From the NCBI GenBank assembly GCA_950097015.1, contig CATNEN010000025.1:4960001-5024000 (forward strand): a stretch of 64,000 bases of DNA, written 5' to 3'. Origin of the DNA: Macrostomum hystrix (taxonomy: Eukaryota > Animalia > Platyhelminthes). The notes under the pieces are model-generated. The model made no database searches and was not told the origin of the DNA. It saw only the letters and a list, made by a program, of their open reading frames with translations. A program made the position numbers and the translations under genes. The first letter of the stretch is position 1, and each line of letters starts with the position of its first letter. Of this stretch, positions 1-64,000 are shown piece by piece.

Positions 1-563
1 GACCAGTTCGGGTTGTCAGTGGAATCTTGTGGAATTTCTAGTGTTTTATTTAAATAATTTAATCGCTTAGCAACAATCGTATCTTCTCCTAGCATTTTGT
101 TGAGCTCCAGGTGTCACTCACACTTATAAAGCATTTTCTTGAAAAGTACGTTTTTTTCTTTAAGGCCAGCAACAAACCCGTCAACGTCTTTCAGAACACA
201 TTCAAGCCGAAGAAGGTGAGGCAGCGAATGTAGAAGTTGTTACATTAGCTGGGTTTCTTATTGAACAATCCGATCAATTCGTTCTTATCGGAGGTTGTTG
301 GCTAAAGTAAAAAGAAGTTTTATTAAAGTACTTTTTAACAGATTTTTATTTGGTGAATGCTTTTACTTCCTGTAGTGTAATTAAACTTTAGCGAATCCGA
401 TTGTACAACATTTTAAATTCAATGAATTGTTGTTCTATTGTTACGAGCTCTGCATAAATTTTAAAGGGCTTATAGCCAGAGAGAGAACCAAGTTTGTTGT
501 GCAGTTTGTGCCGTGCGACTGCTCTGATGCTTCAGCCAATGCTTCGCCTGTCCTACTGGTTTA

Positions 564-1456
564 CTTCACACCCTCCTTCACCAACTTCACACCCTCCTTC
601 ACCAACTTCACACCCTCCTTCATCAACTTCACACCCTCCTTCACCAACTTCACACCCTCCTTCACCAACTTCACACCCTCCTTCATCAACTTCACACCCT
701 CCTTCACCAACTTCACACCCTCCTTCATCAACTTCACACCCTCCTTCACCAACTTCACACCCTCCTTCATCAACTTCACACCCTCCTTCACCAACTTTAC
801 ACCCTCCTTCACCAACTTCACACCCTCCTTCACCAACTTTACATCCTCCTTCACCAACTTTACACCCTCCTTCACCCACTTTACACCCTCCTTCACCAAC
901 TTTACACCCTCCTTCACCAACTTTACACCCTCCTTCACCAACTTTACACCCTCCTTCACCCACTTTACACCCTCCTTCACCAACTTTACACCCTCCTTCA
1001 CCCACTTTACACCCTCCTTCACCAACTTTACATCCTCCTTCACCAACTTTACACCCTCCTTCACCCACTTTACACCCTCCTTCACCAACTTTACACCCTC
1101 CTTCACCAACTTTACATCCTCCTTCACCAACTTTACACCCTCCTTCACCAACTTTACACCCTCCTTCACCAACTTTACACCCTCCTTCACCCACTTTACA
1201 CCCTCCTTCACCAACTTTACACCCTCCTTCACCCACTTTACACCCTCCTTCACCAACTTTACATCCTCCTTCACCAACTTTACACCCTCCTTCACCCACT
1301 TTACACCCTCCTTCACCAACTTTACACCCTCCTTCACCAACTTTACACCCTCCTTCACCAACTTTACACCCTCCTTCACCCACTTTACACCCTCCTTCAC
1401 CAACTTTACATCCTCCTTCACCAACTTCTCACTCTCCCTCACCAACTTCACACCCT
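564..1456. repeat. 21-bp tandem minisatellite (TTCACACCCTCCTTCACCAAC), about 42 copies
   Basis: Period seen directly. Variants TTT/TTC, CATC and CCCAC are partitioned along the array. It generates the spurious ORFs 427..1519. Confidence 0.95.
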
Positions 1457-1700
1457 AATTTGGCAACTTCATTCATGACACGTGACTACTTAGTTGCTTC
1501 GCAGTCTGTTCATCAATAAGTCAGTACTAAATAGCGGTGATGCTGGTCTTAAACACTGGCAAGGTTTCTCTGCTCTCAAACTTTGGCTATGTAAATAAGC
1601 TGTTGCTATTGCCATTTAAATGTGTGCTATTGTTCTCATTAAATTTGTGAATCGCAGTCATCTCGTACAAATAAATAGCCGCCTTTTGTTTCGCCCGCAG

Positions 1701-4115
1701 GGTGCACTGGCTAAGAAGCCGTATAACCCGTTGATCGGCGAGACCTTTCACTGCTCATGGCAGCTTGGTGGAGGAGGAGGAGGAGGAGGAGGCGGCAGCG
1801 GCAGCGGCAGCGGCAGTGACTATCAGCTGGTTTACACTGCCGAGCAGGTGTCGCATCATCCGCCAGTGACCGCTTTCTACCTGGAGTGTCCGCAGAAGCA
1901 GGTGTGGCTAAACGCCAGCATCTACACCAAGAGCAAATTCATGGGCATGAGTATAGGCGTGAACATGTTGGGCCGGATGCAGCTGCACCTGCTAAGGCAT
2001 GGTGAGGTCTACAATATGCAGCTGCCTAGCGCCTACGCGAGATCCATCCTCACCGTGCCATGGGTTGAGCTGGGCGACAAGGTCACCATTAGCTGCGCAA
2101 AGACGGGCTACACCACTTCAGTTGTCTTCCACACCAAGCCATTCTATGGCGGCAAGCTGCATCGGGTAAGCGCCGAAGTTCGAAACCCGGCCAGCGCAGT
2201 AGTCTGCCGAGTCTCTGGCGAGTGGAGCGGCCAGCTAGAGTTCGATTATCCTGCTCTGGGCGTCAAGAAGCTGCTGGATGTCACCCAGCTGCCCGTGACG
2301 CCCAAGCGGGTTCGGCCGAAGCCGCTGCAGAGGCCGTACGAGTCAAGGCGGGTCTGGAGCGCTGTGACCGACGCGCTTCGCTCCGGCGACATCGGACGAG
2401 CCACCGAGGAGAAGCGGAAGGTGAGCCGACGATGCCTTTGCAAACTTAATGAGTGAGGTGTTCAGCCGAGTGAAGGTGTGGAGATAGTGGAGTGATCGTG
2501 GAGTAAGAGTGGAGTGAGAATGGAGTGAGAATTGGGAGAGAGGGTGGATGGAGAGAGAGAGTGGAGAGTGTGGCGAGAGACTGGAGAGAGTGGACAGAGA
2601 ATGGAGAGAGAGTGGAGAGTGTGGCGATAGAGTGGAGATTGTGGCGAGAGAGTGGAGAGTGTTGCGAGAGAGTGGAGAGTGTGGACAGAGAATAGAGAGA
2701 GAGTGGAGAGTGTGGCGATAGAGTGGAGATTGTGGCGAGAGAGTGGAGAGTGTGGCGAGAGAGTGGAGAGTGTGGCGATAGAGTGGAGATTGTGGCGATA
2801 GAGTGGAGACTGTGGCGAGAGAGTGGAGAGTGTTGCGAGAGAGTGGAGAGTGTGGACAGAGAATAGAGAGAGAGTGGAGAGTGTGGCGATAGAGTGGAGA
2901 TTGTGGCGAGAGAGTGGAGAGTGTGGCGATAGAGTGGAGAGTGTGGCGATAGAGTGGAGATTGTGGCGAGAGAGTGGAGAGTGTGGCGAGAGAGTGGAGA
3001 GTGTGGCGAGAGAGTGGAGAGTGTGGCGAGAGAGTGGAGAGTGTGGCGAGAGACTGGAGAGAGTGGACAGAGAATGGAGAGAGAGTGGAGAGTGTGGCGA
3101 TAGAGTGGAGATTGTGGCGAGAGAGTGGAGAGTGTTGCGAGAGAGTGGAGAGTGTGGACAGAGAATGGAGAGAGAGTGGAGAGTGTGGCGATAGAGTGGA
3201 GATTGTGGCGAGAGAGTGGAGAGTGTTGCGAGAGAGTGGAGAGTGTGGACAGAGAATAGAGAGAGAGTGGAGAGTGTGGCGATAGAGTGGAGATTGTGGC
3301 GAGAGAGTGGAGAGTGTGGCGAGAGAGCGGAGAGTGTGGCGATAGAGTGGAGAGTGTGGCGATAGAGTGGAGATTGTGGCGAGAGAGTGGAGAGTGTGGC
3401 GAGAGAGTGGAGAGTGTGGCGAGAGAGTGGAGAGTGTGGCGAGAGACTGGAGAGAGTGGACAGAGAATGGAGAGAGAGTGGAGAGTGTGGCGATAGAGTG
3501 GAGATTGTGGCGAGAGAGTGGAGAGTGTTGCGAGAGAGTGGAGAGTGTGGACAGAGAATGGAGAGAGAGTGGAGAGTGTGGCGATAGAGTGGAGATTGTG
3601 GCGAGAGAGTGGAGAGTGTTGCGAGAGAGTGGAGAGTGTGGACAGAGAATAGAGAGAGAGTGGAGAGTGTGGCGATAGAGTGGAGATTGTGGCGAGAGAG
3701 TGGAGAGTGTGGCGAGAGAGCGGAGAGTGTGGCGATAGAGTGGAGAGTGTGGCGATAGAGTGGAGATTGTGGCGAGAGAGTGGAGAGTGTGGCGAGAGAG
3801 TGGAGAGTGTGGCGAGAGAGTGGAGAGTGTGGCGAGAGAGTGGAGAGTGTGGCGAGAGAGTGGAGAGTGTGGCGAGAGAGTGGAGAGTGTGGACAGAGAA
3901 TGGAGAAAGAGTGGAGTGAGAGGAGAGTGAGTAGACGGCTGTCAGAGTTGCTCACCCGGCATTCCCTGCAGCTGGAGGACATGCAGCGTGGCTGTGAGAA
4001 GTACCGCAAAGACAGGAACCTGCCATTCCCTGTGAAGTACTTCGTTCGCGACGATGACGGCGGGTGGATATTTCGCCGGCCGCTAGAGAGGGACCAAACC
4101 GAAACCGCGGCTTGA
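1701..4115 (+). CDS. Oxysterol-binding-protein-related protein (ORP9/10/11 type), last two coding exons 1701..2420 and 3972..4115; 5' part not identified in the window
   Basis: [17 protein letters not shown], the OSBP signature EQVSHHPP, and [18 protein letters not shown]. Acceptor cccgcag|1701, donor 2420|gtgagc and acceptor ccctgcag|3972 join phase 0 to give EEKRK-LEDMQR...KYF...GGWIF, the typical ORD C-terminus. Confidence 0.9.
2480..3935. repeat. Purine-rich composite minisatellite (core 20-mer GAGAGAGTGGAGAGTGTGGC, with variants and higher-order repeats) filling the last OSBP intron
   Basis: Period seen directly; lies between the donor at 2421 and the acceptor at 3971. Confidence 0.93.
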
Positions 4116-4904
4116 ATTGGCCCTGCGAACTGCACAAGCGGATAATTAGGATTGGAATGCTAAATAATTCAAGCAGCTTAGTCCGCCCGATAATCTTTCT
4201 TAGTAATCCAGTGTGTCTCCCTGCCATTTCCTCACACTAGTGCTGCTTGAGGTCATTGACTCACGGCTGATCTAATGTCTAAATAATTGACTGCCTACCA
4301 TGATTTGCTCAAATTACGAGCAACTTTCTGTAATTAAGCTGGCAGTTGGCTACTTCGCACATGTTAGGGAAATAAGTGCTTGCTCATCTCTCTAATCTAC
4401 TTATAGTAGTTTGTGTGTCATTTAAATCATTTTTTTCTATTTCTTTCCTTTTTAGCAAAGCAAAGGGTTGTATTACAGGGTTGTAACTTGGTAAAAAATT
4501 TGCCTTTCTGTAATAATAGGCTTTGAGCAGGTTTGCCAATAACAGTGATTTGTGCGCGCTATCACTGCCTCTTCCTTATCTCCCTATGTCCCTCTCTCTT
4601 TCGGCAGTGCGTTTGTGTTTGATCTTTCATTTGCTAATAAGGACGCGCTAATTCAGTGCATTTTTATGCTCAGCGCTGACCTAAACCTTGCAGATTGAAG
4701 GAAGAAAAATAATACAGATAATACAGCAATCATTCCAGGCTGAGGTCATATTTTCAGCCTTTTTCTGCCACCTCCTCACTCCCTGTAAAATGATGCACAT
4801 CTTTCAAACGCGAGTAAGAGTGCTTTTCTAGCCTCGTTACTAGACTACAGAAAAGACCTAAAACTATTTCTACGCTCGTAGAATGGATTATGGATGATGT
4901 ACAC

Positions 4905-5451
4905 CAGGGGTCGGCAACCTCCGGCCCGCGGGCCAGATGCGGCCCTCAAAGCTCCCAAATCTGGCCCTTAGCTCCTCCTAACACCTACTCTACAGTACAC
5001 CCTATCTCATCTCTCCCTGTCTCACCTCTCCCCTGTCTTATCTCTCCCCAGTCTCATCTCTCCCCTGTCTTATCTCTCCCCTGTCTTATCTCTCCCCTGT
5101 CTCATCTCTCCCCCCTGTCTCATCTCTCCCCAGTCTCATCTCTCCCCAGTCTCATCTCTCCCCTGTCTCATCTCTCCCCTTTTTCATCTCTCCCCTGTCT
5201 CATCTCTCTTGCGTCTTATCTCCCCTGTCTCATGCGTCTTATCTCTCTCTTGCGTCTTATCTCCCCCGTCTCATCTCTCTTGCGTCTTATCTCCCCCCGT
5301 CTCATCTCTCTTGCGTCTTATCTCCCCCCGTCTTATCTCTCACTTGTCTCATCTCTCACCTGTCTGATCTCTCCCCTTTCTTCATGCGGCCCGCCGTCGT
5401 CTTTAAGATTCTCTCTTTAGCCCGCGGGGTATATAAGGTTGCCGACCCCTG
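4905..5451. mobile_element. Non-autonomous hAT (Charlie-like) MITE, 547 bp, with an internal 16-bp satellite
   Basis: 16-bp perfect TIR CAGGGGTCGGCAACCT (4905) / AGGTTGCCGACCCCTG (5451). Perfect 8-bp TSD ATGTACAC at 4897..4904 and 5452..5459. Subterminal GGCCCGCGGGCC motifs. No ORF. Confidence 0.93.
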
Positions 5452-6454
5452 ATGTACACTGTCCAAGACCAGCGTACATGGACTTTCTCAGCCTTGTTTT
5501 TCTGTCATGCCTTCTCCGTCAACCTCACGCCCTGTGTAGGAAACCCCAGCATGCAGCCACCCCAATCCACTTTTAGTGTACATAGACTATCACACTGACC
5601 CAACTTTTCTATCCCTCTTGCTCCCCACATCACGCCATTCGCGCAATCCGTCAAGCCTATGAGGCTGCACATGATAATCAAATTAAATCGATACCCAGTC
5701 CTGTCAACTGTTGCTTTTTTACACTGCGAACAGAAAATCAAACAAATCAAATCTGAAATAATTGAAAACCTACAGAGCGACGCTGCTTTCCTTGACGGAA
5801 ATCTAGAAAGGTTTTTTCAGTTTGGCAAAAACTCTATTTTAGGACTCATTGACCTGTTCTTCTACACAAGATTTATGAGCCCTGTCTATCTTAATCCCTC
5901 AACTTCCGAGTCTCCGACTTAAGGGATGTCCGGAGTTCGTGGCAAGTGCTGGCTCTCACGAGCTCCTTTTAATGGCGTCCGACTTAATTTCCTGCGTCTC
6001 TGATTACAATGTGGCACCGGCACACGCGGGCACGCGACTGTGTGAGTGTCAGTCTGCTTCGTGCAAATTTTTAATGCGAATTCATTTTGTTTTATTTTTC
6101 CTTAACATAGTGAACTGTTTCTTTTTGTTTGCCACATTTTTGAGAGACTGCAACTGGAAATCAAATTAGAGTGACTTCGTTATTGCGGATTGAGTAAGAA
6201 AAACATTTTTTCTAGGAGTATGTTATGTTCACTGTGAAATATACTGCTGCATGCCGCACTATATATGCTCGACTCTTTGAGCTATGCAAAGTCGATAATA
6301 ATTTATTTTCAGTTTTTTTTCTCCACGAATGCCACCAAGAACCAAGCGTAGCAAGGATGTCAATAAGAAGGGGATGTCGGCAGACTGGTCGCGGGTCAAA
6401 GACGGAATCCGATAGACAACAGCGGACCGATTAGACAGTAGACAGGGAAGGCGG

Positions 6455-6935
6455 GAGAGACACGGGAGACATGAGACACGGAAGAGACGAGACACGGGAG
6501 GGATGAGACACGGGAGAGATGAGACAGGCAAGAGATGAGACAGGGGAGAGATGAGACACGGGAGAGACGAGACACGGGAGGGATGAGACACGGGAGAGAT
6601 GAGACAGGCGAGAGATGAGACAGGGGAGAGATGAGACACGGGAGAGACGATACACGGGAGAGATGAGACACGGGAGAGATGAGACAGGCAAGAGATGAGA
6701 CAGGGGAGAGATGAGACACGGCAGAGATGAGACACGGGAGAGATGAGACACGGGAGAGATGAGACACGGGAGAGATGAGACACGGCAGAGATGAGACACG
6801 GGAGAGATGAGACACGCAAGAGACGAGACACGGGAGAGATGGGACAGGGAAGAGATGAGACACGGGAGAAACGAGACACGGGAGAGATGAGACACGGGAG
6901 AGATAAGCACGGGAGAGATGAGACAGAAGAGATGA
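6455..6935 (-). repeat. 16-bp minisatellite (GAGATGAGACACGGGA), reverse-strand member of the CTCATCTCTCCC family
   Basis: Period seen directly; the reverse complement TCCCGTGTCTCATCTC resembles the MITE-internal unit. Confidence 0.9.
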
Positions 6936-8635
6936 GAGGGCAGAGGGCAGAGTTCGCATTTCCCTTCTGTATCAGGCGTCATCCTTCTATCTGCAGGTCA
7001 TTCACCTCAACAAAAATTCTTCCTTTTGGGATAAAAGGAAGATTAGTATATAAACTTAATCTGCTAAGTAAGGTTTAAGTTAATGTCCACTGCAAATTTG
7101 CTTGATTAATTTTTCAGAGTAATTAATTGCTAGCTGCTACTTGTGTACCCAACCAGCTTTTCGTCCCTTTACCTTCTCTGACTTTAATCTGTTTTGTAGC
7201 CATAAAAGTTTCCTACATTTCCCTAACAACCGTTGCGTCTTTCGCTCAAGGCAGCAACAGCAAAAGAGCTGTAAGGCAAGTGGGCCTAACAAAGGACGCT
7301 AATTGGTATTTCCTGCAACAGAAGTAGAAGTACTTCCTGTGAATTGCCCGTGCCGCCGCCTCAGGCTCTACTCTCCTCTCCTAAATTGTCTCCTGTTTGC
7401 TTAGTTACTATGGCGTATTGACACAGCATGACAGTTTCATATTAGGGGTGGGTTTGCAAGCCGCGTGCTAAGGAATTACAGCAAGCAATCCCCATACACC
7501 TGTCGGTGACATTCCTAGATTTTTGCTAGAACAATCTAGTTGCCATGAAGGGGAAAATTTGAAACAGTCCGGACACATTGTGGCAAATTTTGCAAAGTGT
7601 TTCATTTGAGTACAACCAGTTTTCCGCACAGAAGTGCTGAAGTGCATTTTTCGAAAGAAATAAAAGTACATCTTATTTACGGCCCATCAACATTGGGCAC
7701 AAAAAGTTTTGCGCCTAAAAAATGTTGAATTCAGACTTGCTCGGTTTTTCGCAGCAAAGAGCACAAAAAATTGAACAAAAAAATACATGACTGTGTTCGT
7801 GAGTTACATTTTTCTGCATGAATAGTACCTGCTAACCTGCAGTTATGACAGTGACATAAAATAAAAGCATCAGAAGCAAGAGAGACAGGTGAAACAGAAA
7901 ATACTTTCGATATTTGCACATAAGTTGTGCATTATTAAGTGAAATTGTGGTAAATCGACAGTGTTCCAACAGGTAAGAAAGATGATTAACCATAAAAAAT
8001 AGATTAATCGTGTCTTTTGTGCTTACAGAAAAATGATGAGCTTGCTTATGTGCTGAGGGATCGCGCAAAGCAGTTTAGCTGCATGGGTCTACAAATCAAA
8101 CCTGGTGTTTATTTAGGTTGCCATAAATATGCTTATCAAGCCGAAGGGAATAAAAAAACACAACCTTGCTTTTATCCAAATCCCTATAGCAGATGCTAAA
8201 GCCCTGTTCAGAATGCATTCATTTTAAAGCATGCTTAGTTCGTACTTACGTGAAGTGCTTACAAAGCGGCGGCACAACTCTCTTTTGTGGAAAAATCTTT
8301 CTTTAATCCTCGCTTTTTTACTCAACGGCGCAGATGACAGTCGGGGACACTGAATATTTGAATATAGGATGCTCAACAAGGAGCTGTACACTTGCCTGCA
8401 ATCGCTAGGTGTTGCTTGCCTAGTAAACACGCATACCACGTACGATAACAGCCGTCCAAGCTGTGACAAAAAGAAACATGTACAACATGAAAAGATACTG
8501 ATGTAGAACGCCTTTAGTCCTGCATTTGGAAAGGGAATGTGGTGCTGAAGGGAATCAGAAAATCGACTACTGAAGACCGCTTCCAGTTCTTATAGCCTGC
8601 AGAGCGACCTTGATGGGTAGGTCGCGTACCCCCGA

Positions 8636-10711
8636 CTACATATGAGCGGCAGGGACCTCGCTGCATTGAAACTCAACAATGCGAAAGGCCTCTAGAAACT
8701 CGTTAAAGTCAATGCTGCCGTCATTGTTCAGGTCCATAGCCTTTGCCATGTCTGCAACCTCAGATTCTGACAAATTTCGCTGCGTCGCCTGGGAGAGAAT
8801 GCGGCAGCACTCCTTGAACTCCTCCAGGCTGATACGTCCGCTACTGTCTTGATCCATAATGCGAAAGATCGTCTCCAGCTCCTCCTTGTTCTTGTACACA
8901 GCTTCAGTCATCGAGGCGTCGGGCGTGGAGGCAGCCCGGGAATTCTGGGCGCTGTTCTGTACAGCCGCTCGTTGAAAAGTCGACATGTACAACAAGCGAC
9001 CGTCCGGAGAGATTTGGGCCAAGTGCGGACGCAGCGTTCTCCATGGCAAATTAAGCTTCAGTTCACTCTCCATGACGCTGCACCACTGCGCGACTGTCAC
9101 ATAGCCAGTCTTGGCTGAGTCCAGCCGGCCGAAAGCATCCACCAGTTCGGTCTTGGAGGCGGCAATCTTGGCGCGCAGACTGCGCAGAGCGCTGTCTTCG
9201 ACGCTCGACAACTGCACGCCCTGCGGCAGCAGGCTGGCCTTGCTGGCCGTGTACTGCACCGTGCGCAGCTGGCCATCGTTGTCTAATTTCGCATAGGCGC
9301 CCCGGTTGCTGCCCTCCGAGTAATAACTGGAGGCGGAAAATATCGTCAAAACATTGCCACCGTGACAAAACTCCCAGCCTTCTGGCTTGCACTCGTGCGA
9401 CCGAATCAGCATTTTTAGCTTGTTCCGGCGCAGGAAGTCCGCTGTGACGTCTGGACCAAAGTAGCAGCCACCGCCTCGGAATGTGTTCGGCCGACAACCG
9501 GGCTGCGTTTTTGGATCACTCCAAAGCAGGTCCAACACCTGGCGCCATTCCAGATAGTCAACTTTACCATCTTCAGTGCGTGGCGGTCGCAGTGGCGACA
9601 AGTACTTATGGCGATCCAGGCGGCCAAGTAATGCCAGGTCCAACTTGTCTGAGATGCCTCCGTGTGCCACTAAAACTTGGTCATCAATTACAGCCGCGAG
9701 GGGCAGCCAGGCAAACACATCGGCGAACAGCTGCACAATCTTGTTGGCAGTCTGGCGGTACTTTGTCTGCACCTCCTTGATGAAGCCGTAGCGGCAGTTC
9801 ATCACGTGATCTTCATGATTGCCCCGGTTGACGCAGACTGCAGTGGGCCACACCAGCTGGCAAGCAAACAACAAGGCCGCGACCTCTATCGAGTTGGCGC
9901 CGCGGTCGACGAAGTCCCCATTGAAGATATATGGATTTGTGACATCCGGGAGGCCGTTTTTGTAAAATATGACGAGGAGATCGTCCAGCTTTCCGTGCAG
10001 ATCGCCGATCACGGTCACCTGCCGTGAGATGCTCGTGCTAGCCTGGTAAATATTAGGTCTGGCTTGCAGGGCGAGTCGAGTCTCATGCAGCAGTTGCAGC
10101 AGGTACCGGGCGTGGAGCGTTCCATCCTGTCTGAAGTGGTCTATCATCAGCTGCAGCTGGCTGGAATTCAGTGGAAACGTCAGGTGTGGTCCTGGGTACG
10201 ACTTTTCTACCTCTATTTTGTCGAAGCTTGTCTTATCTAGCAAGTCGCGCTCATCTGAGGTTCCGCCGTGACTTTGGCGAAGCCTTTGAGCAAAGCCACC
10301 TGAGCCGCCGTCGTCGCCACCGCCTTCAGCATCCGAAGTGCCAAGACGCAGCATGTCATTGAAGAAGTTGTGCATATGCAGCTGGCTGGCCTCACTCGAG
10401 TACTCGATGCTCTGATAAACGACCCAGGCTGCACGCCGTCTGGCTTCGAGACGAGCCTTGTACCTACGATACCATTTTTGGATGAGCACAGCTGACTTCA
10501 GGCTCACCTGGCTGCTGCTAATTGACTTCGCAGCCGTCTTGCTGGCCTTCATTGCGGGACTAGCGGCCAGCTTCTTCTCTTTGTCGCCGTCACCGAGCGC
10601 AGCGTCGCGAACGCTGGCCGAGTCGTCAGCGGTAGTGCTTCCAACGGCTCCTTGTCCGTTCTCGACGCCGCTAGCATTCTGCGGTGCCACAGAGCTCTGC
10701 CCGCAACCCAT
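8636..10711 (-). CDS. PPEF: PPEF/rdgC Ser/Thr phosphatase with EF-hands, 691 aa, intronless
   Basis: ATG at 10711 gives MGCGQS (myristoylation/palmitoylation-type N-terminus); the track start at 10717 is a TTG. IQ motif LIQKWYRRYKAR. Intact PPP motifs GDLHG, GDFVDRG, RGNHE, HGG, WSDP, RSHE. EF-hands DQDSSGRISLEEF and DLNNDGSIDFNEF. Confidence 0.95.
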   Translation of the reverse strand: MGCGQSSVAPQNASGVENGQGAVGSTTADDSASVRDAALGDGDKEKKLAASPAMKASKTAAKSISSSQVSLKSAVLIQKWYRRYKARLEARRRAAWVVYQSIEYSSEASQLHMHNFFNDMLRLGTSDAEGGGDDGGSGGFAQRLRQSHGGTSDERDLLDKTSFDKIEVEKSYPGPHLTFPLNSSQLQLMIDHFRQDGTLHARYLLQLLHETRLALQARPNIYQASTSISRQVTVIGDLHGKLDDLLVIFYKNGLPDVTNPYIFNGDFVDRGANSIEVAALLFACQLVWPTAVCVNRGNHEDHVMNCRYGFIKEVQTKYRQTANKIVQLFADVFAWLPLAAVIDDQVLVAHGGISDKLDLALLGRLDRHKYLSPLRPPRTEDGKVDYLEWRQVLDLLWSDPKTQPGCRPNTFRGGGCYFGPDVTADFLRRNKLKMLIRSHECKPEGWEFCHGGNVLTIFSASSYYSEGSNRGAYAKLDNDGQLRTVQYTASKASLLPQGVQLSSVEDSALRSLRAKIAASKTELVDAFGRLDSAKTGYVTVAQWCSVMESELKLNLPWRTLRPHLAQISPDGRLLYMSTFQRAAVQNSAQNSRAASTPDASMTEAVYKNKEELETIFRIMDQDSSGRISLEEFKECCRILSQATQRNLSESEVADMAKAMDLNNDGSIDFNEFLEAFRIVEFQCSEVPAAHM

Positions 10712-12280
10712 GCCCAATTTGTTGCTTACAGAGGTGCAAATTTTTCAGAAGTCGCCTTCGGAAGGTTAAGATCAGTATCGAGTCAGTTTGTCAATAAAAT
10801 GAGGCCTCCAGAGAGAACAGAAAGTGGCAGATCTCCACTGATCCTCATGTGCGAGGATCTTGTATTGTGCGAGCCAATTATGCTTTGTCTCTTTTTAATG
10901 CCTTTTAGCTCGCTCTAGTTTTGAAATTCGAAAACGCATCTGGGTCCGTGGCTGTGGTCGCTTCTGTACTGCGTTTCAGCGTTCTCATGTGTCTCGTGTC
11001 CGTCCAGGTTACACCATTGGCTGGCCGTCGCCGTGGAAAATGGGTGAAGGGAAGGAAAAAAGAAAGTTGGCTAGCTTGGCACTGCGGTTGAGGATGGGAA
11101 CGCAGTAACCCTGGGTGATCTGGGCTCTCCTCCTACTCTGGCTCTGGATCCTATGGGTGTGGTCTGGGCTGGACAATATGAGCAAAGAAATAGAGAGAAA
11201 ATTCCTATCCCAGCTACCTTCTACCTTGTTCCTTGCGGCTCACGATCCCTTCGTATTCATAGTCGGAGGCATGCCACTGTACTCTCTCCCCCGTGCCGTC
11301 AGCTAATAGAGGGTGCAGCATTCAAAGCCTGCCCAACCTCTCCACCTGTCTCTCCCTTCTCTTCAGATCCTTCTGTGCCTCCGCCTGTCCCAGCGTCGGA
11401 TTGCCCTAGCCACCCCCCGCAAGCCACTTCTGAAGCGCGCGCCACCTGGGCTCAGCAGCATTGCTGAATTGTCCACCTGGTGGTCCTACGGACCTGCGCT
11501 ACGCGCGCTTTGGTAGTCCAAAGAGACTGGATGGCTAGTACCAACAGAGTGAATTATTTCCAGATGTAAAAATAATGGCTCTGCCTGCAAAAGCTAACAA
11601 ACGAATGAGCTAAGTTTCCTCGACTGGTAACAGGGACGAAAATAAAGGACCATGCAGGGTCTGTTTTTTCGCTATAATTGTCCCTATAGCTACCAATTGA
11701 AATTTCCTATTTTCTCCTCAACATTGTAGCTCAACACTGTAGCCAAATATGTAAGACAATGGACTTCACACGATCCTTGGCCTAGCCCCCTTTATTCTTT
11801 TTTCGTTAAAGCGGACTTCCATAAGGTGCTAATTTCCTTACTCAGCGGTAACGAGCTGCCACTGAACTCAAAATCTAGGTCGGTTTCAGCTCAGAAGCCT
11901 TGTCGAAATTTACAGGATCGGTATATTTGGAACAGAAAAAAGGTAATATGTAAGACGACGAAACATCAGAGGACGAGACGTGTAAATTCAAGTCAAAGAA
12001 AAAAGAGGCATGAAAGAAAGAAAATTCTAACTCGGGATTTTATGTTTATGGTAAAAATACACCCTGCAAAAGGCTAGCGTTGAGGATTTTTTCAGTCTAG
12101 ATGTTATATGTAGAAGTCTTTTGTCTGAATACTTTATTAAACGTACCATAGACAAAAAGAAAAGCAGCGAAATTGTTACAATATTTTTTTGCAGCATTAA
12201 ATAGCACACATTAATGCTCCTGAGCGGTCTCAACTAAAGACAGTAAAAAACTAATTTTCAAGCGACAGAACGCGACAACA

Positions 12281-14119
12281 ATGTCCCAAAGCAACAACGA
12301 GCTGCGCTTTAGGGCGATGGCGCTTGTTATTAGGTGCTTCCTCCGCTACAAAGCTCGTCTAGAGGCCAGACGGAGGGCGGCCTGGGTTATCTACCAAAGT
12401 ATCGAGTACTCAAGCGAAGCAAGTCAGACGAAGCTGCAGGCCTTCCTTAATGAGTTGGTGCGTCTCGGCTCCAGGAGGCTGCAGAGTGGCCTTGAAAACC
12501 GTATCAATCCGAAATCTGAGATCAAGATGGAAGAAAGTTTGCTGAGTAAAACTGCTTATGAAAACATTGAAGTTGAAAGTACATATTCGGGACCTCGTTT
12601 GACCTTTCCACTGAATGTGGCCCAAATTAAAGCCTTGACCGGATACTTTAGCAATGGTGGCGTGCTGCATCCCCGCTACCTGCTGCAGCTACTCCATGAG
12701 ATTCGGCGATACCTGAAGACCAGACCAAACATCTCTAGCGCTAGCACGAGCATATCAAAGCAGATCACTGTGGTTGGCGACCTGTACGGAAAAATCGAGG
12801 ATCTCCTGACAGTTTTCGACAAGAATGGCCTGCCTGACATAAAAAATCCCTACGTCTTTAACGGGAATATGGTGGATCGCGGCGCCAATTCGGTTGAGGT
12901 TGCAGCCTTGCTGTTCGCTTGCCAGCTGGTATGGCCCACCGCGGTCTACATCAATCGCGGAAATCACGAAGATCACTTGTTGAACAACTGTTACGGCTTC
13001 ATCAAGGAGGTGCAGAAAAAGTACCAGCAAGAGGCAAAAAAAATTGTTCCTCTGTTTGCGGAAGTGTTCGCCTGGCTGCCTCTTGCGACTGTTATTGACA
13101 AGCGAACCTTAGTTGTCCACGGGGGCGTATCGGACACGTTGGACCTAGAAAAGTTAGAGTCTCTTGATCGCCATATGTTTTTATCCGTGATTAAACCACA
13201 GGCACCTTTGGGTGGCAAAGTTGACAAGTTAGAATGGAAGCAAGTGACAGATCTGATCTGGAGCGATCCAAGACCTCAATCAGGCTGTGAAAAAAATACG
13301 AGACGCGGAGCTGGTTGCTTCTTTGGACCCGACGTCACGGAAGGCTTCTTGCGACGAAGCAAACTTCAAATGCTTATTCGCTCTCACGAATGTTGCGAAG
13401 GTGGCTTTGAATACTTTCACAACGGCACTGCACTGACTCTGTTTTCGGCGTCCAACTACCATTCAGAAGGCAGCAATCTGGGGGCCTATGCAAATCTGGA
13501 CAGCCAAGGAAAGCCGCACATTGTTCAATTTAGTGCAAGCAAAAGCCTACTGCTTCCGCTAGGTCGCCGACTAGCGGCATTCGAAGACAGCGCTCTTCGC
13601 AGCCTTCGTGCCAAAATCACCGCCTATAAAAGTGAACTCATCACTGGCTTTGCGAAGTGCGATCCGGATTTGAGCGGCTGCGTCAGCGTTGCGACCTGGT
13701 GCAACATCATGGAATCGCATCTGAAGCTCAAACTGCCCTGGCGCGCACTGCGACCGCAGCTGGCGGTGCTGGCTTCGAATGGCCTGGTGATGTACATGTC
13801 CACCTTTCAACGAGCTACTTTAATAAACGAAACCGGGCTTACTAACTCCAAGACTGGCGCATCGATGGCTGAATCCCTGTACAAGAATAAGGAGGAGCTG
13901 GAGACAATCTTTCGCATGATAGACCAAGATAACACAGGTAAAGTTAGTCTGGAAGACTTCAAGGAGTGCTGCGGTCTTCTGTCCCAGATAACGCAACGCG
14001 ATCTATCAGATTCCGATATTTCAGACATGGCAATAGCGATGGACATGAACAATGACGGCTACATAGACTTTAATGAGTTCTTGGAAGCCTTTCGGATTGT
14101 GCAGTTTCAAGAAAAATGA
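12281..14119 (+). CDS. PPEF-like: PPEF paralogue, 612 aa, intronless; predicted catalytically impaired (GDLYG, GNMVDRG)
   Basis: Collinear with the minus-strand PPEF over its whole length. Retains RGNHE, HGG, WSDP, RSHE, FSASNY and EF-hands DQDNTGKVSLEDF and DMNNDGYIDFNEF. Codons TAC at 12785..12787 and AAT at 12866..12868 replace the conserved His and Asp. Confidence 0.92.
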   Translation: MSQSNNELRFRAMALVIRCFLRYKARLEARRRAAWVIYQSIEYSSEASQTKLQAFLNELVRLGSRRLQSGLENRINPKSEIKMEESLLSKTAYENIEVESTYSGPRLTFPLNVAQIKALTGYFSNGGVLHPRYLLQLLHEIRRYLKTRPNISSASTSISKQITVVGDLYGKIEDLLTVFDKNGLPDIKNPYVFNGNMVDRGANSVEVAALLFACQLVWPTAVYINRGNHEDHLLNNCYGFIKEVQKKYQQEAKKIVPLFAEVFAWLPLATVIDKRTLVVHGGVSDTLDLEKLESLDRHMFLSVIKPQAPLGGKVDKLEWKQVTDLIWSDPRPQSGCEKNTRRGAGCFFGPDVTEGFLRRSKLQMLIRSHECCEGGFEYFHNGTALTLFSASNYHSEGSNLGAYANLDSQGKPHIVQFSASKSLLLPLGRRLAAFEDSALRSLRAKITAYKSELITGFAKCDPDLSGCVSVATWCNIMESHLKLKLPWRALRPQLAVLASNGLVMYMSTFQRATLINETGLTNSKTGASMAESLYKNKEELETIFRMIDQDNTGKVSLEDFKECCGLLSQITQRDLSDSDISDMAIAMDMNNDGYIDFNEFLEAFRIVQFQEK

Positions 14120-14374
14120 GGTCGCGTCTGCTGTCAAAGAGAATTTAGTTTTTGCTAATTTATGCAATAAACCTGAAGATAAAGCCTGTCCTTTTCATTT
14201 TATTTTATTTTCCAGATTCCGTCTGAAGCTAACGAAAGATTTCCGAAACAAACTTTGAATTTTAGTACTTCCAGATTTAAATGGATTTTTTAATCTTAAT
14301 GGATTTGATGGGGATGTTCACTGAAGTCAGAAATCTGTTTAAAATATTATAGAATCGACACCTAGCCCAGGAGT

Positions 14375-14632
14375 GGCACTGCCGCAGCTATTGCGCCGTG
14401 TACAGTTGTTCAGTCCATGGACCGGGGGAAGAACCTACCAAAATCAGGCTGGAACCCATTTTACAACTGGGTGAGCTCAAGCACTAGGGTATGAAGCAGT
14501 AATTGCTCAAATACACAAATAGTATCCCTTGTGCTCTCGATTCGAACTCCCGACTCCCGAATTCCCGACGATTCGAACTCCCGATCTCTCTGTCATAGGT
14601 CCGAATCTCTAGCCACTGGGCTACAAGCTCCC
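14375..14632 (-). mobile_element. tRNA-derived SINE, family 1 (near full length)
   Basis: The minus strand reads an A-box-like TGTAGCCCAGTGGCTAGAG and a B-box GGGAGTTCGAATC. The body CACCCAGTTGTAAAATGGG...GTCCATGGACTGAAC...GCTGCGGCAGTGCC is shared with copies at 17860, 31445, 37808, 56185 and 59065. Confidence 0.8.
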
Positions 14633-14964
14633 TTTTCGAGGAAACTGACAGCAGTACAATCACCGGTGAGGCAAGAAATTCATTCGAGAGTATGGATGAA
14701 AACGGGAATAAAGTAAATGACAGGAGTGTTGTTGTATACCTATGGTGCATAGATAACGAGATGCATGAAGACTGCCGCATAGCAACAATGTAGACTTCTC
14801 ATTAAATATGGATGCTCATTGAGATGAGATACGCCAGCCCTGTTGTGCTTGCACTGTGAGGAGAGCTATACAATTAGTATTCTTCCCCACCTCATAGATT
14901 TCAGGTTGTCTACTGTGTATCACACTGTTTCAGTGTTTCACTCAAATTCATTAAATTTAAGTTT

Positions 14965-17062
14965 CCACCGAAATCCAAGGTTGTTTCCCCCGAAATCCAA
15001 GGTTGTTTCCCCCGAAATCCAAGGTTGTTTCCCCCGAAATCCAAGGTTGTTTCCCCCGAAATCCAAGGTTGTTTCCCCCGAAATCCAAGGTTGTTTCCCC
15101 CGAAATCCAAGGTTGTTTACCTCAAAATCCAATGTTGTTTCACCCGAAATTCTATTTTGTTTCCCCCAAAATCCAAGGTTGTTTCCCCCGAAATCCAAGG
15201 TTGTTTCCCCCGAAATCCAAGGTTGTTTCCCCCAAAATCCAATGTTGTTACCCCCGAAATCCAATGTTGTTTCCCCAAAATCCAATGTTGTTTCCCCCAA
15301 AATCCAAGGTTGTTTCCCCCAAAATCCAATGTTGTTACCCCCGAAATCCAATGTTGTTTCCCCCAAAATCCAATGTTGTTACCCCCGAAATCCAATGTTG
15401 TTTCCCTCAAAATCCAATGTTGTTTCCCCCAAAATCCAATGTTGTTTCCCCAAAATCCAATGTTGTTTCCCCCAAAATCCAAGGTTGTTTCCCCCAAAAT
15501 CCAAGGTTGTTTCCCTCAAAATCCATGGTTGTTTCCCTCAAAATCCATGGTTGTTTCCCCAAAATCCAAGGTTGTTCCCCCAAAATCCAAGGTTGTTTCC
15601 CTCAAAATCCTAGGTTGTTTCCCCTGAAATCCAAGGTTGTTTCCCTCAAAATCCAATGTTGTTTCCCCCAAAATCCAGGGTTGTTTCCCCTGAAATCCAA
15701 GGTTGTTTCCCTCAAAATCCAAGGTTGTTTCCCTCAAAATCCAGGGTTGTTTCCCCTGAAATCCAAGGTTGTTTCCCTCAAAATCCAATGTTGTTTCCCC
15801 CAAAATCCAAGGTTGTTTCCCCCAAAATCCAATGTTGTTACCCCCGAAATCCAATGTTGTTTCCCCCAAAATCCAATGTTGTTTCCCCCAAAATCCAATG
15901 TTGTTTCCCCCAAAATCCAAGGCTGTTTCCCCCAAAATCCAAGGTTGTTTCCCCCAAAATCCAATGTTGTTTCCCCCAAAATCCAATGTTGTTTCCCCCA
16001 AAATCCAAGGCTGTTTCCCCCAAAATCCAAGGTTGTTTCCCCCAAAATCCAAGGTTGTTTCCCCCAAAATCCAATGTTGTTTCCACCAAAATCCAAGGCT
16101 GTTTCCCCCAAAATCCAAGGTTGTTTCCCCCAAAATCCAATGTTGTTTCCCCCGAAATACGAGGTTGTTTCCCCCAAAATCCAATGTTGTTTCCCCCAAA
16201 ATCCATGGTTGTTTCCCCCAAAATCCATGGTTGTTTCCCCCAAAATCCAATGTTGTTTTCCCCAAAATCCATGGTTGTTTCCCCCAAAATCCATGGTTGT
16301 TTCCCCCAAACTCCAAGGCTGTTTCCCCCAAAATCCAATATTGTTTCCCCCGAAATCCATGGTTGTTTCCCCCAAAATCCAAGGTTGTTTCCCCCGAAAT
16401 CCAAGGTGTTTCCCCCAAAATCCAATATTGTTTCCCCCAAAATCCATGGTTGTTTCCCCCAAAATCCAAGGTTGTTTCCCCCAAAATCCAATGTTGTTTC
16501 CCCCAAAATCCAAGGTTGTTTCCCCCAAAATCCAAGGTTGTTTCCCCCAAAATCCAAGGCTGTTTCCCCCAAAATCCAAGGTTGTTTCCCCCAAAATCCA
16601 ATGTTGTTTCCCCCGAAATACGAGGTTGTTTCCCCCAAAATCCAATGTTGTTTCCCCCGAAATACGAGGTTGTTTCCCCCAAAATCCAATATTGTTTCCC
16701 CCAAAATCCAAGGGGTTGTTTCCCCCGAAATCCAAGGTGTTTCCCTCAAAATCCAATGTTGTTTCCCCCGAAATACGAGGTTGTTTCCCCCAAAATCCAA
16801 TGTTGTTTCCCCCAAAATCCAAGGTTGTTTCCCCCGAAATCCAAGGTGTTTCCCCCAAAATCCAATATTATTTCCCCCAAAATCCAAGGTTGTTTCCCCC
16901 GAAATCCAAGGTGTTTCCCCCAAAATCCAATATTGTTTCCCCCAAAATCCAATATTGTTTCCCCCGAAATCCAAGGTGTTTCCCTCAAAATCCAAGGTTG
17001 TTTCCCTCAAAATCCAAGGTTGTTTCCCTCAAAATCCAATGTTGTTTCCCCAAAATCCAAGG
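14965..17062. repeat. 22-bp minisatellite (GTTGTTTCCCCCRAAATCCAAK), about 95 copies
   Basis: Period seen directly; a 22-aa periodicity runs through all frames of the track ORFs. Confidence 0.96.
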
Positions 17063-17812
17063 TTTTTTTACTTGTTAGGAGAATTTTCCACAGTAGACAC
17101 TACTGATTAGTAGCAAGTATTGAAAGGCCCCTGCGTTCTGTCCTCAGAGTGGCGAATAGTAGCGTTGAATGCGTCTTGATTCAACTGCACAAACTGCACG
17201 AATAGCCAGAGCCATTTCTTTAAATAAGTGTTCCTCAATAACATAAGCTAATCGGCAAAGAGAAAGAGAGAAAAAACACAGATTGCTCAGGAAAAAAATA
17301 GTTCTTTGGCAGCAAGAAACTCTCGCGTGCTTTACTCATCTCAGCTCACGCACTCATTCTCCTGTACAAATCCTCCGAAATATCTAAAAAGATCCACTTC
17401 ACCTCATGAGAATCGAATGGAAATGCAGCTCTCTATCTCTCTCCCCTTCCTTCATCTCTCTCTCAGATTCTGGGCATCATTGCTTCAAGGCCGGATCGAT
17501 AAAATGCCTCACCGCGGGCCTGGCCAAATCCCTCCTGCTCAAACCTCCGCCACTCTTCCCCAGCACTCACTGCTCTGCAGTCATCATCTGCGTTCCCATC
17601 AGCGCTCCTAACCAACCTCCCTGAAATTTTCCTTCCCAATGTGCTATCGGGCAAGGAAATATAGGCATGGGAGGGGTGTTTATTGGGCATCCGCGATATT
17701 AAAATGTCCTCTCCCCTCTTGTCGACCAGCTTCCATTCCGTTCGTTGTAATTTGACCAAGGCTTTGGATTCTTGTGAGAGCCGCAGCTAAGCCAATTTAC
17801 CAATTAACGATT

Positions 17813-18674
17813 ATGTCGCAGTATAGACACGGACTATGCGGATGCTTCGACGACTGCGGTGAGTTGGACTGTTGTGTTCAGCTTTTCAGTCCATGGACAA
17901 GTGGAGGCACGCAACACCCACCTAAATTTCTAACCCAGCAAATGCTAGTACCCATTTACATCTGGCCTAGCTGAAGCAATGGTATATGTGACTCGTAAGG
18001 GCTGAAAGTCACAAATAAATCCATGGGGCTGAGATTAGGTGAGTGAGTGGCAGAGCAGTGTAAGGTCCCTGAGCTCGATTCCGCGGCGAGGCAACATTAA
18101 TTCCGCAGCTTGGGGGCTTGTAATGGAATTTAAGTCATTGAGGGCCAACCTCCAAGTCAAAGCGACAGTGACGAACCTCCTCGCTAGAAGCGGGTCTCGT
18201 GTCACCAAATGATGTCCAGCACCCAACAGTGCACTCCTGCATATATTATGAATATTATTTATTATGGGGCTAACATTTGAGCCCCAAACTCTCGTTGTCA
18301 CGTGAGTCAAGTGAATTCCAAAATCACTGCTGACTGTTAACACAAGCGCAACAGAGTGCTAAGCATTGTGGGCCATCCACCCGACCCGCGCAGGCATCTG
18401 CATCATGGCCTTCTCCTTCCCCTGCTATACGCACGGCAAGACCGCCGAAGCGGTTGGTGACAACTGCATCCAGTGCGGCGTCGGCTATTTCTTCCTGGCC
18501 CCCTGCGTTGGCGCAGTGATTCGCGGCAAGGTGCGCGACAGGCAGGGCATTCCAGGCGGCTTCGTCGGCGATTTCTTTACTCACCTGTGCTGCCCTCTGT
18601 GCGCCTTGGTGCAGGACGCCCAGGAGGTCAAGGACATGGTGCCACCAAGCGCACTGTGCGTGGAGCGCGAATGA
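17813..18674 (+). CDS. PLAC8-domain (cornifelin-like) Cys-rich protein, 108 aa; exons 17813..17858 and 18394..18674
   Basis: MSQYRHGLCGCFDDC-G-ICIMAFSFPC...CCPLCALVQDAQE matches the PLAC8 pattern. Phase-1 intron gtgag...cgcag. Confidence 0.9.
17860..18005 (-). mobile_element. SINE family 1 fragment in the PLAC8 intron
   Basis: CAGTCCATGGAC and GTACCCATTTACA...CTGAAGCAATG match the family 1 body in reverse. Confidence 0.65.
18040..18245 (+). mobile_element. SINE family 2, internally deleted copy in the PLAC8 intron
   Basis: GTGGCAGAG...GGTCCCTGAGCTCGATTCCGCGGCGAGGC, CTTGGGGGCTTG, GAGGGCCAACCTCCAAG and GTCACCAAATGATG are shared with the 41100 copy. Confidence 0.75.
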
Positions 18675-18735
18675 GGAACTGATTGCATTCGCTGAGTCAG
18701 TCAAGTCACTCAATCGCTGAGTCGTCGCTGTGTCA

Positions 18736-18884
18736 AGTACGCTAGTACGCAAGTACGCTAGTACCCAAGTACGCAAGTACGCTAGTACGCAAGTACGCTA
18801 GTACGCAAGTACGCTAGTACGCAAGTACGCTAGTACGCAAGTACGCTAGTACGCAAGTACGCTAGTACGCAAGTAAGCTAGTAC
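18736..18884. repeat. 16-bp tandem repeat (GTACGCTAGTACGCAA), about 9 copies
   Basis: Period seen directly, just downstream of the PLAC8 stop. Confidence 0.92.
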
Positions 18885-18974
18885 TTTTGAAATCAGAGAT
18901 TATAATGCTACGCATAGTAGTTTCCTTATAAAATTCAGAGATCTAAAATCGAACTTTAAATCTAAAGTGGAGAG

Positions 18975-19045
18975 TGAATTTATATCGAGCTCAGGGACCT
19001 TGGTGTGAGTGGAAACGCCTTAGACCGTTCTGCCACCGACCCCCA
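18975..19045 (-). mobile_element. SINE family 2 tRNA-like head fragment
   Basis: The reverse complement GGGGTCGGTGGCAGAACGGTCTAAGGCGTTTCCACTCACACCAAGGTCCCTGAGCTCGAT matches the 41100 head. Confidence 0.7.
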
Positions 19046-19977
19046 TGAATTAATATTTAGAAAAAATGTAAATTTTGCCATATATTTCGGCAATAAAATT
19101 ATCATAACACTACTTACAGTGGCAGTATAATCATTTTGTTATGTTTTTTCATGAAAAATCCGACAGGTATGATATCCAACGAAATTTATTCGGCAACCGT
19201 TTAACATATTGTTTCTTATGCTTAGCGTTTTTTAATTTGAATTTTAGCTGTTTTCTACCTGCTTTTATATCTATCGATTTTATTCCTCCTAGCAACCAAT
19301 AACCTGCCCTATCCGTGTATTATACAAAAAATTTGTTTAGGCTGTTTTTGCTTTTTCTTTTGCTGTTGTCTGTGTAACTGTCTTGCCAGGCATTGTACGA
19401 ATATAGTATTGAACGAGCAATAACTTTCTCTAGTTTTAACGGCCTTTGAAATGCAAAGTGTGTGTACTATACTTATAAATAAAATATTATTTAATTAGTT
19501 CTGGTGTTAATAAAAATTAAACAGTTCCGCTGCAAGAAAAACTGAGTGGCGAATTCAATTGGTCACTCGAGGTTAGTCACGTGACTGAGGGTCTGGGTGT
19601 TTGAAAATTGGCGTTCAGGTGGTGTTTGTTTTTTAAGCTTTTCTATAATTTTCCTATGCTTTGTGTTATTACTCATTATATAAAAATATCACTTTTTTCA
19701 TGTCAGGGCGTTTGTAAACTAATTATTTGTTTCACTGTTCCAATGTTTTCTTTATGATACAAAAAAAGAATTCCACGATAGACTATAACAGAATTTCAGA
19801 ATCTGTGTTTTTTTATTAGCAAGTTTTGGCTGGTTGCAGATTTACAGTTTTTGTAGTTATTATATACTACTTGTAGTAGCTTACTGTTTCGTCTTCTGAA
19901 GCATTATTCTTTACATTACACCAGCTAATGCCTGCTTATATAAACTTTGTTTTAAATCCACTCCTTCCAGAATATCA

Positions 19978-20855
19978 AGAATGACGCAGAATGGGAGATG
20001 GGATCATAGAATGACGCAGAATGGGAGATGGGATCATATAGTGATGCATAATGGGAGATTGGATCATAGAATGCCGCAGAATGAGAGTGGGATCAAAGAA
20101 TGACGCAGAATGAGAGTGGGATCATAGAATGACGCAGAATGAGAGTGGGATCATAGAATGACCCAGAATGAGAGTGGGATCATAGAATGACGCAGAATGA
20201 GAGTGGGATCATAGAATGACGCAGAATGAGAGTGGGATCATATAATGACGCAGAATGAGAGATGGGATCATAGAATGACGCAGAATGAGAGTGGGATCAT
20301 AGAATGACGCAGAATGAGAGTGGGATCATAGAATGACACAGAATGAGAGATGGGATCATAGAATGACACAGAATGAGAGTGGGATCATAGAATGACGCAG
20401 AATGAGAGTGGGATCATAGAATGACGCAGAATGGGAAATGGGATCATAGAATGACCCAGAATGAGAGTGGGATCATAGAATGACGCAGAATGAGAGTGGG
20501 ATCATAGAATGACACAGAATGGGAAATGGGATCATAGAATGACGCAGAATGAGAGTGGGATCATAGAATGACGCAGAATGAGAGTGGGATCATAGAATGA
20601 CGCAGAATGAGAGTGGGATCATAGAATGACACAGAATGGGAAATGGGATCATAGAATGACGCAGAATGAGAGTGGGATCATAGAATGACGCAGAATGAGA
20701 GTGGGATCATAGAATGACGCAGAATGAGAGTGGGATCATAGAATGACGCAGAATGAGAGTGGGATCATAGAATGACGCAGAATGGGAGATGGGATCATAT
20801 AATAATGCAGATTGGGAGATGGGATCATAGAATGCCGCAGAATGGGAGATGGGAT
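19978..20855. repeat. 29/30-bp minisatellite (GAATGACGCAGAATGAGAGTGGGATCATA), about 30 copies
   Basis: Period seen directly. Confidence 0.95.
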
Positions 20856-21803
20856 ATTTTTTAAAGCCGTAGGCAAAGAGCCATGCTGAATGAAGAATTC
20901 ATTCATGAGCAGACTCCTTCATGCATGGAGGGACTTTCATATGGTGCAGGAAGCTATGGCCATTGTGAATTCAGGCAGGATAATTAATTAGATTATTTCT
21001 TTTCTTCTGTGATTTCTGTGGCTTGAAGGCATTATGCAGCCTATTAATAACGGTACAATCTTAACAGACAAGCCTTAGTCACTGAAGGGACTAAAGTTGA
21101 TAGTGGTAAAATATTTTACTTAAGAAGAACAAAAATAGAGGCACAAATCACGATACTTATGCGATATTAGCTAAGTAGCAAGTAGCGAGAGTGATAAGGA
21201 TTACTATAAGCGTCTTGAATTATAATATGGTTATAACTTTAGTTTAATATGAAGCTTACCAAACAATGTAGGGACAAGGAATTTTAATAGAGAATAATGT
21301 TCCATTTAAACGCAAGAAATTTTGTCTTTACTAAGGCTACATGGAAGCAGTTTCGCGAACTAATAAAAAGAAGCAATAATGCGAATTAAAAAGCGATAGA
21401 AAAAATCGTGCACTACTACTTTCTTTACCGATAGTGAGTAGCAGGATCAGAAAGTCTATGTTTTAAAGAAAAAATCGTTCCAAAAACATCGAGTGGGGTT
21501 GCTTTATATGCGTAAAATTTTTGTTTTAAATTGATCTAGGCCGCATGCGTGAAGTGATAAATAGAAATGTGCATTGTTGGAACAATAGCATCGAAGATTG
21601 GATCATTGGACTGACTAGTTTTAACAATATACCATTTACAGAAGCGCGGAGCAGTGATTTTAGTGCAGCGAAGCCGATTACAAAAAAGCGATAAATTTCG
21701 CTCAAACCAACTCAATGGTCAACTCAACACGATACAACGCAGGGTCTCTCTAGAGTCTTCTTTCGCTTGATCAGTTCTGCTCAGCCGTTGAGTCAATGAT
21801 TAT

Positions 21804-22627
21804 TTAGGAGGTGCTCAAAGTGCCGGCTCCCTGACCGAAACCGACTCCCTTAGGACCGAAGTTCCTGCCATAGCAGGCTGTTTGAACCGGTTTTGCGTGG
21901 GTGAAAACAAGCGTGAATTCAAAGCGCCGACATGGAATCCAAACTCACAACAACAACGCACTCACCCTTGCAGTAGATCTCCTCCTTGGTGTTGCACAGC
22001 TTCGTGCTGTCCAGGCCAGTGCCACAGTCCTTGCAGCGGAAGCAGCTCTTGTGAAAGCTCACCTGTGGGACACAGAGGCTCAAGATGCCATTAAACAGTA
22101 AATTTAACCAGGCTGCAAGTTTGTGAGGCCGCTTACCCCGGTCGGACAACCTATGGCCTTCTCGGCGTCGTTAACCTTCTTGCCGCAGCGAGGGCAGCCG
22201 CCCTGGTCAACTGGCACAATGGCGCCGCCCATGGCGGCCACCTCGCTAGACGGCTTGTTGGAGACGGTCTCCGTATTGCCCAGGTGCTTGCCGCTGTCCA
22301 TGTTGAGGGCGCCAGCGCCGCCGCCGAAGCCGTAGCCCTTGGGGCCGTATTTGCGGCCGTGGCACTGCTTGCAGAAGATCTCGCCCTCATGCTCGGCGAT
22401 GGTCGTGCTTTCCAGGAACTTGTTGCAGAGGCCTGGAACACAATTTTCATGATTGCTATGAAATAGAATGCTTCAAATAAAAATGGTTGCGTCAAGCGAA
22501 GCTGGCGCTCACCGCATTTCAGGCACTGCTTGTGCCACTTCTTGCCGGCGGCCAGTTTTTCCTCGGCCGCGTACACCGCCTTGTCGCACTTGGGACACTT
22601 GGCTTGTTCAACGGGCTTGAACGGCAT
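21804..22627 (-). CDS. CSRP: Cysteine- and glycine-rich two-LIM protein (CRP/muscle LIM protein), 193 aa; exons 22627..22513, 22432..22137, 22062..21966, 21877..21804
   Basis: CPKC...WHKQCLKC-GLC...IFCKQCHGRKYGPKGYGFGGGAGAL; second LIM CPRC...FHKSCFRCKDC...[23 protein letters not shown]. All three introns are GT-AG (80, 74, 88 bp) and the phases close the frame. Confidence 0.94.
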
Positions 22628-24390
22628 GACTGCGGGTTGGGTCAGACGAGAAACTGGCAGAGCTGAACGAAACCTGTCAGTGAGGGAGCGCCGGTCGTCA
22701 GCGCAAGTCTCGCAGCTTTATGCAGGTCCACACACCCCCTCACCGGACACAGCTGCACACAGCGAATGCGATTCCTCCTATACCTGAAACCCTGCGCAAC
22801 CGGCTCACCAACCCCTCACCATCCGCAAGTACGTACGTTCGTTTCACTCCAAAAATTCTTCCGTACCTCGTGATCATGTTGTGCTCTTTCGCATTAACCA
22901 GACCCTGTACGATTCATAATGCCAGGCCAAAGTAGGCCAGGATCAACTGGCTGTTCAAGTGCTCTAAACTACATTTTCTATTCTTTCTTTATTTTCTGCC
23001 CTTAATTGACGTATTTACAGGCTGCAGCAATAGCCTGATTAGACTGATGCTAACAGAAGCGAATCTACAGTGCTGGTAGGCGGAGCTTGATAAATTTCCA
23101 GCCCAAACGGAAGGTCAGCAGCTGTTCCACCAGGTTCGGCTATTGCTGTCTGCCCCACCCATCGATTCGATCGTCCAGCCCCGCGCACTCGCTCACCGCC
23201 CGGAGTCAGCATCCTATACTTCTGGTCTTTGGGTTGAAATGCCAGTCTTCAGTGCACTGTGGGAAGAGGCAAAACGCAAGATGGGAGGCTGACACAGTAC
23301 TAGGTACGTTCGAATCGATACTCGGGTCACGTCTAGCCCACACAGGGGGGGTTTGGTCCTTCACGTTTTGTTTTTGCCCAGTGGCTGCAGTTCGGTACCG
23401 GATAAACTAGCTGAAGCTACAAGAAAGGTGAAGCATTGTCAGTTTTTCCAGCTCGAAGAAGGCTTTGGCAATACTGAGTTTTGAAGGCGATTTAACATTT
23501 AAGAATAAAGGACTTCGTTTCTTGGAAAATATAAAGGCTGATTTTCGCGGAAAAATACACTAATGCGAGTTACACACTTATTGAAAGCAGATCCAGTGCT
23601 GTTCTTTTAAAATATTTTGCAAATAATGTTGCTTCAACGAATTTTATAAAGATTCATTCATGAAAAACAGATCTTTATTTTTTTCGTCTATTTATCACGA
23701 TGCACAATAGCCAGTCAATAGCTATCTCGTGATTAACTAAATTTACAGTCCTGCACTTTCTAATCAAGTATAAGTGCATTTTCACGCTTTTTTTGTGCAT
23801 TTTTTCTGTGAAAATTAGCCTTTAAATTTTTTTCCCCTTGAAATGAAGTCACGTCCTTCTTCTTCTAATGGTCCTTGGCAATTTGCTTTCTCTCAGTATT
23901 GGCTCTGCTTGTAAAAGGCGGCAGTAGTAAATGTTTTGTCAAATCTATCAGCCTTCAAGCCATTAGTGATAGGCGCCCGTCAAACTATTCCGAAATGACA
24001 GCTGCAAGTAATAGACGTTAGCTGTGTCAGCGTGTCAACACTTTCAGGCCAATTGTGCTAAACATGTGCAGTTAATTACTGCTCCACTACACCTGTACTG
24101 TACTGGCACTGCAGTCAGCATTGAGATCTGCACTACTTTATGCAATTTTTATGGCCAGTAAAAATGTTTTTAGCTTAACGAATGCCGCCACTGCCACTTT
24201 TTGCATTATCAGTACGTGTTTGGAAATTTAGCAGAATGACACGGCACACACTTCTCGAACTTCTAGCTGGCTGTGAAATCGTCAGGTGTGGGACTGCCCA
24301 ATGCAACTGCGCCGTTCGCAACACGCGCAACGAGAAGCCCTCCTCTAACGGTGGGCCGCAGACATCTCAGCCCAGCCTGCCTGCGCCCGC

Positions 24391-24396
24391 TATAAA
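24391..24396 (+). promoter_or_regulatory. Candidate TATA box of the ML-domain gene
   Basis: TATAAA in GC-rich context about 90 bp upstream of the ATG at 24485. Confidence 0.4.
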
Positions 24397-24484
24397 GCGC
24401 GACTTAAGGTGACTCGAGTGAGTACCCAATCAATATTTTTCTTTTATTCCAGCTGCCAGCCCAAAGTAGTTTTGAAAGTCAACA

Positions 24485-25252
24485 ATGAAGGCCGTGGCGA
24501 TTCTTCTCCTGGCTCTGTGCTCGACCGCCTATGCTCAGCTGAAGCACAACGATTGCGGTGAGGACTATTAAAATGGTAAACAGTTTCCAATTGTGAACAG
24601 TTTCTGCACTACTACTACTCGCATTTCTGCTTGTCTAGGCGGTGACGGCCATGCGGCCCGCATCAGCCTTGTTGCCACTGACCCCTACCCGGTCAAGGCT
24701 CGAGAGGGCTTCACCTTTATTGTCAGCGTCAGGGGCCAGGTTCGCCGCGCTGTTGGCAACTCCAGCTTCAAGCTGTCCCTGAGGCGCAAGGTGCTCGGCT
24801 TCTGGGTGCCGATCCCCTGCCTGGCCGGTGAGTTACCGGAATTCACCGTTCATCTCCTGTCAAACTCTTCATAGCTCTCGGAGTAATGAGCTGTTCTCAT
24901 GTTTTTCTTTAAATTCATTCAGGCTACGGCAGCTGCACCTACGACAACGGCTGCCAGCTGCTGGAGGCCCTGCTGAATGACAAGCCGATCCCGGATGTCT
25001 GCGGTGGCATTGCTCAGCAGGACATCAACCTGGCCCAGTCCATCACCCTGCCGGAGATCCCCGGCCCGCTAGCTTGGCTTGTGTCTGTAAGTCTTGCTGA
25101 ATATCCACGACTTGCTGAATAGCTTAAACCACGACTCAACTGGCCTCAACTTTCACCCCCCCAAACAGGGCGAGTACCAGGCCAAGGGCGAGTTCAGGGA
25201 CGCCAACGGTGACGTCATGTGCCTGGAGCTGGAGGGCCGTCTGGACTCCTAA
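24485..25252 (+). CDS. GM2A: Secreted ML-domain lipid-binding protein, GM2-activator-like, 169 aa; exons 24485..24557, 24639..24827, 24923..25086, 25169..25252
   Basis: Signal peptide MKAVAILLLALCSTAYA. IPCLAGYGSCTYDNGC and AWLVSGEYQAK...MCL resemble the GM2A motifs IPC..GSC and WL.TG.Y. GT-AG introns with phases 1,1,0. The gene structure is firm; orthology is less so. Confidence 0.8.
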
Positions 25253-25978
25253 ATCAGCAGCGACAGCTGAGCACATCGGATGAAAAAGCATCACCCGGCA
25301 GCTCATAGAGTTGCGGAAATACACAATCAGAGAGTTAAACAGTTTCATCGTGTCACTTTTACCAAAAATTAGTCCCTCAGCTTAAACCAAGTTCATTACT
25401 GCTTTGCAGTTGATTCTTAAACTGCATTTCTAGTGCCAATGGAATTAAAAAACAGTACCATTTTTATTTGTAGTCTAAAACATTCTAGAGATAGAATGTC
25501 GTCTGAATTAAAAATTCAGGTAAAAATTCATGGCACAAAAAGTCAAAACGGGAGATAAAAAAGCCTAACATTTAATTTCAAGGCAAATAACTAAAAAAAT
25601 TCTGTTGTGCTGGAAAGTAATGAAATAAAATTCACAGCCTTTGATTTCATAAAATCAATAAAAAATCTTTGAAAGTAGAGTCAGGTAAAGTATAAAGTAG
25701 AAGTATCAAGTAGATTCCTTGGCTAAGCCATGGTTACAAAAGCTGTGCTCGCTCGGTCTTCGTCGCGCGACCAAGTAGGAAAGCTTTGCTGCAAAAAGCT
25801 CATTACCTCAGTGCACTGCAAGGAAGACACGTTTGGCAGAAGTGCCCGAAGGAAGCTAATGACTGACAAAAAACTCATTCGTCCATTTTTGGCTGATTTC
25901 GCTTCAGCAGATCGCAGTAGGTATGGTGAGCGGCGAGTTGAGCAGTAAGTGAGTTGAATATAAATTTCATTTCTGGGC

Positions 25979-26215
25979 AGTGGGGTTGGGGGGAGATCGG
26001 GTGTACATTGAGGAGTGGGGTTGGGGCAGATCGAGTGTACATTGAGGAGTGGGGTTGGGGCAGATCGAGTGTACATTTAAAACTTGGTTAGGGCAGATCG
26101 AGTGTACATTGAGGAGTGGGGTTGGGGCAGATAGAGTGTACATTTAAAACTTGGTTAGGGCAGATCGAGTGTACATTGAGGAGTGGGGTTGGGGCAGATA
26201 GAGTTTACATTGGGG
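25979..26215. repeat. About 34-bp tandem repeat (GAGTGTACATTGAGGAGTGGGGTTGGGGCAGATC) with an alternating TTAAAACTTGGTTAGGGCAG variant
   Basis: Period seen directly, about 7 units. Confidence 0.85.
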
Positions 26216-26296
26216 AGTGATTTGGAAAGAATGTACGCTAAGGAGTGTGTTAATTAGTTGAGCTACAATCGTCAACGTCAGTCTTCATTCTTCCTG

Positions 26297-27775
26297 TCAC
26301 AATTCCGTCGTATCCAATGCCATCTGCCAATCTTCGCTGCTGACGTCACCGTTAGAGTCGGCCAGTTGAATGGTCACTTCGGGTATCACCACCGCCGGAG
26401 CTGACCCCGTTCCCGAAACAGCTGACAATGACGCTGATACATCACCGCCGTCACTGCTATTCTCAACTATGACGTCATTGTCATCGAGACCGTCCATGTC
26501 TTCATCATTGGCAGACGCAGCCGAGGCCGACCGCCTGTCAATGTCTTCGGGCAGGTGGCGAATGCGGAAGCTGGCGTTGGTCACCAGCCGCTTACCACCG
26601 GGAGCCGCTGAAGAGTCTGTCAGCGGCTGCTGTGGGGTCAGGGAGATGCCGAAGGCGCCCACCTCCTGGCCGACGCGGCTGTGCGGGCTCAGGATGGCGT
26701 TCGCAACCAGAAGCACGTCTGAGAACAGCTCGTACTCGGCCCTGGCGCGGAGTTGCAGCAGGGCTCGCGCTGCCAGACGGTCCAAGGTGGCGCCGTCTGT
26801 GCCCGGGGCGGGAACGTCTCGCCGAGAGTGCATTATGGTATAAGCGGCGTGCAGGCACTGCAGCAGCAGCGGCTGTGGTTGGCAATTAGTGAAGTGGGTG
26901 CACGAATATGAAAACAATCAGATCTTGTGATAAATAAATGCGATGAAGCGAAAACTAATCAGAGGGAATGAAAAATGAGAAGTGGCTGCGAGACTAGCGG
27001 TACTGACTGATAGTTTACGTTTATAAAATGTGCTTTACAGTTGGTGAAGTTTGTGAAACCGCATCAAAATTCTCACCTGGTCCACCGTTAGCCGCACCTG
27101 TCCGGGCCCGCCAAGGTCGCACAGGCGGTCAATGGCAGTCAGGCAGGAGCGAAGGCTCCGCTCTGATAGGCCCAACAGCCGGTCATTGTAGACAGACATC
27201 AGCTGGGCCAGCACCGCCTGCCGGTTCTCGTGGTGCACCCGGGTGGCCGGCCGGCGGGGAAACTGGCGCAGGCGAGCGAAGGCCCGCTGGCCCGGCCGCG
27301 CTGACGCCGCGTGATAGATTGACGCCCGGTTGAGGCCAGGCATCGAGGTCAAGTGATCAGCGGCTGCCTGCGGCTCGGCTACGCTCAGGTTGTACAGGCT
27401 GAGTACGAGAGTCTCCATGAGATCGTACCATAGAATCCAGTCATTGTCTTCAGCCTCTTCATCTCCGGCCAGGGCCAGCCATTGTCGACGGTGAACAGCA
27501 CGCAGGTAGGCGACGAGCAGACAGGGCAGGAGTTGAATGGTCAGGCGCTGAATCTGCGGCTCCGGGTGCTTGTAGAATTGGAAGAGGCGGGTGCAGACTG
27601 GCTCAGCGAGCTGGCGGTCCTGACAGGCGTCTAGGCGCTGCTCAAGAGCATCGAAAAGGCCGTAATCGGCCCGGCTGCGAGCGGCGAAATCCTGGATGGC
27701 GTCAGCTGACGGTTTGTCGGAGTCGGCAAGACGCTCGAACTCCGCCAGCCAGCTGGAGAGATTAACAGCTGGCAT
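26297..27775 (-). CDS. FAM126: Hyccin/FAM126 (PI4KIIIalpha complex subunit), about 424 aa; exons 27775..27077 and 26872..26297
   Basis: SWLAEF, EPVCTRLFQFY, QLLPCL, ETLVLSLYNL, PGLNRASIYH, ENRQAVL and RAEYELFSDVLLVANAI match hyccin. Phase-0 intron gtgaga...ctaat...ccacag. Start placed at MPAVN after an acceptor-like CAG. Confidence 0.88.
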
Positions 27776-30366
27776 CGCTGAAGGGGCGGATTGAAACATT
27801 TCGTAACGGGGTAGATTTCGTAATTGATTATACTCGTACCTTGTTGTACTCATACAGCGAATTCAAATAAAAAGGAATGAAAACAGAAATTATAAATATA
27901 ATTTCTAAGGGCTTTCTGTGCGTGAAAAGCTATGATTTTCTAAGAATTTATAGACTATGATAGTTTAGGGTTTGATGTTTATCTCTGTCACATTTAGTAA
28001 CAATAAATTAGTTACTGAATATACTTTTTATGTAGATTGACACATTGATATTATAATCTGAAACATATAAATAATCATTTTATGTCACAATTTCAGTTAC
28101 AACTTTGTAATTTTAAGCATGGTGTGATTTAGAAAACTTAATTATCTACTCCAATTTTGAAATGAATGGTCATCAAAATTTAGATTTCAATGATCTACAG
28201 CAACAATAACAAAACAAAAAACAAATTAAAAAATAAATTAAATGTTAAATACTGAAGTATCTTTGGATTGAAGAGATACAAGGGAAAAAGAATAAAGCAC
28301 AGCATTGCATTGACCATTGTGTATTTTACTTTGAATTTGTAAAAAAGCATGCAATACAAGTTGTTTCTGTTGATCTTAATTAAATAATTAAATTATTAGT
28401 TAAAAGTTCAGTACTTCTAAAATGAGTTGCACGGTCAGAATTCGACAATTAAAACTCAAATTAGACCTAAATTAAACTATGACATTGTTTATTTTTGTGA
28501 ACGAGATTTAACTAATATATACATAATCCGAGCTTAAAGACTCAAATTGCTATTACAATTTCTCAATGCTTAAAAAACAAAAAGTAACTAAAAACTACAC
28601 AAGAGCTGGCTTGCGATATTTCTATCGGGCATTAAAGCCAAGAATTATTTTATAAGGTCAAAGCGTTTCGTTTTTATTGTATGGTAAATATAAATCTAAG
28701 GAAGTAACTTAGCAGCACCTTGGCTTAAAGAAGATTGGTTAATGTTGCGAACAATATTATTTAAAACCTTTTAAATTGGGGTTTTAAAAAGAATATGACT
28801 TCGTTTTGATTCGGCTTCTTGTTCCTGTCATTAAAAAATCATTTATGAAAACAAGTCAAAAAGACAACCGACGCCAGCTTCGTGCCTGGCTTTAAAGCAG
28901 AAAAACAAACAAACTAAGGCGAAAATATAATATTTGTTCGATATTTTTCTGATGACTAAAAAACAATGACGATGTAAAATGCTAAAGGAGTGACAATATT
29001 TTTGCTGGATGAAAAGAGTTTGGCGTGATGTAAAAAGTCTCATTACGAGCTGAGGTTTACTTCTATTATTGGAGCGCTGCCAACTGATGCCCAAATGAAT
29101 TCGCTGTAGCACAATCCATCCTACTACACAAAATCTCTAAGACTTGTTTGTTTGAAACGGTCTACAAAGTGAAACGCTTGACCAATTTTTATTGCGTTTT
29201 CACTCAAAGTTTGTGAATCTTTCTGTGACTATGTTGTTCTAGTTCAACTCACACTTTAATCTGTCAATGATAAGCCTTTTGAAATTTATTAAAAGCTGTT
29301 CTTTCCATCTCTTTTGTGTTTTTTCCCCACATTATCTCATTATTGTTTTTTGCTGCTGTGAGGGCACATTTTAAACTTCTGATTCCGATTCAAGACTTGG
29401 CTCCCCATTCCAGAATTCTGATCCCTTTAATTCGGTACAGTCTTAATAATCTTATTACATAGAAGCCACCCAGAGGGGGCAAATGGCTAGTTCTTATCTA
29501 ACAGCCGAAAAATGAAATAGTTCTTCGTGCACTAGCTCCTTAGTTATTCACCATGCTCAAGTCTCACATTCAGACATCTTTGGAGCTGGAGATTTTTTGA
29601 GAAGTTATTTTGAGAACAAATTAAGTTGATTAAATAATTAATTGACGCAATAAGTCCGATTTGCGTGTAAATTGATTTTTCAATTTTTTAAAGTTCTAAA
29701 TCGAACTTGCTGATACCATAGAAAGTTCTCAAATGAACAGGTGAATCGATTCGCCAGTTAGAGATAATATAAAAATTGTTGCTAAAACATTATATTTATT
29801 TGTAATGTTGTTTATTACATTCAGATATGCGATGCAGTGAGGCCCTGTACAATTAATAAGCAGCAAGTTTTCTGCCCTTGACGATTCGTACGAGCGTAAG
29901 TAAGAAAACTACATTTGTAGATAGCAACAGTCGATGGTAGCGCAAGCACGTTAGGAAAATAAAATTCTAAAATAATAGGACGGCAAATATTACAATCCAT
30001 TTTACTCATAGAATGCTCATAGAGAGGTAAAGCAAAATCGTGACCCGATCAAAGGCTACACTAGAGCAACAATACCCTGGTCCTCAGATAGGGACGTTGT
30101 TCTGACAATGCGGATTTTTCGGAACTGCAATAAACAGATATGAAAACCTTAAAAAAAAATAAAATGACGCGCGTCAGATTAGTCAAAGCTTAGGTAGATA
30201 AGAACATGCAGAAAATAATTTCAAAAAGGATAGACAATTTCAGAGTAAAATTAGGCTAAAAGAGATTAAAAGAAGAACATGCTTAAAATCGGCACAAAGT
30301 TTAAAAAATAATATTAGACTTTAGTTCTTCCACGGTGAGACAAGACGGCACATTCAATTTGTCTAA

Positions 30367-33040
30367 TCACAGTTCGGCCTCTTCTGGCACCTCGGCGACA
30401 ATCATCTCGCGACTCTCGTAGCTCCAGAAGCCGTTCAAATCGATAAGGATGTTGACAACGGTGTCACCCTGACCGCAGCGCACCAGATCATCTAGTGTGA
30501 TCTTGTACGGATCAGCCGGGCGCACCATGTCGAAGATTTCATCCTGCAGGTCGCTTAGTTTCGGCGGCTCCATGCCGTGCTGGCGCAGGCGCTGTTGAAT
30601 ACCGCGAAAGAAGAAGTTCAAAGTCCAGACAGTCAGCGCGCCGGAGCCGTCAATGTCCAAGATGCGGAAGAAGTACTGCAACGACTGCGGCTCGGCCTTG
30701 TTCTCCATGCCCAGAACAAAGTCCAAATACGATTTATAATCTAGCTCGCCTTCGTAGGTCAGGCACTCCTGGAACAGGCGATCTAGGAACACCTCCGTCA
30801 GGGTGCCGCTGCCGTATTTGGCGAGCTCCGACTTGCTCAACATGCCGTTCTCATCCTTGAGCGAATGATAAACCAATGGAAATCGAATTAATACAAAATC
30901 TGACGCAGTTTCTCGCTTAAACACCAGAGTTTAGTACACACTACTGCTGCCAGGCCACCCACAGTCGCGGAGAGAAGGCTTGGGGGCTTGTCGTGCAATT
31001 TACGGCCTTGAGGGCCAACCTCCAAGGCACAGTGAAAGTGTACAGTGCCTGAGGATGAGAAAGTCAGGGCAGATGTACACACCTGTGTGAGTGTATGCCT
31101 GCGTAGTGCGTACAGTATCTGTGTGCGTGTGTGCTCAGGAGTAAGCGAAATGGGCAGAATTGCCTCCTCGCTGGCTGCGGGTCTAGTGCCACCAAATGAT
31201 TGCCCGCAGTCCTCCTGCAATTAAAATTACTATTAAACTACTGCTGGTACTCATCGGACAACTAAATACGGATTTTGCCTACGAACACTAATTACTTCCC
31301 CCATTCCCGGAATTCGAACCACCGACCTCTTAGTTGAGGATCTGAAGCTCTCAATACTGGGCTACAGCATCACAATAGATAAAGCGTCACTTGATTAAGA
31401 ATAAATCCGAAGCTTGTGTTAAAGACGAGAAAATTGTTTTGAGTCACAACTCTGGGTTGTTTCAGTTGACCCAGCTGTTAAATGGGTACCAGCATTGGGG
31501 TAATTGATGGTGGTGTGTCATCCCCCCCAGTCCATGGACTGAACAGCAGTACGCAGCCTACAGAAGCGGAAGCTGCGGCTGTGCCACTGGCTGTATATCT
31601 GGCCTAACGGCTAAATTTGAATTAAAGATGGAAGACCGCACCTTGTCCAGGTTGAGAAAGGTTCCATAGACGCGCAGAGCGTTCAATGCGCTGAACCAAT
31701 TGCTGCTCTGCGCAGCCTCGGATAGTTCTTCGTCGCGCAGTTCAAGAAGGTCGTCAAGGAACGAGCTGGCCAGGATGTCGCAGATTTTAATCCGCCCAGT
31801 GCGCAACGGATCCAGGAAGAAGAAGAATTTTCGCACGGCGGTGCACACGTAGAAACTGTGAAACAGTTTATCGAGTTTGCTCAGCTGCGGCAGGGTGGGA
31901 ATGAGCTCCGTAATGTAATTCTCCAGGTCCGTCTCGCGCAGGTAGCCGCGACCAGAGAAGTCGTACAGGGACAGGCCAATGCGAGTTTGGTGAAGCCAAA
32001 CTTTCTTCATAATGTAGTTAAATAGGCTCATTATATTGATGCGACCGTACGGATCGTCGTGCAACAGTTTGGCGAACACCTTCGGCCGGAAGAATGGGGC
32101 GCACTTCGGGCCGGCAGCCTGGCGCACCTTCAGGAAGTCGGTGTAGTTTATTAGCTGCTCGGCGTCGGGGCCGTCTGGTGGAGTGCGGTGAGCTCCGAGC
32201 AGATACCAAAGACCCTGCGGATTTCGGGTTGACATTGCTAGCTCAGTGAGGAATCTGCAGACACAAAACCTTAACGTTAAATTTATGCCCTCACGTCCAT
32301 ATTGACTGAAAACACTTCAATATATGACATTGAGATGACTTTGATAACACTAAACACTTGAATGAGGAAGCAATTCTGCCGATTTAGTTTATTCCTGAGC
32401 ACACACGCACATATTCACACTTGATCAACGTCAGACAATGTACACTCTCACTGTGCCTTGGAGTTTGGCCCTCAAAGAGCTCTTCTCTCCAACGCTGCGT
32501 CCCAAATGAATGTGGCCTTGCCGCGGAATGATGTTAGACAGCCTTAAAACTCCCGTGAATGTTAGACAGACACAGTTGTAAACTCCCGTGAATGTTAGAC
32601 AGCCTTAAAACTCCCGTGAATGTTAGACAGCCTTAAACTCTTGTAAATCATAGACGACCAAAAGACAAAGAATATTCGAACAGATACCGAATATATTTTA
32701 GAATGTGACCAACCTGCAGCTCGTTATTATCCAGCAGCTGTTTAGTCTTACGCTGCAGAAAAAGTGCGCGGGCTTCTTCTCGAAGCTTCTTCTGCAACAG
32801 ACTGTCCTCCCTTGGTTGCGGCTGATAGAAGGTTGGTATGGCCAGGGCACCAAAGCCAACGCCACTGCCAGCTGGGCCCTGACCAGACATGGCTCGGTAG
32901 TGTTCGTTAAATAGCTGGGCCTCCTCTTCCAATGCCTGAGCTGGTGGTTTTGGCAGGCCCGCCTTGGCGGTGGAGGCCTGGGCTAGCCTGCAAAGCCGTG
33001 ACTTCAAGTCTGTTCCAGAGGCCACTGGAGGCAAAGACAT
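30367..33040 (-). CDS. PPP2R3C: PP2A regulatory subunit B'' gamma (G5PR), 462 aa; exons 33040..32714, 32214..31642, 30855..30367
   Basis: LLQKKLREEARALFLQRK, KVWLHQTRIGLSLYD, FYVCTAVRKFFFFLDPLRTG, QECLTYEGELDYK and ILIDLNGFW match PPP2R3C. Two phase-0 GT-AG introns. Confidence 0.96.
30950..31225 (+). mobile_element. SINE family 2 copy (5'-truncated) in PPP2R3C intron 2
   Basis: Collinear with the 41100 copy from GGAGAGAAGGCTTGGGGGCTTG to TCCTGCAATTA. Confidence 0.88.
31260..31600. mobile_element. SINE family 1 fragments in PPP2R3C intron 2 (head on minus about 31290..31352; body on plus about 31445..31600)
   Basis: Minus strand TGTAGCCCAGT...GGTTCGAATTCC; plus strand ACCCAGCTGTTAAATGGGTACC...CAGTCCATGGACTG. 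Confidence 0.7.
32375..32525 (-). mobile_element. Degenerate SINE family 2 copy in PPP2R3C intron 1
   Basis: CCTGAGCACACAC, TGTACACTCTCACTGTGCCTTGGAGTTTGGCCCT and TTCTCTCC match family 2 in reverse. Confidence 0.7.
32531..32640. repeat. 28-bp tandem repeat (AATGTTAGACAGCCTTAAAACTCCCGTG), about 4 copies
   Basis: Period seen directly. Confidence 0.85.
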
Positions 33041-34694
33041 GGCTGCAATGATGGGGAAATAGATTTTTATTATATTAATTGAAACACTAAATAGTAATAT
33101 ATTGATAATATAATTGTGTATTCAGTAAATTAAAAACTGACAGTTTGAAAAAGTTTTGAATTATCAATTATAATTTGTTTACACTAAAAAAATAATAAGT
33201 GTTTCAACAATTTCAAATGTTAGACCAAGGCTTATATAGTTATATCCATGGTACCTATACTTCGAACCCTAATTTCATTAGTATTTAATGTCAATGTCAA
33301 ATGTGCTTGCTGTAGGCAAGGAAGCAGCTTTCTCTAATAATATTTAGATTCATATTCAATGATACAATCCAGTCATGAGATTAGAGAATAAGCATTATTA
33401 AGAATCAATAGTTGCCATTGATTTTCAGGAGCATGTTTTGTCCCCTATGTGTGTCTGTGGTCAAAGTTCATAGAAGAGAAGTTCTCACAAGGATTTACAA
33501 GCAAATCAACAGCCATCAAATACATGGGCCTAGTTAAGTCCCCAGGTTTATGGGAGTCCCCAGCCTAGGTGAGAAAAAGACTTTAGTCTTCAATTACTAG
33601 GGCCTGATGTTTAATGATTCATTAATTACTAAAGCTTTATTGTCATTAAACAGCAAATTAGTTTTCTATTCAATAGTGTCATTGACAATAAACTGTGCTT
33701 TATTGTTTTCAAAGAATATTCATCTCATATGCCTAGGCCTACTCATAATGTTTTTTGCCATAAAAGGCTTGAGCTTGAGCCCTTTCACTAAGCTTGGAAT
33801 ATAATTAAATAAACACCCTATAACCTAGTTTTCGGCGAAATTTATTCGCCGAAGTGTAGCTATGCAATGGAGCCATTTAGTTTAGATATACACTTATTAC
33901 CTCTGCTCTGCCTTCACTTGAGTCCTCCTTAGATTGAACCCTAGCCTAGATAGACCAGATTCGTAAAATGGTTTGGTTTAACAGAATAACCAAAAAAGGC
34001 CTCCAGATGCGGTGATCGACGAGTGTAATCAGGATGAGTATTAATTCGCGAGGCCCTAGTCCTAGCCTAATGTCAATATAAGCAAATAGCAAACAGACCC
34101 CTCATGAGAAATGAAACGAAATGAAAAATAAGCGGCTAGTTGCTGGCTAGGCACTTGTGACTTGAGAATCCACACTTGAAATTTAATGCAACCTAACTAT
34201 TGATATGCTTATTTAAATAAAATTTCACTTTCTCAGGTCAGCAAGAAAGAAGGATAGACCACAGAAAGCAGACCTAGTCGGCTAGTCGGCTAACAAATTA
34301 TGCAAAAAAGGAATGCATTTTCAAATTTGCTGTATCAATAGATTGTGAAACAATGAAATTAGGTAAAATAAATCACGTTATTTTTTTATTAAGCTTAGCT
34401 ACTTTGCATTAAAACGACTTAACAGCAAATAGCTGTTTAAAAATATTATAATCGAGTGTGATCGCCTTTTAAAACTTAGAAAAGAGATCGTAGAAAACTT
34501 ACCTAATTTATGCATCATGGAAAGCCAAAATTATTTTACAACCATTACCGTCGTATTTGAGGAGCGAATAAATTTTTTTGTAGTCTAACGAGTTCATTTA
34601 GTGTAATTATATTTTTAGCTTAAATTTAAAATCGAATATTTACACTAGGATACCCTATGAACACAGGACGTTAGGCCTACACTCGTCCTTCTTA

Positions 34695-34938
34695 GCCGGC
34701 CGTGCGACTTAGTTTTTGCTCTATTTATAAAACGAGGGCCAAGCAAGGTAAGTCGCAAAAACCAATCGACCAAGCGCAAAAAAATCAAAGGGGGGACCAA
34801 GGGACAAAAAAGGAAGGTGTGAAGAAAAGGAAAAAGGGGAGAGAAAAAGAGAGCAAATGAGAGCAAACTAAGTCGTAAATAGAGCAATGAAACGAACTAA
34901 GTCGCAAATGAGAGCAAAAACTAAGTCGCAAGGCCGGC
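34695..34938. mobile_element. TA-flanked MITE, 244 bp, superfamily undetermined
   Basis: 28-bp TIR GCCGGCC(G/T)TGCGACTTAGTTTTTGCTCT with one mismatch. TA at 34693..34694 and 34939..34940; the reconstructed empty site TCTTAAGA is palindromic. Subterminal ACTAAGTCGCA repeats. Confidence 0.8.
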
Positions 34939-35253
34939 TAAGATTTGGGAGGTTGCGCATGTATGATCAAAGTGGTGTTTTCAATTTTTGTCAATATTAG
35001 GGAGTTTATTGTCTTGTGTTCTTAAGTTGTCCTTGAAATTTATATGGTTAATAAGCAGTATTTTATATAGGTATGTAACAAAGCCAGCTAGGCCTAGTAT
35101 GTAAAAGGTGCAGATCTGTAAGTAGTTAGGGCCTATGTTAAAATATCTTTATTGCATTCTAAATATGTGCATTATTATTTTAAGTATGTCTTCTAATTAA
35201 AATAAATAAATAATGAATAGGGCCTAATAACCTTTTTGATAAATGTCATTTCT

Positions 35254-36457
35254 GGCTATCCTGCATTTTCGTTCATTAAATTATTTTTTCACGTGGAATT
35301 AATTTTAAATGATCTCACGAGTTCAGCACAGGCAATAAAAAATACTATGGGACATACAGAACACCCGAAAAGTTTAAGAAAGTTTGTTATAGTCAAGTCA
35401 GTTTAAACGTTAGTCTCCGGATTACAGTGGGTAGTAATGGGTCACCCAGTACAGAAAGTTGCCGAAATGATGCTCATTTGGGTAGAGCTGGTGCCACAGG
35501 AACTCCTGCAGGTGCGACTCGAAGAGCCCATCGCTGGTACCGTGCCCCTGACGCAGCTTGGCCTTGCAGTGCGCCCAGCTGCCCTCGATTGTGTTGGTGT
35601 GCACTGTCGGGGCCTGTGGGTCCACGAAATTGAGTCAATGGTTGACACTCGCATGGTTGAAGCCCATGGCAGCAAGGCCGTTGTATGACTGCCATCTGTC
35701 AGTGATGACTCGGGAACCGGGCAGGATGTACTGCTGCAGAATAGGCAGCAGTGTTTCGGCACGTCGATTCTCAACCACCACCATCATGCATTTGTTACTG
35801 CCACACTCTACCATTCCAAGCACCCAGTGGCCCTCACGATAGTTGCCGACATGGTACTTGCGGTGGAGGAATTTGCTCTCGTCCACCTCCACTTCAATGT
35901 TCGGGCCACCAAGCTGCATTGGGTGGTCAATGAGTACCTGGGCACACACATCGCGGCAGAAGTTGGCCCAGTCGACACTGGTATGCGGCTGCTTGATGTC
36001 ACACTGCAGCATGATGTCCTTCAGTGGTGTCTTCAGTGCCCACCAGTACACAAAGTCCACCAGTTGGTTAAGTGCTAGGTGGCTTCTCTCGAAAAAGGAG
36101 CCCTTCCTTATGGACTCCTGGCCGTGACACTCCTTGCAAGCCCAAGCCCAGCCATCCACATACCGGTCACCCTGACGACGCTGAAGGCGCATTTGAGGTG
36201 CAGCAGGGCAATGGCACCGACGCTCGTTTGACAGCAGCCAGTATTTGGCCAGCCAGCGCATCAGAGACAGTGTGTCAGTGGTCAAAAGAGCCAAGTCCCG
36301 CATCCTTATGAGCGGCAGGTCGCATAGTTCCGCAGTAGGTCTTATCTCAGCTGGTGGGATGATAGTAGTGGGAGCAGCTGGACGACCCGCCATGTGGATG
36401 TGCAGTGTGGCTGAAAAAATGAAAAAATAATTTAACGAACAAAAATGCAGGATAGCC
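35254..36457 (-). mobile_element. Complete Merlin (IS1595/ISXO2-like) DNA transposon, 1204 bp
   Basis: 38-bp TIRs GGCTATCCTGCATTTT(C/T)GTTC(A/G)TTAAATTATTTTTTCA (35254..35291, 36420..36457) with two mismatches. 5'-GG termini. Perfect 8-bp TSD TCATTTCT at 35246..35253 and 36458..36465. Confidence 0.95.
35422..36393 (-). pseudogene. Merlin/IS1595 DDE transposase, 323 codons, interrupted by one in-frame TGA (35635..35637)
   Basis: Zn-ribbon-like CHC...CKEC; VEVDESKF, ITDRWQSY, VNH*LNFVDP, VHTNTIEGSW. The two track ORFs (36393..35635 and 35625..35422) are in the same frame. Confidence 0.9.
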
Positions 36458-37462
36458 TCATTTCTATGTCACTTAATCTTTCTAACTTATTACTCATTAG
36501 TTATTAAAATAGATTATAATTCACAATCCAAAAGGGCACTGCCATATCTATGACAGTTGACACAGCTTGCTATAAGTTGAAACTTGGTTTTCTACCAAAT
36601 TTTGGACAAAATATCAAAAGTCATCTTGCACAAATCATATTAAGAATGTGACATTTGTAAAATTCAGTTAGTATTGTAGTCTGGTAAGACAACTTTAGCA
36701 GATGTAGTTATGAAAAATGTAATATTTGGATGAGAAATGGCGCACAAAACTTTGCAATCTGTAATGCTATTGATTAGTAGGAATGGCCTAGCCTAGAATT
36801 TTCTTTGGGGGATAGGCAATGGCCCATGGCCCATGCCACATTGACTTCTCACAGTGCAACAGTAGCAGCCCTAAAAATCAGGTATCCAAGTGTTCATATG
36901 TATAATCTATACATGGTCCACCTTTGTGCTTGCTTATGTTTTGTCCATTCTATGAGATAAGTACTTAATAAATTCTTAAACAGCTTGATTTTGAAATAAA
37001 AGTACAACAATATGGTTTACACCAACATTTTTTTAACTTTCAGATGCTACTACAATGGCAATCTTTGGCCCTAATTTTTTTAATGTTTTAATGGCTGTTG
37101 TAGAATTGTATTTTACAGGGAAGTCCAGTCTGTTTTGACTGGATCAACTTCTGATTTCATGAATTCTTAATCCCTTTAAACTAATAGTCATGGCTTTTTT
37201 GTATAGCAAAGTTCCACCATTTGCTTAGTTAGTTTACTAATCTTGAAATATTAAATTACTTTGTGCATAGAATTTTGGTTTAAATAGTTATTTTTTAAGA
37301 CAAGTGACATGCTGTGTAAAAAAATTAAATAAAAGTGTTTTATAGCCAATTATAGGCTTATGTGTCTAGTGCCTTTTTTATAACCTTCAAAATTTAGTCT
37401 ACATCACAAAGTACAATCATATTAAAAAGTAGTACTCACTGCTCTCTACAGCAGCCTAAAAA

Positions 37463-40400
37463 ATGACTGCCGCTGCGAATGGAAATGAGAAAATTATTGA
37501 CCATCCTGTCATGGTCAATGGCAGGTTTGTGCGCAATGTGGGTGCCCGCCCACCATTGAGCTATTACCATTATCTGTACATGAAAGATGGCGACAAGGAC
37601 TTGATGAAGCGAGCTTCGCTGGCTATCAAGGTTGGAAGCTCCATTGGCGCTATTGTTGGCATTGTCCATCTGTCCACATTTGGTCGTAATCCAAAATTTG
37701 CCAGCCAGCTTGAGCCGATCTACAAAGTTGGTAATGAGCCAATTCTTTTTATTTATTTTCTGCCATATATCTCTGCATTCGTTTAACTTTGGGTATCTAC
37801 CTTCGTATGGAATGTTGTAGCCTTGTGGTTAGAGCGTCAGACACACGACTTGAATGTCAGCGGTTCGATTCCTAATTTGTTTCCCTAAACTCTGCATTGC
37901 TTCAGTTCCCCCATCTGTTACCAGCCTTGAGGTGATTGAGGCTGGGTGTAGCATCCTCACCTTCTACCTTCGTTCACTTTCAGCCTTCAGGTATCTACCT
38001 TCGTTCACTTTCAGCCTTCGGGTATCTACCTTCGTTCACTTTCAGCCTTCAGGTATCTACCTTCGTTCACTTTCAGCCTTCAGGTATCTACCTTCGTTCA
38101 CTTTCAGCCTTCAGGTATCAACCTTCGTTCACTTTCAGCCTTCAGGTATCTACCTTCGTTCACTTTCAGCCTTCAGGTATCTACCTTCGTTCACTTTCAG
38201 CCTTCAGGTATCAACCTTCGTTCACTTTCAGCCTTCAGGTATCTACCTTCGTTCACTTTCAGCCTTCAGGTATCTACCTTCGTTCACTTTCAGCCTTCAG
38301 GTATCTACCTTCGTTCACTTTCAGCCTTCAGGTATCTACCTTCGTTCACTTTCAGCCTTCAGGTATCTACCTTCGTTCACTTTCAGCCTTCAGGTATCAA
38401 CCTTCGTTCACTTTCAGCCTTCAGGTATCTACCTTCGTTCACTTTCAGCCTTCAGGTATCTACCTTCGTTCACTTTCAGCCTTCAGGTATCTACCTTCGT
38501 TCACTTTCAGCCTTCAGGTATCTACCTTCGTTCACTTTCAGCCTTCAGGTATCTACCTTCGTTCACTTTCAGCCTTCAGGTATCAACCTTCGTTCACTTT
38601 CAGCCTTCAGGTATCTACCTTCGTTCACTTTCAGCCTTCAGGTATCTACCTTCGTTCACTTTCAGCCTTCAGGTATCTACCTTCGTTCACTTTCAGCCTT
38701 CAGGTATCTACCTTCGTTCACTTTCAGCCTTCAGGTATCTACCTTCGTTCACTTTCAGCCTTCAGGTATCTACCTTCGTTCACTTTCAGCCTTCAGGTAT
38801 CAACCTTCGTTCACTTTCAGCCTTCAGGTATCTACCTTCGTTCACTTTCAGCCTTCAGGTATCTACCTTCGTTCACTTTCAGCCTTCAGGTATCTACCTT
38901 CGTTCACTTTCAGCCTTCAGGTATCAACCTTCGTTCACTTTCAGCCTTCAGGTATCTACCTTCGTTCACTTTCAGCCTTCAGGTATCTACCTTCGTTCAC
39001 TTTCAGCCTTCAGGTATCTACCTTCGTTCACTTTCAGCCTTCAGGTATCTACCTTCGTTCACTTTCAGCCTTCAGGTATCTACCTTCGTTCACTTTCAGC
39101 CTTCAGGTATCTACCTTCGTTCACTTTCAGCCTTCAGGTATCTACCTTCGTTCACTTTCAGCCTTCAGGTATCAACCTTCGTTCACTTTCAGCCTTCAGG
39201 TATCTACCTTCGTTCACTTTCAGCCTTCAGGTATCTACCTTCGTTCACTTTCAGCCTTCAGGTATCTACCTTCGTTCACTTTCAGCCTTCAGGTATCTAC
39301 CTTCGTTCACTTTCAGCCTTCAGGTATCTACCTTCGTTAACTTTCAGCCTTCAGGTATCTACCTTCGTTAACTTTCAGTCTTCAGGTATCTACCTTCGTC
39401 AATACCGTCTTTGAATCCTTCAGCCGTCGATCACTAAATAAATCTAAGAGATCTCTCTTATAAATCCTGAAACTTCTTTCTTGATCTTCCGACTTTCTAC
39501 CCTCCCCATTCCCAGGTTGGTCTTAAAACCTTAAACTACACTAAGCTAATTACTAATAGGTATTTGAAATTAGCATTTAGCCTAACGCCTGTTCGATCCC
39601 ACCCACTGACGCCAATCAGCTTATGCCACGGGCGGAGGCATCATGGCTGCTCTGCTGCACGCTGGCTCGGTGTCCTTCAGCTCCCTGATGCTAGGCGGTC
39701 GCGACCTGGTGTTTAACTGGGCTGTGGGCGGCGGCGTGTCCGGCGCATTGGTCTATTCGATAGTGCGCAAGACTCCTTCTAGAATGGGCTACCTTGGTAG
39801 TGTGCCAGTCGGGTTCGCTATCGTTTCCGGTCTAACTAAGGTAATCATTATTTAACTTTTCACTTCGCATTTGACCAACCCTCGTCTTCGCTCTGCGATT
39901 GGACGAGCCGTATTTGACAAAACCTCATCTCCGTTCTGTGATTGGACGAGCCGTATTGGACAAAACCTCGTCTCCGTTCTGTGATTGGACGAGCCGTATT
40001 GGACAAAACCTCGTCTCCGTTCTGTGATTGGACGAGCCGTATTGGACAAAACCTCGTCTCCGTTCTGTGATTGGACGAGCCGTATTGGACAAAACCTCGT
40101 CTCCGTTCTGCGATTGGACGAGCCGTATTTGACAAAACCTCGTCTCCGTTCCGTGATTGGACGAGCCGTATTTGACAAAACCTCGTCTCCGTTCTGTGAT
40201 TGGACGAGCCGTATTGGACAAAACCTCGTCTCCGTTCTGTGATTGGACGAGCCGTTTTTAGACCGAATCTCCCAGTTCAGTGATTGGATGAGGCATCATT
40301 TGTGTTAGGCTGAGAATAGTACTTGTTTTTCATGCCTTTCTTTGAAGAGAAATAGAGAGGATGAGAGAAGGTTAGAGAGTCGGACCCATGCTTTGAAGGT

Positions 40401-40658
40401 CGGGGGCTCGATATCCTACTCGACCGGGTGGTGGGTGTACCGTTCCTACACAGTCGGCTGCACATTGGGTTTGCGATTATATGTAAAAATTGGCTCAATT
40501 ATTTGTAGGTGGCCGTCATTTACGACAAGCCCATAGAAGCGCCGGCCACCACTACCTACGGCGTACAGGCCACACAGCGCAACATGGGTCCGCGCTATTT
40601 CGACACCATCAATCCCTACCGCCGACAGGAGGAGCACTACCTGGAGAAGTACTTGTGA
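37463..40658 (+). CDS. NDUFA11: NDUFA11-like (Tim17/22/23 family) complex I subunit, 212 aa; exons 37463..37730, 39620..39840, 40509..40658
   Basis: YHYLYMKDGDKD resembles the NDUFA11 Y..DG.D motif. Gly-rich hydrophobic helices, with GGRDLVFNWAVGGGVSGAL matching the family RG.DD..N...GG..AG pattern. GT-AG introns with phases 1 and 0 close the frame. Confidence 0.68.
37808..37960 (+). mobile_element. SINE family 1, deleted copy with possible 11-bp TSD
   Basis: A-box TGTAGCCTTGTGGTTAGAG, B-box GGTTCGATTCC, body CTCTGCATTGCTTCAGTTC. Flanked by TCTACCTTCGT at 37796..37806 and 37963..37973. Confidence 0.75.
37963..39400. repeat. Highly homogeneous 31-bp minisatellite (TTCGTTCACTTTCAGCCTTCAGGTATCTACC), about 46 copies, in NDUFA11 intron 1
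   Basis: Period seen directly; essentially one recurring variant (TCAACC). Confidence 0.97.
39880..40258. repeat. 43-bp minisatellite (GTGATTGGACGAGCCGTATTGGACAAAACCTCGTCTCCGTTCT), about 9 copies, in NDUFA11 intron 2
   Basis: Period seen directly. Confidence 0.94.
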
Positions 40659-41099
40659 AAACAATGGCGCATTGATTAACACTTCATTAGACTATTTTTA
40701 ACTGGTTATTTGACTGAAATCCGAACTACGAGTAGTTGTTCGCCAGTCCCCCAACCTAAAGCATCCTCGCCCCCTTGTCCTATATATAGTATGTGGGATG
40801 AAAATTATGAACTTGTCGTGCTGTTACCAATACGAACCACTGTAGTCATAGTCCTCGATTATTTTGTTCATTTTTTTTAAACTATCGTTAGAAATATTGT
40901 CTAAAATAAAACAGTAAAGAGGATTGGAAACCCGCCCAGTTAAATCCGTGTAGGTTTTGCAACTGGCACTGTAGTTGAAGTGTTCTGCGCTTAAACGTTT
41001 TTAGCATTGCTTATAAAAAATATTTTTTTTGTTCGTCTTTTTCAGCAACAATTAAAACGACATTCTCCTAGTCAAGTTAAGCGACATAAATACTTAAAG

Positions 41100-41435
41100 G
41101 GGGTCGGTGGCAGAGTGGTTAACGCGTTTGCCTCTCGCACCAAGGTCCCTAAGTTCGATTCGGCGGCGAGGCCACGGAGAGAAGGCTTGGGGGCTTGTTG
41201 TGCAATTTAAGCCCTTAAGGGCCAACCTCCAAGGCTCAGTGAGAGTGTACACTGCCTGACGATGCGAAAGTCAGGGCATTTGTACACACCTGTGTTAGTG
41301 TGTGCCTGGCTACAGTATTTGTGTGCGTGTGTGCTCAGGAGTCAGCGAGCGAATTGGGCAGAATTGCCTGGTCTAGTGTCACCAAATGATGTGCCATTGC
41401 CCGCAGCCCTCCTGCAAATAATAATAGTAATAATA
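41100..41435 (+). mobile_element. Full-length tRNA-derived SINE, family 2, with 12-bp TSD
   Basis: Head GGGGTCGGTGGCAGAGTGGTTAACG...AAGTTCGATTC, (AAT)n tail, and AAATACTTAAAG duplicated at 41088..41099 and 41436..41447. Confidence 0.92.
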
Positions 41436-41529
41436 AAATACTTAAAGAAAAAAACCAGCATTTTACTTATGAAAATATTGTGCGTTGTCTGAAGTTAAAA
41501 AGTCTGAAGTTAAAAAGCTTAATAAAATG

Positions 41530-41787
41530 ATAATAATTGCAGGCAATTCTGCTCATTTCGCTGACTCCTGAGCACACACTGATACTGTAGGCAGACACAC
41601 GCTCACACAGGTGTGTACATCTGCCCTGACTTTCTCATCGTCAGGCAGTGTACACTCACTGAGCCTTGGAGGTTGGCCCTAAATTGCACGACAAGCCCCC
41701 AAGCCTTCTCTCCGCGGCTGCGCCCCAAATAAATGTGGCCTCGAAATCGAACCTAGGGACCTTGGCGCAGAAGGGAAACGCGTTAGG
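41530..41787 (-). mobile_element. SINE family 2 copy, inverted relative to the 41100 copy
   Basis: The reverse complement is collinear with the 41100 copy from AACGCGTTT to CCTGCAATTATTAT. Confidence 0.9.
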
Positions 41788-42317
41788 CGTCAAGAGCTTG
41801 ACAACTTTGCGTACGCAGAAAATTGAATTAGAAATTTAAATTTAGACGACTAACTGCTTTTTAAAAGACGAAACAAAAATGCAGAATGCACTAGTATATA
41901 CTCTCGGGCTATTTTGCCTACTCTAAGTAGCATGATTTGTACCCACTTTGCTTCATCCTGGCTGCGCTATTAGTCGCCAATTCCTATTGGTGCCCAGCTG
42001 GCCAGCCAATCGGCAAGCCCCAAAGGATTTCGCTCCATTGATAAGGGCCATCATTATATTTAAGATTGTGTGAGCGCCGCTAATTCTCCTACACTAACTG
42101 AAATCCCATCTGCACTAAATCATTGCTCTAGTCGGTGTTTTCATAGCCAACAAGCCAACAATAACAATCAGCGTCAGTCTTCATCTCCATCATGCGAGAT
42201 CCGGCGACTTGACATTGTGCCTTTAGCTAATCCGATTCCATAGTCCACGCAGTCTGGCTATAATATTAATTTGACGGCCTCTTGCACTACAGCTGCTGTT
42301 GAGAATCTAATTTGAGA

Positions 42318-45300
42318 ATGGAATTCTCAGGCAGTGCCAGTAAGTCTTGGCCGATTCAGTTGACAATCATGACCATCTGCCTGCACCTCTGGTGCTGTTG
42401 CGTCTGCGTCCGGGCTGCGCCAAATGGCAGAAAGGATCGAGTTGTGTACTGGAATGCCACCAGTTCAGTGTGAGTTTGCTGACTGTGCCGCTGACAGTAA
42501 TATTATATTCTGCAACACTTGCCAACATGTGAATAATAGAACTAGTCTAGTCTTCTGGCATAATCTAACACCTCGAACCCATCTCATCCGCCCCTGTCTC
42601 TTATCTCCCCTGTCTCTTATCTCCCTTGTCTCTTATCTCCCCTGTCTCTTATCTCCCTTGTCTAATATCTCCCCTGTCTCATATCTCCCCTGTCTCTTAT
42701 CTCCCCTGTCTCTTATCTCCCCTGTCTCTTATCTCCCCTGTCTCATATCTCCCCTGTCTCTTATCTCCCCTGTCTCATATCTCCCCTGTCTCTTATCTCC
42801 CCTGTCTCTTATCTCCCCTGTCTCTTATCTCCCCTGTCTCTTATCTCCCTTGTCTCTTATCTCCCCTGTCTCTTATCTCCCTTGTCTAATATCTCCCCTG
42901 TCTCATATCTCCCCTGTCTCTTATCTCCCCTGTCTCTTATCTCCCCTGTCTCTTATCTCCCCTGTCTCATATCTCCCCTGTCTCTTATCTCCCCTGTCTC
43001 ATATCTCCCCTGTCTCTTATCTCCCCTGTCTCTTATCTCCCCTGTCTCTTATCTCCCTTGTCTTTTATCTCCCCTGTCTCTTATCTCCCCTGTCTCTTAT
43101 CTCCCCTGTCTCTTATCTCCCCTGTCTCTTGTCTTATCTCCCCTGTCTCTTATCTCCCTTGTCTCTTATCTCCCCTGTCTCTTATCTCCCTTGTCTCTTA
43201 TCTCCCTTGTCTCTTATCTCCCCTGTCTCTTATCTCCCCTGTCTCTTATCTCCCCTGTCTCTTATCTCCCCTGTCTCTTATCTCCCCTGTCTCTTATCTC
43301 CCTTGTCTAATATCTCCCCTGTCTCTTATCTCCCCTGTCTCTTATCTCCCTTGTCTCTTATCTCCCCTGTCTCTTATCTCCCCTGTCTTTTATCTCCCCT
43401 GTCTCTTATCTCCCCTGTCTCTTATCTCCCCTGTCTCTTATCTCCCCTGTCTCTTGTCTTATCTCCCCTGTCTCTTATCTCCCCTGTCTCTTATCTCCCT
43501 TGTCTCTTATCTCCCCTGTCTCTTATCTCCCCTGTCTCTTATCTCCCCTGTCTCTTATCTCCCCTGTCTCTTATCTCCCCTGTCTCTTATCTCCCTTGTC
43601 TCTTATCTCCCCTGTCTCTTATCTCCCTTGTCTCTTATCTCCCCTGTCTCTTATCTCCCTTGTCTCTTATCTCCCCTGTCTCATATCTCCTTTGTATAAT
43701 ATCTCCCCTGTCTTATATCTCACCTGTCTCATATCTCCCTTGTCTAATATCTCCCAGTCTCATATCTCACATGTTTCCCCTTCCCTGTCTTAAATGTCAC
43801 ATGTTCAATTAAGAGTTAATGTTGAAAACATAAAATGTACATATACAAATTAGATTTTTGCTACATTAGCGGTTAAACAAAATATCCAATAGGATTTTCG
43901 ATAACTTACAATAACGAAACCAATCCTTGTAATGTTCTGTCTGTGTACTTGAGGGTAGTACAAGTTAAGACATAACTAATGATATCCGATTCCTTGGCGG
44001 TCACACTGACTTTGTGAATCCGCGGCTGGCCGAAACAAAGGTGTGAAAAAAAACTTCAACACGGACCGCCCCGATAACAAACCTTCAGTCTGCATTCGTT
44101 TTTTTCCCACGCTAGTCACGTCACGTGCAGGTTGGGTCATTAAGTTAGCTTAATCATGAATTCTAGTCCGGGTGGGTTTAAAATCCAGAATTAAATGGCA
44201 CACGTGTTTTCGTATTTTCGATTTTATTGCAATAATAAAACAAACAAGCGCCAGTATATAGGCCCGTAACCTTCCGTCCGCGAGCCAGATGCTGACCTTG
44301 AAGCTACTAAATCTGCATGGCACCTGACCACTTTTAACACATATCCTGCTCTGCCTCACCTCCCCGTGTCTTAACTGTCTCCCCAGCCTCATCTCTCCCC
44401 AGCCTCATCTCTCCCCAGCCTCATCTCTCCCTTGCCTTATCTCTCCCCAGCCTCATCTCTCCCCAGCCTCATCTCTCCCCAGCCTTATCTCTCCCCAGCC
44501 TCATCTCTCCCCACCCTTATCTATCCCTTGCCTCATCTCTCCCTTGCCTTATCTCTCTCCAGCCTCATATCTCCCCAGCCTCATCTCTCCCTTGCCTTAT
44601 CTCTCCCTTGCCTCATCTCTCCCTTGCCTCATCTCTCCCTTGCCTCATCTCTCCCCACCCTTATCTCTCCCCAGACTCATCTCTCCCCAGCCTCATCTCT
44701 CCCCAGCCTCATCTCTCCCCAGCCTCATCTCTCCCTTGCCTTATCTCTCCCCAGCCTCATCTCTCCCCAGCCTCATCTCCCCAGCCTCATCTCTCCCCAG
44801 CCTTATCTCTCCCCAGCCTCATCTCTCCCCACCCTTATCTCTCCCTTGCCTCATCTCTCCCTTGCCTTATTCTCTCCAGCCTCATATCTCCCCAGCCTTA
44901 TCTCTCCCTTGCCTCATCTCTCCCTTGCCTTATCTCTCCCCACCCTTATCTCTCCCCAGCCTCATAACTCCCCAGCCTCATCTCTCCCCAGCCTCATCTC
45001 TCCCCACCCTTATCTCTCCCCAGCCTCATAACTCCCCAGCCTCATCTCTCCCCAGCCTCATCTCTCCCCACCCTTATCTCTCCCCAGCCTTATCTCTCCA
45101 TTGCCTCATCTGTCCCTTGCCTTATCTCTCCCCAACGTCATCTCTCTCCAGCCTCATCTCTCTCCAGCCTCATCTCTCCCCTCCCTTATCTCTCCCCAGC
45201 CTCATCTCTCCCCACCCTTATCTCTCCCTTGCCTCATCTCTCCCTTGCCTTATTCTCTCCAGCCTCATATCTCCCCAGCCTTATCTCTCCCTTGCCTCAT

Positions 45301-48300
45301 CTCTCCCTTGCCTTATCTCTCCCCACCCTTATCTCTCCCCAGCCTCATAAGTCCCCAGCCTCATCTCTCCCCAGCCTCATCTCTCCCCACCCTTATCTCT
45401 CCCCAGCCTCATAACTCCCCAGCCTCATCTCTCCCCAGCCTCATCTCTCCCCACCCTTATCTCTCCCCAGCCTTATCTCTCCCCTGCCTCATTTCCCTTG
45501 TCTTATCTCTCCTGCCTCACCATACCTCTGTCTTATCTCCCCACGTTCCTGTCTCAAAGTTTCAAATGCTCACGAGCTCCTGTCTCATGATCTCCTCTCG
45601 CCGCTGTCTTATTTCACCCAAGCCAAATCTGTTCCATTTTTTACAATCAAATAGGCCTCTTTATTATCTTTTGAATTCTCTCCATTTGGCCGGCGAGTTT
45701 TACAAGGTTTTCTCCATTTGGGACCTTTTTTGCCCAGTTAGTCGGGGCGTCTTTTTGTCTATGTTCTAATCGTATTCACGCCATTAAAAATAGGTAAGTT
45801 GATGCTCTTTTGTGTCTCTGCTACAAATTCTCAGCTGGGGCTCACGAGCTCCTGGCTACGACTCAGATTTTTTCGGGCATAGAAAACGAAAGCTTGACAC
45901 CGAAATTGAAAAGAAATTATTTCCCAATTCGGCTGACCAACCGAGGTCAAGAGGCTTTGAGTCTGAGGGGATACTCTCGTAGGAAATCTAATTTTCCCCC
46001 AATCTCTCCCTATACCTCTCTTCCTCAACCTACAGGATATCCCTATAGGCCGCTACTAAACTGGGGAAATGTCTTGCCAATGCGGCTCGGTTTCCCCATG
46101 GGAAGATGGGATTTGAGCTGTGCAGATTAATGTGCGTGTATATATGTTTGCAATCTGTACCCAATTCTGACATTATTTCAAAGGGACACTAAACTATAGA
46201 AGTCATTGACTGAAATACTAAGACAGTGGAAGAACTCCTTGATTTTGTGTGATACCTGTCTCTGTCTGAAGAAATGCGGAACATCAATTGTCTATGGCAT
46301 CTAACAGCCAATCGAATTGTATGATTTTATTATTTCCATATAAAATGGCTTTTACCAGTTCCGAAAGTCCCAAGAAAGAAATGAGAAGTGAAGACAGGGT
46401 TAGCAAATTTTTTTATTGTCCCTTTACAATGCTATGCTGTGCACGTCACCCACCTCAGCCATTGGCCCTCCTAAAGTAAACAATGAAATAAAAATAGTTT
46501 CAATAGTGAGTTTCTTTATTTTAATAGACTCCACCTCAGGCTGGTTGGTTAAGTGTTAAGCTTTCAATTGCGAATTCAGACTATACGTAGAAAGTAGACA
46601 CCACCATTCTGCGCATTTTTGCTGCTTTAAGTGGTTAAAAAGGTTTGCATTCGGGTTTTTTTGTAATGGCTATCCAAACCTGTGGATTGAATGATTTTGG
46701 AAGTAACTAAATCATATCTGTTCCTATTGCCAGGCCAGAAAGATTGAAAGAAAGTGTTAAAGAGTAGGGGAAGAAAGAGGGTAAGAAAGTCTTAAAGAGT
46801 AGGGGAAGAAAGAGGGTAAGAGAGGCTGAAAGAGTAGGGGAAGAAAGGGGGTAAGAGAGGCTGAAAGAGTAGGAGAAGAAAGGGGGTAAGAAAGTCTTAA
46901 AGAGTAGGGGAAGAAAGAGGGTAAGAGAGGCTGAAAGAGTAGGGGAAGAAAGGGGGTAAGAGAGGCTGAAAGAGTAGGAGAAGAAAGGGGGTAAGAAAGT
47001 CTTAAAGAGTAGGGGAAGAAAGGAGGGCAATAGTCTTAAAGATTAGGGGAAGAAAGGGGGTAAGAAAGTCTTAAAGAGTAGGGGAAGAAAGAGGGTAAGA
47101 AAGTCTTAAAGATTAGGGGAAGAAAGGGGGTAAGAGAGGCTGAAAGAGTAGGGGAAGAAAGGGGGTAAGAAAGTCTTAAAGAGTAGGGGAAGAAAGGGGG
47201 CAAGAAAGTCTTGAAGAGTAGGGGAAGAAAGGAGGGCAAGAGTCTTAAAGATTAGGGGAAGAAAGGGGGTAAGAAAGTCTTAAAGAGTAGGGGAAGAACG
47301 TGGGTAAGAGAGGCTGAAAGAGTAGGGGAAGAAAGGGGGTAAGAAAGTCTTAAAGAGTAGGGGAAGAAAGAGGGTAAGAGAGGCTGAAAGAGTAGGGGAA
47401 GAAAGGGGGTAAGAGAGGCTGAAAGAGTAGGGGAAGAAAGGGGGTAAGAAAGTCTTAAAGAGTAGGGGAAGAAAGGGGGTAAGAAAGTCTTAAAGAGTAG
47501 GGGAAGAAAGGAGGGCAAGAGTCTTAAAGATTAGGGGAAGAAAGGGGGTAAGAAAGTCTTAAAGAGTAGGGGAAGAACGTGGGTAAGAGAGGCTGAAAGA
47601 AGGGGAAGAAAGGGGGTAAGAAAGTCTTAAAGAGTAGGGGAAGAAAGGAGGGCAAGAGTCTTAAAGATTAGGGAAAGAAAGGGGGTAAGAAAGTCTTAAA
47701 GAGTAGGGGAAGAAAGGGGGTAAGAAAGTCTTAAAGAGTAGGGGAAGAACGTGGGTAAGAGAGGCTGAAAGAGTAGGGGAAGAAAGGGGGTAAGAAAGTC
47801 TTAAAGAGTAGGGTAAGAAAGGAGGGCAAGAAAGTCTTAAAGAGTAGGGGAAGAAAGGGGGTAAGAAATGTCTTAAAGAGTAGGGGAAGAAAGGGGGTAA
47901 GAAATGTCTTAAAGAGTAGGGGAAGAAAGGTGGGCAAGAGTCTTAAAGATTAGGGGAAGAAAGGGGGTAAGAAAGTCTTAAAGAGTAGGGGAAGAAAGGG
48001 GGTAAGAAATGTCTTAAAGAGTAGGGGAAGAAAGGGGGTAAGAAAGTCTTAAAGAGTAGGGGAAGAAAGGGGGTCAGAAAGTCTTAACGAGCAGGGGAAG
48101 AACGTGGGTAAGAAAGTCTTAAAGAGCAGAGGAAGAAAGTGGGTAAGAAAGTCTTAAAGAGTAGTGTAAGAACGTGGGTAAGAGAGGCTGAAAGAGTAGG
48201 GGAAGAAAGGGGGTAAGAAAAGAGGTATAAAAAATGATACTAATGATACTAAATGAAAGTGAATATTTTTATAGCAAGAAAAAAATTGCGAGTTCACTTT

Positions 48301-51300
48301 AGGAACGAAAACTTGTTACAGGTTTTCTAGATAATCCCGATTGTATAGGTACCAAAATATCTGGCGCCGTTAAGATATTTTTGGGGGCAAAATGCAAACC
48401 CTGATCTTATCCTATAGCCGGGTTGCGAGGTCTGACAATGGACAATTCAGTTTCTACCTTGAGTCATCAACGGTTTAGGCTTACCCCTGGCGCCAGTTCT
48501 CTTTGCTTTGGGGGCAGGGCGGGTGGGTTGGCAGGGACCACAGGTAATGCCCTAAAGCCACTCAGAGTTAGTAGGGCCCCACCATCACGGCGATGACTCG
48601 TCGAGTGCTTTGTGGGAGCAGACAAGACTATTGTTATTATCGGTTCTAGATCAAGATAGATTCCTCTGGTTTCTAGAATTTTCGGTGATTTCTTTAAAGA
48701 TTATGCTCAAATCTAAACAAAGGGTTTATTGTTCACAAAGTCATCATTATTTCTTTGTAACATCTGCTGAAATTCCTACCAAGATAGACAACCTCATTTA
48801 GATCTAAAATCCCAAAATATTCTACATCCTAAATTCAAATAAATAATTATAATTTCTAAGATCCCTTACAAGATGTTCAATCCCAAATCCAGATCTGAAA
48901 TCCCAATCCAGATCTGAAATCCCAATCCAGATTTGAAATCCCAATCCAGATCTGAAATCCCAATCCAGATTTGAAATCCCAAGCCAGATCTGAAATCCCA
49001 AGCCATATCTGAAATCCCAAGCCAGATCTGAAATCCCAATCCAGATCTGAAATCCCAATCCAGATCTGAAATCCCAATTCAGATCTGAAATCCCAAATCC
49101 AGATCTGAAATCCCAAGCCAGATCTGAAATCCCAAGCCAGATCTGAAATCCCAATCCAGATCTGAAATCCCATCCAGATCTGAAATCCCAATCCAGATCT
49201 GAAATCCCAATCCAGATTTGAAATCCCAAGCCAGATCTGAAATCCCAATCCAGATTTGAAACCCCAAGCCAGATCTGAAATCCCAATCCAGATCTGAAAT
49301 CCCAATCCAGATTTGAAATCCCAATCCAGATCTGAAATCCCAATCCAGATTTGAAATCCCAATCCAGATCTGAAATCCCAATCCAGATTTGAAATCCCAA
49401 GCCAGATCTGAAATCCCAATCCAGATTTGAAACCCCAAGCCAGATCTGAAATCCCAATCCAGATCTGAAATCCCAATCCAGATTTGAAATCCCAATCCAG
49501 ATCTGAAATCCCAATCCAGATTTGAAATCCCAAATCCAGATCTGAAATCCCAATCCAGATTTGAAATCCCCATCCAGATCTGAAATCCCAATCCAGATTT
49601 GAAATCCCAAGCCAGATCTGAAATCCCAATCCAGATTTGAAATCCCCATCCAGATCTGAAATCCCAATCCAGATTTGAAATCCCAAGCCAGATCTGAAAT
49701 CGCAATCCAGATCTGAAATCCAAATCCACATAAAAATGTTCGAAGAGTTTGGCCATGCAGAAAGCCCAGCAAGACATTGTTGCTTGGACTGTGAGATAAG
49801 CGGCTGGCGCCTCAGCCATCCATCGTCTCCGCTATCTCCCCGAGTCCAAGTGGGCAGAGCGGCTCTTTCATTGCCACCGAAGCAGCGCCGGCTGGTCAGG
49901 CGTGAAATCCTTAACCAACTTGGGACAGCGCCCTACTCTACGTGCGACCTATGTGCTGAATGATGGAAAGGTGGAAGTCTCGAGGCACGCTGTCATCCAG
50001 AGCCCACCCGGGGCGTCTCCCAAACGTTTCCCTAAACCTAATCGTGGTCTCCGAGCTCGCGCCGCTCGCGTGACCGTCAAATGTTGCATGTGAGCTGTGA
50101 GTAGCAGCGGAAGGCCAGCCCCCCAAACCCGGCCCTGTCGGCACCCCCGTCAAGGTTTCGGGCGCCTCGATCCTGTCAGAGCCCTTTTTGCTTGCTTGAT
50201 TGACACCAGAGACTAAACAGAGCGGGGCATATATTTGAAAATATACGAGCACGTGAAAATTAGCGAATCGCTCGAAATCTCAGAGGCACGCATGCCGTTC
50301 AGCCAGCCGTAATGTTCTTAGTATTATTCTTGTTCAACAACCTGGCAGTAATATCGAAATTATTTCTGCTCGCTTCTTGTTTTTGCAGCTTCGAACAATC
50401 GCTTAGCAGGGGCGGCTTTCTGGTAGCCAAGAATGACCGCTTAGTGATTGTTTGCCCCGCCAGCGGTAACGAATTCTACAAGATCTACTGGGTGAGTTCG
50501 CGTGCGCTAATTATCCTGACTAATCACTTTTTGAGTCCTGCAGACTGCATCTCAACACTGAAGCCTTTTGTTTGAGACACAAGCGTTACCTGTACGACAC
50601 AGAAATCAGCTGCTGAGTTAAGAACTAACCTGCTAGACAGAGATATCACCTGCTAGACAGAGAAATCACCAACTAGACAGAGAAATCACCTGCTAGACAG
50701 AGAAATCACCTGCTAGACAGAGAAATCACCTGCTAGACAGAGAAATCACCAACTAGACAGAGAAATCACCTGCTAGACAGAGAAATCATCTGCTAGACAG
50801 GGAAATCACCAACTAGACAGAGAAATCACCTGCTAGACAGAGAAATCACCAACTAGACAGAGAAATCACCTGCTAGACAGAGAAATCATCTGCTAGACAG
50901 AGAAATCACCAACTAGACAGAGAAATCACCTGCTAGACAGAGAAATCACCTGCTAGACAGAGAAATCATCTGGTAGACAGAGAAATCATCTGGTAGACAG
51001 AGAAATCACCTGCTAGACAGAGAAATCATCTGCTAGACAGAGAAATCACCTGCTAGACAGAGAAATCATCTGGTAGACAGAGAAATCATCTGGTAGACAG
51101 AGAAATCACCTGCTAGACAGGGAAATCACCAACTAGACAGAGAAATCACCTGCTAGACAGAGAAATCACCAACTAGACAGAGAAATCACCTGCTAGACAG
51201 AGAAATCACCTGCTAGACAGAGAAATCATCTGGTAGACAGAGAAATCACCTGCTGGACAGAGAAATCATCTGCTAGACAGAGAAATCACCTGCTAGACAG

Positions 51301-52357
51301 AGAAATCATCTGCTAGACAGAGAAATCACCAACTAGACAGAGAAATCACCTGCTAGACAGAGAAATCACCTGCTAGACAGAGAAATCATCTGGTAGACAG
51401 AGAAATCATCTGGTAGACAGAGAAATCACCTGCTAGACAGAGAAATCATCTGCTAGACAGAGAAATCATCTGGTAGACAGAAATCATTTGCTAGACAGAG
51501 AAATCATCTGGTAGACAGAGAAATCACCTGCTAGACAGAGAAATCATCTGCTAGACATAGAAATCATCTGGTAGACAGAAATCATTTGCTAGACAGATAA
51601 ATCATCTGGTAGACAGAGAAATCACCTGCTAGACAGAGAAATCATCTGCTAGACAGAGAAATCACCTGCTAGACAGAGAAATCACCTGGTAGATTCAGAA
51701 ATCACCTGGTAGATTGAGAAATCACCTGTTAGATTGAGAAATCACCTGTTAGATTGAGAAATCACCTGTTGGACTTAGAAATCGAGAGTTGGACGCAGAA
51801 AGTTCGCATTCGAGCAAGAAGTCACATGTTAGGCAGAGATCAGATCCTAACAGGTAATTGACTGACCATTGCAGACTCACAATTTCACAGCAGCCAAGGA
51901 GTGCCGCTCCGACGCGCCGCATGTCTTCTTCCTGCTCGGCTGCCGGGAGGCAGGCAGCACGGGGGCTTACCTGGTCACGGATTTTTCGCCGATTCCTGAT
52001 GCGCCCTCGTTTGACCGACCAGTGTACCTGTTCAGTGAGTGGCACTATTAGTCTTTAAGCCTGTGTACGGTGCGCGTGTGCTCAGGAATCAGCGAAATGT
52101 GCAGAATTGCCTCCTCGCTGGCAGCGGGTATAGTGTCACCAAATGATGTGCCCTCCTGCAATTATTATCATTATTAATAGCTGGTGTAGACATAGGTTGT
52201 ACACCTGGCTCTGGATTAGATAATTTAATAAAAATAGCCCGTCCCGTTAACCGCACCGCAGGCCCGTCAACAGGTGACCAGGCGGGCCTGGAGCGCGCCA
52301 CCGGTGGTGCCTGCCTTCAGCGGCGCATGCGGCTCATGGTGGCTGTCGGTGATCCAG
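42318..52357 (+). CDS. efn: Ephrin: signal peptide plus receptor-binding domain; exons 42318..42469, 50389..50491, 51875..52034, 52262..52357; C-terminal exons uncertain (candidates 52556..52666 and 55662..55778)
   Basis: Spliced product ...CVRA-APNGRKDRVVYWNATSSV-FEQ...KNDRLVIVCP...EFYKIYW-THNFTAAKEC...LLGC...DFSPIPDAPSF...YLF-SPSTGDQAGLERATGGACLQRRMRLMVAVGDP. All four conserved ephrin Cys and the VYWN, FSP and GG.C..MK-type motifs are present. GT-AG junctions with phases 2,0,1 are consistent. Confidence 0.9.
42580..43775. repeat. 16-bp minisatellite (CTCTTATCTCCCCTGT) in ephrin intron 1
   Basis: Period seen directly; related to the MITE-internal unit. Confidence 0.95.
44375..45540. repeat. 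16-bp minisatellite (CCTCATCTCTCCCCAG / CCTTATCTCTCCCTTG) in ephrin intron 1, preceded by a hAT-MITE-like left end
   Basis: Period seen directly; 44267..44315 aligns to MITE 4915..4963. Confidence 0.93.
46745..48222. repeat. 35-bp purine-rich minisatellite (AGAGTAGGGGAAGAAAGGGGGTAAGAAAGTCTTAA, with a GAGAGGCTGA variant)
   Basis: Period seen directly. Confidence 0.94.
48880..49722. repeat. 19-bp minisatellite (ATCCCAATCCAGATCTGAA), about 44 copies
   Basis: Period seen directly. Confidence 0.95.
50628..51772. repeat. 20-bp minisatellite (TGCTAGACAGAGAAATCACC), about 57 copies, filling ephrin intron 2
   Basis: Period seen directly. Confidence 0.95.
52065..52175 (+). mobile_element. SINE family 2, 3' fragment in ephrin intron 3
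   Basis: GTGTGCTCAGGAATCAGCGAAATG...GTCACCAAATGATGTGCCCTCCTGCAATTATTAT. Confidence 0.8.
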
Positions 52358-54489
52358 GTAAGCCAGAAGTTGCTGATAGCAACTAGCATGGTCGTTCTAC
52401 TGTCAATAACCGATGCGTAGGTTAAATTAAAAAAAAATAAGAACAAAAATACTCTTTATTAAATGAGCAGTCACGGTTGTCTACCTATATTTAGGCGCAG
52501 TGATTCATACCTTCATCATTATCTCAGCTTCTCTCTGTAAAAAAAGATAATTTAGTCGAAAGGTGTGATGACGCGCCTGACACGCCTAAGCCCGCACCGA
52601 CAGCTACCTGCCTCCCAAAATCCCAAAGGGATTTCGCTAAAAATAAACACATCCCAGTTAGAGCAGGTGAGAACAGACTCTGAGCTTGAATAGCAAGGCA
52701 GTTGACAAAAAGCGGCTGTTGAGCATGAGCATGCATAGCGGCACCCCTGGCTGTGCATGTGGCCCAACTAGACTATAGATTCATTCATTTATTCTTCACA
52801 GCGGAAAGACAGACAATTTTTCCTTCTAAGGAGAGACCACAGGGGCTATTTCAAATACCCGCTGCCTACTTCTCGATAGCTCCCAAACCGAATGACCGAC
52901 TTTCGTGACAGTCCACCATTTCGATTAAAATTTTCCGCCTTTTACGATGAACCAAATTTCAAATCTGTCCGATGTCAGCATCGTCGAGGTATTCAGCAAT
53001 TTTTTGTCGAAGATCCTGGGTGCACACTGGCTCAGCATTAATCAGTTCCCAATCAGCATCTCAAGCACTGCTCAGGCGAGCTGCATGCTTTGTCTCTGTG
53101 AGCGCAGCATGTTTGTGCTTCAATTATACCCCCCTAGCCTCACATCCTCCTGTGTCTTCTGCTCAAAAAATGTTGCTCAGTTCTGCTTCCGTTCCAGCGC
53201 ATCTCGAGTCCCATCTGTCTCGCCCAGCGATGGATGAGCTATTAATTGCACAAACGAGACCAATGAGGCTAGGTGAGGATACAGAGGGGGATATTGAAGC
53301 GAGCCCTTTGATCAGGGCGTCTCCGCAGCAGTAGCGTTTGTCTTCCGCCTCTCTGCCGTGACTGACTGCCGAGTCTGGACTCGCGCATCTCACTGTGCTC
53401 CTATCTCGAATCGCAACGCCGCGCAGATTAGGAAGAATAGGAATTGAAATGCGAAATCAAGGAGCGAAGATCGGGACAGCGAAATCTTCATTCGGGATAT
53501 CTCCCCTTTTTTCCGAAATCCCCATTCACTAGGGACAGGCCATCCTGTGCCCATCCTTCGCTTCCTTTTCATGTGGCAAAAACTGTCGCTGTATTTCTTA
53601 TCGGCCTCCATCATCTAGAAGATAATCCCATTGTGCCCGACCTCCCTCTTTCGCGGCTTGACAGCCGGGCCTCGCTAAAAAGGGAAGATTTGCCGTCTTG
53701 GTTTGGGGCGGGAATTGGTAAATGGGGGGATTGACATTTCTTTGTGAATAATAAATCGCGCAAATGGCCCTGGAACGAGCCTTGAAATTCTTGAGTTGCT
53801 CAGAGCTCAAGTCACTCAGTGCCAACATTGTGGCAATTGAAAAAAACTATATTTCCCTATTGTGTGAGAACACATTGTGAGGCATTGTGATGTATGCAAA
53901 GTTTAGCCAAGATTGTGTAATATTTACGAGATATGCATATTTTAAGTCGCTTTTCAGGCCTTTTTTGTTGTTGCGTTTTTTTAAGAATCTGCTCGCCTGA
54001 TTAAGTTGCGTTGAGTGCATTGAGCATACTTGCTTGAGCCATTGTTAGAAATTATGCTCATTGTTTCAGTGGGGGAAGAGCCTTATCTATTTTTTCAATC
54101 TAACGCCCATCAATATCTACTCCTCGCATTTTGTCTTCATTTTCCCATTCGTTTTCCAATGTGCCTCAACCAGCGATGACGCAATCACATCCCCAAGCGC
54201 CACCGTGGACATCAGCGGCCAGCTGATGATGAATGACCAGCGGGGGATCCGGCGGTATTTATCCCCTTTCAACCCACATCGCTTCGTAGATTTATCGCCA
54301 GCGTCCAAAAAAACTTCTGCCTCACACAAGCTGAGATAATTTTAATGGGGCCAAATATGACTGAATCGCAGTTTCATAGCTTGATAATAGATTATTGGGC
54401 CTACCAGTTTTTCTGACGCCTTTCGAGGCCGATTGAGGTTGTTTTCATAACAGAGATTTTTCATTTAAAACTGTGTAGATTCTATCTGT

Positions 54490-55660
54490 ACACGCATCCA
54501 AACCTCCATTCACATTCACATCTGCATCCGCATCTAGATCTGCATCTACATCCGCATCTACATCCGCATCTATACCCGCATCTACATCTGCATGTACGTC
54601 CGCATCTACATCTACATCCGCATCTACATCTACATCCACATCTACATCCGCATCTACATCCGCATCTACATCCGCATCTACATCCGCATCTACATCTACA
54701 TCCACATCTACATCCACATCTACATCCACATCTACATCTACATCTACATCTACATCCACATCTACATCCACATCTACATCCGCATCTACATCTACATCCG
54801 CATCTACATCCGCATCTACATCTACATCCACATCTACATCCACATCTACATCCGCATCTACATCCGCATCCACATCTACATCCGCATCTACATCCGCATC
54901 TACATCTACATCCGCATCTACATCCGCATCTACATCTACATCCACATCTACATCCGCATCTACATCCGCATCTACATCTACATCCGCATCTACATCCGCA
55001 TCTACATCCGCATCTACATCTACATCCGCATCTACATCCGCATCCACATCTACATCCGCATCTACATCCGCATCTACATCTACATCCGCATCTACATCCG
55101 CATCTACATCCACATCTACATCCGCATCTACATCCGCATCTACATCTACATCCGCATCTACATCCGCATCTACATCCGCATCTACATCTACATCCGCATC
55201 TACATCCGCATCCACATCTACATCCGCATCTACATCCGCATCTACATCTACATCCGCATCTACATCCGCATCTACATCCGCATCTACATCTACATCCGCA
55301 TCTACATCCACATCTACATCCGCATCTACATCCGCATCTACATCCGCATCTACATCCGCATCTACATCTACATCCGCATCTACATCCACATCTACATCCG
55401 CATCTACATCCGCATCTACATCTACATCCACATCTACATCCGCATCTACATCCGCATCTACATCTACATCCGCATCTACATCCACATCTACATCCGCATC
55501 TACATCCGCATCTACATCTACATCCACATCTACATCCGCATCTACATCCGCATCTACATCCGCATCTACATCCGCATCTACATCCGCATCTACATCCGCA
55601 TCTACATCCGCATCTACATCCGCATCTACATCCGCATCTACATCCGCATCTACATCCGCA
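54490..55660. repeat. Hexamer-based microsatellite (ACATCT/ACATCC/GCATCT), becoming pure (ACATCCGCATCT)n at its right end
   Basis: Period seen directly; source of the DVDAD, CRCG and YIRI artefact ORFs. Confidence 0.97.
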
Positions 55661-56184
55661 GATTCGCAGCCGCCGAGGCCGCCGAGGCCGCCGCCAATAG
55701 AGGACTCCCCAATGCACCCCGCCTACCCGCCGCTGCCCAGCGCACGCCAGACACCTTTGGGAAGTGGCGGTTTCCAAGGTAACAGTGATGGAAGGTTTTA
55801 ACTTTGAATTGCGTTCTTCTGCTCCGGTTCATTCAAAGTGAAATCGGGTTGCTCTTATAGAATCCATCAATGCCTTGTTGTTGCCTTTAATCCTCAACAA
55901 TGGCAGGATTCAAGGATTAGACCAATTTGGTTGCTGGGCTTTGTGGGGCCCGGGTCAATGCGCCTGGCATTTATCAATCTACTCATACAGTTTCTGGGGG
56001 ATTTTAATATGGGATCTGTGGGATAAAAATCGTATGCTGAAGCGTGAATCAGTGAAGACATCAGTTGGCAGTCATTGCTTTCAATACTAAACCAACACGA
56101 CACAATGCGACGAAGAGGGAGAAGTAAGTTTGGCAGCGCAAAATATCCAGACAATAATAATAATAATTGATTACACCTGCACAA

Positions 56185-56400
56185 ATCGGGCCAGCAGCAC
56201 AGCCGCAGCTAATGCGCGTCTGAAGGCTGCGTACGGCTGTATGTCCATGGACTCCCTCAATCACCCCAGCTGATGCTGTTAACCATTTAATAGCTGGGTG
56301 AACTCTAGCAATGCAGAGTTAAGTGTCTTGCTAAGGGACAAAAATGGTTCCGGTGGAATCGGGCCTCGAACCCCCGACCTTCAAGTCGGGCTGGCCTTCG
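56185..56400 (-). mobile_element. SINE family 1 copy
   Basis: Reverse complement of the family body (GTCCATGGAC, CAGCTGGGGTGATTGAGG, GCATTGCTAGAGTTCACCCAGC) with a GGGGGTTCGAGG B-box-like head. Confidence 0.75.
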
Positions 56401-57474
56401 CCTCTTCACACAATGTGACTCATGAGGCTAATAACCTGGGACAATGGGAAAAGCCTTGTTGCCTTTGGATGGAGTCACAAAAGTTGTGATCTTGGCTGCT
56501 TTTTGCTAAGCCGCAAATTTTTACAACTATCTTCCTCTGTCACTCTCACACAGCCTTCGAGTGTACTTTGGTTTCGCTGCAATCGAAAACAAAAAATTGG
56601 ACCAAATCTAGTCCAAGTAGGCGTTTATGGCGCTGCTGCAGGCAATTATGCGACAATCCAAGTCCAGCCTCTTTAAAAAAGCTAGCAGCAGCTGTACCTA
56701 AATGTGTACTTAAATGTAAGGCAATAATTGTGGTTTCATTGCCGTGTGTGTGTGTGGGGGGGGCATTTTGCCGCTTCCTGCTGGCTTGATTTGCTTTCTT
56801 AGCTTTCAGTCGTCGCCCGTCTCCAAGGTCAGACTAAAAAGCTGAGCCAGATACTGGAGACAATCCGTTTTTTTTCAAACAGATCTCATGTATATTTTTC
56901 ATATTGCATTAATTCACTGAACCAAAATGCCTTTGGCTAGATGACTCTGACTCAGCTTGGAACCGGTAGGGCGTCGAAAAAAGTTAGAAAGAATAATGAT
57001 CCTTTGTCAGAACCCGGATGTAAAGAAAATACTTCACTGATACGGGTAATCGCTCCACTTTTCCCATCATGGGAAAATATTCAATTAGTGTTACACGCCC
57101 GCCTTGACAACCAAAGTCAACTTCAGCTATGCCAGAAGTTTTCTTTTTCGTTTCCAGGAAAGCAAGTCAGACGATAGAGCGAGTGTCCCAGGCCTGTTTT
57201 TTGTCCCTTGCGTGATGAATTGCTTGCAGCAGAGGGGTTGTACAAGCGCACCAAAAGCATATTAGGAGCAGAAGGCAGTAGAAAATACTGGGCAACCAGT
57301 AACTAAAGTTAAGGTGTGAGCGAGGTCACAGTAGCGCAGGCGACATGAGTTGGCCAGTGAAGCGCTCAACCCTGATTGATGTCAGCTACGCTCAAATCAT
57401 TTCCGATCGTCATGAACTTGGGACTTAGAAGTATCGCTTGCACCAATGTCCCTGAGCTCGAAGCCACTAACCAG

Positions 57475-58660
57475 AGAGAATGAGAGATGAGACAAAGGAG
57501 AGGTGAGACAGGAGAGAAATGAGAGATGAGACAAAGGAGAGGTGAGACAGGAGAGAAATGAGAGAAATGAGAGATGAGACAAAGGAGAGGTGAGACAGGA
57601 GAGAAATGAGAGATGAGACAAAGGAGAGGTGAGACAGGAGAGAAATGAGAGAAATGAGAGATGAGACAAAGGAGAGGTGAGACAGGAGAGAAATGAGAGA
57701 AATGAGAGATGAGACAAAGGAGAGGTGAGACAGGAGAGAGATAAAACATGAGAAAGATGAGACAGAGGCGAAATGAGACAGGAGAGAGATGAAACTGGGG
57801 AGAGATGAGACAGAGGAGAGAGAGATGAGACTGGGGAGAGATGAGACAGAGGAGAGAGAGATGAGACTGGGGAGAGATGAGACAGAGGAGAGAGAGATGA
57901 GACTGGGGAGAGATGAGACAGAGGAGAGAGAGATGAAACTGGGGAGAGATGAGACAGAGGAGAGAGAGATGAGACTGGGGAGAGATGAGACAGAGGAGAG
58001 AGAGAGATGAGACTGGGGAGAGATGAGACAGAGGAGAGATGAGACAGATGAGAGAGAGATGAGACTGGGGAGAGATGAGACTGGGGAGAGATGAGACAGA
58101 GGAGAGAGAGATGAAACTGGGGAGAGATGAGACAGAGGAGAGAGAGATGAGACTGGGGAGAGATGAGACAGAGGAGAGAGAGAGATGAGACTGGGGAGAG
58201 ATGAGACTGGGGAGAGATGAGACAGATGAGAGAGAGATGAGACTGGGGAGAGATGAGACAGATGAGAGAGAGATGAGACTGGGGAGAGATGAGACTGGGG
58301 AGAGATGACACAGAGGAGAGAGAGATGAAACTGGGGAGAGATGAGACTGGGGAGAGATGAGACTGGGGAGAGATGAGACAGAGGAGAGAGAGATGAGACT
58401 GGGGAGAGATGAGACAGAGGAGAGAGAGAGATGAGACTGGGGAGAGATGAGACTGGGGAGAGATGAGACAGATGAGAGAGAGATGAGACTGGGGAGAGAT
58501 GAGACTGGGGAGAGATGAGACTGGGGAGAGATGAGACAGAGGAGAGATGAGACAGGAGAGAGATAAAACAGGAGAGAGATAAAACAGGAGAGTGATGAGA
58601 CAGAGGCGAAATGAGACAGAGGAGAGGTGAGACGGGGAGCGAAAAGGCTCAGGAGAGATG
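57475..58660 (-). repeat. 16-bp-based minisatellite (GAGATGAGACTGGGGA), reverse-strand member of the CTCATCTCTCCCCAG family
   Basis: Period seen directly; the reverse complement is identical to units in the 4905 MITE. Confidence 0.93.
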
Positions 58661-59064
58661 AGACAGGAGACACGAGAGGTGTTGACTCAGGCCGTGTCTG
58701 GCAGTGCTGGCTAGAATATTCCGAGCCCAATTTAAAATGCTTTAGGCGCGGAAGCATTCTTAATTATAGATGTTTATCCGTATGACAAAGCCACCACAAT
58801 CGTCACTCCCAGTATTTTAATTCTGAATTCGGCACTCATTAGTAACCATGTGCTACAGTAGGTGTGGCTGTATTGTGGCAAGCACAATTATTATTATTTA
58901 ATAAAAGCAGTGAAGCAGCAAAAACCAAAAAGTTGTTTTTAAAACAAATATGTTACTTTTTTCGAATGATCTTAACTAGCTAGCCTAGCAACCATTGTTA
59001 GTTTTTCTTAAAAATAGTATTTTTTTGTTTGGCTGCACTGGAAAAATTGTATCTTTTCGCAAGA

Positions 59065-59210
59065 CACTGAACTGTGCATTGCTTCAGTTCACCCAGCTCT
59101 TAAATGGGTATCAGCTGGGGTAATTGAGGGTGGGTGTGGCGTCCCCCCAGTCCATGGACTGTACAGCCGTACGCAGCCTTCAGATGCGCTGCGGCTGTGC
59201 AGTCGGCTGC
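59065..59210 (+). mobile_element. SINE family 1, 3' part
   Basis: TGCATTGCTTCAGTTCACCCAGCTCTTAAATGGGTA...CAGTCCATGGACTGTACAGCCGTACGCAGCC. Confidence 0.8.
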
Positions 59211-60676
59211 AGGGTCAGAATATGAAGTTATAGACATTCTTTCTAATTGTACAAGATTTTTTCCGAAGCAACCCGCCCCTAATCCGGATCAAAAGTCTTG
59301 CAGTCGCAAGTGTAAACTGATATTGCCTGCTATCTGCGCCGAATGAGCGCCAATTGATGCCTGGACTAGCTTTTCCCTCCCTCCTTTCTGAAGGGATCAA
59401 AGGCGGATCTGAGGCGGGTTGGTCTGTGTCAGGTTTCAGAGTGCCTTTCTGCTAAAAAATTGCGAGCGAGCAGCAACAGGACTCGAAGTGGATTAAAAGC
59501 GGGGGCCGCGCTGTCTGCTTCAAAAAGTTGTCAGTTTTTTTAGCTTTTAGAGCGCTTAGAGAAATTATTTTACGGGTGAGTCACAGACAGAGATGTCTCT
59601 CTTTGAGCAGTGCGATTGCATCACAGGCCCGGGCCCGCATCTCATGCCTCGGCTTTCAATTTAACGGCCTCTAGTATATTATTCCCCATCAAAATCTGGG
59701 CTTAATCCTCAGCTTTGAATCACTGTTCTCAGGTATGCAATCTAGACCTACACGTCAGTCAACTGTCATCTTTGAAGCTCCTAATGAAATCCGCGATTGT
59801 TGCGATAAATTTAGCCCCGATCGGAGACTATTTGAGAAAATTCTGACCAACTCTACGCAAAAAGATTGTGAGCTAGGATTTCTACCTGAGATTAAGCTGT
59901 GCAAAGCATTCTCTAAACTTGAAACTAAGCAGTGTCAATACAATGGGCCCTTAGAGACGACCTGTTGCTCTGGTGGGGCATTGACGGTGACACAAGAAGA
60001 CCAGACAAGAAAGGCAGAAAGTAAACACTAGCCTTCAAGCAAGAGAATCGGCATTAATTAATGTTGCAGATGCTTTGAAGACTTAGGCACCGAAAATGGT
60101 TCTGCGTATGTCAAACAAAAGCAGTCGCGATGCCACGAATTCAACTATAGACTGCGCTGTGCAAACAATCTTCCCTTGGCTAACAAAACCAACTTTATTG
60201 ACAATTCTATTTAGTTAATAATAATAAGGTATCTAAATTTTCCTGTCTACAACAAATGGTCAAACTTATTTGAACCAAACAAAATGAAACACGTTAATAG
60301 TTACACTTTTTGGGGGGGGGCCATATATTATACAGCTGCAGTGCATGAGGAACAAGTTTTCAGTCCAAAAAGGCAAACAATTGGCATATTTTCACGTTTT
60401 CAATTAACGAATCAGGAACTCAGAACTAAAAAATGTTTCAATTATAAAAAGTAGTAAAGTTTAAAGTTTTCTCTGTTCCGAAAACTTTTTTTTTAATCAA
60501 TTCAAGCACTCATCGACTAATTGACTTGCTAAATAAAGGCCTAACGAAGCCAATCAGTTGTCTTTTGCAGCTGCTACTGGTCCACTTGTATCAGACCAAC
60601 AGATGTCTGTTGTGCCTACTAAATCTAGGAGATAGTGTAGAATATTAAAGGAAGATTTCAAGGAACAGTTATAGAA

Positions 60677-61392
60677 TGAATTCTAGGAAGAATTCTAGGA
60701 ATTCTAGGAAGAATTCTAGGAATTCTAGGAAGAATTCTAGGAATTCTAGGAAGAATTCTAGGAATTCTAGGAAGAATTCTAGGAATTCTAGGAAGAATTC
60801 TAGGAATTCTAGGAAGAATTCTAGGAATTCTAGGAAGAATTCTAGGAATTCTAGGAAGAATTCTAGGAATTAATTCTAGGAATCTAGGAAGAATTCTAGG
60901 AATTCTAGGAAGAATTCTAGGAATTCTAGGAAAAATTCTAGGAATTCTAGGGAGAATTCTAGGAATTCTAGGGAGAATTCTAGGAATTCTAGGGAGAATT
61001 CTAGGAATTCTAGGGAGAATTCTAGGAATTCTAGGAAGAATTCTAGGAATTCTAGGAAGAATTCTAGGAATTAATTCTAGGAATCTAGGAAGAATTCTAG
61101 GAATTCTAGGAAGAATTCTAGGAATTCTAGGAAGAATTCTAGGAATTCTAGGAAAAATTCTAGGAATTCTAGGGAGAATTCTAGGAATTCTAGGGAGAAT
61201 TCTAGGAATTCTAGGGAGAATTCTAGGAATTCTAGGAAGAATTCTAGGAATTCTAGGAAGAATTCTAGGAATTCTAGGGAGAATTCTAGGAATTCTAGGG
61301 AGAATTCTAGGAATTCTAGGAAGAATTCTAGGAATTCTAGGAAGAATTCTAGGAATTCTAGGAAGAATTCTAGGAATTCTAGGAAGAATTCT
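60677..61392. repeat. 21-bp near-palindromic minisatellite (AGGAATTCTAGGAAGAATTCT), about 34 copies
   Basis: Period seen directly; two GAATTC sites per unit. Confidence 0.95.
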
Positions 61393-62694
61393 CACTGCTG
61401 TGCATACCTACTCGGGCTGATCAGGCTTTGACAGCATGCCAATCAGGAACTCTGTCCATAGCACAACAAAACATTTTTGTTAGTTTGAGACCTGGGCATG
61501 TCACGCACGCGAGCATAGGCTTAGCGGTCCAAGTAAAATAGAAGAATGCAAAACGATCGCAGCACAATCGGGCCCAGACGCACAGGCAGACAGGCGAGGG
61601 ACACGCACAGCGGAGAGAGTGAGAGCTGCTTAGGAGACAATTTTCCTTTCGCATTTAATCGGCACCAGCCAGTGCGGTCTCTGCACTGTTCAGCTCATCC
61701 ATTGTTGCAGGCGTTCCCGATAGACACTCTCAGAGTCCTGAAAAAATGTGTTTTGCGTGTCATGCCTCACAGCCAGCCCCCCCCTTAATCATTTTCTGTC
61801 TCAGTCTATAAATGCCTCCTCTGTCTCTCTGCCACGCCCTTCAGCTACAGTTGCAGCCGGCACTGCAGCCGCCGCCGCCGCAGCCGCCAATGTCGGCACC
61901 TTCCGCTGTGTCACCCAACTGCCTATACCTGCTCAAAACTTTATTTTCCTTGTCCTATCCTCTCACCTACCCCAATCCTGTGGGGGGGAGTGGGTGCTGG
62001 CCGGGTTGTCATGTGCTCCCCAAACTCCTGGCCTCCCAAAACGACCCGGCCGCCCTGTCAAAGCCCTCCTCTCCTGAAAGTGGCGGCGCCGGCAAGTCGC
62101 GTTGAGCTTCGCGCCGCCATCCACCGCCACCCGTCCAGGCAGCACGAGAGAGAGAGAGAAACACACACACAGCTTGTCAGACTGTTGTATGCACGCGTGT
62201 TGTTGTTGGGTGGCCTGTCAACAATGCCGCCCCCACCCCCCAAAAAATTGGCACTCTGAGGCGCGTTGCGAACTTAAACAAATTCTGAGCAACGCCTCTG
62301 CGAGACCTCCTCCCCCCCAAACCCCTTGAGCTCCTACCGGATCTACTAGAATAATAATCCGCAGATAAAGAACTGATCTGATGCACCACTGACAGCTCCG
62401 TTGGGTTTGCCTAAATGAGGAAATAATAGCACTAGTGTAGCTCTCATATCCGGCGCTCACTCTGTAGTGCACACACACAGACACACCGAGAAATGGTAGA
62501 CTTACTCACGATCAGTTCTTCGTAAGCTAATTTTCAATTGCGTCTTTCCGCTATCCAGCTCTGTTGCCACACTTTCGCGCGCGTTTTGATTTTGGGCGCT
62601 GTGAGTCAATGGGTCGAGGTTTTCTCAGCCTTAAAGCAAATACCTATTTTCAATAAAATCTGTCCGATATAAGAAGAAGAAACAGAAGTGCAGA

Positions 62695-64000
62695 GATTCT
62701 CAAGATTCATCAGATTCCTAAGATTCGTCAGATTCCAAGGATTCGTCAGATTCCAAAGATTCGTCAGATTCCAAGGATTCGTCAGTTTCTAAGGATTCGT
62801 CAGATTACAAGGATTCGTCAGATTCCAAGGATTCGTCAGATTCCAAGGATTCATCAGATTCCAAGGTATCGTCAGATTCCTAAGATTCGTCAGATTCCAA
62901 GGATTTGTCAGATTACAAGGATTCGTCAGATTCAAAGAATGCGTCAGATTCCAAAGTATCGTCAGATTCCTAAGATTCGTCAGATTCCAAGGATTCATCA
63001 GATTCCAAGGATTCGTCGTTTCTAAGGATTCGTCAGATTCCAAAGATTCGTCAGATTCCAAGGATTCGTCAGTTTCTAAGGATTCGTCAGATTCCAAGGA
63101 TTCGTCAGTTTCTAAGGATTCGTCAGATTCCAAAGATTCGTCAGATTCCAAGGATTCGTCAGATTCCTAAAATTTGTCAGATTCAAAGAATTCGTCAGAT
63201 TCCAAGGATTCGTCAGATTCCAAGGTATCGTCAGATTCCTAAGATTCGTCAGATTCCAAGGATTCGTCATATTCCTAAGATTCGTCAGATTCCAAGGATT
63301 CGTCAGATTCCAAGGATTCGTCAGATTACAAGGATTCGTCAGATTCAAAGAATTCGTCAGATTCCAAGGTATCGTCAGATTCCTAAGATTCGTCAGATTC
63401 CAAGGATTCGTCAGATTCCAAGGATTCGTCAGATTCCAAGGATTCGTCAGATTCCAAGGATTCGTCAGATTCAAAGAATGCGTCAGATTCCAAAGTATCG
63501 TCAGATTCCTAAGATTCGTCAGATTCCAAGGATTCGTCAGATTCCAAGGATTCGTCAGATTCCAAGGATTCGTCAGATTCCAAGGATTCATCAGATTCAA
63601 AGAATTCGTCAGATTCCAAGGATTCGTCAGATTTCAAGGATTCGTCAGATTCCAAGGATTCGTCAGATTCCAAGGATTCGTCAGATTCCAAGGATTCGTC
63701 AGATTCCAAGGATTCATCAGATTCAAAGAATTCGTCAGATTCCAAGGATTCGTCAGATTCCAAGGATTTGTCAGATTACAAGGATTCGTCAGATTCAAAG
63801 AATTCGTCAGATTCCAAGGTATCGTCAGATTCCAAGGATTCGTCAGATTTCAAGGATTCGTCAGATTCCAAGGATTCGTCAGATTCCAAGGATTCGTCAG
63901 ATTCCAAGGATTCGTCAGATTTCAAGGATTCGTCAGATTCAAAGAATTCGTCAGATTCCAAGGTATCGTCAGATTCCTAAGATTCGTCAGATTCCAAGGA
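62695..64000. repeat. 18-bp minisatellite (GATTCCAAGGATTCGTCA), running off the window end
   Basis: Period seen directly; CCTAAG variants introduce stops in the DSKDSS and ESDESL frames. Confidence 0.95.

What the first reader, a model, noticed from the sequence alone, without database searches (positions are those of the whole stretch)
12776..12883. Predicted PPP-family pseudophosphatase beside an active PPEF paralogue
Seen: the plus-strand PPEF copy encodes GDLYG (TAC, Y169) instead of GDxHG and GNMVDRG (AAT, N196) instead of GDxVDRG. The minus-strand neighbour has both motifs intact. Established: these His and Asp residues are metal ligands (PP1 H66 and the bridging D92), and their loss normally cripples catalysis. 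Yet the 612-codon ORF is uninterrupted and keeps the phosphate-binding and other site residues (DRG, GNHE, HGG, RG, RSHE, SASNY) and two canonical EF-hands. Inference: a selected Ca2+-sensing pseudophosphatase that could act as a phosphosubstrate trap, decoy or regulator of its active twin. Pseudoenzymes are uncommon in the PPP family and I know of no described PPEF example.
Basis: partly seen in the sequence, partly recalled or inferred. Interest (0 to 1): 0.82.

Follow-up and report, generated by a model that had tools for sequence, protein, structure and literature searches.

The report
Flatworm PPEF paralogue lacking two metal ligands
One of two neighbouring calcium-regulated protein phosphatase (PPEF) genes in a Macrostomum-like flatworm has lost two metal-binding residues and its calmodulin-binding core, yet it is old, intact, apparently transcribed and still under purifying selection, so it is a credible but untested "dead-enzyme" relative of a normal phosphatase.

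Summary
The plus-strand ORF 12281-14119 (612 aa) reads GDLYG (TAC, Y169) and GNMVDRG (AAT, N196). Its minus-strand neighbour and all 134 other PPEF sequences inspected have GDxHG where that motif is present, and all have GDxVDRG.

The two genes are not recent twins. Microsynteny and a tree show an ancient tandem pair shared with Macrostomum lignano. The M. lignano positional orthologue (P0001) keeps His, Asp and the IQ motif, so the losses are specific to this lineage.

The gene is not a dead pseudogene:
- An RNA-like 2001-nt contig from an independent 2020 study covers exactly the gene, with no differences.
- A branch codon model gives omega about 0.12 and rejects omega = 1 (2dlnL 84.5).
- The open frame allows free drift over less than about 5% divergence.

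The gene does evolve faster than its relatives, about 2.1 times faster than its orthologue, with a protein branch about five times longer than its neighbour's. It has also changed four core calmodulin-binding IQ residues, the -Z Glu of EF-hand 1 and an Arg at the RDGC dimer interface.

Loss of catalysis, and any trap or decoy role, are inference only. The age of the two substitutions could not be determined. I rate it a new variant of a known kind, of moderate interest.

The parts
12281..14119 (+). Intronless CDS of the divergent 'short' PPEF paralogue (612 aa, no N-terminal acylation signal)
   Evidence: ORF. Pfam Metallophos, PPP5 region and EF-hands. rdgC structures 8jfw/8jfy at E about 1e-152. 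Positional and phylogenetic orthologue of M. lignano P0001.
12785..12787 (+). TAC = Y169, replacing the His of GDxHG (PP1 H66, a metal ligand)
   Evidence: The four closest relatives all have CAC here. Confirmed in runs X1 and X9. Ligand role from PMC6587554.
12866..12868 (+). AAT = N196, replacing the first Asp of GDxVDRG (PP1 D92, the carboxylate that bridges the two metals)
   Evidence: Relatives have GAC. Confirmed in X1, X9 and X10. Bridging role from PMC6587554.
12323..12346 (+). Degenerate classical IQ core (L15-R22, VIRCFLR in place of IQKWYRR)
   Evidence: I16V, Q17I, W19C and R21L fall at columns at least 97% conserved in 121 other PPEFs. Pfam IQ scores only in the neighbour. The matching RDGC residues I12, W15 and R17 contact calmodulin. 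9 of 27 columns changed only in this copy.
12362..12475 (+). Conserved autoinhibitory lid (C-terminal part of the extended IQ motif, aa 28-65), including W35, Y43 and E46
   Evidence: Nearly identical to the neighbour. RDGC W31, Y39 and E42 form the lid over the catalytic site.
13922..13957 (+). EF-hand 1 loop (D548-D559), with S552T and E559D
   Evidence: RDGC E550 is a Ca2+ ligand.
14042..14077 (+). EF-hand 2 loop (D588-E599), canonical
12245..14245 (+). Extent of the RNA-like 2001-nt contig in run X1. The end is extrapolated from the contig length, because the stretch laid ended at 14200.
   Evidence: table 8, record 2: no differences, and no cover of the 1.5-kb spacer. An AATAAA lies at about 14166.
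8636..10711 (-). Intronless CDS of the conserved, predicted active PPEF paralogue (691 aa from the ATG; MGCGQS acylation-type N-terminus, IQ, GDLHG, GDFVDRG)
   Evidence: 82% identical to the M. lignano tandem copy L001:15523-17583.
10712..12280 (.). 1.57-kb spacer between the two head-to-head genes (presumed divergent promoter region)
   Evidence: Covered by the DNA run X7 but not by X1. An in-frame stop at 12221-12223 lies upstream of the + ATG.

Best explanation
The plus-strand gene is a functional, expressed but fast-evolving member of an old 'short, non-acylated' PPEF paralogue lineage, and in this flatworm lineage its binuclear metal centre has been disabled.

Shown:
- A tandem duplication older than the split from Macrostomum lignano produced two genes. 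One is a membrane-type copy with an MGCG N-terminus (the minus-strand neighbour). The other is a short copy without that N-terminus (this gene, orthologous to M. lignano P0001).
- In this lineage only, the short copy changed His to Tyr in GDxHG, Asp to Asn in GDxVDRG, four core calmodulin-contact residues of the IQ motif, the -Z Glu of EF-hand 1, and the Arg matching RDGC R228.
- It remains an open, apparently transcribed gene under purifying selection.

Inferred:
- The metal site built from PP1 D64/H66/D92 has lost two of its three protein ligands, including the bridging carboxylate. The metal-activated water mechanism should therefore be lost or reduced by orders of magnitude.
- The arginines and the Asn/His that hold phosphate remain.
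- The protein most likely acts without catalysis, as a soluble PPEF-shaped binder of phosphoproteins or PPEF partners. Its lid may still respond to Ca2+ through its own EF-hands but no longer through calmodulin in the usual way.
- Which partner it binds, and whether it opposes the neighbouring active enzyme, is unknown.
For: - Motif changes are real and unique among the 134 other PPEF sequences inspected.
- Ligand roles of PP1 D64, H66 and D92 (PMC6587554).
- Metal-ligand mutations abolish activity in another PPP without disturbing the fold, and the dead domain still has biological effects through binding (BSU1 D510N/H707K, bioRxiv 10.64898/2026.01.06.697939).
- Microsynteny with M. lignano: OSBP, MGCG-PPEF, short PPEF, PLAC8, LIM.
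- Tree: win_plus groups with P0001/P0003/P0015 at 98/95 and win_minus with the M. lignano tandem copy at 97/92. The AU test rejects the two window genes as sisters (p = 0.004).
- Omega on the win_plus branch is 0.11-0.13. Omega = 1 is rejected with 2dlnL = 84.5 for five taxa and 60 for four taxa.
- Only 12 of 139 highly conserved columns are changed.
- Open-frame bound: with stops alone, P = 0.03 at 5% neutral divergence.
- An RNA-like contig exactly spans the gene in an independent study, and pieces are present in two runs of a 2024 study.
- The lid and the EF tandem are conserved.
Against: - No activity, metal-content or binding data exist.
- Non-canonical motifs do not prove inactivity. Yeast Ppn2 is flagged as a pseudophosphatase yet is active (PMC13216928).
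- The changes hit several functional modules at once (IQ, EF-hand 1, metal site, dimer Arg). The gene evolves 2.1 times faster than its orthologue (93 vs 44 unique changes, p = 3e-5). Its GC3 has dropped to 0.57, against 0.66-0.68 in relatives. This is also the pattern expected from relaxed constraint.
- The two substitutions could be recent. The only other organisms available are about 99.8% identical, so conservation of Tyr/Asn across species is untested.
- dS is saturated (at least 2), so the omega values are approximate.
- Run X1's library type is not on record. Its RNA nature is inferred from its coverage pattern.
Confidence: 0.6

Rival explanations
1. Young loss of function. The short paralogue became dispensable in this lineage and was recently inactivated. 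It is still transcribed and still open only because too little time has passed, so it is heading towards being a pseudogene rather than being a selected pseudoenzyme.
For: - Several functional modules are damaged at once: IQ core, EF-hand 1 -Z, two metal ligands and the dimer-interface Arg.
- Amino-acid evolution is accelerated and GC3 is lower.
- This paralogue lineage is decay-prone in M. lignano too. P0015 deviates at 27 conserved columns and its called gene does not translate cleanly.
- An intact frame is compatible with up to about 1-3% neutral divergence.
- The whole-branch omega cannot detect a short terminal neutral phase.
Against: - Branch-average omega is 0.12, no higher than in the M. 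lignano orthologues that keep the catalytic residues (0.18-0.20).
- All other active-site residues, the lid and the EF tandem are intact.
- In run X1 the gene is covered by one full-length contig, while the conserved neighbour shows only a 181-nt piece. Contig depth is a poor measure of expression.
- The state is shared by all organism labels sampled.
Confidence: 0.2
2. Still an enzyme. The protein keeps phosphatase or another phosphoesterase activity with a remodelled metal site, for example a single metal, or a tyrosinate-ligated Fe(III) as in purple acid phosphatases, perhaps with altered substrate or metal preference.
For: - The general-acid His229 and its partner Asp199, both phosphate-binding arginines, and the second metal site (N228, H280, H369) are all retained.
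- Asn can still ligate a metal through its carbonyl oxygen.
- Tyr is a metal ligand in purple acid phosphatases (my own knowledge, not tested here).
- Ppn2 is an example of an active 'pseudophosphatase'.
Against: - Two of the three protein ligands of one metal site are changed, including the only bridging carboxylate.
- None of the 134 other PPEF sequences inspected tolerates either change.
- Metal-ligand mutants of other PPPs are inactive (for PP1, PP2A and lambda phosphatase mutants, my recollection of the literature, not checked here).
Confidence: 0.12
3. Artefact. The two codons are sequencing or assembly errors, or the ORF is a chimera of the two paralogues.
For: None found.
Against: - Three studies (2020, 2023, 2024) give the same letters at both codons.
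- The two paralogues are only 66% identical in DNA, so reads cannot be confused between them.
Confidence: 0.01

Closest known systems
PPEF / RDGC phosphatases (Drosophila RDGC, C. elegans PEF-1, human PPEF1/2; structures 8jfw, 8jfy)
   Same: Same architecture and clear homology: extended-IQ region, PPP5-like linker, PPP catalytic domain, and an EF-like plus EF-hand tandem. The lid residues (RDGC W31, Y39, E42), the catalytic-site Arg (RDGC R333, here R342) and the EF-hand 2 ligands are conserved.
   Different: His to Tyr and Asp to Asn at two metal ligands. The classical IQ core that binds calmodulin is replaced (RDGC I12, Q13, W15, R17 become V, I, C, L). EF-hand 1 has -Z Glu to Asp. The Arg matching RDGC R228 at the dimer interface is Cys.
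Macrostomum lignano short PPEF P0001 (BOX15_Mlig030419g2), the positional orthologue
   Same: Intronless, lacks the MGCG acylated N-terminus, lies next to an MGCG-type PPEF and between the PLAC8/LIM and OSBP genes, and groups with the window gene in the tree.
   Different: P0001 keeps GDLHG, GDFVDRG and the IQ motif, and has half as many lineage-specific changes. In M. lignano the pair is head-to-tail; here it is head-to-head.
Predicted PPP-family pseudophosphatases of kinetoplastids (kPPP group and the second PP2B cluster; PMC2175518)
   Same: PPP catalytic domains with substitutions at catalytically important residues and long branches, proposed to be inactive but retained.
   Different: Those are not PPEFs, have no EF-hand tandem, and are conserved across three kinetoplastid genomes. 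Here the state is known from one species cluster only.
Soluble versus acylated RDGC isoforms in Drosophila (RDGC-S versus RDGC-M/L; PMC6161916)
   Same: A membrane-attached acylated form coexists with a soluble form lacking the acylated N-terminus (abstract shown).
   Different: In Drosophila both forms come from one locus and both are catalytically competent. Here they are separate tandem genes, and the soluble one has a disabled metal site.
VPS29 and other catalytically silent metallophosphoesterase-fold proteins
   Same: A calcineurin-like phosphoesterase fold kept as a binding scaffold after metal ligands were replaced (my recollection; not tested here).
   Different: VPS29 is an ancient, universally conserved scaffold outside the PPP family. 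This gene is a lineage-specific change within a signalling phosphatase.

Membership tests
PPEF/rdgC subfamily of PPP phosphatases | PPP (calcineurin-like) catalytic domain, placed by phylogeny inside the PPEF clade | tested here: met
   Pfam Metallophos E = 2e-24. rdgC 8jfw at E = 9e-152 over residues 9-609. Nested in the flatworm PPEF clade at 100/100.
PPEF/rdgC subfamily of PPP phosphatases | Intact signature motifs GDxHG, GDxVDRG and GNHE | tested here: not met
   GDLYG and GNMVDRG; GNHE is intact. All 134 other sequences have the canonical motifs where present.
PPEF/rdgC subfamily of PPP phosphatases | N-terminal calmodulin-binding IQ motif | tested here: not met
   No Pfam IQ hit, unlike the neighbour. 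Q17I, W19C and R21L fall at near-invariant columns. Whether calmodulin still binds cannot be told from sequence.
PPEF/rdgC subfamily of PPP phosphatases | C-terminal EF-like/EF-hand tandem | tested here: met
   EF-hand_1, EF-hand_7 and related Pfam families pass their cut-offs. EF-hand 2 is canonical; EF-hand 1 has E559D.
Pseudophosphatase (pseudoenzyme) | Homologue of active enzymes with catalytic or metal-binding residues replaced | tested here: met
   H169Y and D196N at the equivalents of PP1 H66 and D92.
Pseudophosphatase (pseudoenzyme) | Lack of catalytic activity | not testable with these tools
   Needs recombinant protein and assays. Ppn2 shows that motif-based calls can be wrong.
Pseudophosphatase (pseudoenzyme) | Maintained by selection and expressed, so not a pseudogene | tested here: inconclusive
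   Whole-branch omega is about 0.12 and omega = 1 is rejected. The ORF is intact and an RNA-like contig covers it. Selection after the two substitutions could not be isolated, because no sufficiently diverged orthologue carrying them was available.
Processed or decaying pseudogene | Disabled reading frame (stops or frameshifts), or omega near 1 | tested here: not met
   612 codons are open and omega = 1 is rejected. Being intronless is shared with the whole clade, including the conserved MGCG copies.

The most novel reading that the evidence does not exclude
This would be the first PPEF-family pseudophosphatase. It would be a soluble, calmodulin-uncoupled protein gated by its own EF-hands that binds phosphorylated PPEF substrates (in other animals, receptors and channels of sensory cells) without hydrolysing them. 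It would thereby buffer or oppose the membrane-anchored active paralogue encoded 1.6 kb away, as a natural substrate trap that arose from an enzyme still active in M. lignano.
Probability: 0.2. Interest if true: 0.65.

Novelty: new variant of a known kind. Interest (0 to 1): 0.42.

Why it matters
Pseudoenzymes are well documented among kinases and tyrosine phosphatases but are rarely reported in the PPP family. One recent survey states that none is reported for the human PPP-like fold (PMC13216928).

This case has a natural comparison built in. The orthologue in the laboratory model M. lignano keeps the catalytic residues, and an active paralogue sits next door. That would allow a clean test of what a PPEF scaffold does without catalysis, and of how the lid, EF-hand and calmodulin control described for RDGC can be uncoupled.

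Its weight is limited for now, because the state is known only from near-identical sequences (about 99.8% in this gene) and nothing has been measured.

Tried and rejected
- **Kinetoplastid origin.** I first suspected this from the intronless genes and the MGCG N-terminus. It was rejected because the best hits are M. lignano PPEFs and the microsynteny matches that genome.
- **Recent inverted duplication.** Physical adjacency suggested the two window genes were a recent duplicate pair. The tree, the AU test (p = 0.004) and the synteny reject this.
- **Closer relatives carrying Tyr/Asn.** A full-length word search found nothing above 58% identity. A search with the 161-aa motif region alone, to catch short transcript fragments, found nothing above 59%. 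The runs of other organism labels turned out about 99.8% identical. Conservation of the substitutions across species therefore remains untested.
- **Pairwise YN00 dN/dS.** This failed because of saturation. I used NG86 and my own GY94-type F3x4 branch model instead. Its omega values are approximate, because dS is at least 2 and GC3 differs between the genes.
- **Enrichment of changes at catalytic residues.** Two of about ten catalytic residues are changed, against ten of about 129 other conserved columns. I judged this unlikely to be significant but ran no formal test, so I make no such claim.
- **Steps not run.** I did not run structure prediction, because no coordinates are returned with which to measure active-site geometry, and homology to the solved RDGC structure is already unambiguous.
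Full report
**1. What is in the sequence**

The plus strand carries an uninterrupted 612-codon ORF at 12281-14119. Codons 166-170 read GDLYG, with TAC for Y169 at 12785-12787. Codons 195-201 read GNMVDRG, with AAT for N196 at 12866-12868.

The minus strand carries a second PPEF ORF 1.57 kb away, head to head. It is listed from a TTG, but its real start is the ATG at 10711. That gives a 691-aa protein beginning MGCGQS, with GDLHG and GDFVDRG. The two proteins are 60% identical.

Both have the Pfam Metallophos domain, the PPP5-type linker and EF-hand families. Only the minus copy scores for the IQ motif. The plus copy matches the solved Drosophila RDGC structures 8jfw and 8jfy at E about 1e-152 over residues 9-609.

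**2. The letters are real, and the gene appears to be transcribed**

Contigs of four public runs were laid on 8600-14200.
- The 2023 DNA run X7 covers everything.
- Run X1 comes from a different, 2020 study. It has one 2001-nt contig that starts at 12245, 36 nt before the ATG, and runs past the stop with no differences. It has nothing on the spacer and only a 181-nt piece on the neighbour. That is the pattern of an mRNA library, although the library type is not on record.
- Runs X9 and X10 (2024, other organism labels) have several pieces on the plus gene that cover both codons unchanged. The only differences inside the CDS are a synonymous A>T at 13036 and a low-depth C>T at 12594.

These organisms are about 99.8% identical in this gene. 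They confirm the letters but say nothing about long-term conservation.

**3. How unusual the two residues are**

In a 15-sequence alignment every other PPEF has His and Asp at these positions. All 120 best full-length hits have GDxHG and GDxVDRG. All 14 fragment hits have GDxVDRG, and the 10 in which the first motif was found have GDxHG.

In PP1 the equivalent D92 bridges the two metals. D64 and H66 form one metal site, N124, H173 and H248 form the other, and R96 holds the phosphate (PMC6587554). The plus copy has therefore lost two of the three protein ligands of one site, including the only bridging carboxylate. It keeps D167, D199, R200, N228, H229, H280, R342, H369 and Y393.

**4. The neighbour is not a recent twin**

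The closest database proteins are Macrostomum lignano PPEFs at 52-58% identity, so the window comes from a Macrostomum-like flatworm.

A tblastx comparison of the window with the M. lignano locus around P0001 shows conserved gene order:
- M. lignano: OSBP-like gene, MGCG-type PPEF, short PPEF, PLAC8, LIM, one further gene.
- Window: OSBP at about 3933-4115, win_minus, win_plus, PLAC8 at about 17813-18678, LIM at about 21773-22645, and a further gene at about 24475-25104.

The M. lignano MGCG-type copy is an intronless 686-aa ORF at L001:15523-17583 that is absent from the called-gene list.

A maximum-likelihood tree supports the same pairing. It joins win_minus with that M. lignano copy (97/92) and win_plus with P0001/P0003/P0015 (98/95). 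An AU test rejects the two window genes as sisters (p = 0.004).

So the tandem pair predates the species split, and win_plus is the orthologue of P0001, inverted in this lineage. P0001 keeps His, Asp and the IQ motif. All members of this clade whose loci I could read are intronless.

**5. Selection**

Amino-acid identity between orthologues differs sharply:

| Orthologue pair | aa identity | dN |
|---|---|---|
| win_minus vs M. lignano MGCG copy | 82% | 0.106 |
| win_plus vs P0001 | 58% | 0.318 |

A relative-rate count gives 93 changes unique to win_plus against 44 unique to P0001 (p = 3e-5). For the MGCG pair the counts are 15 against 11. In the protein tree the win_plus end branch is 0.78, against 0.15 for win_minus.

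The gene has nevertheless been constrained. My GY94-type branch model on five genes gives these omega values:

| Branch | omega |
|---|---|
| win_plus | 0.11-0.13 |
| MGCG copies | 0.05-0.07 |
| M. lignano short copies | 0.18-0.20 |

Fixing omega = 1 on the win_plus branch costs 2dlnL = 84.5 with five taxa and 60 with four taxa.

There are caveats. dS is saturated (at least 2), and GC3 has dropped to 0.57 against 0.66-0.68 in relatives, so the values are approximate.

3.7% of point mutations in this ORF would create a stop. The open frame therefore limits any free drift to less than about 5% divergence (P = 0.03 for stops alone), and to less if frameshifts are counted. A short, recent neutral phase cannot be excluded.

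**6. What else changed**

Among 139 columns that are at least 97% conserved in 121 other PPEFs, win_plus deviates at 12, compared with 3 for win_minus and 7 for P0001. The 12 are I16V, Q17I, W19C, R21L, H169Y, D196N, R237C, L326I, V384A, Y394H, S552T and E559D.

The RDGC/calmodulin structures (PMC11962071) allow these to be mapped:
- **IQ core.** The first four changes are RDGC I12, Q13, W15 and R17. I12 and W15 are hydrophobic anchors for the calmodulin C-lobe, and R17 pairs with the N-lobe. Mutating them abolishes or strongly weakens binding and activity.
- **EF-hand 1.** E559 is RDGC E550, a Ca2+ ligand.
- **Dimer interface.** R237 is RDGC R228, which stacks on Trp318 of the second protomer in the 2:2 complex. 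P0001 has also lost this Arg.

By contrast, the C-terminal half of the extended IQ motif, which lies as a lid over the active site (RDGC W31, Y39, E42), is almost identical in the two window genes. So is the Arg it contacts (RDGC R333, here R342). The classical IQ segment is the most changed region, with 9 of 27 columns changed only in win_plus.

**7. Interpretation**

- **Shown:** an old, intact, apparently transcribed, selectively constrained but accelerated PPEF paralogue. Its lineage-specific changes remove two metal ligands, the calmodulin-binding core, one EF-hand ligand and a dimer contact.
- **Established knowledge:** these ligands build the binuclear centre that activates the nucleophilic water. 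Metal-ligand mutants of another PPP, BSU1, lose all detectable activity while keeping the fold, and can still act biologically through binding.
- **Inferred:** the protein is catalytically dead or nearly so and works as a soluble PPEF-shaped binder. Its lid may still be moved by its own EF-hands, but probably no longer by calmodulin in the usual way.
- **Speculative:** a role as a substrate trap or antagonist of the acylated neighbour. Pairing with the neighbour through the RDGC-type interface is made less likely by R237C.

The rivals are a young loss of function on the way to a pseudogene (about 0.2), residual or altered catalysis with a remodelled metal site (about 0.12) and artefact (about 0.01).

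**8. Comparison with the literature**

Full-text searches for 'pseudophosphatase' with 'PPEF', or with 'PPP' and 'GDxHG', returned few papers.
- Kinetoplastid PPP pseudophosphatases have been predicted: the kPPP group and a second PP2B cluster (PMC2175518).
- A 2026 fungal survey states that no pseudophosphatase is reported for the human PPP-like fold. It lists an Aspergillus gene called PpefA in its PPP-like-fold row of pseudophosphatases, alongside Ppn2 and Ppp2. It describes the PPP-like pseudophosphatases it found as belonging to the Ppn2 subgroup, and notes that yeast Ppn2 is active despite its non-canonical motif (PMC13216928).
- I found no EF-hand-bearing PPEF described as a pseudoenzyme. 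The library is incomplete, so this is not proof of absence.

**9. Verdict**

It is a new variant of a known kind, of moderate interest.

Noticed in passing
window 14961-17068: A 2.1-kb minisatellite of about 96 copies of a 22-bp unit (consensus GTTTCCCCCAAAATCCAAGGTT, 89% matches) lies directly downstream of the + PPEF gene. It produces long spurious ORFs in all six frames.
   Followed up: partly
L001:15523-17583 (M. lignano NIVC01000493.1): An intact, intronless 686-aa MGCG-type PPEF gene lies 3.6 kb downstream of P0001 but is missing from the called-gene list of that locus. It is the orthologue of the window's minus-strand gene, at 82% aa identity.
   Followed up: yes
L003:6001-7754 (M. lignano P0015): This third M. 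lignano short PPEF copy deviates at 27 conserved columns. Its C-terminal part after about residue 520 looks out of frame, and the called gene does not translate to the deposited protein. It is probably a decaying copy.
   Followed up: partly
window 12160-12282: Two alleles occur just upstream of the + ATG in the DNA run X7: four substitutions and two 1-bp indels, at depth 22 against 49. X10 carries the minor allele's variants over the part its contig covers.
   Followed up: no
window 3933-4115, 17813-18678, 21773-22645, 24475-25104: OSBP-like, PLAC8-like, LIM-domain and one further gene lie in the same order as around the M. lignano PPEF pair. That is at least 20 kb of conserved microsynteny, apart from the inversion of the short PPEF.
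   Followed up: partly
window 1-4000 and 42000-48000: Blocks with extreme GC skew (about +0.6 and -0.57) and AT skew suggest further strand-asymmetric satellite arrays.
   Followed up: no
window 8636-10711 and 12281-14119; L001, L002: Every PPEF gene of this flatworm clade whose locus I could read is intronless. PPEF genes of most other animals have many exons (my own knowledge), so the clade may descend from an old retrocopy. The M. lignano MGCG proteins P0002, P0004 and P0005, which fall outside this clade, could not be checked for introns.
   Followed up: partly
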